This document shows, one piece after another, positions 1-64,000 of a DNA stretch of 64,000 bases. The stretch is from Takakia lepidozioides (lineage: Eukaryota > Plantae > Bryophyta), in assembly GCA_030704615.1 (NCBI GenBank), contig CM060731.1, forward strand, positions 12,338,001 through 12,402,000, given 5' to 3'. The translations under genes were made by a program, and so were the position numbers. The notes beneath the pieces were generated by a model. That model was not told where the DNA came from. It searched no databases and worked only from the letters and a program-made list of their open reading frames with translations. Each line of letters opens with the position of its first letter. The first letter of the stretch is position 1.

Positions 1-2152
1 ATGTGTCCGGAAAACCCTCTCATGGCGGATATGCTGAGTTCCAGTTTAGCCGATATGCTATGCTCCACATATTAGCGAGGAGCTCAAAAAGTGGATCATG
101 GAATGCTTGTCTCGAGGCTTGAGTGTCGCCCAAGTCATGATTGAACACAAGGAGCACGTCATGCAGAACAGTGGCTTGGGAGACGCATGGACACGCGACG
201 ACTTTCTCCTCGAGCAAGATGTCCGAAATCTTGCTGAAAAATGAGCCTGACAGACCTTCAAAAAACACGCTGATGACGCACAATCCGTGTGTATGTGGAA
301 AGATCAAAACCCGGACTTGGTCTTTTTCTACCAGGAGGAATCATTGGCACCCACATTTCAACATTTTGATGGAGATTTTACCTTCACCATTGGGATTCAG
401 ACTCCTTGGCAACGGCAGAAGATGTTGGACTTGGGCCATGCGCGCATCGTAGCTTGCGACGCTACATTTGGAACTAACCATGCCATGGACCCTCTCCACG
501 GGATTCTACTAGCATGATAGCATACTACATTGGTCTCCCACTCTTGTGGTGCATTGCTTATTCGTCCTCAATCCCAATAGACCTAACTGTTGTAGACCCT
601 GTCCCAGTATACCCTGTTCCAGCAGACCTTCCACTGCACTCTGTTTTAGGGCAGACCCTTTTGCGTGTTCACCTTGTTACAGTAGACCCTGTGCGTGTTC
701 ACCAAGTTGCAGTACACCATGTGCGTTTTCACCCTATTGCAATGGACCTTGTGCTAGTACACCCTATTAAAATAGGCCCTGTTGTAACGACACTCGTCTG
801 CTAATGACAAATTGTCATTTCATGCAGTTCCCCTTGTACACGTTGATGATGTTCGACCAATGGTTGAACGGAATCCCGGTTGCATACATATTGTCAGCAT
901 GCAATCGAACATCAGACCTTATCCCATGGATGCTAGCATTGCGTGATGTCCTCTTTCAGGAAAAGCCCACCTGTCGGCCAAATGCCTTCATTGTCGACGA
1001 CGCTGAAGCAGAAATCAATGCAATCCGGTATGCCACATCTCAATCTGCATTATGGTCTGCTATATGGTCCGCTGCAAGGTCTGCCCTATCTAGTCTCACG
1101 CTTGTGGCGGTACTGAATCCGGTATGCCACATCTCATTCTGCCCTATGGTCTGCCCTATGGTATGCCTTATGGTCCGCTCTAGGGTCTACTATTTGGTCT
1201 GCCCTGTTTGGTCTCATGTTTGTGGCAGTGCTGAATACGAATGCCCGGTTCAGGCACTTCTGACTTTGTGGCCGCATGCAAGTCTGTTTTCTTAGGAGTA
1301 TGCATTTTCCTTTGCCTTTGGCATGTACGGAAGGCCTGGGTCAAGCAATCATGCCAGAAAATCAGTGATCCGCGAACATCCTCGAAACTGTTGGCAGATA
1401 TGGACGACCTTATGTACTGCAGAGGTGGACCGCAGAAAGAAGACGAAGCTGTGAAATGGGTTAAGAAAAAATTGAAGGCAATGAAAAAGAAATATGTTGC
1501 TGGTCAGTTGATCCTCCACTACATTCATGTGTACTGGGTTCCCAAAATCGCTATGTGGTGTACGGCTGCCCGCAACATTCCACATGCAAGCCAAGATACT
1601 AATGCAAGCATCGAGGCATACCACGGAAACTTAAAGGCGAGACTTAATATGGGCAAAGGCAAAATGACCGGTCGAAGAGCCGATTGGCTCATATGGGAGT
1701 TGAGTGGGCATGTACTGGTCCACTACTGGTACGGCATTCATCTGAAGACGTATGGGTTTATTCGCAACGATAAACAAGAAAAACACATTTCCAGTGCAAT
1801 ATGTGCAGCCCGTGACATACCTCTTTCACGTGTGACTTTGCCTGCAGCCCTTATACACCATTGCTTGTCTGCGGTGCGTGTTTTCCGAGGGCAGATGCAG
1901 GACATCCTCGTCAAAAAAGCTTCCGGCATGTTATACCCAGCTGCAGCACGAGCGTTCAATCGTGTAAAAAACAACAACAACATGTCATTGAAGAGGAAAA
2001 ATGATTTTGTGGAACATTTTCAAGCTCGGTGGAAAATGAAACTAAATGGGGGAAAACGTGTGTCTGCCCTTCCCCCTGTTAGCCATATTTACTCGGCTCT
2101 GAGGCGGGTGTCTCATCGTCCGGAACTGAGAAAGAAGGATCAATCTAACTAA
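1..2152 (+). pseudogene. MULE/Mutator DDE transposase, spliced, 5'-truncated by window, degenerate
   Basis: Motifs VACDATFGTN (ORF 287-517), FPLYTLMMFD...FIVDDAEAEINAIR (exon 828-1027, GT at 1028), CLWHVRKAW and TNASIEAYH (ORF 1241-2152). Frameshifts and damaged splice sites are present. Confidence 0.85.
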
Positions 2153-2169
2153 GGAAAGGACGTGCAGTT

Positions 2170-3085
2170 GTCCAATGCGGTAGACCAATTCTCACCTGCA
2201 GTAGACCAATTCGGCAGACCATGATCACAGACCACCTGCAGTAGACCAATTCGGCAGACCATGATCACAGACCACCTGCAGTAGACCAGCACTGACTTGT
2301 AGTAGACCAATGCGCCAAAGCATCTGCGACTCCCTTAATGTGCTTTTTAAAGGTTTGATGAAGCAAACCAATGAAGTCAATAAATGAGCCAAAGTGATCC
2401 AGTAAACAAATGTAGTAGAGTAATGAAGCAAGCATAGCTCAATGAAGCAGACCAATACAGTATAGGGGTACACAAAGACAGTACACTCGACTAACGATGG
2501 GTCTGACCTGTGCCCCACATTCAGGCGACCACCGAATTTAGTATACCACTATCTCATGGAGCAGACCAACAACCATGGTCCAAACTAAGTCCACTCCGTG
2601 GAGGTAGCAGACCAATAACATCAATTTAGCAGCAGACATCGGCGAGGAGTACTGCATACATCGAAAGATCAATAACATCGGTTCATCAGCAAACCGCGTG
2701 GAGAAGTACTCAATACAAAACATCGACCACAAATGTCAAGCAGTAGACCACGAATGTTCCACAAAAGTGTAGATCATATATAAAAATGAGCAGACCTGCA
2801 CCACAGACCACATGAAGCATACCAATACAGTACAGGGGTAGACCAAGACAGTACACTCCACTCCGTGGAAGTAGCAGACCAATAACATCAGTTCAGCAGC
2901 AGACCACAGCCAGGAGTACTGCATACATCGGTTCACCAGCAGACCACGTGGAACACTACTCAATACAAAACATCGACCAGAAATGTTTAACAGTAGACCA
3001 CGACAGCAGACTAATAAAATGATCCACAAAAGTGAACAGACACATCATATATAAAAATGAACAGACCTGCACCTTAGACCATATG
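2170..3085. repeat. Array of (G/T)AGACC motifs with 30-250 bp internal duplications between the transposase and Ulp1 3' ends
   Basis: Repeated gtagaccaattc/gcagacc; direct duplication of cacctgcagtagaccaattcggcagaccatgatcacagac at about 2193-2275. Confidence 0.8.
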
Positions 3086-3239
3086 AGAAAATTTTCATTT
3101 ATTGCCCGGCTTAGATGAAATAACCCGGACATCGGAAGAGTCTGACACGTCCGACATCTTCCTAGATGACAACTGTCTTTCTACAACTACATTCTCCATA
3201 ATACTGAGTGCTTTCAAAATGTACTCAACACACTTTAGG

Positions 3240-4146
3240 CGTTGCCTGCAAGCATAGCGGAATGTAAACCACTTTGAGGTAAACGGTTTCCTCTCTCTCT
3301 AAGTCCTGTGCCACGATCGCCCTTCAACTAGTCGTAGAACCCCTCGATAAAGGACATGACGTAAAAGCCACATTCCCATGAGAAGGGTTACTGTGGCACT
3401 TGAGGGATATGAAAATTGAATGCAGTGGCCTCGTCCTACGACGCAGTGTGCGGCTCCAAGCCGAGACATGCTCCATACACATTTCGAACCCATGGCAATA
3501 TCTCCATGGGTTTGTGCATCTCCTTGATTGAGTTCAGATGAGTGAACACGCGGAGCACCCGGTCAATAATCACCAAATTCCAATGAAACCTGCCACAACG
3601 CAGGGCGCATCAGCACAAGGGAACAGCTGCAAATCAAAATGGCAGACCCATTGAGCAGACTGGTAGAGCTGGGCAGAGCTAGGCAGACCAATGTTGCAGA
3701 CCAGTGATGGTGGACCAATGATAAAGGGCAGAGAAACAGTGGTACGCACGAACGCAGAACACTTACCCATCAACTATTGGTACCAGTATGTACTTGCAGG
3801 TCTTCAGCTCCTTCCCCATACGATGCACTGTCAATCCGTGCTCGACCTGCGAGCGAACCCATTCCTGACCTGCACTCCAGTGAATCTTCACTACACTCCA
3901 AACCCACGTCGGCAAAATAGCAACATCATTATATGTCTTGACATCCAGATTCTTCTGATAAAACCTACACCGCAACTCAAGCAATGGGTCCGTAGTCTCG
4001 GATTCTTGTTTCTCTAGGGCTTTGAGGTCCTCGGTGGCAACACTGCACTCAAACTCTGGGTCGTTTTCAAAAAAGTACAGCATTGCTTTTTCCTCAGAGA
4101 TATGTGCGTTGAAAGTGGAGCCAAATCGGGCAGTGAACCTGCACAA
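3240..4146 (-). pseudogene. Ulp1/SENP-like (peptidase C48) SUMO-protease domain of the MULE
   Basis: Exon ending KYILVPIVDG (3763-4146) splices (AG at 3591-3590) to FHWNLVIID...HLNSI...VPQ*PFSWECGFYV, giving His, Asn/Asp, Gln and Cys catalytic motifs. In-frame stops are present. Confidence 0.8.
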
Positions 4147-7100
4147 ACTCGGAAAAAACCTTTAAGAAGATAGACCACGACAGAACCAGGCTGGCGGACC
4201 CAGAAGGATCACAGCCAGAAGGACTAGACCTACAACGGATACGGTACCAGACCCAAGGACCAGACCAACGGAGCAAGCCAATGGAGCAGACGAACGGCAG
4301 CCACATCAGACCCAACAGACCCATGAAGCAGACCCATACAACCTTTTTGCAGCAGACCCATGGAGTTGGTCTGTTCAGAGCATCGCAAGCAGACCATCGA
4401 CACTTGTGTTTGTTACGGAGCTCCGCAACTTCGCTCTCCACTTCCAAGCAGACCTTCCGGTCAGCACTCATGTATACTCCAGACTTCGGTTTTTTTGCAA
4501 CGCCTTTTTGGGGGGGAATTGTTTTTAGCCTCGGGTCTGCCACGCCATCTGGTATGCGCTTCTTCCCAGCTCTATTTAGTGAAGCAGGTTCCTCCAACTT
4601 CTTTTCCAATGCAACAACCGTCTCCTTCATACCCTCTCGGAGCTGGCTAGCTCGGCTTCGCAACAAGATTTTGTCCTGGGGTTTATTAACACTCTGTGGT
4701 CCCGTTCTAGACGCTTCCTGCACTCCATGGGTCGAACTGGCCCCTACGGTGGGGGTTATCACTACTGGTACACACTTTGTGCTTGACCCCAAGTTGAGCA
4801 CCTGCGACGGACCACAAGTTGAGACCTCAAACGCCATAACCTTCACACGAATATCAGACCACAAAACATCAGCAATGACCACCCAAATGCACTGGAAAAA
4901 AAAAATGGACTGCAAAAATGCCAATGGAATCAGACCTTTGTGGGCGCTGTGGGTGTCTGCAATTGCGCCACTCCTGTGGCAAGTACATCTTCGACTACAA
5001 TGACTGGTTCCAGAGAATGAGAAGGGACAAAAACAGGTGCATGGGTTTCGACAAGGTCTGATGAATGGTCTGCTGTCGGGTCGAACATGCGGAGCACCCT
5101 ATCAACGGATTGGTCTATTGCCAATAGTGGGTCTACAGACGAGTCGGGGTCCACAAAAGTAAGCGGCAAAATGGCCAAAGATGCATCCTCATCTGGTGTA
5201 GACCCTACCTCTAACAGATGGGGAAGGTCACTGACCAAACTGTCACAGTCATAGTCCATAGTTGCAATTGCAGAATTGGTCTGTACTATGGATAAATGAG
5301 CAGTGACACTTTCTCGGTTCTGTTCAGGCTGTGCTGTGTCAGAAGGTCTGGTGGCAAGGGTAAGGTCCACTACCATTCTCTGCTTCTCAGCAGATGTTGC
5401 AGTGGGGGGGAAAGGAATTGTTCCTCTCATTTTCGGCAACTCGTAAGTGCCAGGGAGGATTGGCGTTGCTTCCTGGGTTATCGCCAGGTCTTTAGATGGT
5501 CTGATGTCCTGCACTGGCAAGGTCTGCTGATGTTGGAATGGTGAGGTGTCGACGTCCATACCTACGTCGCGATGCACTTCTGCCATGCATTTGTCAAGCA
5601 ATGTACCAGGCAGGCTGTCCTCCTGCAAGGTCTGATTTTCTTTCCTCTGCTCCAGCAAGGTCTGATCAGGTCTGCACTGGTCGGGAAATGTCTGCTCTGA
5701 TATGGTCTGGTCTGGTCTGGTCTGGTATCCTCTGGTCTTCTAGGGTATGGTCTGTTATGCACTCGAATCGTATGGAGTCCTTCACTCTGGTCTGGTCTGC
5801 TGTGGTCGGGTCTGCTGTGGTATGGTTTTCTGTGGTCTGCTTTTGTCTTGTCTGGTGTGGGGTGGTCTGGTCTTGTCTGGTCTTGTCGGATCTGCTGTGG
5901 TGTGTTTTGGCCTGCACTGGTCTGCCCAGGTCTACTTTCCACCGCAGCGGTCTGCTTTGGGAAGGTGATGGGTGCCCACTGATCTGGAAAGGTCTGCTCA
6001 TGTTCGGTGTTGTGGAAGTTGAAGGTCTGCATAACCAAGGCCTCCCCGGTAATTTCGGGTAAGGTGTGCAATGCCTCCATGAAAGACTGTTTTGGCAACG
6101 AAAAGTTTTTGTCACCCACATTCTCTGGCTTGGGATCACTGGCAATCCAGTCGGGGGTTTGCTGGTTCGCATGTCGGTATTTGGGAGTTTGCTGGGAAGG
6201 GTCTGCTCGCTCCACGGTCTGCTCGCTACGGGCCTCCTGGGTCTCCATGGGAGTTGGGTTCTGTGTGTCTGCTGTTGTACGAACTCCAATGAGCCTGCAC
6301 TTAATGGGTGACTCGACTCCAGTATGGCCACGGAGGGCTCGTAGAAGCTGCCTTGTGCCATTGGCATACTGGTCAAGAGCATTCCGAACAAGCTCGTCCT
6401 CAGGATCATACTCTGCAACATGTCACAAACACGTCAAAAACAAAGCACTCATCCCTGGTCTGCTAACAAACGGAAGAATACATGGGGGTTTGATGCTTGA
6501 CATGGTCTGCTTCAGAACTCTGTTGGTTGTCATGGTTCATAAAGTCTGCTAGAAGGCATGAGTTTGTGGTCAACGACAAGGTCTGTTAACAAGGTCGCTT
6601 AGGTCTGATGACATACCGTGATCTAGGACTGTGGTCCACAGCCCAATATCTTTCATCAACCGATCCATGAAGGCCTCGTCAAGCTCTCCCAGAGCTGCAA
6701 CACGGTCCTCTGCTGGAAACCCGCTCCAGAGCACTTGGAAAGCATGTCGTTTATTGAATGCAATGTCGAAAACCGCACGCTCCTGCACAGTCACAAACCA
6801 CATCATGGCGTCTTGCGTGATACTTTCCCGAGCCTCTTTGCTTCCGTGCAGTAGGTCCATCCGTAGGTTGTGTAGGTCTTTTTTTAATTTGGTGTAAGAC
6901 CTGAAATTGCCAAATTGCATCCATTGACGGCCGCGGAAACAATCTGCCATCTCCTCAAAAGCACTCTTTGTCAAGCTCGCTAAGTGCTTCGGACGAACAC
7001 CAAATATTGGGTGGGCGATGGCCATGTGCCTAATCTCCAGTGGGCGTGGGTCGTGCATGAGAAAGAGCTACGCGATAAGCGGTGGCTCGGTCTCCTCTGC

Positions 7101-7716
7101 CAGAAGCGCCACTCCATACTCACGGGCTTTGTCCAAAACACGGGTGGCCTCCTCCGCCGTAAACTCCATTGAGGAGTGCTGCGGAGCAAAGGTCCACCGG
7201 GAGGCGACGATGTGGTGAAGCTCATTGTACCAGTCCAGATGCTGATTGCTTTCCCCACAACGAAACTTCGGAAGAGTGGGGTCGTCCTCATCAGTTGCAG
7301 ACCGCTGTATGTGGAGGTCGCCATGGTCTGCCAAATGGGAAATCAGTTCGACCACCCAATGTGGTCTGCTAAGGGTCTGCTGAAGAGGTACGAAGGTCCG
7401 CTGGAGGATGGGTCACGGAAGAAAGGTCCACGGAGCCGGGTCTGCTAGTCTGACCGGCGCTCTCAAAAGCCTTTACAGCAGACGGAGGGAGGCCTGCTGC
7501 GCGGCCAGTGGTACCATCCTGAATTGATGCAATGGCATCAGCCGACTGTGGATACAGATTCACGATGTAGTCACAAATATCACGGACCTCATTCCGGACA
7601 AGTATATTTTCCAAGGGAGGACCGTTCAACCTATACTTCCAGATTTGCAAAGCTCTATACACTCGGTTGTCTTGCGCATTCGCCTCCTGAAAACAAATAG
7701 CAAAATTGGCCTTCAC
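4094..7716 (-). CDS. Unknown multi-exon accessory coding region(s) of the MULE (ORFs 7369-7716, 7068-7355, 6570-7058, 5666-6421, 4930-5658, 4094-4924)
   Basis: Successive protein-like - strand ORFs separated by AGACC-rich intron-like gaps; no recognised domain; may be upstream exons of the Ulp1 gene. Confidence 0.45.
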
Positions 7717-8310
7717 ATTAGACCAGTAGACCAGTCAAAACTAGGCCTGACAGTAGACCAGTAGACCATACACCAGTAGGTCATATCAGTAGACCAGTAG
7801 AGCATAGTAATAGACCATAGCCATGGACCCATGCAGCAGACCACAGCCACGACAGTAGTGCGCCTTTCAAAGCAACTGCAGTACCATGTTGCGAAAAGCA
7901 GACCCAAAACAGTAGACCGTTCGCAGCAGACCACATATATAACAATAATAAAAAAACACTATAGCATGATTTGCAACGGGGAAAGTAGACGCATGGTTGT
8001 GGACCTATAGAGCAGACCACAGCCAGAACAAGTGATGCAGTACCATGTAGCAGATCCAGAACAGTAGACCGACAGCAGCAGGCCACACATACAACACCCG
8101 GCATAGCATATCACTAATTGCAACCAGGAAATCGAAACACTCAAATACGGTAGACCATAGAAAGAGTGGTTCAAGTACTTGGAGGCCGTTGTAGTCTTCA
8201 TCCCTTGGGTGTGATCGTGCCTCCACCCACTTCTTCTCTGCTATATCAATGGTCTGCTGTATCTCCCTTATCTCACGTAAGCATACAAAAAAGGGGAAAA
8301 AGTCCGGATC

Positions 8311-9261
8311 TTATTCATCTGGGTACTGGTCTGGCAGAAGACCGTGGGGAAGCAGGTACAATGTGCCAGGGCGGACAGGGGTGCCCGTTACATCTCCATG
8401 AGCGTCAGTCAGGGTCTGTTGTTTCTTGGTCTGCTTGTTGGGTCTGATATGTGGTGGGCTTCGTGGGTCTATTTGAGGGTGTAATTCCTCCATGGGGATG
8501 TCCGAGTCAAGGGTTATGTCATGTACCTGTGGGGCGTACCCAATGGGGTCGTTCATCAAGTACGGTCTCATAAGTAGTCCCGGCCGCTCTGTCGGCTTGT
8601 CCTGAACATGATCCTCCTCTTCATGAGAGTCTTCCTCACTTGAGTCATCCCCACTGGACGACAAAGTTGAAACGGCAGCCTGTGGTCTGCTGGTGCTGGT
8701 CTGCTGGGACCGACCTGGTTGCAATTCTTTGCTACTCGCTCTCATATCCCGTGGTCTGCTAGTACTGGTACTGAGAGATCTGTGACTTTTGCGGTCTACA
8801 TTTTTCTTAGCTCCATCACTGAGCTTCCTTTTCTTCACTGGCACAACGAGGCCGGGTCCCAGCAAGCCGGCTTCAGTGTAATAACGCTGCCGCACTTCCT
8901 TAGCAGACCGAGCGACGGCATGCGCACCCCTACACTTTGCAGTGATTTCTTTTGCGGCCTTAGACGAACTTAGCTTGGGCCAAGGCTTGAAGTTCTCAGG
9001 GACCATACCTTTGCATCCTCCATCAAGGGCATGGCGGTTTAGAGTCTCTTTGTCCTTGACAATATCGGGGCAAAAGGGGCACTGAAACCGATTCTTTGAC
9101 CAGTTCTCTTTCTCCTTCGCTACGCGCAAGTCCAAAAATGCTTCTACTATTTTAGCATCGTACTCACTTGGCTCATACCAGTACCTTCTCTTGGCTTTGT
9201 GGCGAGGGGCATGCACATATTCCACCCAATCGGCTCCGCCCTTTGGGCAAGCTTCTTCCAT
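8311..9261 (-). CDS. MULE accessory protein with a C2H2/C2HC-like zinc finger and basic NLS-like tract (probably a first exon)
   Basis: 316-aa open frame containing FQCPFCPDIVKDKETLNRHALDGGC, KKRK and an acidic/Ser-rich tail. Confidence 0.6.
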   Translation of the reverse strand: MEEACPKGGADWVEYVHAPRHKAKRRYWYEPSEYDAKIVEAFLDLRVAKEKENWSKNRFQCPFCPDIVKDKETLNRHALDGGCKGMVPENFKPWPKLSSSKAAKEITAKCRGAHAVARSAKEVRQRYYTEAGLLGPGLVVPVKKRKLSDGAKKNVDRKSHRSLSTSTSRPRDMRASSKELQPGRSQQTSTSRPQAAVSTLSSSGDDSSEEDSHEEEDHVQDKPTERPGLLMRPYLMNDPIGYAPQVHDITLDSDIPMEELHPQIDPRSPPHIRPNKQTKKQQTLTDAHGDVTGTPVRPGTLYLLPHGLLPDQYPDE

Positions 9262-10546
9262 GGCTGCAACCCAAGGAGGAATTGTGTCAGAGACGGTCTG
9301 CTAAATGCAAATGAAGAAGAGCAAGCAAAAAAGGAAATGAAGGTCTGGCGGTGAAGAAGTCTGGTGAAGTTGATACCTTTGCACTTCGGCAACGACGGCC
9401 ACGCGGCGCGGCCTTTGAAGAGCGGGCGGGCGCTACAAACGAATCGTCGAGTCGAAGAGGCAGAAACCGCGAAGCGCAACACAACGTGCAGTCACAAAGT
9501 GGAGAGACGCGAAAGACACAAGAGGAGGAAGAGGCGAGGACCCCAACGTAACGGCTCACTGCTAAGCGTGACAAGAGCACGTGTGCGACCGCCGAGGCCA
9601 TGCACGTCGGTCATTGGACTGCCGTCGAAACATCAAACTGACAATAATGGCCGCCGCCAAGGACTTCCATGGTCTGCCCTAAGTCTCCGCCAAAAGGGTC
9701 AGCCAAAAGGTCTGTGGCTCTGGTCTGTCGCATTCGTGCGGCAAAGATTGTGTGTACTCGGTCTGCCGTCAGGATCTGACCACAGTTCTCCAGGCTGGTC
9801 TATTGGTTCGGTCTTCTCGTCTAGACTGGCATGGTGCACTCTTCTCTTCTCATGCTCTGCCCATTTGGTCTGCCCTCTGTCTGCAGTGTGTCCCCACCCG
9901 TTTCACCATTTCAATGGTCCCCCGGCTGGGTCTCTGCATCCCCGCACTGTCATGGTAACACTTGGAAGGTCCACTGATTCGTTGCACAAAAAATTCCGCC
10001 ACACATGCCCATTTCGTCCTGCATCGATGGGTCCACCTGCAAACAACATCCAAGAGATGGAACTCGGGAGGAAATCGGAATTTTATACAGCCAGCCATAC
10101 ACATATGCTTCCGTTATTTTTGCAATGTCATTCCACACATGCTATATGGAGGACAAGCCTCGAACAAGACAGTGTGACAAGGGAAAGGCCGATTCTCAAT
10201 TGTTGTCCGCTAAAATGAGTTGTACTTGTTAGCAAAGACCTAAATACTTCCATTCAAGTTTGCACTGTAAACTCAATGTAACTCACTTCCCCGCGCTCAA
10301 ACAGTCCCACGAATAGGCGAACAACAAAGCAAAAATAGTAGAAGCATATGAACAAAAGAGGTTGTGGCTTGAAACGATGGACTCCGATGTTGCCAGAGAG
10401 TCCATGGAGTCATGCAAAGGGATTCTTCACAACCGGTGAGTCTGTTGGTTCTAAACAGTCAAACAGCATCAAGCAGCAAGCAACATCGGCAACAGAGAAA
10501 AAAAAAAAAAAAAAAGGGGGTCTGAGGAGATCGGCGAGTGCCATGG

Positions 10547-10910
10547 CATGCCCTAAATCCGGACGGTCTGGATAAAACCGAAACTGGACGGGCAGATGCG
10601 TGCCACGTAGGTCTGGGTCTGCTGTGCCGGTCTGGGGTGGTCTGCCGGACGACATGCGCCAGCAGCAGGCAGACCGATTTTGGGCAGACCCACTGGGACC
10701 CGATGGCGGGCGGACCCAGTGGCGAGGGCGGGCGGGGACCGCGGTCCGGGGGCGGGCTGGGCGGCGTGCGGGCAGGACTGCGGGGCTGCCGACCGTGCTG
10801 CGCGGCTGGCAGGTGGGGTGGGCAGGGCGGGGGAAGGCGACCCCGCGTCTGTGCGCCCTGTCCCACATGCGCTACATAAACTCCCAATTATTCAAAAATG
10901 AGAGGCATTG
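10547..10910 (+). repeat. Right terminal (inverted) repeat region of the MULE
   Basis: catgccctaaatccgg...cataaactcccaattattcaaaaatgagaggcatt matches 51200-51525, which lies upstream of a transposase 5' exon. Confidence 0.7.
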
Positions 10911-12308
10911 TTTATAGGATATTGTAAACTTGCAAGGAGGACTGTAAATGTTTTAGTGGGGTTTCAACGGTCAACTCAAGCCGATCGTTAGAGGTTGTCA
11001 GATATGGCAGTGACCAGTCAGACTGTGTGAGAGTCTGTATGAGAGTCAGTGGTGGGCCCAAAAACAGTTCAGTCGTTTCGTGTGATTGCGTGGTGCAGAG
11101 ATTGCGTGGTTCAGTCAGAGTGGAGGTTAGACTAACAGAAATGACCTGAACTGATATTTATATAGATATCTGCTCAGTCTCTGTCGACATCGTCGTTGTT
11201 CCAGTATGCGGAGCGCGGGACCTACAATCCATCTTCACTCTTAGCCGGATTGATATGGTTGTTCGAATAATACATCAGAAAGGACATATATGTGTTGGTA
11301 CCAAGAAAGAGTTTCAACTTCCGGGCCTGGTGGTCCTCCGTCCTGAAGAACTTCCAGGAAACCTCGAACAACGGAGCATCAAGAAAAAGCATTTGTTGAG
11401 CTTCGATGAGTGTTCCCGATTTTAACATCATGCATACTAAGAATTTTGGAACAAGATTGCATCCTATGGGAGTAGCCAGTTGAAGACTACCACACTAACT
11501 GTAGGCTATATTTACAATCCATCACTGTTGATTGGGATTAGGATAATACTGTGCTCAGTTGTATATCATGCTCTTATTCAACTTCCGATGCTTGCGATCA
11601 GTAAGTAGTTATGTGTCATACATGCGCAACCGAAAAACCGTTACACCGTAGGTTCTGCTATGCACAAGACTGCGGTAGTCGTTTCGAGTCCATGGCCTGG
11701 TCTGGAATCCCCTCTATTTGATCAGCATGCATATTGCAGCGGCTGGAGGAGCACCCACCGATCACCACAGCCAGATGTTTTAATAGTGCATTGCCACTCC
11801 AGCTTTTGTGGATTTCAGTTACATCCTTTGTACATGTAAATAATACATCTGTGATACTTGCACATCTAGACGTCCTCTACATAGTCATACTTGTAGTAAT
11901 GGGTGCCACTGGATTGCCCGTCATTTATTTCAGAAAAGTCATAACTGCACGATGCACCAAACCTGAAGTACTTACTACTGCATGAACTTCAGAACACGAC
12001 AATAACATATACTAGAGGTAGTGGAACTTCAAACATGACAGATCCGTAAATAGTTAACAGCTTTAAGTATATTGAGCAGTTATGTGCGGACCCTACAATA
12101 ACCAGATTGAAATCAGCCAAGAGCCTCTGTATGGAACAAACTCACCTCTTACATGATCGGCCCAGTAGGCGTAGTACATTGTTTCGCCGATGATGCGCAT
12201 CATGGCTTGATGAAGTAGAGGGCGGAATCGGATACGATCTAGCTGGCTCCAACTACACAGCATTTCACTTAGGCTTGCGTCTTGATGGTCAGTGGCACTT
12301 GTCAATTA

Positions 12309-12692
12309 CTATTGATCAGTTCGAGGGTGGGTGCCGAGGCCTTGGGATGATTGTGCATCGCGCACCTCGAAGGCAGATCGGGTCTTTACAACAACGTCGT
12401 ACATGTGCATTGTTTTTAAGCTCGAGAAGCTGACAGGCAGAGAGATGAGGTGCGGTATAGAGGAGCTCTTGTGGTACTGGCGCAGCTGCCTATCACCACC
12501 GTTGTATGGCCCCCACCCGAGCTGCAGCAGCTTGTCCTCCAGGTCCTCATACGACGTAATGGTCTCATTGGTGGCACAATACACCAACACCTTGCGCCGC
12601 ACATATGAAGGTTCCCCTCCATCGAGCCGCTGCGCCTGCGGATTGGCCACCAGCTTCGCTACTCCATCCTTGAAAACCCACACTCCCGACAT
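12309..12692 (-). CDS. FPF1-like: Flowering-promoting factor 1-like protein (127 aa, intronless)
   Basis: MSGVWVFKDGV...RRKVLVY..TNETITSYEDLE.KL..LGW...QYHK...LISLP..F...KTMHMYDVVVK.R..FEVRD is the FPF1 family signature. ATG at 12692; TATATATA near 12957-12966. Confidence 0.92.
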   Translation of the reverse strand: MSGVWVFKDGVAKLVANPQAQRLDGGEPSYVRRKVLVYCATNETITSYEDLEDKLLQLGWGPYNGGDRQLRQYHKSSSIPHLISLPVSFSSLKTMHMYDVVVKTRSAFEVRDAQSSQGLGTHPRTDQ

Positions 12693-15109
12693 GGTGGATC
12701 GACGATGGAGTAACTCGCCTAACTTTCTTCTTGCACACAGCTCGCCTTGCTGTGTAAAAGAGCCCAACCCAGTGAGAGTTCTAGCTACTTGGAGTAACAA
12801 GTCCCTTTAACCCCAAGGGTGACAGCAATAGAGACTTCAGAAAGAAAGTAATGCCATAAAGTCCCCAGAAAGCCCAACTATCGCATGGGACAAGAACGCT
12901 TGTTACAGTGCAATGAAAGCCATAGAGGATGGACAACTAGCAAGCAAGTAAAGAACATATATATATCGCTGCTGCCCTCTCCCCTCCCCTCGTGACGAAC
13001 TCACGATCCAGAGATCCATGACATCCTTCCTATGAATTGCAAGTCCTGCAACGAGGAGGGGCCGATGTTCTACAGCGATCTTGTTGGGCAGCTAGGCAGC
13101 GGGCCATAGCGATGCATGTTTGAGGCATGCATTCACATGTGTCAGACTGCCCTCCAGTTCTACACCACCAGCTTTGGGCCCACCTCCTTCGCACTTCTCA
13201 GCCACCAATTTTTCTACAGACACGTGTCATATCTACAGCCTCAAGGGTTACCTGCACGGAGGTTGTTGGACAGCTGACAAGCCTCGCTGCGGTGTGAATA
13301 GTGTCACCACAGCATGCAAGGGATTCTACCGCGCAGTCTGAGCCACCAAACATGGGCTGTACGATCCTCCATATCTTGGAGTGCCCTCTCAGTTGAGCAC
13401 ACCTGTTTGGCACCTTTGATATGCTCCTTGTGGCTGTGAAGTTCTCTGTTTTTTGTTTTTGGGTTTTCCCTGTTTTTTCATGACCAGGATCTGAGGTTTG
13501 AAGGAAAAACTATATATAGAGAGATAGATATATATATCTATACATAATATTGACCTTCTTGAGCAACCTATTTTTGCTTGATTTTACTTTTTTGAAATAG
13601 AAAGCAAGGGGAGCCCTGATCATCATGATGAAATTGAGCTCCAAAGCTTGGGGGGGGGGGGGGGATGAATCTGAGATCGACTGAGGTTTGAAATGGCAAG
13701 CTGAAGGAATTTCAGAGCTCTCAAAAGTGGAGGTGTTGCTATTGTCTCTCATTATCTTGTTTCCTTGGTCTCTCCTTCTCTCAATTGGTTTTTACAGTAT
13801 TTTGTTTTTCTGTCTTCCTGTCTCTTCCCTTTGGCGTGCCCCTTAGGCTTCTGCCTTTGGTCTTTTTGTCTTGGTGACTGTTCGCTGGCTGTGCCCAATT
13901 GTCTTGTTGAGGTTAATTTTTAACTTTAATATGATTTTGGCCCGGGCTGCTTTCATTTTATTGAAAAAGGTAGAATAAGAAAAATGAAATGGGAAGGAAA
14001 AGGTAACCATAAGGCGAGTGCTTGTTAACCCTTCGAGTTAAGATAAATGGAAATGAGACAATTGTTGGTCCATGTATTTATTTGTAGTCCACTATGGGTA
14101 AGGCGATAAATCCAGAATACACTCAAATATATATAGAATTTTGACCAATGGTACATGATGGAACAAAACAATATAAGAGTTGCCAGCATGCATGATAGAA
14201 CTTGAAAAACAAGATTTGCATTTCGTCTCTATTGAGATCCCCTATAGGTGTCATCTCATTCCAGGCCACACATTTACATAGTACAGTGGTACACAAGGAC
14301 GGGGAGATACGGAGGGACGCAAGGACACTGCCAGGTAGGTAAGCAAGACCAATGAGAAAGAAAAGGCATGGACCGAGAGGAGCTGAGAGAGGAAGCTGAG
14401 ATCATTTTATCCTCCACTCCGCAGATGGAAGGATACATGCAAATGATTTACCCTTCATACCTTTACCGTTAAGGGTTAAGGGTTCGGTTAAATGGAAAGG
14501 GTACACATGTACGCACTGATAAATGATATACCCACCCAAAACTCAAAATAATCCACTGGGGGGTTTGTCCCTTTTCCCAAAAGCTCCCTAAAGGCCATTA
14601 GGAGGGGGTCACACCTGGGTTTTAGTCGTTGGGTGGTTGTAGGAATTTCATGGTACCCCTCAGTTGTGTACGTTATAGCCAGTTTTTTCCTGTTTGATAT
14701 AGTGGACTTTCTTAAAAATTAAAATATTCTGCAGTTATGCACATTATCTTTTTATCCATTTTTAGTGGGTATATGAGGAGGCCTGCTTATGTGCGGATAA
14801 TCCGACCAGTCACTAACCACACATATTATTGATAGGAAGATAATAGGAATAATGTAAGAACTTAATGCGAGCGCGTGAGGACGGTCCAGCCTTGACACCC
14901 CGTACCGCCGGTTCTCCGCCTCCGGCAGCCATCGAAAGCCAGCCGGCTGGGCTCGGTCAATCCCTCCCCACCCCCGCTCTCATCCCAGCGGCATTGTTGC
15001 CCGTCGCCGCCGTATAGACCACTGGATTTTGTCAAAGGTCTTTTCAAATTCCAGCATTAGCAGAGCCAGAGGGTGAACAGGTCGTTGTTCTGCTCCACCA
15101 GTCAGTCAG

Positions 15110-17060
15110 TTCCTTGTAACCCACACCCCCTGTAACCCCTGCATGTCAGCCCCTGTAACCCCTGCCCCGGGTGTAACCCTCACTCCATGTAACCCTCTGT
15201 AACTCCGCCGGGTGTAACCCTCACCACCATGTAACCCTCTGTAACACCGCACAGTGTCACCTATGTCACCCTTTGTAACCCTCACTCCATGTAACCCTCT
15301 ATAACCCATGTAATCCTCTGTAATCCATGTAACCCATATAACCTGTTGCAACCCATGTAACCCTCTGTGGCCCTCTGTAACCCTCACCCGGTGTAGCCCT
15401 CATCACCATGTAACCTTTTGTAACATCGCAGAATATCACCCTCACCCCTATGTAACCCTCATTCCATGTAACCCTCTATAACCCTTTGTAACCCATGTAA
15501 CCCTCTGTGATCTTCTGTAATCCATGTAACCCTTTGTGACCCTCTGTAACCCATGTAACCCTCTGTAACACCGCAGAGTGTAACCCTCACTCCATGTAAC
15601 CCTCTGTGACCCTTTGTGACCCTCTGTAACCCTCTTTGACCCTCTATGACCCATGTGACCCTCTATAACCCATGTAACCCCATGACCCTCATTAACCCTT
15701 TTGTGTGGGGTGTAACCCTCATTCCATGTTACCTCACATCATGTAATCCTCCCATTATGTGATCCCATATAACCCCCACCATATGTAACACTCACCCCAA
15801 TGTAACCCTCTGTAACTCCGTCGGGTGTAACCCTCACCATATGGGTTACATGGGTTACATTAGGGTGAGGGTTACCCGGGTGTAACCCTCGCCATATATA
15901 ATCCATGTAACCCTCACCCCTATGTGACCCTATAATCCTCACCATATGTAACCAATGTAACCCTCAACGTCGTGTAACCCGTTCCCCTTGTAACCTTCTC
16001 TCATTGTAACCCCGCACATTGTAACCCTCCCATTATGTAATCCCAAGTAACCCCCATCATATGTAACCCGCATCGTGTAACCCCAATGCAAGCCCGTATC
16101 ATGTAACCCCCTTTAACTCCGCCGAGTATAACCTTCACCCTCATGTAACCCTTTGTAAGTCCACCGAGTGTAACCCTCATCCCAAGTAACCCTCTGTATC
16201 CCATGTAATCCTAAGTAACTCATGTACCCCCTATAACTCCGCCGGGTGTAACTCTCAACCCTATGTAACCCTATGTAACTCCCTGTAACCCCCCCTGTAA
16301 CTCCGCCGCGTGTAACCCTCACCCCCATGTAACCCTCTGTAAGTCCGCCAAGTATAACCCTCACCCCCAGTAACCCTATGTAACCCTCTATACCCCATGT
16401 AATCCTGTGTACGCCATGTAACCCTAAGTAACTCATGTACCCCTGGAACTCCGCCAGGTGTAACCCTCAACCCTATGTAACCCTCTGTAACCATCTGTAA
16501 CCATATGTAACCCTATGTAATACCCTATAACTCTGCCGGGTGTAACCCTCACCCCCATGTAATCCTCTGTAAGTCAGCCGAGTGTAACCCTCACCCCATG
16601 TAACCCTCTGTACCCCATTCAACCCTCTGTAACTCCACCGGGTGTAACCCTCACCACCATGTAATCCTAACTCTATGTAACCCCGCATCATGTAACCCGC
16701 TGTAACCCTATGTAACCCTTTGTAACCCTTTGTAACCCTCACATATAACCCTTTGTACCCCATGTAAGGGTTGTAACCCCATGTAACCCTCCGAACCCCA
16801 TGTGACCCTCTGTGTCCTCTGTTGTAATACCATGTAACCCTCCGAACCCCATGTAACCCTCTGTGTCCTCTGTTGTAACACCATGTAACCCTCCGTACCC
16901 CATGTAATCCTCGGTATCCTCTGCAACCCTCTCATCCCCATGTAACCCTCTGTAAGTCCGCCTTATGTAATCCTTATTCCATGTAACCCCACATTATGTA
17001 ACCTCCACCACATGTAACTCCATCATCCCTATAACCCACGCCCATATAACCCCCTGCACG
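15110..17060. repeat. About 2-kb degenerate array of TGTAACCC (ATGTAACCCTC) motifs
   Basis: Very dense tgtaaccc copies, almost all on one strand, with a short inverted patch at about 15843-15880 and higher-order units such as gtaactccgccgggtgtaaccctcacccccatgtaaccctct. Confidence 0.95.
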
Positions 17061-18893
17061 TCAGCCCCGGTAACTCAGCCTCCTGTACACCATGCACGTG
17101 TAAACTATCCGACGGCCGAATGGAGGTTGAAATGGAGGCCGAAACCCTACTTTGCTCTCTCCATCCGTTTTTCAGATTCCTAGCTCGCTTGTTTTTTTGC
17201 TTTGGGGCATCAGCTTTCTGCAATTCCCGTGGTGCCCAATCGGCTTCACACATCAATGCGACAGATTTGTAGTTCATTCAGTTCAGTATCATCCTCCCAG
17301 CAACATGCAAGACAATGCTTTCCGCGTAGCGATCCGGCAAATCTATTACTACGGTTTTCTCTACGATTGATACGGTTGTCTTTATCATTTTTCTTTCTCA
17401 ATGTCATTCTTGTTGTTTTGTCACCGTCCCCGATGGCTATGGTATTCCTGAGATCCGCATTAGGAAAGGGTTTTGTTTCTTTCTGTCTAGCCATGGAAGC
17501 AGTCGCTCATATGACGGGGTGCCCATTCACTCTCCTCTCGTGTATCTTTTGTTCTCACACTAGTCGGGGCAGCCTACTCATCGCTATTCTGGATGCAATA
17601 CGTATCGAATCATGCGTGTTCTGCAAGCACTGTCAACCGGTTACATGTCTGATGGTTTATATGACAGCGTCACGTGTGCTATGGTTACACATAGGGGGTT
17701 ACATGGTGTTTTATTTCTCAATACATGGTGGCTTGGTAGACAGTTTAGTAATGGAGGTTTAGATGGGGTTTACATGGTTGATGGGTTACATGGATGTTGC
17801 GCTCGTGGAGCCACATAGGCTAGGGTTACATGGGTGGGGCGTTACATTGACTATGTTTACCTGGAGGTTGCATACTGATGGTTTGATATGACAGGGTTAC
17901 ATGGATGTTGTGTTCGGGAGTCACATAGACTAGGGGTACATGAGGTTGTGACGAAGGGTTACATCATATATGGGTACATGATGGAGGGTTACACTCCACG
18001 TGTCTCGCATGCGGGTAACGGTCGGTTTGTCGCTGTCCCAGGTTCAGGGTTACGGGTTACACCCCGCTATTCCGGGTGACACCGGGAGTTCAACTCACAC
18101 ATGTGTGAGTCAGTGCAGATGTAATTGATTATATGCCGCTGGATTTTAATGAACCGTCGTCTTTCGCATAACCGATGTGCCTTACGGGTGACATCTAGCT
18201 AGCTTCGTTCTTCATTCTTTGATCATTGTTCAGTTTTTCCCTTCTCGCAGCCATTTCCTATTCTTCTTGCACTCCCTGCTGTGCGTTCTTCGGAATTCTC
18301 TTAGTCTTGGTCTTGTCTTGTCTTGTCTTGCTCTTGCTCTTCTCTTATCTTCGGTCAGTTTTTTCTTTTGCCATGGCTGACTGCTATCTGTTCCCTGGAG
18401 AGGCTACTGTTCCATTTGATCACTTGAAGAGGGATGGCGAACGAGTTCCTTCTGGTACACTGAGCATGAACATGCTACAATGATCGCGTACTGCCACACC
18501 AGGTGTAGAGAGGCCAAGGTGGAGGAAGCAAAGGGCCGGCCTAAGTTCAAATAATCTTGCTTGTGTCTTGGCACTGATATATCAGTTTCAAGCCTACACA
18601 TGAAACATTTTTAGGAAGTTGAATGGCTCATGAAATGCATCTACTTACATTGACTCAGATAGCCATGTTCTTGCGAGTAGCGCTTGCTTGTATGTTTGCA
18701 CTGCTATGATTACCTTCAGGCTAGCAGTGGGTTTGAAGAAATGACATATGCAAAAAATGGATTCTAAAACATTAGCTGATATGGTCCTGCAACCAGCTTG
18801 TCATGGTACCTTGAGATATTATTCCATGCCCAACGTAGAGGCAGCATGTTCAATTATGAAGATAATATGATCTTCAAATGAAAAGTTGGTTTG
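15110..18893. mobile_element. Unclassified TGTAACCC-rich element, left part (interrupted by the chromovirus)
   Basis: Motif arrays flank exon-like coding fragments (17246-17620 -, 18373-18600 +); the same motif and a related peptide resume at 47467. Confidence 0.5.
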
Positions 18894-19512
18894 TGTCAAG
18901 GACGAGAACATGACTGAACACAAACAAGAGATAAGACTAGAGGTACAAGGCTAGACAAGAAGTCAAGGTCGGCGTGGCCGAATGCACGATGAGTAAATAG
19001 GAATCAAGACGATCTTTATAACAATGAACAAGAGTACAAAATATTGGAACACGACTTGAATATTGGAATGCTGGAAACTGGATTGGAGTACCAGATACTG
19101 GAAACTGAGCTAGGGTACTGGGAACTGGAAACAAAAGTAGCTTGAACTGGTGTTGGCGAGACTGAAGAGTGTCCAATCTCGCCTCCTATATATACTGGCT
19201 ACTAAGAAGCTTCCCCAAGAAGCTTCCCCTATGGAGGTTGCTTGCTGGAGAAGTTTCCAAGATTAAACAAAGGTTTCTTGATGAAGAAGCTTCCTTAAAC
19301 AAATGAGGTATCTTGTGGAGAAGTTTCCTCCAAATGAAGCTTCCTGAATAGTTTCCCAAGTTACTCTTGGTAATTTGGTAAACTTCCAGTAACTTGGTAA
19401 GTAATGATAAATCATGGTAAATCACGATAAGTCATGGTAACTTTCGATAACATGGTCTTGGTAACTTCTGGTATTTACTCCTGGTAAGTTCCTCTGGGCT
19501 ATGTCCGTGACA
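18894..19512 (-). repeat. 3' LTR of the chromovirus (619 bp, TGTCA...TGACA)
   Basis: TG..CA termini; adjacent purine tract tagaggagggggtga on the - strand; near-identical to 46903-47466. Confidence 0.92.
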
Positions 19513-19567
19513 TCACCCCCTCCTCTAGCGCCGAGTTCCTCGAGGAGCGGTAAAATCTTGGACTTAC

Positions 19568-19969
19568 TTAGAGTTGGAGAAAATCCAAAATCCGACGAAT
19601 GGTACTTGCCAAGTATTCGGCTCTTCGTTCTTGACTCAAATGATTTATAGGTCCCTGCAACCATCGATAGTGTCCAACACCTTGAACTTGGGACCACACA
19701 GTGATTTGAGCATTCTGATTTTCGAAATTGCCTTCAAACATGATTTCGTTGCCCTCTAGGTCCGAAGCCTCAATCTCCAACAAAATTATCAGACTTCGAG
19801 TAGGCTCCACTTGCCGTCGTACGGGGTCCAGACGAGGAAGTACGCGTCGCATTTGTGGCCCATCATCTCGAGAGTGTCGGCGTGATGTTGAAGGTCGTGA
19901 GAGTCGGAACGGCTGATCTGGTAGCTGGGTAAGCGACAACTCTAATGTATCTGGTTCCTGCGACTCCAT
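19568..19969 (-). CDS. Extra sense ORF between the chromodomain and 3' LTR, unknown product
   Basis: Uninterrupted frame MESQEPDTLELS...RRILDFLQL inside an otherwise stop-riddled element. Confidence 0.4.
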   Translation of the reverse strand: MESQEPDTLELSLTQLPDQPFRLSRPSTSRRHSRDDGPQMRRVLPRLDPVRRQVEPTRSLIILLEIEASDLEGNEIMFEGNFENQNAQITVWSQVQGVGHYRWLQGPINHLSQERRAEYLASTIRRILDFLQL

Positions 19970-20117
19970 ACTGCCAATACAAGATGCAAAAGTGCTGGAA
20001 GTGTAGCTATATATAGTGATGTGTGGTACTCCTCCCTCTTTAGCGTGTATTAGGTACATTGAATGCGGAGTCTTAACCTTGAAGCTAACTTGGTTGACAT
20101 CATCGTTGTGACGTCTT

Positions 20118-21438
20118 ATTGACGTGTAGCTCGGGGCTTAGCTGGATATCGTTGATGAAACTCTTGGACTTTGTCAGATGCATTGACGAGGTTGGATGAA
20201 GGTTCTCACGTTCGTTCGCTGATGTTGTAGCCTTTCCAATGTACGCAATACTAAAGACGTTTATACTTGATGCGAGAGTCTAAGACTTCGTCGACTTCAT
20301 ACTCAATTTCTTGATTGACTTCGATTGGTGGAGGTGGTACGGAAACTCTCCCTGGAATATTCGATGGATGATACAACTCCAATAATGAAACATGAAAGAC
20401 TGGATAGATGCGCATACTTCGTGGGAGTTCAAGCCGAAAACTGACCGGATTTTTGTCGAACAATTTTGAATGGGCCCAGGCGTTGATAATCCAACTTCCT
20501 TGATGGTCGCGAGGTTTGTATGTCCCGTCAAAGAAGCCACACACGATCTCCGATCTTGAACTGGGGTTGGAGTTGACGACGTTGATCTGCATACTCCTTG
20601 TATTGTTTTTGAGCTTCTACGAGGTGGAATGTAAGCTCCTTGTGAATCGTAGCAAGATGAGTAGCAAGGTTTTCTACAGCAGGGCTTCCAACAGTCTTCA
20701 TGTGGAAATGGTTTGCTCGAGGATGATGGCCATAATTGGAGGAAAATGGAGTTTGCTGGGTCGAAGAATGTATAGTGTTGTTGTAGGCAAACTCAGCCAA
20801 TGACAAAGGGTCCGTCCAATTATCTTGGTGATAATTTATCGTACAGCGAAGATACTGCTCCAAAATCTGGTTTACACGTTCGGTTTGACCATCAGTCTAT
20901 GGATGATTAGCTGTAGAAAGGTTGATCTTAGTATCCAATATGTGAAATAATCCCCTCCAGAAATTTGATATGAACTGTGGTCCTCGATCAGATACGATGT
21001 CCTTCGGGAGTCCATGAATGCGGTAGATATTATTGAGGAAGAGTCTTGCAGTTTCCTCGTCGGTAACTGTCTTATTACATGGAATGAAATGTGTCATCTT
21101 CGTAAAACGATCTACAATAACAAGGATTGAATCAGTGGTCTTGGAGATTGCCATTGTTTTATTGAAGCCGAAATGTCCTGCAGCCGGAAGATCATGACAT
21201 GTTTGAAGAATTCAAAGTCGTGTAGGTCCTGGAGGTACATAGAGAAGTCCCTTGAAATAAAGTAAGTCATCTTTGAACTCGAAGTCGTTTGTAACATGTG
21301 GGTTGTCTCGAGGTCGATTTAGTTGACTTCGTAGTGTCATAGCGAATTGGTCGCTCTTCAGTGCTTCATGAATCTCCTTTATAATCTCGACATCGTCATA
21401 GGTGGACATGGATAACATATTCAATTGGAGATTTGTTG
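20118..21438 (-). pseudogene. Chromovirus integrase + chromodomain
   Basis: ILVIVDRFTK, IVSDRGPQF, EQYLRC...[17 protein letters not shown] and [11 protein letters not shown]...YCVHWKGY...(W)EP; contains stops and a deletion. Confidence 0.9.
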
Positions 21439-21788
21439 TGTCAAGTTAAATAAACACAGTGTGAAACTAACTAGAATAAATCTAGTTATTTGTATTTAAC
21501 ACTTGGAATTAGTTCAAGTGTTAAGTCAGGTGTCAAATTTAGCTTGACACCTGAACCATCTTATCTTCACGAGCTCGTCAGTCGTGCGGCTCATCTCTCT
21601 CGAGTTGAGCCTGCACGACCGAGCTCCTTCACTGCTTAGAATCTAAGTGTGCTTATGAAGGGAGAATAGGATGTTGTGGGGTGGAGTCCCCATACCTTGG
21701 GGTGCCACTGGCTCGACTCTAGTTTTAATGAGTGATTGTGTTGTATTGAGTGTTTCTGTGTCAACAGTGTGAATCTAGTTTTCAATCA
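21439..21788 (+). repeat. Terminal repeat A1 of element B (350 bp, TG...CA)
   Basis: Reverse complement of 32255-32605. Confidence 0.92.
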
Positions 21789-22746
21789 CTCGAGAGAGAT
21801 GAGCTATCTAGTTTTCTAGTGCTAAGCTAGATATGATGTTTTTTTTTAAGCACTATTATAATATAACTTGGTAACCTATGAGTCTGCCCAGCGGAAGGAG
21901 CAACGCCGTCACGTTTGAAGGAGTAGCCAAGGCTCGCTGGAAGCTAGATGTGCAGGGGATCAATACTGATGCAGCAAGCAATGGAATGGGATTAATGCGG
22001 CTGCTGCTACGGGCAATGGACTGAGCGGGACTGTGAACAAGCTTGATAACGGACAAGCGCCGTAGGTAGCAGCAAGCGACAGATACCAAGATAGCTGCTG
22101 ACGAGGATGTACAGGCTAGAATGGGCAGGGAGCTCCACCGGCTGGTCCTAATGCAGGCCAACAGCTCTAGTGTGACCGGTGTGCATGCCTGCCAGAGCAG
22201 CAATCAAAGCAGCAAAGCAAACAGGGTTTTGATTTAGTCGCTACTAACCTTCGTTGCTCACCTCCTACTCTCTCAGATTGTACTGCCTTATGGTCTCTCA
22301 TCACTCGATGATGCTGGCCATCATTCAGATTTGAGTACTTCGTGTGTTTATCACTTGTTGGGCGATGGAGATGGAGAGAGGCGAGAGCGGGAAATGTGCG
22401 GGAAGCGGGCTCGCCAAAATATTGGCCTCCAAGGACCCCAAACAGCCCTCCAAATAGCCCTCCAAAGTGCTTCTTTGAAGAGGCATAAAGTGAATTTCTG
22501 ATTGACGATGGCGGAGTCTTTCCGGTGGTTTTGAAGCGGCTATTTGTTTGGAGGACGTATGGTGAGGCGGTATTCGTTGCATGTATGTTGCTTCTTTCGA
22601 TTTTTTTTGGTTGTACGTGGCTTCAGCGGGTTTGGTTCTTCCGACTCTGAGGCTTGGAGGCCGACTCTGGTTGTTGGCCAGCTTACGGGAACGATGTGAA
22701 GGTTCGATGGTTGATTATTCCTGGGTAGAGACTGACGAAGTAAGAT

Positions 22747-23501
22747 ATGCAAGCTAAGAAGTTGAAGGTGGGAGCTAAAATCTCTGTCTACTGGCCGGAA
22801 GACAACCTTTGGTATTGTGGCGAAGTTGTTTCTGTCAACGAGACATCTGAGACCTATGAAGTACTTTATGAGGATGAAGAGAGGGAGGAGCTAAACCTTA
22901 AGAAAGAAAGGTACAAAATCTGTAGGGATCACAGAACAGGACAAACAGAAGAGAGGGAGGTGTGGGTGGATGATGGAGACATGTCCAGGCAGCTTGCCTG
23001 CATTTCTGCTATTTTTCACGACATAGCTCCTGAGACTGATGGGGTCTAATGTCAACTAAGAACCGTCGACCCGGACATAGAGGACGCTCTTGAGTACAAA
23101 CAAAGCTGCCTTCCAAAGGGGTGTGCTCCAGTAGGCAAGGGTGGTGGCAGGCATGGCGTAAGGGCACACAGTCTGCTGTGAAGGTGGGCAGTGTCCCGGC
23201 GCTGGTGCAATACACATGTGAACTTGCTTCCCAACTTAGACCCAATATCACTACTTCTTGGTGGGATTCTAAGGGGGCAGAGTGGCGGAGACAACTGCGA
23301 GTTGCGCAAACCAGTGCTGACTTGTATCACGGTGTGACTGACTTACTGACCAAGGCAGTGGATTGGAAGTGTGCACGTCAACTGTTTCCGAAGTCTGATG
23401 GAGGTGGTGATGATAAAGAGAATCACAGAATTTCAGGGGGAACAGGAGAGCAAGCCTGTGGTGGTGCGTCTGTAACCACAAATGAATCCTGGGAAGTATA
23501 G
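22747..23501 (+). pseudogene. Tudor-domain + WHIM3/MBD9-C-terminal-like accessory gene in the element B leader
   Basis: KVGAKISVYWPEDNLWYCGEV...YEVLYEDEEREELNL (MSH6/PDS5-type Tudor), then after a stop and a frameshift AWRKG...ELASQLRP..WW...WRRQLRVAQTSADL...AVDW. Confidence 0.7.
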
Positions 23502-23860
23502 GCCGTCGTCAGGGAGTATGTGAGAACTACATGAACATGTTCGGAACCCGTAGATAACCTGGGAACAGCTTTTAATGGCGAGAACGTTTTGGTGTTAAAA
23601 AAATAAATAAATAAATAAATAAAACCCTTTTGATCTAATTTAAATGATTTAGAGCCTAATTGGTCCTATCTTTGTCAAATGGACGCCGTTTGACTCAATT
23701 TTTGGGGGGATAGCTGCAGAAAGGGAAATCTACCTATCTGGACTCTGCTAAAAATCTATGGAATTTTTTGAGTGTGAGTGTGTTATGAAAGATCCACAAT
23801 TCTGTTTCTAGAACCTGTTGTGGTCTACATGAGAAACAAATCTAGGGATGTCCTCCTTGT

Positions 23861-24484
23861 ATGGCTGGGGGAAATGAGGACGTAATTGAAGGGCAAGTCT
23901 CTTCTCTTAGCCTGTACACACAAGGGGACAAGATTTATGTTTCTCAAGGAACTCAGACTAATTTGAGTGGGGAGCAGTTGGACGAGTTGATTGCATACTG
24001 GGAGTCAAGCATTAGCAATAGACAACAAACTGCTGTAGTTGGCGTTGCGGGCCTCAATATTACTTTGGACAGTCAGAACTCTGTTGGAGCGAGCAGTTCT
24101 GCAGCTGTAGGTGAAATACCAAAGTGGGTGGAAGCTAGGCTTGGAACACAGTCAAAGACAGCCCCGGGGACCAAGGTGTTCAGCCACAAGGCCGTGGTGT
24201 ACTGGACCAAAGGAGCAGGAGCTACACAAGTTTTTGCAATCAGACATGGTTGCAGCCGGACACGCTCTGCACAAAGCAACCACGAGCGGGGGTTCATTAG
24301 CAATGACAAGTTTGTTCTACTTGAAGGAGATGCAGTCATTCGCAATGAGGACACTCGCAACCGTCTCAAAGCTTTCGAGTTGAGAGACTGTCAGACCCTA
24401 CCTTTATTTTCTTTAGTATTCAGTGAGCGGAAGATAGGGAAGTATTGCTTTGTCTCTACCTGGCAGAAAGAGGGGGAGGGTTAG
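23861..24484 (+). CDS. Second accessory ORF of element B (207 aa, unknown)
   Basis: Uninterrupted ATG-initiated protein-like ORF; no recognised motif. Confidence 0.45.
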   Translation: MAGGNEDVIEGQVSSLSLYTQGDKIYVSQGTQTNLSGEQLDELIAYWESSISNRQQTAVVGVAGLNITLDSQNSVGASSSAAVGEIPKWVEARLGTQSKTAPGTKVFSHKAVVYWTKGAGATQVFAIRHGCSRTRSAQSNHERGFISNDKFVLLEGDAVIRNEDTRNRLKAFELRDCQTLPLFSLVFSERKIGKYCFVSTWQKEGEG

Positions 24485-25348
24485 TTAGAGCGAGCTACTG
24501 TAGCTTGGGACAAGGTTAGTGGCAGGTTTCTGGACATAGATATACCTCCTACACCTTACCATCATGCAGAGCGAGGCACTTTGAGAGAAGTCTGGCAGTT
24601 GATAGCATAGATCAGGATTAGATCTTGCTTGGTCGGGCCTCTATTCTTCCCCTCCCTCTCTTTACTATTTTCATTACTTTGTACTAGTAGTTGCCAAAGC
24701 CTCTCTTGGTGGAGGCCAGTCAGTCCGGGTTTTTGGGCTGGGATATTCTGCAGGATTAGCATTGCAGATGGATTTTGGTGTGGGGGTGTTGATGTTTTGA
24801 TTTCTTGTGTTTGAATCCCCCCCCAACACCTGCATGCTTGACTGTGCGCCATGTTGGTTTTGTGTGGGCACTTGCTTTCATGGGGATTTAGGCCGGATTT
24901 GATCACCGGTCAATCCTAGAGTATGCTGTCGGTGGTGAGGCTGGAGTGATGACCAGCAAGACCACCAATGTTTCTTCTATGGTGAGGCTGGGTTGATGAC
25001 CAGCCAACCATAGGAGTTCTTGCGGTGGATGCAGGTGCAGGTGCCCTTAGCCACTGGGATATAACCCTTAATCCGCAACAGGTGCTCACCCGTGTCACTA
25101 TTAGAATTAGTACTAGAGCCTTATAATGTTACGTGGGGGAGGTGCGGGTTGTGAGTGTCATCACGGAGTTACCCAAGGGTTTTGAGGGGAGTACGGCTAT
25201 AGGCAGTAGCAGTGAGAGTGGGTTCACAAGACGAGGTGTTCGGTTCAGACCATCTTCACCTCCACCCTCAACTAGTGCAGAGTCTGACATTGACTCGGAG
25301 GCTTCATCAACATGTGTGCAGTTTCTTTCGCCATTGTTGTGAGACGAC

Positions 25349-28300
25349 ATGGAGGAGATGTATGGAGCTACCAAGGGGCCTCGTAGGTACTCTGGAGCTG
25401 TGGGCACAATCAAGCTGGATGACTTTATCCAGGAGTTCGACAGCTGGTGTGATTTGCAGCAGATGCGCAATCCACAGCTGTTCACCCCATTCATGGCGTG
25501 GAAGGGACTGTTCCAGCATTTGGATGGCCCGCCTAGGGACGATTACCACGAGTTCAGGCGAGAACATGAAGCAAAGATTGAGGAGTGGAGGATGTATTGG
25601 TCACCTGACTACGTCTCCATTACTCGAGGCACGACGCGACCAGTAGCTGCATCAGCACCAATATCTCCCACTGCCAGCACTAGTAGTGGAACAAGTAGTG
25701 CCGGTACTTCTGCAGGTGGTACCAGTTCAAAAGGTGCTACTACTCCTCCTGCCACGACTACAACACATGCCTAGATTCAACCCGGTGGTGGAGTTCTTCC
25801 AGGAGTTGCGAACGAACTACCAAGGCGTACGGACAAAAAAGCTGCGAAGTTTGCAAGACTTCCAGCGCAAATCGAATGAGAGCCTACGATAGGCCTACAC
25901 TCGTATGAGGCGCTTGATAAGTGTGACCCAAGGGGTTACTGAAGCTCAGGCAATCCAGTTCTCGTATGGAATTTTGGACAAGGAGCTCAGGAGAAGGGTG
26001 CGGGATGCAACCCTGTTACAAGCAGCCCAACCCACATTAGCAGATGTGTTTCTGTTGGCTGAGCGGATTGAGCTCAACATGGTGGAGGAGCAAGTTGTTA
26101 CCATTGGATTTGACAAGGACATGCTTGCACGAGGCACAGCTACCAGCCTACAGGCACAAGGGACTGCCCAACAGCGTGGTCAGGGGGGCAAGGTTCCCCA
26201 ACCCAAATTTCATGGAGCTTACAGGGGACCTCAGGTGCAGAGGCCAGTAGCATCTTTTGCAGGCCAACAACAACCAGGGGTGGTATGTTGGACATGTGGA
26301 GGACCTCATATCAAGAAAGATTGCCCAAAGAGTGGCAAAAGGCCGGCACAAGCACAGCCTGCACAGTTGCAATGTGGGCATTGTGGCAAGTATGGGCATG
26401 GAGATGCCCAGTGTTATGACTTGCACCCTGAGTTGCGGCAAGGCCAGTTCCAAGGGAACAATGGTGCCCGAGGGCGAGGTGGAGTACCTCAAAGAGGACG
26501 AGGTGGTCAGGCACAAGGTGTAGGACGAGGGCAAGCACAGTATGGCCAAGGACGTGGAGGTCAGGGCATTGACCAAGGCATGGCCAACCGGCTTCAGCAA
26601 CTGGAGCAAAGGCTTGCTGCCATGGCCACAGCTCAGGTGGTACCAGCTCCAAGACCTGAGGGTCCACCTCATGTTCTTCCTCAGCAGCGTCATCCTGACG
26701 GAGGAGACATGGGAGGCATGGGATTTATGTGTGGGGCAGCACTACCACTAGTACAGGTGGAGTCTGCTGCAGCCGTCACTCGAGGAGCAGCACAAGTTCC
26801 TGAGCCACAAGGTGCAGAGGTGGAGTTAGATCCACAGCGTGGGGAGACAAGCCGTCAAACTAGGTTGCCTCAATCATTCACCTTGGGGGAGACAGTGTCG
26901 ATGACATCCATGGCACCTAGTTCTCGCCCGATAGATACAAATGCCGTTATTGTGCCATTGGGGAGAGCTACACGTGCAGCACTGACACCTGCTGCCAAGG
27001 CTAGTGCAGCCAGTGTGTTGTTGGGGGCAGCCACCTCTGTGTATCAGGCCCCACTGTTCTCGGCAACCATGATCGCGACGCCGGGGGTAAGACCAGCTGT
27101 AGTGTTCAGACTAGCAGCAACACTCTGTGAGAGTGGGGAGGTCACTTCATCTTCTGCGGAGTTAGTGGAAGGTGTAGTGGCAGAGGGATCCTCGGAATTG
27201 AGGGTCAAGACTGCCACAGCTGCGCCATGGCAAGCTGCAGCTGCCAGGTTGACAGAGCTGTCAGGTTGACAGAGCTGTCAGCTATGCCAGCATTTGAGCG
27301 CGCCATGGTGACACCTAGAGTTGTCTTGTTAGACAACCAGGATGACATTTTCTCTTTGAGTGGACCGGCAGGCAAGAAGTACCGGCCACTGCGGGTCTTG
27401 TTGGACTTGGGAGCTCAGCCACTGATGTTGGGCAGAGCTGCTATTGCAGGTTTGGGCCTCATGGAGGCGGATATGGAGCCTTGTCATTTCCAGATACAGA
27501 CATCTCTGGGAGGATCAGAGCAGGCTCGGGGCATGACACGGCGTGAGTTGGCCATTAGACTACAGCCGGATCACCCTAAAGATGGCTCAATGATGCGAGC
27601 CAAGGCCATTATGACAGATGCGGACTCTTACGATGTCCTCGTTGGTGGGGCAGTGTTATATCCCATGGGCTTCACCCTGGATTTTTGGAAGGAGTCAGCA
27701 TCCTACAGGCCTGGATGGCAGTCAGGGGATGGTCGTCGTGTACAACTCCCTGTAACATTCATTGGGGATGTTGCTGCTGCCCAGCGGGGCAAGATGCCAA
27801 CATTAGCAGCCTTCACAGCTGCAGTTAGTTGGCCTGGAGGGTTGCTGGAGGGCAATGCCCATGCAGAGGATGTGCCACCTCCAGCAAAGCAGGATGACAT
27901 GCATGGTACGGCGGAGTTTTCTGCCATGGTTGCTCACACTCCATTGTCGGGTACGAGCAATGATTTGCAGTAGGTTGCTGATAGACGGGTGCAACAAGCC
28001 TGGGTAGAGGCCTTCGTACCGTCAGGAGAGGAGGAGAATGCGGTGATTGCACCAGGACCACCTCAGTTGTCATCATTGGACACCACACCTTTTGTGTGGC
28101 AGTGCCCACATGAAGGCATATGCCTTCTGGACTTGTTTGGCGGGATCAGCACTGGATTGGCTGCAGTGCTGTAGGTAGGTGTATGAGTTCGACGTTACCT
28201 GTATGTAGAGAGGGATGAGACTGCACGACGCGTCTCACTGCGCCATGTTGCTCAGTTGGTACAGCAGTACCCTGATTTGTTGCCAGTGTTTCCAGTTCGT

Positions 28301-29340
28301 GGATACCAACAAGCATTGCCAGCAGACATCTCTTTGTTGGGGGCGCATGATTTGGAGCAGGTTGGCCTTGCCAAGGGCATTCATCAGCCGGGCACGGCAA
28401 TGGGTTACAAGACTTAAGGTCACGCCTGTTTTGGGAGATGTTGAGGGTCCTACGCTATTTACAGCTTCAGCAGACAGACTCTTCGGCATATATCTTGGAG
28501 AATGTGCCATTGATGGGTGATTCTCGGGCCAAGGTGATGGCCAGTGTGCATCAAGTGCGGTCTTGGTTTGGGTTAGCAGTGTTGCTGGATGCAGCTGCAG
28601 TGGGGTCACGGGCTCATCGCCCACGACTATGGTGGACCAACTTGATGCCACCTGCACTGTTCAAGCGTGCATTTGATGGGGTGTAGCGGCCACCACACCT
28701 GACGGTGGATAGCATTTTGGACATAGGGAGACAGACTCAGCGTGTGAGACACGATGACCGATCACCTTTGGCAGTGGTCAATAAAGTGGGTCACCCACGA
28801 GCCGCATTGCCTACACTGCTCAGTTTTTTAGGATCCCATGCTTTTCGGGATGGTGGACCTGGCCTCTTGTGGGATAGCCAGTTGCACCAATTAGTGGAGC
28901 CCAACGCTGACGAGCGCGAGCGGGCGATGGGTTTTACCACTGGTACCACGGCGGTGCCATCTCTTTCTGAGGCATCACGTCGTCAGGTGTTGGGGCAAGC
29001 AATGGATCTCAATTGCTTGACCTGGATTATCAGCTTGGCTATGGCTGAGCAGCGCCGAGTACGGAGTACACTTCCCTTGATGGTCTCTCTGCCTACCGAG
29101 ACGGTTCAGGCAGCGAGTGGGGGCGAACAGGTGAGGACCACGAGGTGCAGGCCGCATCCATGGCACACGTGGAAGGTGCTCGAGGTTCAAAAGGAATTGG
29201 CAGCCAAGGCGGCCGTGATGGATGAGGTTGGGGATTTTTCTCGGGTTGAGGAGGTCCTCAAGGATGGGATGATGGGGCAGGATGAGACATTGTCACTGAC
29301 AGAGGAGGCAGTGGTCACTGCTCAAGATATTGCAGCATAG
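25349..29340 (+). pseudogene. Element B gag (two zinc knuckles) - aspartic protease - DNMT3-like methyltransferase, disrupted
   Basis: CWTCGGPHIKKDC and CGHCGKYGHGDAQC; VLLDLGAQ (DSG mutated); LLDLFGGI, GWPCQG, ILENV, RPRLWWTN, ERERAMGF, RRQVLGQAM (DNMT about 28118-29050). Stops, a 17-bp duplication and a deletion are present. Confidence 0.9.
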
Positions 29341-31143
29341 CAACCACGGGACGCGTCTTCTACCTCTAAGCCTGCTGGACTCAAGGTTGCAGTCACGGAG
29401 GACAACTGGGAGCCTGATGTTGGACCTATAGTCACCGGAGGAGAAAAACGACGTATACGGCGGTTCTTGAGGGCTTACAGGAACTACTTTGCCTTCAGTT
29501 TGAAGGACTTAGGAGCACTAAAGGGTCAAGAGATTCGCATTGAATTGACTACTGACACGCCAATCTTTCGGAGACCCTATAGATACAGTGACATGGAGAG
29601 GTCCTTGATTCAGATGAGAACTCAGGACCTTTGGGAGGCTGGTTTGGTGGAGCTATTTGGGGGAGAGTATGCTTCAGCCACAGTGATGCCAGCCAAGAAA
29701 GATGTCTATGGCAATTGGACGGAGAGACGTATGTGCGGTGATTACCGACCTGTAAATCGTCAAACCAAGTCCGATAGGTATGCCATGCCAACACCAGAGG
29801 AGATCTTTGATGCCATTGGGCATGCCAATGTCTTTACCACTTTGGATTTACGATCCGGATATCACTAGTTGCCGATCAAGGAGGCGGATAAGCAGAAGAC
29901 GACATTCTGGGGGATCAATGAGCACGGGAAGGATTGCCTATACCAGTGGCGGTTCTTACCATTTGGGCTTAAGAACGCTCCGGCAGAGTTTTAGAGAGTC
30001 ATGGACAAGATTCTAGCAGGGGTGGAGTTTGCTCGGTGCTACATAGATGACATCATCATCTTTAGTGCTATGGTGGAGGAGCATGAGAGACACCTTCAGG
30101 TGATATTTGAGCGCTTGAGGGCGCACAGATTGAAGTTACATCCGGGGAAGTGCAAGTTTTTCCACAACCAAATTGAGTATCTGGGTCACATGATATATCC
30201 TGGAGGATTGGGGGTACAACAGACTAAGGTAGAGTCCATTGCACAGATTCCACGCCCCACAGATGTGAGCCGAGTTCGAGCTTTCATGGGGTTAGCAAAC
30301 TATTATAGACGGTTTGTTAAGGGATTTAGTGCCATTGCAAAGGTTCTAACCAAACTAACCAAGGTGGACCAAGAGTGGCAGTGGGAAGATGAGCAAGAAC
30401 AAGCTTTTCAAGAGCTCAAGGCGAGGTTGACCTCGGCGCCCATCTTGAGACGACCTATCAGGGGGCGTCCTTTTCAGCTGCATACAGATTGGAGCATGCG
30501 AGTCTAAGTATAGCTCATATGAGGGAGAATGCTTAGCTGCAGTGTGGGCCGTGGCACACTTCAGGTGCTATCTATACGGCAATCTCTTCACCCTTGTCAC
30601 GGATCACCAACCACTCAAGTGGTTGATTGAGTCAGACAAGCTTACGGGGAAGCTTGCATGGCGGACATTTATACTCCAGGAGTGTGACTCTCAGGTTGTG
30701 CATCGACCGGGTTTGGTCAATCGGGATGCAGATGGGTTGAGTCGCAATCCATGCACGAGCCAGCAGGATGACACTGGAGCTCGGTGGCATGGTGAGACGG
30801 ACAAGGAGATGGTGCCCGGATGGCATACATATGCATTTCTGTGTATCTTGGCAGCGGAAAGCCAGGTTGGACCTGCAATAGGGATGACGGTAGATCAAGT
30901 GTGTGAGGACCATGAGGCCAGCAATGAGCAAGGTGGCGCCAAAGATATACATGAGGATTCAGCTGTGTTGGACTACCTCCACACTAGAGACACGGCAGCC
31001 ACTGTGACTGCCAAGGAAAGGGATCGGATCCTACAACAAGCCAAGAGGTTCAAGTGGGAGAGGACACAGCTGCTCCGAGTGTGGGAAGATGGTCGAGTGA
31101 GGATTGTGCCTCACCCAACCCAGCGGGCACGGTTAGTGCGGCA
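29341..31143 (+). pseudogene. Element B RT - RNase H - start of integrase
   Basis: RMCGDYRPVN, LDLRSGYH, CYIDDII, LHTDWS, TDHQPLKW; broken at the inversion breakpoint. Confidence 0.92.
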
Positions 31144-31480
31144 TGAGGAGGCTCATCTTCTTAAAGTTGAGCCTCCATGAGCTTCTCTCACCTCCATAGC
31201 TCTAGGTATTGAGAGGGAGTGTGTTGAGGGCTTTGTAGGGTGGATTCCTTTAGCAAAGGTGCCCTTGGCTTGACTTAGTTTATGTGATAGAGTGGATTTC
31301 ACTTGGAAGGACTAGGGCTTGTTCTTCATGTGATTGCTTCATGCTTTGAGAGCTTTCATTGTCTTCTACTTCTCTCATTTCTCATCTCTTATCATTGTGG
31401 TATAGCGTTCTAGGATTGTGTACTTAGATTGTGTGGTGGACAACGATGTATGTTGTCACACGATGCTTAGGTGCACGACA
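31144..31480 (+). repeat. Inverted 3' end of element C: 3' part of A2 (31144-31394) + B2 (31396-31480)
   Basis: Matches the reverse complements of 44085-44335 and 33924-34008; followed by TSD ATCA at 31481-31484. Confidence 0.9.
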
Positions 31481-32168
31481 ATCATAAGAAAATACAAACC
31501 ATCATCGAGTGGATTAAACCAACTTCGGTCCGAGACGTACAATGTTTTCTGGGTTTTGCAAATTTCTATAGAATCTTCATCAATGACTACTCCAAAATTG
31601 TTGCACCATTGACACGACTCACAAGGAAGGACAAATTTGTATATGACGAGAAGGCTGACCAGACATTTGAAAGGCTGAAGCAGGCATTTACAATGGCTCC
31701 AATACTTGTACATGCAGACCCATCTAAACCATTCTTCTTAGAAGCAGATGCATCGGACTTTGCACTTGGCGCGGTACTCTCACAATACGGTACAGATGGC
31801 CGATTCCACCCTGTTGGTTTTCGTTCTCGCAAATTTTCCGCTGCGGAGATCAATTATGAAATCCATGACAAAGAACTTATAGCGATTATCGATGTTTTTG
31901 AGGAGTGGCGTCATCTATTGGAAGGAGCTAAACATCAGGTCACTGTCTATACCGATCACAAAAACCTCGAATATTTTATGAGTGCTCGTGTTTTGAATCG
32001 ACGTCAAGCGAGATGGAGTATGTCACTAGCAAGGTTTGATTTTGTTATTACCTACCGTCCCGGACATCTTCAAGGAAAACCAGATGCTCTTTCTCGACGA
32101 TCGTATCTTGCGCCAAAGGAAGGCGATGCAGCTTTTGACCAATAGAAATCCATCATCTTGAAACCAGC
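31481..32168 (+). pseudogene. Chromovirus RT-connection/RNase H segment (inverted)
   Basis: [53 protein letters not shown]; joins 44506 and 21438 in frame once the inversion is undone. Confidence 0.92.
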
Positions 32169-32692
32169 TGTCGTGCGCATACGTATCGCTACACAACTAC
32201 ATCGCTATCCAAACCACACCACACATATATGCACAATAAAGTAGTCTGCCACAATGATTGAAAACTAGATTCACACTGTTGACACAAAAACACTCAATAC
32301 AACACAATCACTCATTAAAACTACGAGTCGAGCCAGGGGCACCCCAAGCTATGGGGACTCCACCCCACAACATCCTATTCTCCCTTCATAAGCACACTTA
32401 GATTCTAAGCAGTGAAAGAGCTCGGTCGTGCAGGCTCAACTCGAGAGAGATGAGCCGCACGACTGACGAGCTCGTGAAGATAAGATGGTTCAGGTGTCAA
32501 GCTAAACTTGACACCTGACTTAACACTTGAACTAATTCCAAGTGTTAAATACAAATAACTAGATTTATTCTAGTTAGTTTCACACTGTGTTTATTTAACT
32601 TGATAGCTGTCGTGCGCATACGTATCGCTACACAACTACATCGCTGTCCAAACCACACCACACATATATGCACAATAAAGTAGTCTGCCACA
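32169..32692 (-). repeat. B1-A2-B2 3' terminus of element B
   Basis: 85-bp direct repeats 32169-32253 and 32608-32692 flank a copy of A (32255-32605). Confidence 0.92.
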
Positions 32693-32952
32693 ATCGCCCC
32701 CCTAGCTGGTGGTTAGGTCCATCTAACTCCAGATAGCTACAAGATGTAATAGCCACAGCCGTACGACGTCCTCTATCACTGTCCCTATTGTACTCAAACT
32801 CTATAGATCAAGAGGCCGGATACAAGAGTAGCCCCATCGTTAGTCGTCGTCTTGCAATCTGTGAACTTGAGTCAGGATCTCGTGTGTTTAAGGTCTCCTA
32901 GTAGCTTGGCCTTGCATTTCTTGTTAGCTTCCCATGGTTGTATCCACTCCCA

Positions 32953-33753
32953 CTATCCAATGCAATGCGGACATAACCAATCCCCATCAGGAACCATCTC
33001 AAGAGGTGGAGTCAAGCATCCCATATGCCAACCTCTAGAGCATTGATCACACACCAGCATGGTGGCTGCCCCTCTAGCAGACCCACACAACATGCACCTC
33101 AAACTTGCAGGTACCACTGCCAGGTTTGGGTCAACCCTTCCATCAACATTTGGAAGGTGACATGACGCACAATTACGCACATGGTCCTTCCAAATCATGC
33201 CATCCCGACCCTCCAAGATCACGACTCCTAAAGGGGAACACCTCTCGAACCCTCAAAATAGTACGTCCTGCAGTCACATCCAAGGTCGTAGGAGCAGTCT
33301 GCTGCAGATAAACATAGTCACCAGGGTTGAATCTCCGAACCCAGGACGATAGCCCCCACACGTATGGTAGCATACCTCAACGTATCACGATGTTGTGCAA
33401 TGGCAAGGTTCTCGAAAGCCATGGGCATGACTTTCTTGAATAACTCTGCACGCTGATCACATGCACGTGCCCACACGTCCGGATTGTCAAGGTCAAGAAC
33501 TGTAGCAGCTTCTCTACGAATGGATGTAGGCAAATCCGGCTCTCGGCCAAAGAGAAGAAAGTATGGTGAGAAGGAGGCAAGTGATGATTGCTTGCTGAAC
33601 CTGTAGCCCATGGCTAACCGGGGTAACTGAAGGTCCCAATATCCTAGGTGTCCCTTCTGCAAGCCATACTTGTGCAAACCCCTCTTTACTGTCTGAACAA
33701 CCCTCTCTGCCAAGCCATCGGCCTCAGGATGATCCCGAGAAGTGGTGCGGTGG
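32953..33753 (-). pseudogene. Element B integrase C-terminus with PHD finger
   Basis: DGLAERVVQT...SPYFLLFGR; CMLC..MLVCDQC..WHMGCL.PPL..VPDGDWLCPHC. Confidence 0.92.
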
Positions 33754-34265
33754 ACTCACAAGAGGAAAACCTATCTCCATGTCTCAAGTGAGGCTCGACA
33801 CCTCACTTGGCATGTGAGACCAAATGAAGTCCCAACACACAAAATATAAATATAAATATCTAAAATGTCCTAGTTAACTAGAAGTAGGTAATTCTAGATA
33901 ACCATGACTAAAACCATGACAGCTGTCATGCACCTAAGCATCGTGCCACAACATACATCGATGTCCACCACACAATCTAAGCACACAATCCTAGAAAGCT
34001 ATACCACAATCGCCCCCCTAGCTGGTGGTTAGGTCCCTCTAACTCCAGATAGCTACAAGATGTAATAGCCACAGCCGTACTAAGTCCTCTATCACTGTCC
34101 CTATTGTACTCAAACTCTATAGACCAAGAGGCCGGGTACAAGAGCAACCCCATCGTTAGTTGCCGTCTTGCAATCTGTGAACTTGAGTCAGGATCTCGTG
34201 TGTTGGTCTCCTAGTAGCTTGGCCTTGCATTTCTTGTTAGCCTTCCATGGTTGTATCCACTCCCA

Positions 34266-37200
34266 CTATCCAATGCAATGCGGACATAACCAATCCCCAT
34301 CAGGAACCATCTCAAGAGGTGGAGTCAAGCATCCCATATGCCAACCTCTAGAGCATTGATCACACACCAGCATGGTGGCTGCCCCTCTAGCAGACCCACA
34401 CAACATGCACCTCAAACTTGCAGGTACCACTGCCAGGTTTGGGTCAACCCTTCCATCAACATTTGGAAGGTGACATGGCGCACAATTACGCACATGGTCC
34501 TTCCAAATCATGCCATCCCGACCCTCCAAGATCAGACTCCTGAGGGCAACACCTCTCGAACCCTCAAAATAGTACGTCCTGCAGTCACATCCAAGGTCGT
34601 AGGAGCAGTCTGCTGCAGATAAACATAGTCACCAGGGTTGAATCTCCGAACCCCAGGACGATAGCCCCCACCACGTATGGTAGCATACCTCAACGTATCA
34701 CGATGTTGTGCAATGGCAAGGTTCTCGAAAGCCATGGGCATGACTTTCTTGAACAACTCTGCACGCTGCTCACATGCACGTGCCCACACGTCCGGATCGT
34801 CAAGGTTAAGAACTGTAGCAGCTTCTCTGCGAATGGATGTAGGCAAATCCGGCTCTCGGCCAAAGAGAAGAAAGTATGGTGAGAAGGAGGCAAGTGATGC
34901 TTGCTTGCTGAACCTGTAGCCCATGGCTAACCAGGGTAACTGAAGGTCCCAATCTCCTAGGTGTCCCTTCTGCAAGCCATACTTGCGCAAACCCCTCTTT
35001 ACTGTCTGAACAACTCTCTCTGCCAAGCCATCGGCCTCAGGATGATCCCGAGAAGTGGTGCGGTGGTCTATCAAGGCCTTGTCACACAAAGCCTGAAACT
35101 CCCCCAAGAACTCTCTCCCTTGGTCCGTGAGTACCTCAGCTGGAGCACCGAATCGGCTAAGCACACAATCCAAGAATGCATACGCAGCTCCCTCACTAGC
35201 CTTATCAGGCAATGGAACCAATTCAATCCACTTGGAGAAGTGCTCCACCATCACCAACACGTACTTGTTGTGGCGCATGGTCAGTGGCAACGGCCCTGCG
35301 AAGTCAAGACTCCACCTGTAGCCCAATCCCATGATCGGAAGAGGGTGCAATTGTGGAGTAGGGGCGTTGAATGAAGCACGCACCCTGTCACACACCATGC
35401 ACCTAGCCACAAATTGTTGCACCTCTGTGTGCATACCACGCCACCAATACTGCCCCTGCAGTAGACTATGAGTGCGTCGCACCCCAAAATGCCCCAACTC
35501 CTCATGGGCATGCCGCACTAACCGTGCCCGCTGTGTTGGGTGAGGCACAATCCTCACTCGACCATCCTCCCACACTCGGAGCAGGTGTGTCCCCTCCCAC
35601 TTGAACCTCTTGGCTCGTTGTAGGATCCGATCCCTCTCCTTGGCAGTCACAGTGGCTGCAGTGTCTCCAGTGCGGAGGTAGTCCAACACAACTGAATCCT
35701 CATGTATATCTTTGGCGCCACCTTGCTCATTGCTGGCCTCAGGGTCCTCAGACACTTGATCTACAGTCATCCCTGTTGCAGGTCCAACCTGGCCTTCCGC
35801 TGCCAAGATACACAGAAATGCAGATGCATGCCATCCGGGCACCATCTCCTCGTCCGTCTCACCATGCCACCGAGCTCCAGTGTCATCCTGCTGGCTCGTG
35901 CATGGATTGCGACTCAACCCATCTGCATTGCGATTGACCAAACCCGGTCGATGCACCACCTGAAAGTCATACTCTTGAAGGATGAGTGCCCACCGTGCAA
36001 GCTTCCCCGTAAGCTTGTCTGACTCCATCAACCACTTGAGTGGTTGGTGATCCGTGACAAGGGTGAAGAGATTGCCGTATAGATAGCACCTGAAGTGTGC
36101 CACGGCCCACACTGCAGCTAAGCATTCTCCCTCATATGAGCTATACTTAGACTCTGCAACGTTGTTCGAGCGGCTAGCATAAGCCACTACGAACTCTCTT
36201 CCCTCATCATCCACCTGTGTGAGCACCGCTCCAAGCCCCAGCATGCTCCAATCTGTATGCAGCTGAAAAGGACGCCCCCTGATAGGTCGTCTCAAGATGG
36301 GCGCCGAGGTCAACCTCGCCTTGAGCTCTTGAAAAGCTTGTTCTTGCTCATCTTCCCACTGCCACTCCTGGTCCACCTTGGTCAGCTTGGTTAGAGCCTT
36401 TGCAATGGCACTAAATCCCTTAACAAACCGTCTATAATAGTTTGCTAACCCCATGAAAGCTCGAACTCGGCTCACATCCGTGGGGCGTGGAACCTGTGCA
36501 ATGGACTCTACCTTAGTCTGCTGTACCCCCAATCCTCCAGGATATATCATGTGACCCAGATACTCAATCTGGTTGTGGAAAAACTTGCACTTTCCCGGAT
36601 GTAACTTCAATCCGTGCGCCCTCAAGCGCTCAAATACCCCCTGAAGGTGTCTCTCATGCTCTTCCACCGTAGCACTAAAGATGATGATGTCATCTATGTA
36701 GCACCGAGCAAACTCCACCCCTGCTAGAATCCTGTCCATGACTCTCTGAAACTCTGCCGGAGCGTTCTTAAGCCCAAATGGTAAGAACCGCCACTGGTAT
36801 AGGCAATCCTTCCCGTGCTCATTGATCCCCCAGAATGCGTCTTTTGCTTATCCGCCTCCTTGATCGGCAACTGGTGATATCCGGATCGTAAATCCAACGT
36901 GCTAAAGACCTTGGCATGCCCAATGGCATCAAAGATCTCCTCTGGTGTTGGCATGGCATACCTATCGGACTTGGTCTGACGATTTACAGGCCGGTAATCA
37001 CCGCACATACGTCTCTCCGTCCAATTGCCAAAGACATCCTTCTTGGCTGGCATCACTGTGGCTGAAGCATACTCTCCCCCAGATAGCTCCACCAAACCAG
37101 CCTCCCAAAGGTCCTGAGTTCTCATCTGAATCAAGGACCTCTCCATGTCACTGTATCTATAGGGTCTCCGAAAGATTGGCGTGTCAGTAGCCAATTCAAT

Positions 37201-37398
37201 GCGAATCTCTTGACCCTTCAGTGCTCCTAAGTCCTTCAAACTGAAGGCAAAGCAGTTCCTGTAAGCCCTCAAGAACCGCCGTATACGTCGTCTCTCTCCT
37301 CCGGTGACTATAGGTCCAACATCAGGCTCCCAGTTGTCCTCCGTGACTGCAACCTTGAGTCCAGCAGGCTTAGAGGTAGAAGACGCGTCCCGTGGTTG
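34266..37398 (-). CDS. Element C pol: RT - RNase H - integrase (HHCC, DDE) - PHD finger, with two 1-nt frameshift lesions
   Basis: YIDD; HEELGH...CMVC; WSLDFAGP, LTDQGREF, GLAERVV; C4HC3 PHD at about 34272-34409. Confidence 0.93.
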
Positions 37399-39411
37399 CT
37401 ATGCTGCAACCTCTTGAGCAGTGACCACTGCCTCCTCTGTCAGTGACAATGTCTCATCCTGCCCCATCATCCCATCCTTGAGGACCTCCTCAATCCGAGA
37501 AAAATCCCCAACCTGATCCATCACCGCCGCCTTGGCTGCCAACTCCTTCTGAACCTCGAGCACCTCCCACGTGTGCCATGGATGCGGCCTGCACCTCGTG
37601 GTCCTCACCTGCTCGCCCCCACTCGCTGCCTGTACCGTCTCGGTAGGCAGGGAGACCATGAAGGGAAGTGTACTCCGTACTCTGCGCTGCTCAGCCATAG
37701 CCAAGCTGATAATCCAGGTCAAGCAATTGAGATCCATTGCTTGCCCCAACACCTGACGACGTGATGCCTCAGAAAGAGATGGCACCGCCGTGGTACCAGT
37801 GGTAAAACCCATCGCCCGCTCGCGCTCGTCAGCATTGGGCTCCACTAATTGTTGCAACTGGCTATCCCACAAGAGGCCAGGTCCACCATCCCGAAAAGCA
37901 TGGGATCCTGGGAAGCTGAGCAGTGTAGGTAATGCTGCTCGTGGTTGACCCACCCTGTTGACCACTGCCAAAGGCGAACGGTCATCGTGTCTCACACGTT
38001 GAGACTGCCTCCCTGTGTCCAAAATGCTATCCACTGTGAGGTGTGCTGGCCGCTGCACCCCATCAAATGCACGCTTGAGCAGTGCGGGTGGCATCAAGTT
38101 AGTCCACCATAGCCGTGGACGATGAGCCCATGACCCCACTGCAGCTGCATCCAGCAACACTGCTGACCCAAGCCACGACCGGACTTGATGCACACTGGCC
38201 ATCACCCTGGCCCGAGAATCACCCATCAGTGGCACATTCTCCAAGATGTATGCTGGAGATACAGCTTGATGAAGCTGCAAGTGGCGCAAAATCCGCACCA
38301 TCTCCCAAAACAGACCCGTCCTCGAGTCTCGCAATCCATTGCCATGCCCGGCTGATGAATGCCCTTGGCAGGGCCAACCTGCCACTACCAGATCAATGGA
38401 GCCAACCCGCTCCAAATCCTGCGCCCCCAGCAACGAAATGTCTGCTGGCAAGGCTTGTTGGTATCCACGAACTGCAGACACTGGCAACAAATCAGGGTAC
38501 TGCTGTACCAACTGAGCAACATGGCGCAGTGAGACGCGTCGTGCAGTCTCATCCCTCTCCACATACAGGTAACGTCGAACTCGTACACCTGCCTGCAGTA
38601 CTGCAGCCAATCCAGTGCTGATCCCGCCAAACAAGTCCAGAAGGCATATGCCTTCATCCGGGCACTGCCACACAAGAGGTGTGGTGTCCAATGGCGACAA
38701 CTGAGGTGGTCCTGGTGCAATCACCGCACTCTCCTCTTCTCCTGACGGTACGAAGGCCTCTACCCAGGCTTGTTGTACCCGTCCATCAGCAGCCTGCTGC
38801 AAATCCTTGCTCGTACCCCATAATGGAGTGTGAGCAACCATGGCAGGCAACTCCGCCGTACCATGCATGTCATCCTGCTCTGCTGGAGGTGGCACATCCT
38901 CTGCATGGGCATTGCCTTCCAGCAACTCTCCAGGCCAACTAACTGCAGCTGTAAAGGCGGCTAGTGTTGGCATCTTGCCCCGCTGGGCAGCCGCAATACC
39001 CCCAATGAATGTCACAGGGAGCTGTGCACGACGACCATCCCCTGACTGCCATCCAGGCCTGTAGGATGCTGACTCCTCCCAAAAGTCCAGGGTGAAGCCC
39101 ATGGGATATAACACTGCCCCACCAACAAGGACATCGTAAGAGACCGCGTCTGTCACAATGGCCTTGGCTCGCATCACTGAGCCATCTACAGGATGATCTG
39201 GTTGTAGTCCAATGGCCAACTCACGCCGTGTCATGCCCCGAGCCTGCTCTGATCCTCCCAGAGATGTCTGTATCTGGAAAGGACAAGGCTCCATATCCGC
39301 CTCCATGAGGCCCAAACCTGCAATAGCAGCTCTGCCCAACATCAGTGGCTGAGCTCCTGAGTCCAACAAGACCCGCAGTGGCCGGTACTTCTTGCCTGCC
39401 GGTCCACTCAA
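37399..39411 (-). CDS. Element C aspartic protease + uninterrupted DNMT3-like C5 cytosine methyltransferase (DNMT about 37690-38650)
   Basis: VLLDSGAQ; motif I LDLFGG, II YVERD, IV AGWPCQG, VI ILENV, VIII RPRLWWTN, IX ERERAMGF, X RRQVLGQAM, all in one 670-aa open frame. Confidence 0.93.
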   Translation of the reverse strand: MSGPAGKKYRPLRVLLDSGAQPLMLGRAAIAGLGLMEADMEPCPFQIQTSLGGSEQARGMTRRELAIGLQPDHPVDGSVMRAKAIVTDAVSYDVLVGGAVLYPMGFTLDFWEESASYRPGWQSGDGRRAQLPVTFIGGIAAAQRGKMPTLAAFTAAVSWPGELLEGNAHAEDVPPPAEQDDMHGTAELPAMVAHTPLWGTSKDLQQAADGRVQQAWVEAFVPSGEEESAVIAPGPPQLSPLDTTPLVWQCPDEGICLLDLFGGISTGLAAVLQAGVRVRRYLYVERDETARRVSLRHVAQLVQQYPDLLPVSAVRGYQQALPADISLLGAQDLERVGSIDLVVAGWPCQGHSSAGHGNGLRDSRTGLFWEMVRILRHLQLHQAVSPAYILENVPLMGDSRARVMASVHQVRSWLGSAVLLDAAAVGSWAHRPRLWWTNLMPPALLKRAFDGVQRPAHLTVDSILDTGRQSQRVRHDDRSPLAVVNRVGQPRAALPTLLSFPGSHAFRDGGPGLLWDSQLQQLVEPNADERERAMGFTTGTTAVPSLSEASRRQVLGQAMDLNCLTWIISLAMAEQRRVRSTLPFMVSLPTETVQAASGGEQVRTTRCRPHPWHTWEVLEVQKELAAKAAVMDQVGDFSRIEEVLKDGMMGQDETLSLTEEAVVTAQEVAA

Positions 39412-41573
39412 AGTGAAAATGCCTCCTGGTTGTCTAACAAGACAACTCCAGGTGTCACCATGGCGCGCTCAAAGGCTGGCCTAGCTGGCAGCTCCGTCAA
39501 CCTGGCAGCTGCAGCTTGCCATGGCGCAGCCGTGGCAGTCTTGACCCTCAAATCCGAGGATCCCTCTGCCACTACACCTTCCAGTAACTCCGCAGAAGAT
39601 GAAGTGACCTCCCCACTCTCGCAGAGTGTTGCTGCTAGTCTGAACACTGCAGCTGGTCTTACCCCCGGCGTCGCAATCATGGTTGCCGAGAACAGTGGGG
39701 CTTGACACACAGAGGTGGCTGCCCCCAATAACACACCGGCTGCACTAGCCTTGGTAGCAGGTGTCAGTGCTGCACGTGTAGCTCTCCCCAATGGCATAGT
39801 AACCTCCGCCTCGGTAACAGTCGGGCGAGAACTAGGTGCCATGGATGGCGTCGACACTGTCTCCGCCAATGTGAATGACTGAGGAAGCCTCGCCTGACGG
39901 CTTGCCTCCCCACGCTGTGGATCCAATTCCACCTCTGCACCTCGTGGCTCAGGAACTCGTGCTGCTCCTCGAGTCACGGCTGCAGCAGACTCCACCTGCA
40001 CTAGTGGTAGTGCTGCTCCGCACATGAATCCCATGCCTCCCATATCTCCTCCCTCAGGAGCAGGAGGTGGACCATCCCGCCTGGGAGCCGGTACCACCTG
40101 AGCTGTAGCCATGGCAGCGAGCCTCTGCTCTAGCTGCTGAAGCCGGTTGGCCATGTCCTTGGTCAACACCCTGACCTCCGCGTCCTTGGCCATGTTGAGC
40201 TTGCCCTTGGCCTGCACCTCGTGCCCGACCACCTCGTCCTCTCTGGGCTGGTCCACCTCGCCCCCGGCCACCATTGTTCCCTTGGAACTGGCCTGGGCGC
40301 AACTCAGGATGCAAGTCATAACACTGGGCATCTCCATGCCCATACTTGCCACAATGCCCACACTGCAACTGTGCAGGCTGTGCTTGTGCCGGCCTTCTGC
40401 CACTCTCTGGGCAATCTCTCTTGACATGGGGTCCTCCACATGTCCAACATATCACCCCTGGTTGCTGTTGGCCTGCAAAAGATGCCACGGGCCTCTGCAC
40501 CTGAGGTCCCCTGTAAGCTCCATGGAACTTGGGTTGGGAACCTTGCCCCCCTGACCACGCTGTTGGGCAGTCCCTTGTACCTGTGGGCTGGCAGCTGCAC
40601 CTCGTGCAGGCATGTCCTTGCCAAATCCAATGGTAACAACTCGCTCCTCCACCATGTTGAGCTCAATCCGCTCAGCCAGCAGAAACACATCCGCTAATGT
40701 GGGTTGGGCCGCTTGTAACAGGGTTGCATCCCGCACCCTTCTCCTGAGCTCCTTGTCCAAAATTCCATACCAGAACTGGACTGCCTGAGCTTCAGTAACC
40801 CCTTGGGTCACACTTATCAAGCGCCTCATACGAGTGTAGGCCTCTCGCAAGCTCTCACTGGATTTGCGCTGGAAGTCTTGCAAACTTCGCAGCTTCTCTG
40901 TCCGTACACCTTGGTAGTTCCTCCGCAACTCCTGGAAGAACTCCACCACCGGGTTGAATCTAGGCACATGTGTTGTAATTGTGGCAGGAGGAGTAGTAGC
41001 ACCTTTTGAACTGGTACCACCTGCAGAAGTGCCGGCACTACTTGTTCCACTACTAGTGCTTGTAGTTGGAGATGTTTGTGTAGCTGCTGGTGTCACCGCT
41101 GCCCTTGTGCCTCTAGTGATTGAGACATAGTTAGGTGACCAATACTCTCGCCACTCCTCAATCTCCACCGCATGTCCCCGCCTAAATTCATGGTAATCAT
41201 CCATGGGCGGCCCCTCAAGGTGCTGGAATAGCCCCTTCCACGCCATAAAGGGCGTAAACAGTTGTGGATTGCGCATTTGCTGCAAATCACACCAACTGTC
41301 AAACTCTTGTATAAAGTCATCAAGCTCGATGGTGCCCACAGCTCCAGAGTACCTACGTGGCCCCTTGGTAGCTCCATACATCTCCTCCATCGTGTCCCAC
41401 AACAATGGCACGGAAATGACTTGCACCCTCGGCGAGAATCCTCCTGACTCCGAGTCTGAACCTTCCTCAGAAGACACTGAAGGTGAAAGTGGCCTAAACC
41501 GCACACCTTGTCTTGTGTACCCACTAGTATCGCTGGTGCTTGTACCGGCACTCCCCTCAGCAGCTGGTGGCAC
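39408..41573 (-). CDS. Element C gag (capsid-like region, two zinc knuckles, RGG/Q-rich tract), with frameshift lesions
   Basis: ORFs 40452-41573, 40054-40500 and 39408-40439 are collinear with element B gag; CWTCGGPHVKRDC and CGHCGKYGHGDAQC. Confidence 0.88.
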
Positions 41574-42230
41574 CTCCGTGATGAAAACTCACAACCCAAC
41601 CGGTTGTCAACCTGTCTCTAATCCCCACTTTCTACAAGGTAACCGGGTAGAGAACCTGTTGCGGCTACTGGTTCAAGCAGGAATAATAGGTTTCTAACGT
41701 ACTGTACCTGCACCTGCATCCACCGCAAGCACTCCTATGGTCTGCTGGTCATCAACCCAGCCTCACCATAGAAGAAACACTGGTGGTCTTGCTGGTCATC
41801 ACTCCAGCCTCACCACCGACAGCATACTCTAGGATTGGCCGGTGATCAAATCCGGACCAACCTCCTATGAAAACAAGCGCCCACACAAAGCTAACATGGC
41901 GCACAGTCAAGCATGCAGGTGTGGAGGGGATCCAAACACAAGAAAATCAAGACAGCAACTCCCCCACACCAAAAACACTCCACAGTGTCGCTCCTGCAAG
42001 GACACCCCAGCCCAAACCCGGACTGACTCTTGCCTCCACCTACGGAAAGGTTTTGGCCTACAGAGAGGGTGAAAGACTATGGAGAAGAGAAACTAAAGCA
42101 ATTCCTAACCCCAGAATGCTCTCATCCCACCACTCTCCCTCCTGTCTCTATCCACTCGCTTGTATGGCCGTGGCAAGTATCCTTCAATATCCCTCAATCA
42201 ATCTTCAAGAGCTCTTCAACATTGTCCACC

Positions 42231-42357
42231 AAAGCTCCTCGAAGGGTCCTCCAAGGACCCCAAAGATCCTCCAAACACTCCTCCAAGGACCCCAAAGATC
42301 CTCCAAATACTCCTCCAAGGGCCCTCAAATATCTTCCAAACAATCCTCCAAAGGCCC
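42231..42357. repeat. CCTCCAA(GGACCCCAAAGAT) short tandem repeats in the element C leader
   Basis: About 8 cctccaa-like units, including a 33-bp unit present twice. Confidence 0.8.
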
Positions 42358-42385
42358 TTAAATTTCACTAAGTCCTTTCACTGTT

Positions 42386-42778
42386 GATACCTTAACAGAG
42401 GTATAGTCTGAGGTTGCTAGGGTCCCTTATGTTGATGATACCTTTACAGAGGTATAGTCTGAAAATGAGGGTTCTGTTTGGTATACTAACAGAGGTATAG
42501 TCTGAGCTGATTAGGGTCCACATATGGTGATACCTCAACAGAGGTATAGTAAAAGGGACAAGCTCCTGTTTGGTATACTAACAGAGGTATAGTTGAGCTG
42601 ATTAGGGTTCACATATGGTGATACCTCAATAGAGGTATAGTAAAATGGACAAGCTCCTGTTTGGTATACTAACAGAGGTATAGTCTCACATTAGGGTTCA
42701 CATATGGTGATACCTCAACAGAGGTATAGTCAAAGGGACAAGCTCCTGTTTGGTATACTAACAGAGGTATAGTCTGAG
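42386..42778. repeat. Nine-copy array of a palindromic ATACCTC-AACA-GAGGTAT(AGT) core, about 45-bp period with about 91-bp higher-order dimer
   Basis: acagaggtatagt recurs 9 times with two alternating linker types. Confidence 0.9.
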
Positions 42779-44084
42779 CATACACTACTAGGGTTTGTAA
42801 TGAAGAGCTAGAATGCAAGTCCTTGACTTCTATGCTTCTACTCAAGCAAAAATATGGTCTCTAGGTGGTCATAAGAGGCATCTTCTTGCTCTCTTCCACC
42901 CCAATGTGCAACCAAGAGTGGTCCAACTCAACTTGCAAGTCATTGTCCACCAAATCAATCCCCCTTCTAGTCCTTGGGATTTGATTGCAAACTACCATAT
43001 CTCCATTGCCGAGCAATCATGCATTTGTCTCCTCATCACTTGACAATTGCTCCAAATCAACACAAATTATCTCAATGTGTAGGAGCAATGCTTGTCACTT
43101 ACAATAATGCTCCCAAGCAATCCGCCTTGGATCCCACTCTCACGCCATATGCCTCATTTGGGGTCTTGCACCAATCCATCATCCATGTGCTCCCCGTGGT
43201 CATTTGAATGCATGTTTCATGACCTCTTGGCCTATGTGTTGCTCTCCTTCATCATAACATGAATCAACACCTCTCCACTTCACACACAAATGGATCTCAA
43301 AGGCCTTCACCTCTTGCTAGTTCAAGAGCTCCCCTTCTCAAACTTGAACTTACAAACTCAAGCGAGCATGCTCCACACATGCACCACTTGCTTGGTCAAC
43401 TATCCACCACAAAGCTCGCACTACCAAGAGCATGAATAGCCAAGTATTGCCTCCCCCTCTTGTCACATTACATAGTTAGGGTGAAGCTATGCATACATTG
43501 AATGATGATTTCCCTTCAAGGATTTCCCACCACATGTTCTCCAAGCCCTTCCAATGGCACCCTAAGCTTGGCTCCACACCACCATGATTGGAAGATTTCT
43601 TCACATGCTCCCTTTCAAAACTCTTGAGCTTCTTAGTGCTCTCCAAGTGCTTGCCCTTGTTGTCTTCAAGCCCAAGCATATATAGCTCCTTGGCTTCTCT
43701 TCCACAACATCCACACTTTGAACTTGCTTAACCCTAGCACTAGTGAAATGAGCACTAACAAGCCTTTAGTCACTCTCCACAAGCCATGGCGCACACCATC
43801 GACTCCATAATGCATACAAAGGATTCTCAAACCCTAGAATCCATGCTTCCACACACACAAGACTTCCTCCTTACAATCCTTGCAAAATCTTGTGACTCAA
43901 GAGCTTTCTTCTCAAGCTCTCCAACTCCTTGGTGCATGCAATACTCGAGCACCTTTCCTTGCAACCCCTTGCAAGCCTTGTGATACAAGAGCTAAATTCT
44001 CCTAGCTCTCAACCTCTTTAAAATACAAGTGCAAAACTAATCCTTACACTCCGCACTCACAAGCATAAGGTGATCTTCTTATAG

Positions 44085-44505
44085 TGATAAGAGATGAGAA
44101 ATGAGAGAAGTAGAAGACAATGAAAGCTCTCAAAGCATGAAGCAATCACATGAAGAACAAGCCCTAGTCCTTCCAAGTGAAATCCACTCTATCACATAAA
44201 CTAAGTCAAGCCAAGGGCACCTTTGCTAAAGGAATCCACCCTACAAAGCCCTCAACACACTCCCTCTCAATACCTAGAGCTATGGAGGTGAGAGAAGCTC
44301 ATGGAGGCTCAACTACAAGAAGATGAGCCTCCTCAACACTCACAAGGGGAAAACCTATCTCCATGTCTCAAGTGAGGCTCGACACCTCACTTGGCATGTG
44401 AGACCAAATGAAGTCCCAACACACAAAATATAAATATAAATATCTAAAATGTCCTAGTTAACTAGAAGTAGGTAATTCTAGATAACCATGACTAAAACCA
44501 TGACA
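44085..44505 (-). repeat. Terminal repeat A1 of element C (421 bp, TG...CA)
   Basis: Matches 33754-33921 plus the reverse complement of 31144-31394. Confidence 0.92.
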
Positions 44506-46864
44506 TGATCCATAAAGACGCATTTGTCGGAAATAATGTAGCCCAAAAATTCGACCTCAGATTGATGGAAAAGACATTTCTCCAACTTGACATATAATCA
44601 TCTTTCTCTTAATTTATCAAGGACAAGGCGTACATGGTGGCCATGTTCTTCTTCGTTCTGTGAAAATATCAAAATGTCGTCCAAATAGATGACTACAAAG
44701 TCATCTAAAAATTCTCGAAAGATGTCATTCATCATATGTTGGAAAGTTGCTGGAGCATTTGTAAGACCGAAAGGCATAACACTGTATTCAAAATGTCCAT
44801 ACCTTGTTCGAAAAGTTGTTTTCCATTCGTCTCCTTCTTTTATCCGTACAAGGTTATAAGCTCATCTCAAGTCGATTTTGGTGAAAATCTTCGCTCATCC
44901 CAGCTGGTCGAGAAGCCCAGAAATCAGCAGCAACGGATAACGATTCTTGATTGTGACTTTGTTGAGACCGCGATAGTCGACACACATGCGTAATGATCCG
45001 TTCTTCTTTTTCACAAACAAGATAGGCGCCCCCGCGGGTGATTTGGAATGTCGGATGAAGTGCTTTGACAAATTTTCATCAATGTATTCGCGTAATGCAG
45101 CCAACTCCGTCTGGGATAAGTTATAGATTGGGGCGAATGGTGGTTGGGCTCCTTCTTGCAAGTCAATTGCACAGTCATAAGGTCGATGTTCTGGCAATAT
45201 GTCTGCATTTTTCTTCTCGAAGACATCTTTGAAATCTTGATATTGAGCGGGTAATATTGACGTATCTTTGTCTGTTGTGGTCTTGATCGGAGTCGCATAA
45301 AGTGCAAATGTCGCCTCTTTTTTGGTAGCTCTCATGAAGGCTCTAGCTCCAAGAAACAGGGGATGAATACCTTTGGTACTTTTGCATTTTTGTCTTGCCG
45401 AAATTTTTCGTGATTGCTAGTCGATGTCAGAATTATGAGGTACAAACCAGGGAAGTCCAAGGATCACAGGATTCGTTGGGGACTGGATGACATTGAAAAC
45501 AATCTATGATGCTTGATTTTTAAGCTTCACTTCAAGGGGTCGAGTTTCATGGTCAACATTTCCTGATGCTAACGGTCGTCCATCGATAACTTCAATAGGG
45601 GCCGATAATTTCTTTCTTACGAGCGTTAAATTGTGTTGCTTCGCAAAGTCTTTGTCAATAAAACACGCTGAAGCGCCCGAGTCCAAAAGTGCTTCTACGG
45701 AGATATGTCGATTTTGCATCCTGATCTTTACTGGAACTGTGAAACAAGATACAGGGTCTGGAGGTAGAAAGAGACATTTTTTTGATGAGGAATTTGGAGT
45801 GTCCAGCCGCATGGTCCCTACTGTGACTGGACATCTTCGTTTTCCGACCTCCTCGTATCGAACACTTGAGTGGTGCCCCGAGCTTTGAATCTTCTCTTGT
45901 TGGGGCAGTTTAATGCCATGAGATCATTTTCTCCGCAATAAAGGCATAATCCATTCGAGCGTCGTCTTTGTTTTTCATGTGGCGTCAATGGCTTGAATCG
46001 GACAGCATCAATTTGCATAGGAACATTACCGGATGTCTGATGGATCGTTGTATTTGGTGCCGTAGTAGCAGCGGCATGGTGCGTCGTCGACCATCCGGAT
46101 CGTTTTTCTTGACGTCTTTCGAACAAACGATTATCGCATGCAATGACTTGGGTGATGAATTCGCTCAGTGTACTCACGTTTGACATTGTCAGCAACAAAT
46201 CTTTAACATCATCTTTTAGGCCACATCGAGATTGACTAATGAGGCTCTTCTCATTCCAGTCAAGGTCGCACGCAAGTTGTCGAAATTCGGCAGCATAAAC
46301 GGAAGTTGGACATGCTCCTTGTTGAAGATTTTGCATCTTTGTCTCTGCAATTCTCTCTCTATCATTCTCTCCAAACGTTGCAGTGAACTCGGACATGAAC
46401 GCTTCAAAATTGTATAGTAAATGCGAATTTTTCTCTAATAGCGGTGCAAACCAAGACAGGGCAGTGCCTGATAGAAGGGTGCCCACGAATCCCACTTGAA
46501 TACCTTCATCAGAGTAGTGTTGTGGATGTAGTCGTAGGAACAATCGTACTTGTTGAACAAAACCGTGAAATCTTCATCTCGTCCCATCAAATTTCTCGGG
46601 CATGCTGACATTTGGTTCCCTTGTAATCTATTGAAGATTTGGAGGAACCGTTGCAGTAGGATTTGTTGTAGTAGGGACTCGTAAGGTTGAAGATCCATTG
46701 TTCGACTCCTTCAACTCTGAAATTTGTTGTTGCAAATTGTTGAGAGCATTGCCAAGGTCTTGAGACTGATCAGCTTGTAGTTGGGCAGTAGAAGCACGAA
46801 GTTCTTGCATCTGGAGCTGAAGGCTCTGCAATGGGGTGACCATTTCCGCAAATGTGCCTTCCAT
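44506..46864 (-). pseudogene. Chromovirus gag - protease - RT N-terminus
   Basis: Coiled-coil N-terminus; retrotrans_gag LLSGTALSWF...YAAEFRQLA; PMQID; CLYC knuckle; ALLDSGA; [11 protein letters not shown]; [10 protein letters not shown]. Confidence 0.92.
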
Positions 46865-46889
46865 CTTAACTAACTAAAGAACAAACTTT

Positions 46890-46900
46890 AGTCTCGCCAA
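46890..46900 (-). promoter_or_regulatory. Self-priming PBS of the chromovirus (11 nt)
   Basis: TTGGCGAGACT on the - strand is the exact complement of LTR positions 47162-47172, which lie 31 nt downstream of TATATATA (47196-47203). Confidence 0.8.
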
Positions 46901-46902
46901 AC

Positions 46903-47466
46903 TCTCAAGGACGAGAACATGACTGAACACAAACAAGAGATAAGACTAGAGGTACAAGGCTAGACAAGAAGTCAAGGTCTGCGTGGCCGAATGCACGATG
47001 AGTAAATAGGAATCAAGACGATCTTTATAACAATGAACAAGAGTACAAGACATTGGAACACGACTTGAATACTTGAATGCTGGAAACTGGACTGGAGTAC
47101 CAGATACTGGAAACTGGGCTAGGATACTGGGAACTGGAAACAAGAGTAGCTTGAACTGGTGTTGGCGAGACTGAAGAGTGTCCAGTCTCGCCTCCTATAT
47201 ATACTGGCTACTAAGAAGCTTCCCTAAGAAGCTTCCCCTATGGAGGTTACTTGCTGGAGAAGTTTCCAAGATTAAACAAAGGTTTCTTGATGGAGAAGCT
47301 TCCTTAAGCAAATGAGGTATCTTGATAGTGAAGTTTTCTCCAAATAAAGCTTCCTGAGTAGTTTCCCAAGTTACTCTTGGTAATTTGGTAAACTCCCGGT
47401 AACTTGGTAAGTAATGGTAAATCATGGTAGATCATGATAAATCACGATAAGTCATGGTAACTTTCG
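46903..47466 (-). repeat. 5' LTR of the chromovirus, outer ~65 bp deleted
   Basis: Matches 18894-19446, then identity stops abruptly. Confidence 0.9.
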
Positions 47467-49620
47467 GGGGAACTAAAGGTAGATAAGAGCAGATTGAATC
47501 GGCAGATTGTCGATGGAACGGCCGAATGTATGGCCAGACCGAAAGGAACAAAATCGTTTCCTGATGCGGAGCTCGAGCATGCCATGGCTGTTGAAAATGT
47601 GGTGAATTCTGTTCCAGCTTCTTCTGTTGATGCATATCATGCATGGATTATGCAAAATAGGGTGGCTTTGGGTGAGATTGCAGATGCTATTGAAGTGTCT
47701 GCTGTTGTACCTTCTTCGGCTACTTCTGCTACAGAGGTTCCATCTTCTGCTGCTCCTGCTGTTTCTGTCCCTGATCCTTCGGCAAGTTCCAAATGAGAGA
47801 GACAAGCGGCGATTGAGCCTGCCTTTACCTGTCCCTATTGCAAAGAAAATCAACATTGGAAACCGGGGAAACCGAAGCTCAAGGTTCATCTTGCGAAAGC
47901 AAACTCCAGGCTCAATCCTTCTGCTACCACATGGCCTTATTCTTCAGTTCCCATTTCCGAAAGTCAATGAGAAGGGGTTTTGGCCGGCATTCCAAGAATT
48001 TGTTGCGCGAGGCGAGGGCGCAGTCCATGCGACAGCTGCAAAATCAAGTTGGGTTCTATCGACGAACAATCAAGTTGGGTTCCCTACCATTTCCCTGTTT
48101 TTCAAATTATGGGTTGTTGTCTATCCGTGTAACCCTCTGTGTTACCCCCCCCCCCCCCCCGTCTCTTCTGTGGCGTGTAATCCAGAGTGTAACCCACCTA
48201 CAGTGTACCCTTTTTAAAATCCCTCTGGTAACCCACCTCTGTCTAACCCTTGTTTCGATCTGTGTGCCGTATAACCCACCTGCCTTGTACACCCTTATGT
48301 AAATCCGTCTGCCGTGTAACCCACCTTCCTTGTAACATTTTTCTTGTGTAACCCCTCGCGCTGTATTGCGCAAGGAGCCCGACATCATCTTAGAAGCGAT
48401 GATATTGACAGTGTTGTCGTTGCCCACAAGGCGTTTACAGCCCAGCCGGGGGATGGTCCGTTAAAGGTAGAGGAATTGAATCGGGTGAAGGAGTATTTGG
48501 AGAGCATTGGGCAGCCTGACATGCCACAGCAGAAAAATAAAAAAAATAAAAAAAATGGTGGGAGACTTACACGAGTCCATCGGGAGAGCCAAGCCTCACA
48601 TGATGATGACACGATGGACGAACCAGCTGTTGGCAATACCGAGCTTGACGATGCCAGAACTTCAAATCCTCTTGTCATCACTATTACTGTAGATGGAATC
48701 GACGGTTTGGTTGTTCCAGAGCCATTAGAATTCACTCGCAGTTTTGCGAAAGGATTGATAGGGCAAATAGAGAATATCACCAAACCGCAAATTTTTTGAG
48801 AATTCTGGCCCACAACGATTTAAGGAAGAGGGGCCGATCAGTTTCCCAAATGCATCCCAGGTTGGGGTTGACAACTGACCTTCTGGAAAGTGCTCTTACG
48901 CCCTCAAAGGTGAAGGACCTAGTCGATGAGTATTACGGCTTTAGTCTGATGTGCTTTGCACATTCTGTTGATGGAATTGCGAGCTTGATGAGCTCGAGGA
49001 CTTAAGGTCGAGTTTGAATACAGAAGAGTGGGGTGACAAGTTTTTTAAGATCAACGGAGCTATACAGTTTTTGCAAGGCAAGCCGTCGTCGCGCAGTCCA
49101 TCACTTTGCGATCCATCAGAAGGAATCATTTATCCAGCTTTGGTGGTGTGGCCTCTTCAGCGAATCACCAATAGAAATAGACTTCAATGCACGTTTGGGC
49201 ATTGTGTATATGAGAGACCTTGGGTCTATCGTGCCTTGGTATCTCTGTAAGTGTTACTCCGTCCACTGTTACCCCTCTCGTCGTATAACCCTCGCTGTGT
49301 GTAACCCTGTAATCAGTGTAACCCTGTAACCCTCATGGATTGTCCTCGATGTGTTACCTCTCGTTGTATTACCCTCCTTGTGTAACTCTCTCTTCTGTAA
49401 CCATTACAGGGTTACAGAGTTACATGGTTACAAGATTACATATGGTGGGGTACATGGGATTACATAATGGGAGGGTTACATGATAGTGAGGGTTACATAG
49501 AACTGGAGTTACACGGGGGGGTTGCATGATGCAGGAGTGAGGGTCATATGGGGGTGAGGGTTACACGGGGATGAGGGTTACATATGGTGGGGGTTACACC
49601 AGATGATGGGTTACACTATA
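47467..49620 (+). mobile_element. TGTAACCC-rich element, right part, with unknown coding exons (47494-48100, 48344-49250)
   Basis: tgtaaccc motifs at 48128-48355 and 49245-49405, inverted ggttaca at 49410-49617; peptide MARPKGTKSFPDAELEH resembles the one at 17246-17494. Confidence 0.5.
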
Positions 49621-49628
49621 CCACTGAC

Positions 49629-49870
49629 CACTTGAGCCACTTGAGCACTTGAGCTCACGTGTTTTTTTTTTTTTTTTTTTTTTGGGTATTTAATTTTTGT
49701 GCGGCTGAAGTGCGCACTTGAGGCGCTGAAGTGATCACTTCAGCCGCTCAAGTGCACCACTTCAGCCCCTCAAGTGTTTTTTTTTTTTGTTTTTTGTTTT
49801 GGTATTTTTAAAAAAAAGCTGAAGTGCACACTTCAGCCACTCAAGTGCACCACTTCAGCCGCTCAAGTGT
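49629..49870. repeat. CACTT(C/G)AGC / GCT(G/C)AAGTG inverted-motif cluster, probably the subterminal region of another DNA transposon
   Basis: More than 12 copies in both orientations, e.g. gctgaagtgatcacttcagc. Confidence 0.7.
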
Positions 49871-50639
49871 TTATTTTATTTTATTTTATTATTTATTATT
49901 TGTTAATTTAATTTTTAAGATAACAGGGGGATTGTAGCCCTGACAAATTTATTGAAAAAGAGGTAAGGAAAAAATAACCTTACAGAGAGCCATAAGGCAG
50001 ATTACAAAGGTACCATTCAGAACCAACATTACAGAAATCAAGGAAGATGAATCTAGACTAAAGAGGAATTAATTCCTTACATAGTCGAAAACAGGGAGAA
50101 GTGAGGAGAAAGGATAGAGCTGAAGTGTCCACCCTACAGAGATGAACCTGTCCAACAAGAAGAAGGAGAGCAGGACCTAGTCTGCCAGAACACATCCTAC
50201 ATACTGCCTCGTTTCCTCTTAGGACCCTCATAAGTAAGCTGTGTCTTTGCTTTTGCTTTCCTAGAGCCACTACGTTTGTGTCTCCAATTTATTTCCGTGT
50301 CTTCATTCTCCAGCGGAGTCTGTTTCGTACTAGTTGAGCTTCCAACAGGCAGGGGGGGGATCTTCCCACACAATTCTTGCGTCTTCAATTCTCCTGCAGA
50401 AAACAAAGTCCTTCCCCCAAGATTCGTCGAACTTGGCAAAGAGTTGGGGTCTTCGATTGCTGTTAGCAGCGAGGTTAGCCGAGAGGCGCGAAGGGGGGCG
50501 GCGCTCCGCCCACCCATCGTGAGGACTTCTCTGGCTAAAATGTATGAATCTAACCATAACAACACTTATACCTGGACAAGGTCGTATTGGAGTATGTCAT
50601 CAACACCCATGGAGTTCTATAAGCATGTAAAACAGCCTA

Positions 50640-51525
50640 AACCCTATCTACATATGATGCATGTACATGTCCGACAAGCACAAGCACAGGAACAAAGAGG
50701 CAGTGCGGGAATATGGTGCAGACATGACAGAGTGTTAGCTCTTGGAGCTCTTCGCGGTCCAGGCTTCGCGTTAATATGCACATTTATGTAAAATTGGGTG
50801 GAACACCCGTCTCTACTCTCCTCTCCAAGTACAAAGTCAGGCACTCTCTCCCAGGGAATACAGGCCGTGCGGACCCGCACTTGAGAGCCCATGTATCCAG
50901 ACAGACTCTCGTTCTTCCAGTAAAGGTCTTTGCAGGAAAATGGCCCATCCTTTGGTGTTTGAAGATATTGTCGTAGTGGACGTATAAGAAAACTTTCTGG
51001 TTGGGCATCGACGGCCGTTGCCATATACACTGCAGTACCCCTTCGCGCACTCGAAAGCACCTGCAATACGACCTGCAAAAGTGGAAGCGAAGGACGACAA
51101 CACGCACGTTATTGGGAGGAGGGAAGCGCGTTGGCAGGAACAGACCAGAGGGAGGAAAAGATCGATGAAACAGTCTTCACCCACGATTGGCGGCCGCTAC
51201 CATGCCCTAAATCCGGGCGGCTATGATAGCAGCGCGGCATCACAGTGAGATGGGCGCCACGTCATCTGGGGTGTATTTGGATCTGCCGGATCGGGCTGCT
51301 TGGCGGCAGACCCACCAGACCCACCAGCGGGCAGACCGAGCTTGGGCAGACCCACTGGGGACCCGATGGCGGGCGGCTGCAGGGCCGCCGACCGCGCAGC
51401 GCGACTGGCAGGTGGGGGGTGGGCGGGGTGGGGGGGGGAAGGGCGACCCCGCGTCCGTGTGGCCGTGCGCGCCGTGTCCCACACGCGCGACATAAACTCC
51501 CAATTATTCAAAAATGAGAGGCATT
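50640..51525 (-). mobile_element. Truncated left end of the same MULE family: terminal repeat + first transposase exon
   Basis: Terminus matches 10547-10910; ORF 50644-51078 (TACIPWERVPDFVLGEESRDGCSTQF) resembles the N-terminus of plant SWIM/MULE proteins. Confidence 0.7.
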
Positions 51526-52758
51526 TATAAATGATTGCCATGTGCATTTGGGCTCAGGGATATCAATAAGCGTCTCATTTTTGAATAATTGGGAGTTTAT
51601 GTCGCGCGTGTGGGACACGGCGCGCGACATTGAAATTGTTCTAGTGATTATTAGCCTCAACTAATGATAAAACTAATTCTAGTGACGACCATTACGGCGG
51701 AGCTGGTTTAGCGTTCCATGAGCATAAGGTCCGTTAGTAGTCATCATTATTTTCGCTGCCGACATGACAATTCCAGAAAACAAGACTATTTTATTTTATT
51801 TTATTAAACATGCGACAATTTAAGGGAAAAACTTTAAAAACATCTGCACTTTTTAAAATAAAAAATTTAGAAGAAAGGGGACGGAGGCCCTTTGCTGCTA
51901 GTTTGACTCTGTGGTTTCTACGGCCCTGAAGTGGCCTCGCTTTGTGAACCTTATGGCCTCGAGGTTATTTTTTCCTCGTTTTAATGTGCAATTTTCTCTT
52001 TCAACTACTCTCCAATGTAACTCATCCCCCTTATATTTAAAAAATAAAAAAATAATGTAAGCTATGAGAAAGGAGAGGGGCTGGGGAGACAAAGGGAGCT
52101 AAGCATAAGTGACTTCTCATACTTCATATTCATATATAGTTTGACGACTAGTAGTGCGAAGCAACGCGGAGCTCTTGTCGTAGTTTTTTTTTTTTTTCAA
52201 AAATACAGAACAGGGGACAGAGGCCCTGGAATTTATAATGGATGAAGATACAGGAGGAAAAAATAACCTGGGGGGGGGGGGGGGGGGGGTGTTGAAGGCG
52301 CGGTAGTTTTAAAGTTAGTAATTCATCAGATTCAAGGTTACTTATTGATATTTGAGATATGTTGGCCCGGTCCGTGGTAAAAGCTATTTTGTTTTGACTA
52401 AGCGTTGGTTATCGAGTTAAGGGAAAAAATTCTTATTTACGCTGGCTTCTTGTGTCATCTCTCTCTTGTTAACTTGCAGTAAGTCATACATCATTTGCTC
52501 TCAAAGGACGATCCTATCAGTTCTTCATCTAGGTCAGATCCAGCTTGTGATTGGTTGGTTCTCCATCCGGACATACACATGCCTACATTGATACCATTAC
52601 TGCCAGTATCCAGTACCTGGCCAACAGTGGTTTTTATCTGTCTGCAGCGTTTTGGGGTTTACTTTGGTGAAGATAACGTAAAGGTTATGTAGACATGAAA
52701 TTTGGGGTTGAGCTCTGCTTCCCAAAGGCATAAGATCATATGGGGCCTTATATGGGGT

Positions 52759-53651
52759 CAGTGTTGTGCGGGTCCGGGTACCCGGCGGGTTAGGATCCGG
52801 GTTACCTGGACCCGCACCTGGACACCAAAAACCCCGACCCCTGACCCAGGTTCATTTCTAAAATGAACCCGGGACCCGCCTGCTGGGTCGAGAACCTGTT
52901 AAACCCGCTATCCGCGGGCCAATGTAGCGGGTCAGGGTCGGGGTCTTAATTTTAGATGGGGCATGTGGGGTCCACCTTAGATCTGGTAGGATAGGCCACT
53001 GCAGCAGCCAGACCCACCACGTTGTAGCCCAGTGGTAATGGCCACATACCACCTCAAAAGCGGTTGTGGGTTCAATCCACGGCGTGGTGTCACAAAGTTG
53101 TGCCCTATGGGACCATAATTTACACCTCCCAAAGGAGGCGTCTTATATTATTATTAGGCCAGATCCCGCGCATCCATGCTATAGTGATCTATCCTTGAGG
53201 CATATTACTATTCTTAACATGTTTAAATAATTGATATTGAAAAATAGAAAATGGAACTCAAACTTCTATTTTAATTCTTGTGTTAAATGAGCAATACATT
53301 TTTCCCTATATGAAAAAAAAAAAAAACATATTCATGGTATATTTTGAAGGAATGTCTCTTAAAATAAAATTCATTATTAGGATTTAAAGTTTTTTCCAGC
53401 CAAAAATAATTTTATCCCTAATTAATCTTGTTTCACTAATTTATTTAATCAATTAATTAGGACCCGGATCCGAACCCGTGAACCCGCTAATATTTCCCAA
53501 CAACTACCCGGACCCTGACCCGAGTCTGTGTTGACCAACCCGGACCCGGATTTTCCAAATTTCAAAAACCCGGATCCGGACCCGGACTTGGCTCTAAGCA
53601 AAAACCCGAACCCGGCGGGTTCCTTAAAAAGGCAGAACCCGCACAACAGTG
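52759..53651. mobile_element. Non-autonomous hAT-like/MITE element (~890 bp)
   Basis: 15-bp TIR cagtgttgtgcgggt / acccgcacaacagtg (1 mismatch); ACCCG subterminal repeats at both ends; AT-rich core; no 8-bp TSD visible. Confidence 0.7.
53015..53089 (+). other. tRNA-derived sequence (pseudo-tRNA or SINE head)
   Basis: A box TAGCCCAGTGGTAA, B box GGTTCAATCC, closing stem caccacgttg/cggcgtggtg; anticodon arm poorly formed. Confidence 0.5.
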
Positions 53652-55123
53652 GTCTTTTCTATTCATTTCAGCATGGTTCAGGTTCCAAATTTACCATTTT
53701 TAAGGGGCCTGCTTGCAGAGCCCACCAAAGTAAGGTGGAGCTGGAAGAAACCCTCTGGTGGAAGGGGGCCCACCGGCCCATCCCTAGCGCCTCATCCTAC
53801 TTCTTTGGAATTCTCTGGAAAGCTCTACAACTAGAGCTTAAGGGGGCCACCGTCTCACATATCCTACTTCCATGCTAGCCTCTACACCTGGCCTCACATA
53901 TCACCCATTCCAACACCCTCGCCCTTCCTCCCCATTGGCTGCTCCAATCCTCCCCTTTTTTTTTACCTTCAGGAATAGCCCCTGCCAGAATTTGGGACCC
54001 TTATTATTTATTATTATTTCTCCCCCTCAAAAATGAATCCATAAACATTACTGAGAGAAAAACATGCGACTAGGCACCCATGGCTCTTCTTCAGAAGCAG
54101 TGGAATCTACTTTCATCCATAATAAACTTGAAAATTTATCCATTTATTTTTCATAAGTTGCTCAATAACATTCCCGCTACTAAGGTGGTATTACCTGGAG
54201 AAGGCACATCATTAAAGTAGTTTTCAGCAAATGAGAGGAGGTGACACTTGGGAAGGCACAACAGGGGCTTGGTGAATATTGACACTGATGCATGGTCTCC
54301 GAGGAGCCAATCCTGGCAAGTCTTTTAGCACACATCAAAAAACAGGTGGACAGTCAGAATTTCAGAAACCCTGGAACATGTGTCAGTGGGTTGTGGATGG
54401 AGATATGGATTTTTTAGGGAGGTGTTGATGGAGGGCTCATATTACAACACACAAGTCAGGCACCAAAGGCCTAGATAACTAGGTGAGCACATGAATTGGG
54501 CAGGGTTGCTACAGTAAAAACTCCCACCTCATGTTCCTACCACATAGGGAACATCCACTGGAATGCTCCAGCTTCACTGACTTGTTTTGTCTTGGTCTGA
54601 AGAGTGAGATATTTTGGTCTGTCCCTCAAGCTGACATCCAGTTGTACACCTGACTAAGTGCATGAGCTCAACACACCATGTTGCTCCACAATGCTATGTG
54701 AAGGCAAGATAATTTCAAGATATTTTCGTAAAAGTTACAGAATGGAGCAAGTGCTCAAGTACCATTGAACTGACCTGTGAAAATGCTCTTACTCATCATT
54801 ATCCTACTTTCGGCACTATGATGGATAGATGGTTGAAGGTTTCGGCACTATCAAAAAATTCTTGCACTCTTCTGCCTATTGGAAGCATAGCAAGAGGAGG
54901 CAGCATAAGCTGGGTGGCCCTAAGCAGTAGTCACCACCTAGAAAGCTACAAAGGGCCATTTTAGAAAGGAAACACATGGTCAGGTATAGCTCCCCAAGCC
55001 CTTGAAACAACTCTTACTTCCTTCCAATGCATAACTCATGAGCATGTAGGCTCATTAATTGTGTTTGAGAACCCTGGAGCCTACAAGTCAATAGGGGAGG
55101 GCTGAGAGGTATTCTAAAGATAA

Positions 55124-58100
55124 TTAAGCGCGCACAGTGCGCACTTGAATGTGATGGGTGGACTCGGAGCGCCAGATGGGCTGCCTTCCACTTTGCACCA
55201 GTGCAACCTCTTCACCCTCCTTTACCATGCCCCTCTTCTGCACAACAAGAACAAAATAATCAGCAATGGGTTATTGTGGTTGGGTGTAGAGAAAGCAACA
55301 TTTGTATTCCACCTGCTGATGATGGTAAGGGTTTGATCTCTATATCACCTCCATCATGCAAATATCGTCACTTTCTAGAAGGATAGTTGCATTCATGCTG
55401 ACATGTATCACTGGCAAGGTCCAAAAACGATTCACCCTAATTTCTAATTGAACTCCCCGGAACTCATGAAGTAGGTGAGGACACAACAATGGGAGCTGGT
55501 CTGTACTCAAGAAGATTTGTAGATTTTGCACAACAAAACAAAAGTGACATGTGAAGCTTCATGAGCTCCCCTTGAATGCATCCATACAAGAGTGTGATGC
55601 TTTAGTTGTAGGTACTATATGTGGCTTACAGGCAGGAGTCCAAATAGAGGGCCCAGGGAGTATCAACAGCAGAGTTTACCTGCAAGATAGTAAGAGCCTT
55701 GGTGAAGGTTTCCTCAGCATCATCAGAAAAGGGTATGTACAAAGCGCGCACACCGTGGTAGAGTGCCAGCCTTGACTGAACCCGCTTACTGCATCCACCC
55801 ATCACCACCTTTGTCATTACCTACCTGATGTGGCTGCTGCCACAAACTCAAGCAATGGAGAGAAATAACAATCACCCCACTTGCTAAGATAACTCAAAAA
55901 CAAAATGTTGAAGCAACAGAGATTTGCTTACACCCTTGTGAGTCACTATCAGCCGAAATTTGCAAATGAAGGAGACACTTACTCATTGGTGAAAGCAAAC
56001 ACTGTGCCAGTAGGACGGTAATGGCTTAGAAGCATGGCCATGAAGCCACTGCGAGTGAACACCAGGATAGAGGTACCCAATGTGTTGGACATGATAGTTG
56101 CATGAAATGCAAACATCTCACTCATATGATTCTGTCACACCCACCACTTCTGTTAGCATTACCTCATCCTCAAGTCCTTTAACACGAACATGTCCATCTC
56201 TTCCTCTCTTTCCTCTAAACATTAGAGAATTCTTTCTTTCTTTGCGGGAAATTGAATCTGAAGAACACTTCTTCTTCTATTGCCCTCTATACTACGAGAT
56301 CCGTGGGAGATTCCACTGTTTATTCCTTGGAACCCAATCTCTAACTGAAGTCTTCCACTATGAGGATCAGAAATGCTTGGCAGCTTACCTGCACGAGGCC
56401 TTCACCCTTAGACAATCACTCAAACAATAGTTCTTATTCTTGGCTTTGGTTCTGTTTCCTCTCTCATGTTTTCTTCACTTTGTCCCATAAGCTCTATGAG
56501 CTTTCCGCGGACGCTATAAAGCACCATTTGATTTCATCTCATTTCTTTCCGTGCATGTTGGCACTTCTGTCTATCTCCTCCCCTAGAGCAGCTTTAGCGT
56601 GATGGTATAATGCCTATTAACGCATAACCAACATAGACAAGGAATAATCATAAGTTCATCTCCCTCCGTTCACTACCCTTCACTACTATCCCCCATCATT
56701 AAACGGCATCTGGGATATCACATGAAATATGCATGGACCCGACCCCTGGTATCTGTACGTCTGTATGTCATGCAACATAGACCCCAGCAGCAAATAGGAG
56801 TCACAAAAAAAATAAAATTATCCAACAGCCAAATAGTAAAGATGTATTCAACAGCAATGTGCACTGTTAATGCGCGGGAGTAATGCTTATTGATATTATT
56901 CCAAAGACAAGGTATAAACCTTGAAAGCACGACCCAAATTGGCAGGGGGCTGTTCCTCTGGCATGGTAGCTTCTGTGCGCAAGGCAACAGTGTGCATCAC
57001 TCGTACAGCCTTCAATGGATACCTGCCCACACAGAAATCCACCACTTCCACCAGATGAGACAAGTCTCATACAGTGGTGACAGCCCTCAGAATTTTGGGT
57101 GCAACTAATTAGCAATTAACTTGCAGTAACACGGTAATGTCCTGTATACCAAAAGGCTTAAGAGTTAATCAACCATAACGGGCGAAATATTACGGTGCCT
57201 TTGCACTATAATATTTATGGGCTGAAGTGGGCCCTGAATGATCAGCAAGAAAGCTTCACCACCAACCCCCCATGCTTAGAAAGGAAAATCCTTCCAGGGT
57301 TTTTGTGCAGATAGCTGTAACGGATACTTACTTTCCATGAGCAGTCTCACCAGAAAGCATAACTGCATCAGCACCTTCACGAACAGCGATCGCAATGTCT
57401 GAGACCTCTGCTCGTGTTGGCGTGGGATGATTAATCATGCTCTCTAGCATGTTTGTTGCCACAATCACTGGCTTCCCCATACCTCGGCATGATCTGATGA
57501 TCTCTCCCTGCATCCGATGAAATGCACACATCCCCATCATTAAACAACAATGCTGCCATTTTGGCATGTGCACACCACCAATAGGTGCTGAGACAAAACA
57601 ACACGCATTTGCTGTCCCTATATGAGGTACTACTCATGCAGCACCTCCTTATTTCATCAACCCCTCTCCAATTTCCATGAAGGGTTTGCTTCTAGCAGCA
57701 AATTGAAGAAATTATTTATACATCTTACTACCATAGTCTCACAACCTCCCAAGTTTGCTGCCAATCATTCCAACCAGTGTGCCGCTTACCTGAAGAAGTG
57801 GTACTTCCTCAATAGGTAATTCTGCCCCAAGATCTCCACGAGCAACCATAGCCTGCCCAATATAATACACAACCTCCATAAGTTGGACTGGCACTATCAA
57901 TGAATAGGTTTAATGCTGTGGCAGGGTGCATTGTACATGCTGGAGGGACTTGAAGGTCTCAAAACTCATAAGTACAGAGCAGAGTTGGAGGGTAGACAGA
58001 CCCAAAAGGGTACCAGAAAACAACGCTGCATGCGGCTTCCCTTCTAGAAGCATTTTAGATACACTTGAAAGTTTTACACATGCACGAGGATGTGTACTGT

Positions 58101-61100
58101 ATTGCAGCACGACACACAACCTTATTACAGTAAAACTGTGGCAGATGGACTGTACCCCATCAGCAGCGTCCAAAATGGACTGTAAATTAGGGATGGAGTC
58201 AGCACTCTCAATCTTCACAATCACATTGATGTCAGCTCCACTCTCTGCAATCCTCCCAGCACTTCTATCCACTTCAGATCAAAGAGCACAGTGCAAATTT
58301 CTGTCAGCAAAACAGGAGAAGCCAGGGAGTATCAAGCTTAAGAAAAAGCCATCGGAGAACAGATTAATAGTCTTACCCCAGGCTCTAGCAAAGACATAAG
58401 TTTGTTTGTGAGCATCCAAAACTGCTGGGCATCAACCTCGGCCAAGGTCAACTTGTAGAAAAGCACCAATTTGACAACAGCAATATAGTTCAGAGGCAAC
58501 GTGACTGAAATGAGGGTGTATATAGCTCTCCCATTACAAAGGCTAGAATCCTCACCCACAAATGCGTGGTGAAGTTTTTGACGCACACTACATTGGTTCT
58601 TTGATAGACAGAAGTGACAATATGGAATGTAGGGCACCTTTCAAAAAGTCTTTGAGCTCATGCACCACCAATGCATCTTTCACAAATGAGAGTGCATAGT
58701 AATCCACCTTGTTGTCCACCCCAAACTTGATGTCTTCCCAATCCTTCTCTGCCACCCCATCCATGCAGTGTCAACCAATTACAATCAGAATTATCTTTTC
58801 CTGTTGCTTTCCGCAAAGAATGACAGACAGACACATGAGGCCTTCTCACGGCTTCAAATGATGGCTCATCCTGAAGCTTTGATTCACTAGATTGTTTGAC
58901 CGAGGAAGAAGACCATGAAGAAATAGAATGTACTCGTAAGACGTTGTTTGCAGTAGCCTTGTGGCCACTGACCCCGTGCCAAGTTTAAGCGGAACCATGA
59001 AGAAGTAGAATGTACTCATAAGACGACGTTTGCCGTAGCCTTTTGGCCATTGATCCCGCGCCCAGTTTGAGCGGAACACAAAGGGACAGAACCTACCTTT
59101 GTCAGGGGCTGACGCCGGGAGTAAGACTACCTTCGAATAGACAATTGATCCAGGTTTTCCAGATATCCACTAGAAATCCCTTTACACAAGCATCAACCTG
59201 CTGTGTGTGGTTTGCCCAATAACTAGGCCCCAACTGGGCCTGGGTTTTTGGCTCCGCCTCGAGACATTCAGAGTTGGTAAACAGAGGTACAGGCACAATG
59301 CCCTTGATAGATTTGAAGCGAGCGTCTCTCTGGTGAGAGAACCCCGGACAATGAATCAGAAAATGAATATTGTCTTCAGGTTGCCCACACAACGGGCCAT
59401 TGCACTCTCCCTTTCCTCTCTGCTTCTGTTTGCTGTTCAAAGGTAGCATGAGGAAATAGAGAATATTGAGAAGGAATGACTAGCAGTTGAAAAAAGGACT
59501 GACAATGCCGTGGTGTTGATCATGCATCAGAGTGAAGTTCCTCATACTGCCTCCAAAAGTTCATTAGGTTCTGGCTTCTGGCAGATGACCCTGTTTTGAC
59601 ATTAGACACTGTCGAAGCATGGATCCATCAAAACTAGTAACCAGTCAGATTGATATTATTGGGATGGCTGATAGTTGTGGTTCCTGCAGCTCATCATTAG
59701 AGACTTTTTCTTATAGTGATTATAACGATCACATTTTTCTCCAGAATCCATTTTCCTTGGGAAGTCCAATCAATAGAGCAGCATGAAATTGCAAATAAAA
59801 GAATTCTAATTATTAAAGGACAACAAACTTGTTTCGTTCAGTTGCTAGGTTAGAGATCAGCTGCAAGAATCAGAAGCTCTTAGAACTGACCATCTTAATC
59901 CAGGAACACGATTGCTGACACAAAATTGTGTTGGGATGTTCAAAGAAAATGCCTTGCAGGCTGCATGTGTTAAAATAGAATCAACTCACTATGATTGGTG
60001 CGGTTAATAGATTATTCCATCTCACATAGATGATTCATATGGATTGCTTAACGGTGACTGTCCTGCCAATCAATGAGCCACAATCCCTATATTTGCTTCA
60101 CGGCCTCAAATTACGAGCATAATACAACAGCAAACCAACAAAGTAAATAGCATCTCACCTGTGATGGAAGGTAAGGTGGCACTCTTGCCGCGCACATTGA
60201 GATGACGACGCGATTTAAGTTCACCGCCATCCACCACTTCGCACAAAACTGACTCACTTGTCTTTGACTTTACCAGAAATGACATCATGCCTCCTGTTAG
60301 CCCCAACACCCTTGTCTAATTTCAGACCCATACAAGCACATCACACTCTGCACCACTGCCTAGAATGCAAATGAATGTGTCTGGCAGATAACGGGCCCCG
60401 GGCCAACTATGAGCATCTTGAGGTGCCTCTGGATTTTGGCCACTGACACAAGTTTATGGAACAAACAGAATGCATCCCAGAAACAGAAAGAAATGAAATC
60501 GCTAAGGAGATGATAGTTTCGTACGTTACAATCTTGATCACTCCACATAGATTTGGCAAATTTGATCGTCAAAGTGCTTAGTCTTACCACATCCATCTCA
60601 TGTGAAAGATATGTATTTCTACATATTACTGAGAGAAAAACGGAAGACATAGAGGGACAGCTACCATCAATGAGCAAGGTATCGCCTGCCTCCACATCAT
60701 TCACAAAGTCATCATAGTTCACACTGACACAGGTGTCGGTGCCTACTCCACGTTCTATTGTGAAGGTATACTCGTCCCCCTTCTTCAACATAATAGGCTG
60801 TGGCAAGTCACCGCTCCTAACTTCCGGGCCCTATAGATCACATCCACTTGTCTTAATATTTGCTTGCCCCCTCTCTGTGTATTTACAAGTATACCGCACC
60901 TAGGAATTGAAAGTCCTGCAGGAAACCTTGGACACCTCAAACCCTCCACAGATGATATCAAGTGACCATCACCTAGAACACCTACAATCAACAATGAACT
61001 TGTTCTTGACGATCTTCTGTGGGCCTCCATGAGGACCAGAATAAGATGCAGGTAGAAGCCAGGCAAAGAGGCCCTTATTCTTGGCATAAGGATTCTAAAT

Positions 61101-62429
61101 GCATCAGCTGAAATACAGTTAGAGGCTGTCCCTTGCTTGCACCAGCATAACAACTACAGTTCCGAAGATGAAAAATAGCCCAACACAACCTGAAAGGATA
61201 AAAAGCACGAGTAGTCACACCTTTGTATCAAGCATGATGGCGATCACATTGGCAGCAGCCTGTGCATTATACTCGCGCACCAGGTCAATGACTTTCTTGT
61301 GTGATGCATGGTCCCCATGTGACATATTAAGCCGTGCCACATTCATGCCTACCTCAGCTAGCTTCCATATCATTTCCCGTGTATTTGATGTTGGACCTAT
61401 TGTGCAGACGATCTTGGTCTTGCGCTGGAAGGTAGGTTTCGTCCACATGCCTGTCTTCCCTTCATGGATTGCCAGGAGCTGCTCCAAAGTGCTGTCTCCC
61501 TGCTTCAGTTGTGATGTGACCTCAACTCAGAAACAACAAACCCACAAAATCTCCCCTTCTCTATCCCTCTCTTTCTATCTCCGACACTTTCTTTCATTCA
61601 ATGAAATGACTTTAAATTTCATTTCTACACAGTTCCTCTTTAAGCTGTAACATTGGAAGTAACTACAGAATCCTGATTGGCAGCCACTATAGACCTCCTG
61701 CCCTCTTGCAGCCAGACTCACTCCCCAAAAAGACATGAGCAACTTAAGCAGTGCCACCACTTTGTTGCTTTTTCGTGTAGAAGACAAATGCCCAAATTGA
61801 CACAGCATGTAAGTAAAAATGACCCAAATGCAGAGGTCTTTGGTAAGTTAAATCTCGGATGCTTGTAGGGTTTTCCATAAATTGATGTGGCACTGCTATT
61901 GTGCCCTCCTGGCCAGCATCCTGCACAGGATGAGACCTCTGATGCACAAAACATGACTGAGATAGATTTCGATGTTTCCTATGCCTTCCAATGACCAGAT
62001 AGAGACGGTCGAGACGAAGCAGATTAGCAACGACGTAATAGCCTGGTGAGTGGCAAGCTACTTTCCATCAGCGTGGAACTAATAAGTATTTCCAGTTTTA
62101 GCATTGTCATTTTGTAACAGCATTCACGAGTAACTCACCCCAAAACCATTGGAAGAAAAATTGAGACCGCCATCTTCTGGGGAGACAGGCACGATCACTG
62201 CCTCCTCTTGCACAATACGGCGGGGTCTTACGCTAGTGGCCTGCACAACCCCAACTGGAAATCTTTCCCGTCCAATCCTTCCACCCCTGCAACTTCGTAG
62301 TCTCAATCCTCCCTGCTGCTTTCGCAGTCCATTGCACGTCCCAATATCGTCATATGCCACTCTCTGCGAGGTTGATAGAGAGCATGCGGCGCTGGGTGTT
62401 CCTACTGGATTTATTAGCGCCGATGCCAT
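55124..62429 (-). CDS. PKP2: Plastidial pyruvate kinase beta subunit, 12 exons: 62139-62429, 61221-61520, 60665-60830, 60159-60293, 58638-58748, 58156-58244, 57790-57852, 57332-57507, 56920-57022, 55983-56131, 55680-55788, 55124-55237
   Basis: [81 protein letters not shown] introns; exons total 1806 nt in frame; transit-peptide-like N-terminus. The exon 1/2 boundary is the least certain. Confidence 0.93.
56225..56540 (+). mobile_element. 5'-truncated non-LTR retrotransposon 3' fragment in a PK intron
   Basis: [19 protein letters not shown] is a LINE C-terminal zinc-knuckle motif. Confidence 0.55.
58913..59420 (-). mobile_element. 5'-truncated non-LTR retrotransposon 3' fragment in a PK intron, with duplicated ~82-bp 3' unit
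   Basis: [23 protein letters not shown] zinc knuckle; tandem pair 58913-58994 / 58995-59077. Confidence 0.55.
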
Positions 62430-64000
62430 TGCGGAGGCCTGAACGAACTAAAAATCACTCCTCCAACATACAAGCCTGACTCCCAGAAACTAAGTGCAAA
62501 ATTTAGCAAAACAAAATCCTAAGAACAATGCTGAAAAGACACAGAGAAGGGAGGGAGACTGCAAAGCTCCAGCGAAACAATGGTGACAAGAACAATCGAA
62601 AGGGAGCAAAAAGCAGGCGAGATGCGCGATGCGTGGGCAGAGCGATCGTGAGGCCGGGAAGAGCAGCATTGGGCGCGTCGTCCACAGGCGGGGATTCTGT
62701 TGGCGGGATCCGTCCGTGCCACAAGGAATATTCTCCTACAATGCCACGCTCATTCTTGCTGCTCCTCGCTGCCGTGTCTTTTCTGCCCACTTGGCACTCT
62801 CCCAAGGTCCGATACATGACGCATGGGACATGGTCAGATCCCCAGGACATGAGATGTCCAGACCATGAGGTGTCGCACATTTTGTAGATTTTTTTTTCTT
62901 TTTTTTTTCTTTTTGTTTTTTGGAAAGAGGGGAAGTAGCCCTCAAAATTTATTAAATAAAGTGAAGAGTAGATATTAATAAATCACACAAAATTATTAAA
63001 GCTTTAATTGGTATTAGTAGCCAGATAGTAGCTCACTTGGATACTATGCGGAGTGCGATCTAGTCCTTGTAGTTAGATGACCTGGGTTGTGTTTCAATGA
63101 GCCTTGTGCTTGGTACGAGGTTGCTAGTTTGAAAGAGGTTATTTCTCCTTTTAATGTAGTTAGGGTGCATGCTTTGTGAGCAGTTGCTCCTAGGTGTTTC
63201 TCTTTTTTGATATATCAAGGTAGTTTGTTTGTTTGTTGTCTTTGTCCTTCAGGGCAGAGACTTTGCATCATGTTCATGTCAATGGAGAAAATGTGGTCAA
63301 CGGATCTTACACCGTGTCAAGAGTATGATTGGTCCAAAAAAGCTCTTAAATATAAACCACGTGGCAGCTTGTCAAAATTGTTGCTTTAATGGAGCCTCTC
63401 CTGGTTTGCGGCTTGTTTGTTTTGTTTTGCGTTGTTTTGTATTGTAGCGTTGAGATCTCCCAAAAATCGGGGCCCAACCCTAGTGCTTGGTACCGCTGTA
63501 AGCCCTCAATGAGGAGGGGTGCACCGACTTGGTCTCATAATTTTTGGACCTGCGGTGTAGGAGATATGGAATTTCAAGTACTTTTGGTCGCTGGAAATTC
63601 TTTGAAAAATAGCAAAGTGGGCTTTCCTGGAACAATGATTGGATATATTCTGATTGCACTTGGAGTTAGATGACACTGCACACTTGGGCCAACGGTGCAC
63701 GTTACCTGGTGTATATGTAAGGCTTAGAGGTTACCCACGACTATATGCAACCTAAGCTTGACTACAACAACTAAACAGTTGAACAAGAAATACATTATCC
63801 TGCGCGTATTGTTAGTCAAAAGTACATGACCCCTCAAGTTAAGCAATTCACATGGATACATGCTAGCCCCCCCCCCCCCTTAGATTAGTCTTAGTTTTAG
63901 ATTCTTAATGGATTTTTTACGATAATCCTTAACTTTCAAAATGTAATGTGTATTAAAACATGTTTTGAACAGTTTGATTAAAATGAAATGTTGCCAGAAT

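Follow-up and report, generated by a model that had tools for sequence, protein, structure and literature searches.

A land-plant Ty3/gypsy retrotransposon with split repeats and a DNMT3-like methyltransferase domain, probably of the KnitGypsy-Dnmt3 kind

The window analysed here, 64,000 nucleotides of Takakia lepidozioides contig CM060731.1, contains two broken copies (elements B and C) of a retrotransposon encoding a C5 cytosine methyltransferase (MT) domain. Both are inserted in element E, an ordinary Ty3/gypsy element in whose scanned frames no MT was seen. The sequence of element C shows the domain order Gag-protease-MT-stop-RT-RNase H-integrase-PHD finger (Table 1). The gag-PR-RT-RH-IN order with a DDE integrase (rve, H2C2) is that of Ty3/gypsy elements, as are the TG...CA termini, the polypurine tract (PPT), a short target duplication and a predicted primer-binding site (PBS) of the self-complementary type. 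With rve and H2C2 present and no match to a tyrosine recombinase in the element, it does not belong with DIRS, PAT or Ngaro. A preliminary description of this DNA had noticed the MT and placed it in a Ty3/gypsy retrotransposon; the conserved stop and the PHD finger escaped it, as did the split repeats and the predicted self-priming site. Ordinary LTRs are in fact absent: instead of two identical direct repeats around the coding region, there is A1 on the left and either B1-GC-A2-B2 or B1 alone on the right. The word "intact" used in that description suits the MT frame, which is open, but not element C as a whole, which has three frame breaks between gag and protease, one in RT and a further one separating integrase from PHD finger. 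The PHD finger is in frame with the integrase in the related loci L020, L034 and L098.

Table 1. Positions of the features of elements B, C and E in the window.
Feature	Position	Strand	Remarks
Element E, ordinary Ty3/gypsy, host of the B and C insertions	18896..47466	-	direct LTRs of ~560 bp, 94% identical
Element C left 4-bp target-site duplication ATCA	44506..44509	-	same bases at 31481-31484
Element C repeat A1, 421 bp	44085..44505	-	starts TGTCA, ends TCA
Predicted self-primer, inferred RNA 5' end	44313..44324	-	12 bp with one G-U to PBS; 4/300 shuffles equal
Predicted PBS directly after A1	44073..44084	-	without TGG start
Gag region	39408..41588	-	two zinc knuckles (from 40449 and 40362); three broken frames; PF03732 E 0.0014, below cut-off
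Aspartic protease motif LDSGA	39352..39366	-	PF13650 E 0.0059, below cut-off
DNMT3-like C5 cytosine methyltransferase domain, element C	37690..38670	-	open frame
Motif LDLFGG	38640-38623	-	
Motif YVERD	38565-38551	-	
Motif GWPCQG	38379-38362	-	
Catalytic Cys codon	38368-38370	-	
Motif ENV	38241-38233	-	
Motif HRPRLWWTN	38124-38098	-	
Motif ERERAMGF	37827-37804	-	
Motif RRQVLGQAMD	37761-37732	-	
In-frame TAG then CAA-CCA, between MT and RT	37393..37401	-	CAR-YYA readthrough consensus (PMC2194720, PMC3159437)
RT, RNase H, DDE integrase (H2C2, rve)	34532..37398	-	single frame break near 36840
PHD finger, integrase C-terminus	34269..34409	-	PF00628 45.1 bits, cut-off 24; frame break upstream near 34530
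PPT adjoining B1 start	34011..34019	-	
Repeat B1, 87 bp	33924..34010	-	ends TGACA; 81/87 identical to B2
Internal palindrome TGACA-GC-TGTCA, B1/A2 joint	33917..33928	.	predicted integrase attachment site
Repeat A2, first part	33754..33921	-	167/168 identical to A1
Repeat A2, second part	31144..31393	+	displaced by inversion of ~31145-33754; 248/251 identical to A1
Repeat B2, element C right end	31394..31480	+	ends CGACA, then ATCA
Element B repeat A1	21439..21788	+	
Element B predicted self-primer and PBS	21589-21604 and 21789-21804	+	16 perfect bp; 0/300 shuffles
Element B decayed MT region	27996..29340	+	ends in TAG-CAA-CCA like element C
Element B right end, post-inversion	32169..32703	-	PPT 32695-32703, B1, junction 32601-32612, A2, B2

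The MT is carried by an open frame of 689 aa (37399-39468, minus strand) behind the protease motif. All seven C5-MTase motifs reported earlier were found in this single frame, on the minus strand and in canonical order, and the proposed check with the PF00145 profile gave a score of 48.7 bits (cut-off 22, E 9.6e-13). Motifs I, IV (PC), VI (ENV), VIII (RxR), IX and X combine with a predicted Rossmann fold as in C5-MTases. The DNMT3-like identity also holds, the domain being closest to DNMT3 by sequence and by fold, with a non-permuted motif order. Its nearest solved relatives are DNMT3A/B/C (profile E 7e-22), followed by DRM2 (6e-7); no DNMT1, MET1 or CMT entry is among the 57 profile matches. 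The predicted structure has a pLDDT of 94.9 and matches DNMT3A in Foldseek with a TM of 0.73.

The ends of the element follow the layout A-coding-B-GC-A-B and are flanked by 4-bp target duplications. For element C, the empty-site joint 31481/44510 was found with four shared letters in run X1; the flanks of element B, GTTG and GCTG, match at three of four positions. The same layout with 4-bp duplications recurs in L045, L068, L074/L078 and L025, and the palindrome after the PPT is also found in L014, L020, L034, L098 and the distant L099. Primer/PBS pairs of differing sequence have the same geometry in five variants (C, B, L045, L020 and L098); where L020 and L098 differ, the changes are compensatory. 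The pairing has decayed to 10-12 of 14 positions in 12 of 17 moss-like left ends, and no self-primer of at least 10 bp was found in L099. A predicted PBS that is complementary to, and covaries with, a stretch of the 5' repeat is the sequence signature of Tf1-type self-priming. Because this site abuts the end of A1 and the PPT abuts the start of B1, the replicative LTR would be B-GC-A. Very likely, the RNA starts in A1, its 5' end pairs right after A1 to prime the minus strand, and the plus strand is primed at the tract before B1, after which reverse transcription of the ordinary LTR type would leave B-GC-A at both ends. The repeats suggest that the integrated copy is a permutation of this replicative form, opened at the internal GACA-GC-TGTC palindrome.

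On balance we favour an origin of the permuted copy in which the A end on the right and the B start on the left become joined, as in a 2-LTR circle; nicking of both strands of the left palindrome after CA by the integrase would then yield TG...CA ends and the permutation. Cleavage of palindromic 2-LTR junctions by integrase has been reported for foamy virus (PMC1180852). The A-to-B joints vary, with extra bases in two of nine distinct A2-B2 joints, one of which retains 9 PBS bases, and this is what end-joining would give. However, a symmetric circle should also produce A-B-GC-A-coding-B, yet none of 17 distinct left ends is preceded by B-GC, which calls for either a bias of unexplained origin or a join that is non-circular. 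The latter is offered by a route without a circle, in which a one-base overlap lets RT jump from the finished A end to the B start at the opposite end, the linear product then being trimmed by the integrase at two palindromes. Such a jump would account for the missing left ends and for the near-uniformity of the remaining seven of nine A2-B2 joints, which share an A. It would also fit the roughly 11 distinct copies that end at B1, as from trimmed plain linear cDNA, two of which (L028 and L056) have both ends and matching 4-bp duplications. Nevertheless we consider it rather unlikely: the filler bases and retained PBS at two of the nine joints resemble end-joining, and the short A-coding-B form may equally be explained by a 1-LTR circle or by later B1-B2 recombination.

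The MT was originally described as lying in one open frame inside the polyprotein. The MT does lie in frame behind the protease, but the frame does not continue into RT: it ends at a TAG (37399-37401), 110 residues past motif X, and element B has the equivalent stop at 29338-29340. Of 61 sequences that reach from MT into RT, 54 have TAG or TAA followed by CAR, and so has L098; such counts are not independent, since most of the 80 loci share a handful of dataset prefixes. The strict CAR-YYA match is limited to 6 of the 54, and strict UAG-CAR-YYA occurs in both window copies, L006, L020, L021, L034 and L098. The moss-like group has CAA-CCC-ATG (46/54), one base off CAR-YYA, which places an in-frame ATG at codon 3 and therefore allows re-initiation. 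The CAR is kept while adjoining residues diverge. Some relatives, including Closterium, have no such stop (P0262, P0263, P0482, P0488, P0483), and Marchantia proteins of 1278-1281 aa, with many others, stop 72-196 residues past motif X without RT.

UAG-CAR-YYA is the Type I readthrough consensus of tobamovirus type (PMC2194720, PMC3159437). Since a conserved TAG in CAR context precedes RT, Pol likely needs readthrough and the MT would be made at Gag levels. It is quite probable that most ribosomes halt after the MT while a minority read UAG-CAR through into Pol. Such a stop would imply that the MT is needed in bulk rather than in enzyme-level amounts. The RNA 3' of the stop, compared with the stem of PMC3159437, can form a similar long-range stem in six sequences, with z values of 0.24 and 0.93 for the window copies and of -2.4 only for L020 and L034. 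The cognate pairing of this stem separates two groups but not the members within them, and shuffles reach the pairing in 0-58 of 500; the pairing window is not the best one downstream. In this comparison 19 of 62 rows were dropped for want of an anchor. If the stop were a true terminator, Pol would come from re-initiation or from a spliced or internal RNA. The ATG at codon 3 of the moss-like group and another at codon 14 in L034 would serve this purpose, and the in-frame gag/pol stop of Tca2 gave no readthrough in yeast (PMC2194720). We nonetheless judge termination unlikely, as the first in-frame Met after the stop comes only at codon 85 in the window, 48 in L006 and 117 in L020 (inside RT in L020, as in the window), the CAR persists amid diverging neighbours, and three Marchantia gene models that bridge the stop do so by three different junctions.

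The most likely role of such an MT, as judged from the sequence, would be self-methylation of the element's own cDNA. We lean towards a scheme in which the new DNA acquires CG methylation from the abundant MT while in an extended extrachromosomal stage, so that the copy would arrive pre-marked, and in which the PHD finger would steer integration by histone marks. The only hint of cDNA self-methylation in the sequence is CpG depletion: CpG at codon positions 3-1 is at 0.30 of expectation in C and 0.94 in neighbouring E, the host gene region also being low (0.37). Transposon-borne DNMT3 domains of SymbioDIRS methylated CG in yeast, and the Klebsormidium domain gave no methylation there, a result that its authors called inconclusive (PMC5890265). 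The MT might instead act chiefly in trans, on host DNA or on other copies, by marking target sites or by self-limiting silencing. Output at Gag level would far exceed the need of one cDNA, the PHD finger provides a link to chromatin, and a brake on transposition was discussed by de Mendoza et al. in 2018 (PMC5890265). However, fusion to Gag and protease would place the MT in the particle, and the CpG depletion of the element is absent from neighbour E; action chiefly in trans thus appears improbable.

As first proposed, the MT is a family trait: a decayed MT is present in element B, where all three frames carry stops across 28091-29100, and the domain is under purifying selection at depth. The dN/dS ratio is 0.25 between elements C and B, 0.10-0.13 among L020, L021 and L034, and has a median of 0.19 over 280 pairs with dS>1. 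The survey of dN/dS across copies that had been called for thus shows purifying selection at depth (0.1-0.2) but near-neutrality among 93 close pairs, mostly dead copies (0.87). At dS 0.1-0.3, again mostly among dead copies, the ratio is 0.54 for MT versus 0.40 for RT, and the MT is therefore the less constrained of the two there. The catalytic Cys has not been generally lost across copies, being kept in 112 of 116 aligned MT domains, and the ENV Glu is kept in 116 of 116. A reading of the MT as a decaying passenger, or as a module that binds DNA or has a structural role without catalysis, would suit the lack of activity of the Klebsormidium domain in yeast and the near-neutral ratios of close copies. 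It is very unlikely given the low ratios at depth and the retention of the motif I Phe/Gly, the Cys, the ENV Glu and both motif VIII Arg across MT sequences that are 35-77% identical. Finally, the view that the A-B-A-B layout comes from mis-assembly, or from ordinary LTR elements nested by chance, is barely credible and largely refuted, for although an inversion has scrambled the right ends in the window, the layout and its duplications are repeated in four other insertions, the A-to-B joint is also present in contigs of run X1, and the published legend for the Klebsormidium element gives a DIRS-like repeat layout (PMC5890265).

Relatives of the element were found in Marchantia, Riccia, Calypogeia, Sphagnum, Closterium, Klebsormidium and chlorophytes, and many full-length Gag-protease-MT frames exist in Marchantia polymorpha. 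The land-plant host assumed earlier was borne out by the FPF1-like neighbour gene, whose protein has no named relative above 63%, and by named bryophyte homologues. In the RT tree, elements with the MT before RT fall into a single clade (13 of 87 rows, support 100). A viral origin was rejected: the matches at 17 viral loci are weak (E 5e-15 or worse) and in 16 cases cover only part of the domain, and a second scan gave none. So was a bacterial origin: of 12 genome loci, two match strongly, and both are whole retroelements in cyanobacterial bins. In the literature searched, which lay outside most subscription journals and Repbase reports, we found no paper on land-plant copies, in line with the preliminary description, which knew of no characterised land-plant example; nor was there any on split or permuted repeats in an integrase element, on readthrough in this element, or on six Marchantia gene ids.

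Taken together, the element is probably a land-plant Ty3/gypsy retrotransposon of the KnitGypsy-Dnmt3 kind, with ends A-coding-B-GC-A-B, likely readthrough into Pol, self-priming, integration of end-joined cDNA at an internal palindrome and self-methylation at CG. Why transposons keep DNA methyltransferases is an open question, and the published cases are in algae with few tools. It becomes testable because full-length frames exist in Marchantia polymorpha, where methylation mutants are available (bioRxiv 10.1101/363937). A permuted LTR would contradict the textbook rule of integrase action at the ends of cDNA, and is relevant to the question of productive 2-LTR circles. Programs that look for LTR pairs would probably overlook these elements, whose two ends do not form such a pair; in annotations, the frames of the elements appear as hypothetical proteins of the host or are misassigned to bacterial genome bins. 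More tentatively, a green-plant-wide class of DDE-integrase retrotransposons may normally integrate through end-joined (2-LTR-circle-type) cDNA opened at an LTR-internal palindrome, with Gag-level DNMT3 marking that cDNA and possibly shielding the earlier-made right palindrome so that the left alone is cut. If this were true, transposon-borne DNMTs would have a function and circles a natural case as productive intermediate, in the model plant Marchantia.

Parts of this organization are known from other systems. PAT/Ngaro-type elements and SymbioDIRS-Dnmt3 share the A-coding-B-A-B layout, and SymbioDIRS has a CG-active DNMT3, but they use a tyrosine recombinase where the present element has a DDE integrase, TG...CA ends, a PPT and 4-bp duplications. 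In Tf1/Sushi and Tcn1, as here, the 5' repeat contains a stretch complementary to the sequence that directly follows this repeat (PMC4600332, PMC6317226); those elements have two ordinary LTRs and chromodomains instead of permuted repeats, a PHD finger and an MT, and the available part of PMC6317226 names no lineage with these three features. The window UAG-CAA-CCA fits the tobamovirus-type consensus exactly, whereas the in-frame stops of SIRE1, MuLV and Tca2 lie after gag or before env and not after protease and MT (PMC2194720, PMC3159437). The foamy virus integrase is reported to open a CA-NN-TG palindrome in end-joined DNA, as proposed for the present element, but there the palindrome is the LTR-LTR joint and its opening restores the normal linear form, whereas an LTR-internal palindrome would give a permuted insert (PMC1180852). 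EpiLTRs/DAM-LTRs, too, are LTR elements that combine DNA methyltransferases with a chromatin reader, but the DNMT they carry is the sister of DNMT4 and lies 3'-terminally in pol, together with DAM and a chromodomain (bioRxiv 10.64898/2026.05.21.726589). The accessible text of that preprint mentions "streptophytes (Gypsy-DNMT3)" only as previously described, with no occurrence of "land plant" or "bryophyt".

The closest known kind is KnitGypsy-Dnmt3 of Klebsormidium nitens (de Mendoza et al. 2018, PMC5890265), which has Gypsy domains, a non-permuted DNMT3-like domain under purifying selection and, according to the legend of Fig. 4c, a DIRS-like split repeat layout. Its host is an alga and not a land plant, and its DNMT is reported in a Pol ORF with RT and RNase H, whereas here a conserved stop divides MT from RT. 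The parts of PMC5890265 at hand give no PBS, PPT, palindrome, target duplication, PHD finger or replication model. In trees built of element-borne domains only, the clade that holds the window MT (100% support) does not include the Klebsormidium MT, whose branch is long and weakly placed. The K. nitens protein GAQ93235.1, a partial sequence ending 9 aa after the MT, has the order zinc knuckle-protease-MT and is 38% identical to the window MT over 322 aa (E 5e-63). The kind of retrotransposon is thus known, and it is its land-plant copies for which the literature searched gave no prior report; being homologous to the Klebsormidium element and sharing its protease-MT order, the element described here is not an independent novelty.

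The preliminary description had placed the methyltransferase domain (MT) of element C in one open frame between protease and RT. Its seven motifs do follow the protease in order, but the frame halts at a TAG before RT. The five frame breaks of element C all lie outside MT, and element B carries a decayed MT copy, as noted earlier. The Pfam profile search matched the element C frame to PF00145 with 48.7 bits (cut-off 22). The closest solved structures are DNMT3A/B/C (E 6e-11 with the single sequence, 7e-22 with a profile), followed by DRM-type and bacterial enzymes; DNMT1, MET1 and CMT entries are absent among the 57 solved-structure matches. The model built from 70 sequences (pLDDT 94.9) matches DNMT3A with a TM score of 0.73 (E 1e-19). 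The DNMT3-like identity proposed earlier stands, and both it and the assignment to a Ty3/gypsy retrotransposon are near certain.

Features of the window and of locus L099 (positions of L099 are its own)
Feature	Position	Strand	Remarks
MULE-like transposase remnant	771-2152	plus	PF10551, E 0.0026, below cut-off
FPF1-like gene	12309-12692	minus	named relatives in land plants only
Degenerate array of ~10-bp TGTAACCC-type units	15190-17050		strong C skew
Leader motif, element B	~24895	plus	by eye
Inversion	~31145-33754		right ends of B and C exchanged
MT-bearing open frame, element C	37399-39468	minus	689 aa; protease motif and all seven MT motifs, canonical order
TAG before RT, element C	37399-37401	minus	in frame
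Leader motif, element C	~41850	minus	by eye
5' leader repeats, element C	42411-42773		four 91-bp tandem repeats
Pyruvate kinase-like exon	60360-60830	minus	PF00224, E 0.0014
L099, second architecture	122-9916 and 10033-12171		3265-aa frame, MT between RNase H and integrase

Conservation was assessed on 116 near-full domains (106 distinct, window copy included). The ENV Glu is invariant (116/116), and the two motif VIII Arg are retained in 112 and 111 domains. Loss of the catalytic Cys across copies was looked for; the residue is present in 112/116. By a Nei-Gojobori-type count with Jukes-Cantor correction, dN/dS of MT is 0.25 between elements C and B, 0.10-0.13 among the homologous loci L020, L021 and L034, and 0.54 over 1785 pairs at dS 0.1-0.3 (RT: 0.40). 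The check across copies gave a divided answer, low at depth (median 0.19 over 280 pairs with dS >1) but 0.87 in 93 close pairs; higher values in closer pairs are expected of copies decaying after insertion. CpG over codon positions 3-1 reaches 0.30 of expectation in element C and 0.32-0.62 in L020 and L034, against 0.94 in element E, the ordinary Ty3/gypsy element that received B and C. Host genic DNA is CpG-depleted as well, so that this depletion is a weak sign of the MT target.

Named relatives of MT, mostly 57-76% identical, come from Marchantia polymorpha, M. paleacea, Riccia sorocarpa, Calypogeia fissa and three Sphagnum species; fern, lycophyte, hornwort and seed-plant names are absent among those in the listed matches. 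Ten further representatives included four from Closterium and one each from Klebsormidium nitens and Scenedesmus. MT is a family trait, as first proposed, and the FPF1-like neighbour agrees with the land-plant type ascribed to the flanking genes; the host would be a land plant, probably outside the seed plants. Clustering at 50% identity gave 555 clusters with E 1e-30 or better, of which the best 150 were inspected. In a tree of element-borne domains the window MT is sister to liverwort and moss sequences (clade support 100). Two architectures were found. Elements with MT ahead of RT form one clade of the RT tree (13/87 rows, support 100), and the other 74, Scenedesmus included, carry MT between RNase H and integrase. 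A PHD finger closes most elements of either kind. Five Marchantia 'hypothetical proteins', P0124, P0200, P0201, P0207 and P0208 (Mp4g09160, MpVg00370, MpVg00540, Mp5g06330, Mp5g06860), belong to this family as Gag-protease-MT frames. P0197 joins PHD, PF12237 and PF00145 in one protein, which recalls dual-methyltransferase elements. L098 and L099 are whole retroelements of the family inside cyanobacterial genome bins, and proteins P0019 and P0191 bear bacterial names; all four are likely binning contamination. L099 has an extra 713-aa frame with no Pfam match.

The in-frame TAG before RT is common to elements C and B. Of 168 loci the best 80 were surveyed; 59 span MT to RT, giving 61 sequences with B and C. 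In 54/61 the RT frame opens, at a common position, with TAG or TAA followed by CAR, and in 46 of these CAA-CCC-ATG follows the stop (the moss-like group). The remaining seven are shifted or degraded, none continuing in frame from MT into RT, and some relatives lack the stop. The tobamovirus readthrough consensus is UAG-CAR-YYA (PMC2194720, PMC3159437); strict CAR-YYA occurs in 6/54, and L098 matches too. Many predicted proteins (1228-1775 aa) finish 72-196 residues past motif X, without RT. The first Met past the stop in the window copy is codon 85, inside RT, which disfavours re-initiation there but not in the moss-like group. We infer that MT would be made at Gag levels and Pol by stop readthrough.

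Allowing for the inversion, self-comparison and a 4-bp duplication give both elements the layout A1-coding-B1-GC-A2-B2, where A and B are split terminal repeats. Both are nested in element E. In sequencing run X1 the unoccupied target site and an A-to-B joint are both present. Four more insertions (L045, L068, L074/L078, L025) show this layout with duplications, and two (L028, L056) an A-coding-B form with duplications. At the breaks of the inversion ~430 bp of the element B integrase are missing, and one break is a few bases away from where A2 repeats the self-primer.

A polypurine tract adjoins the start of B1, and the bases directly past A1 can pair with a segment that begins 150-195 nt inside A, the predicted self-primer and primer-binding site (PBS). 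This pairing spans 12 bp in element C (reached by 4/300 shuffles), 16 bp in element B (0/300), 14 bp in L045, 15 bp in L020 and 13 bp in L098, each pair with its own distinct sequence. Among moss-like left ends 12/17 show it in decayed form, and the search in L099 gave no such pair. The geometry is that of Tf1 self-priming as published (PMC4600332, PMC6317226). A short leader motif around GATCACCGG ahead of gag, common to B, C and the 3' part of distant L098, may act as a signal for packaging or dimer formation. B1 and A2 meet in a palindrome, (C/T)GACA-GC-TGTC, retained even in L099, where it lies 240 bp past a polypurine tract. L098 was assembled as a 9.16-kb circle; its single B-GC-A unit may reflect the collapse of a repeat.

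With these signals, standard LTR reverse transcription would yield B-GC-A at both ends. The integrated copy runs from A to B and includes the A-to-B joint, which is in neither the linear product nor a one-LTR circle. Since B2 would be absent from the RNA-derived template, the joint must arise every cycle. Among nine distinct A2-B2 joints seven are near-uniform and two have extra bases, one retaining nine PBS bases, which fits end-joining. Two nicks in the palindrome, after CA on opposite strands, would then give ends processed in the usual way, each overhanging by two bases; foamy virus integrase is reported to cleave a palindromic 2-LTR junction (PMC1180852). Opening at the right palindrome was seen in 0/17 distinct left ends. 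A polymerase jump on the linear product instead of a circle would sidestep this absence. Speculatively, shielding of the right site, which is made earlier, would likewise account for it, and MT might provide this shield. The absence speaks against a plain circle as integration intermediate. From sequence comparison, the combined route of readthrough, self-priming, end-joined cDNA, palindrome cutting and MT action appears somewhat favoured.

The element departs from the two-LTR rule of ordinary Ty3/gypsy elements. KnitGypsy-Dnmt3 is of the same kind and appears to work alike; its repeats are reported to be DIRS-like and its domain to be under purifying selection, and no activity was seen in yeast (De Mendoza 2018, PMC5890265). 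K. nitens GAQ93235.1 is clearly homologous and shares the protease-MT order. However, the published text places the KnitGypsy-Dnmt3 MT in the same ORF as RT, which is not the case in the window. The species table of that paper includes Physcomitrella and Selaginella; liverworts and Sphagnum are absent from it. In their available sections, two later papers of the same group (PMC12344493; bioRxiv 10.64898/2026.05.21.726589) refer to the streptophyte element only as one described before. The literature searched, of incomplete coverage, contained neither the conserved stop nor the permuted-LTR model. The window element is of the KnitGypsy-Dnmt3 kind, and beside its land-plant range the stop and the proposed LTR permutation are apparently new aspects.
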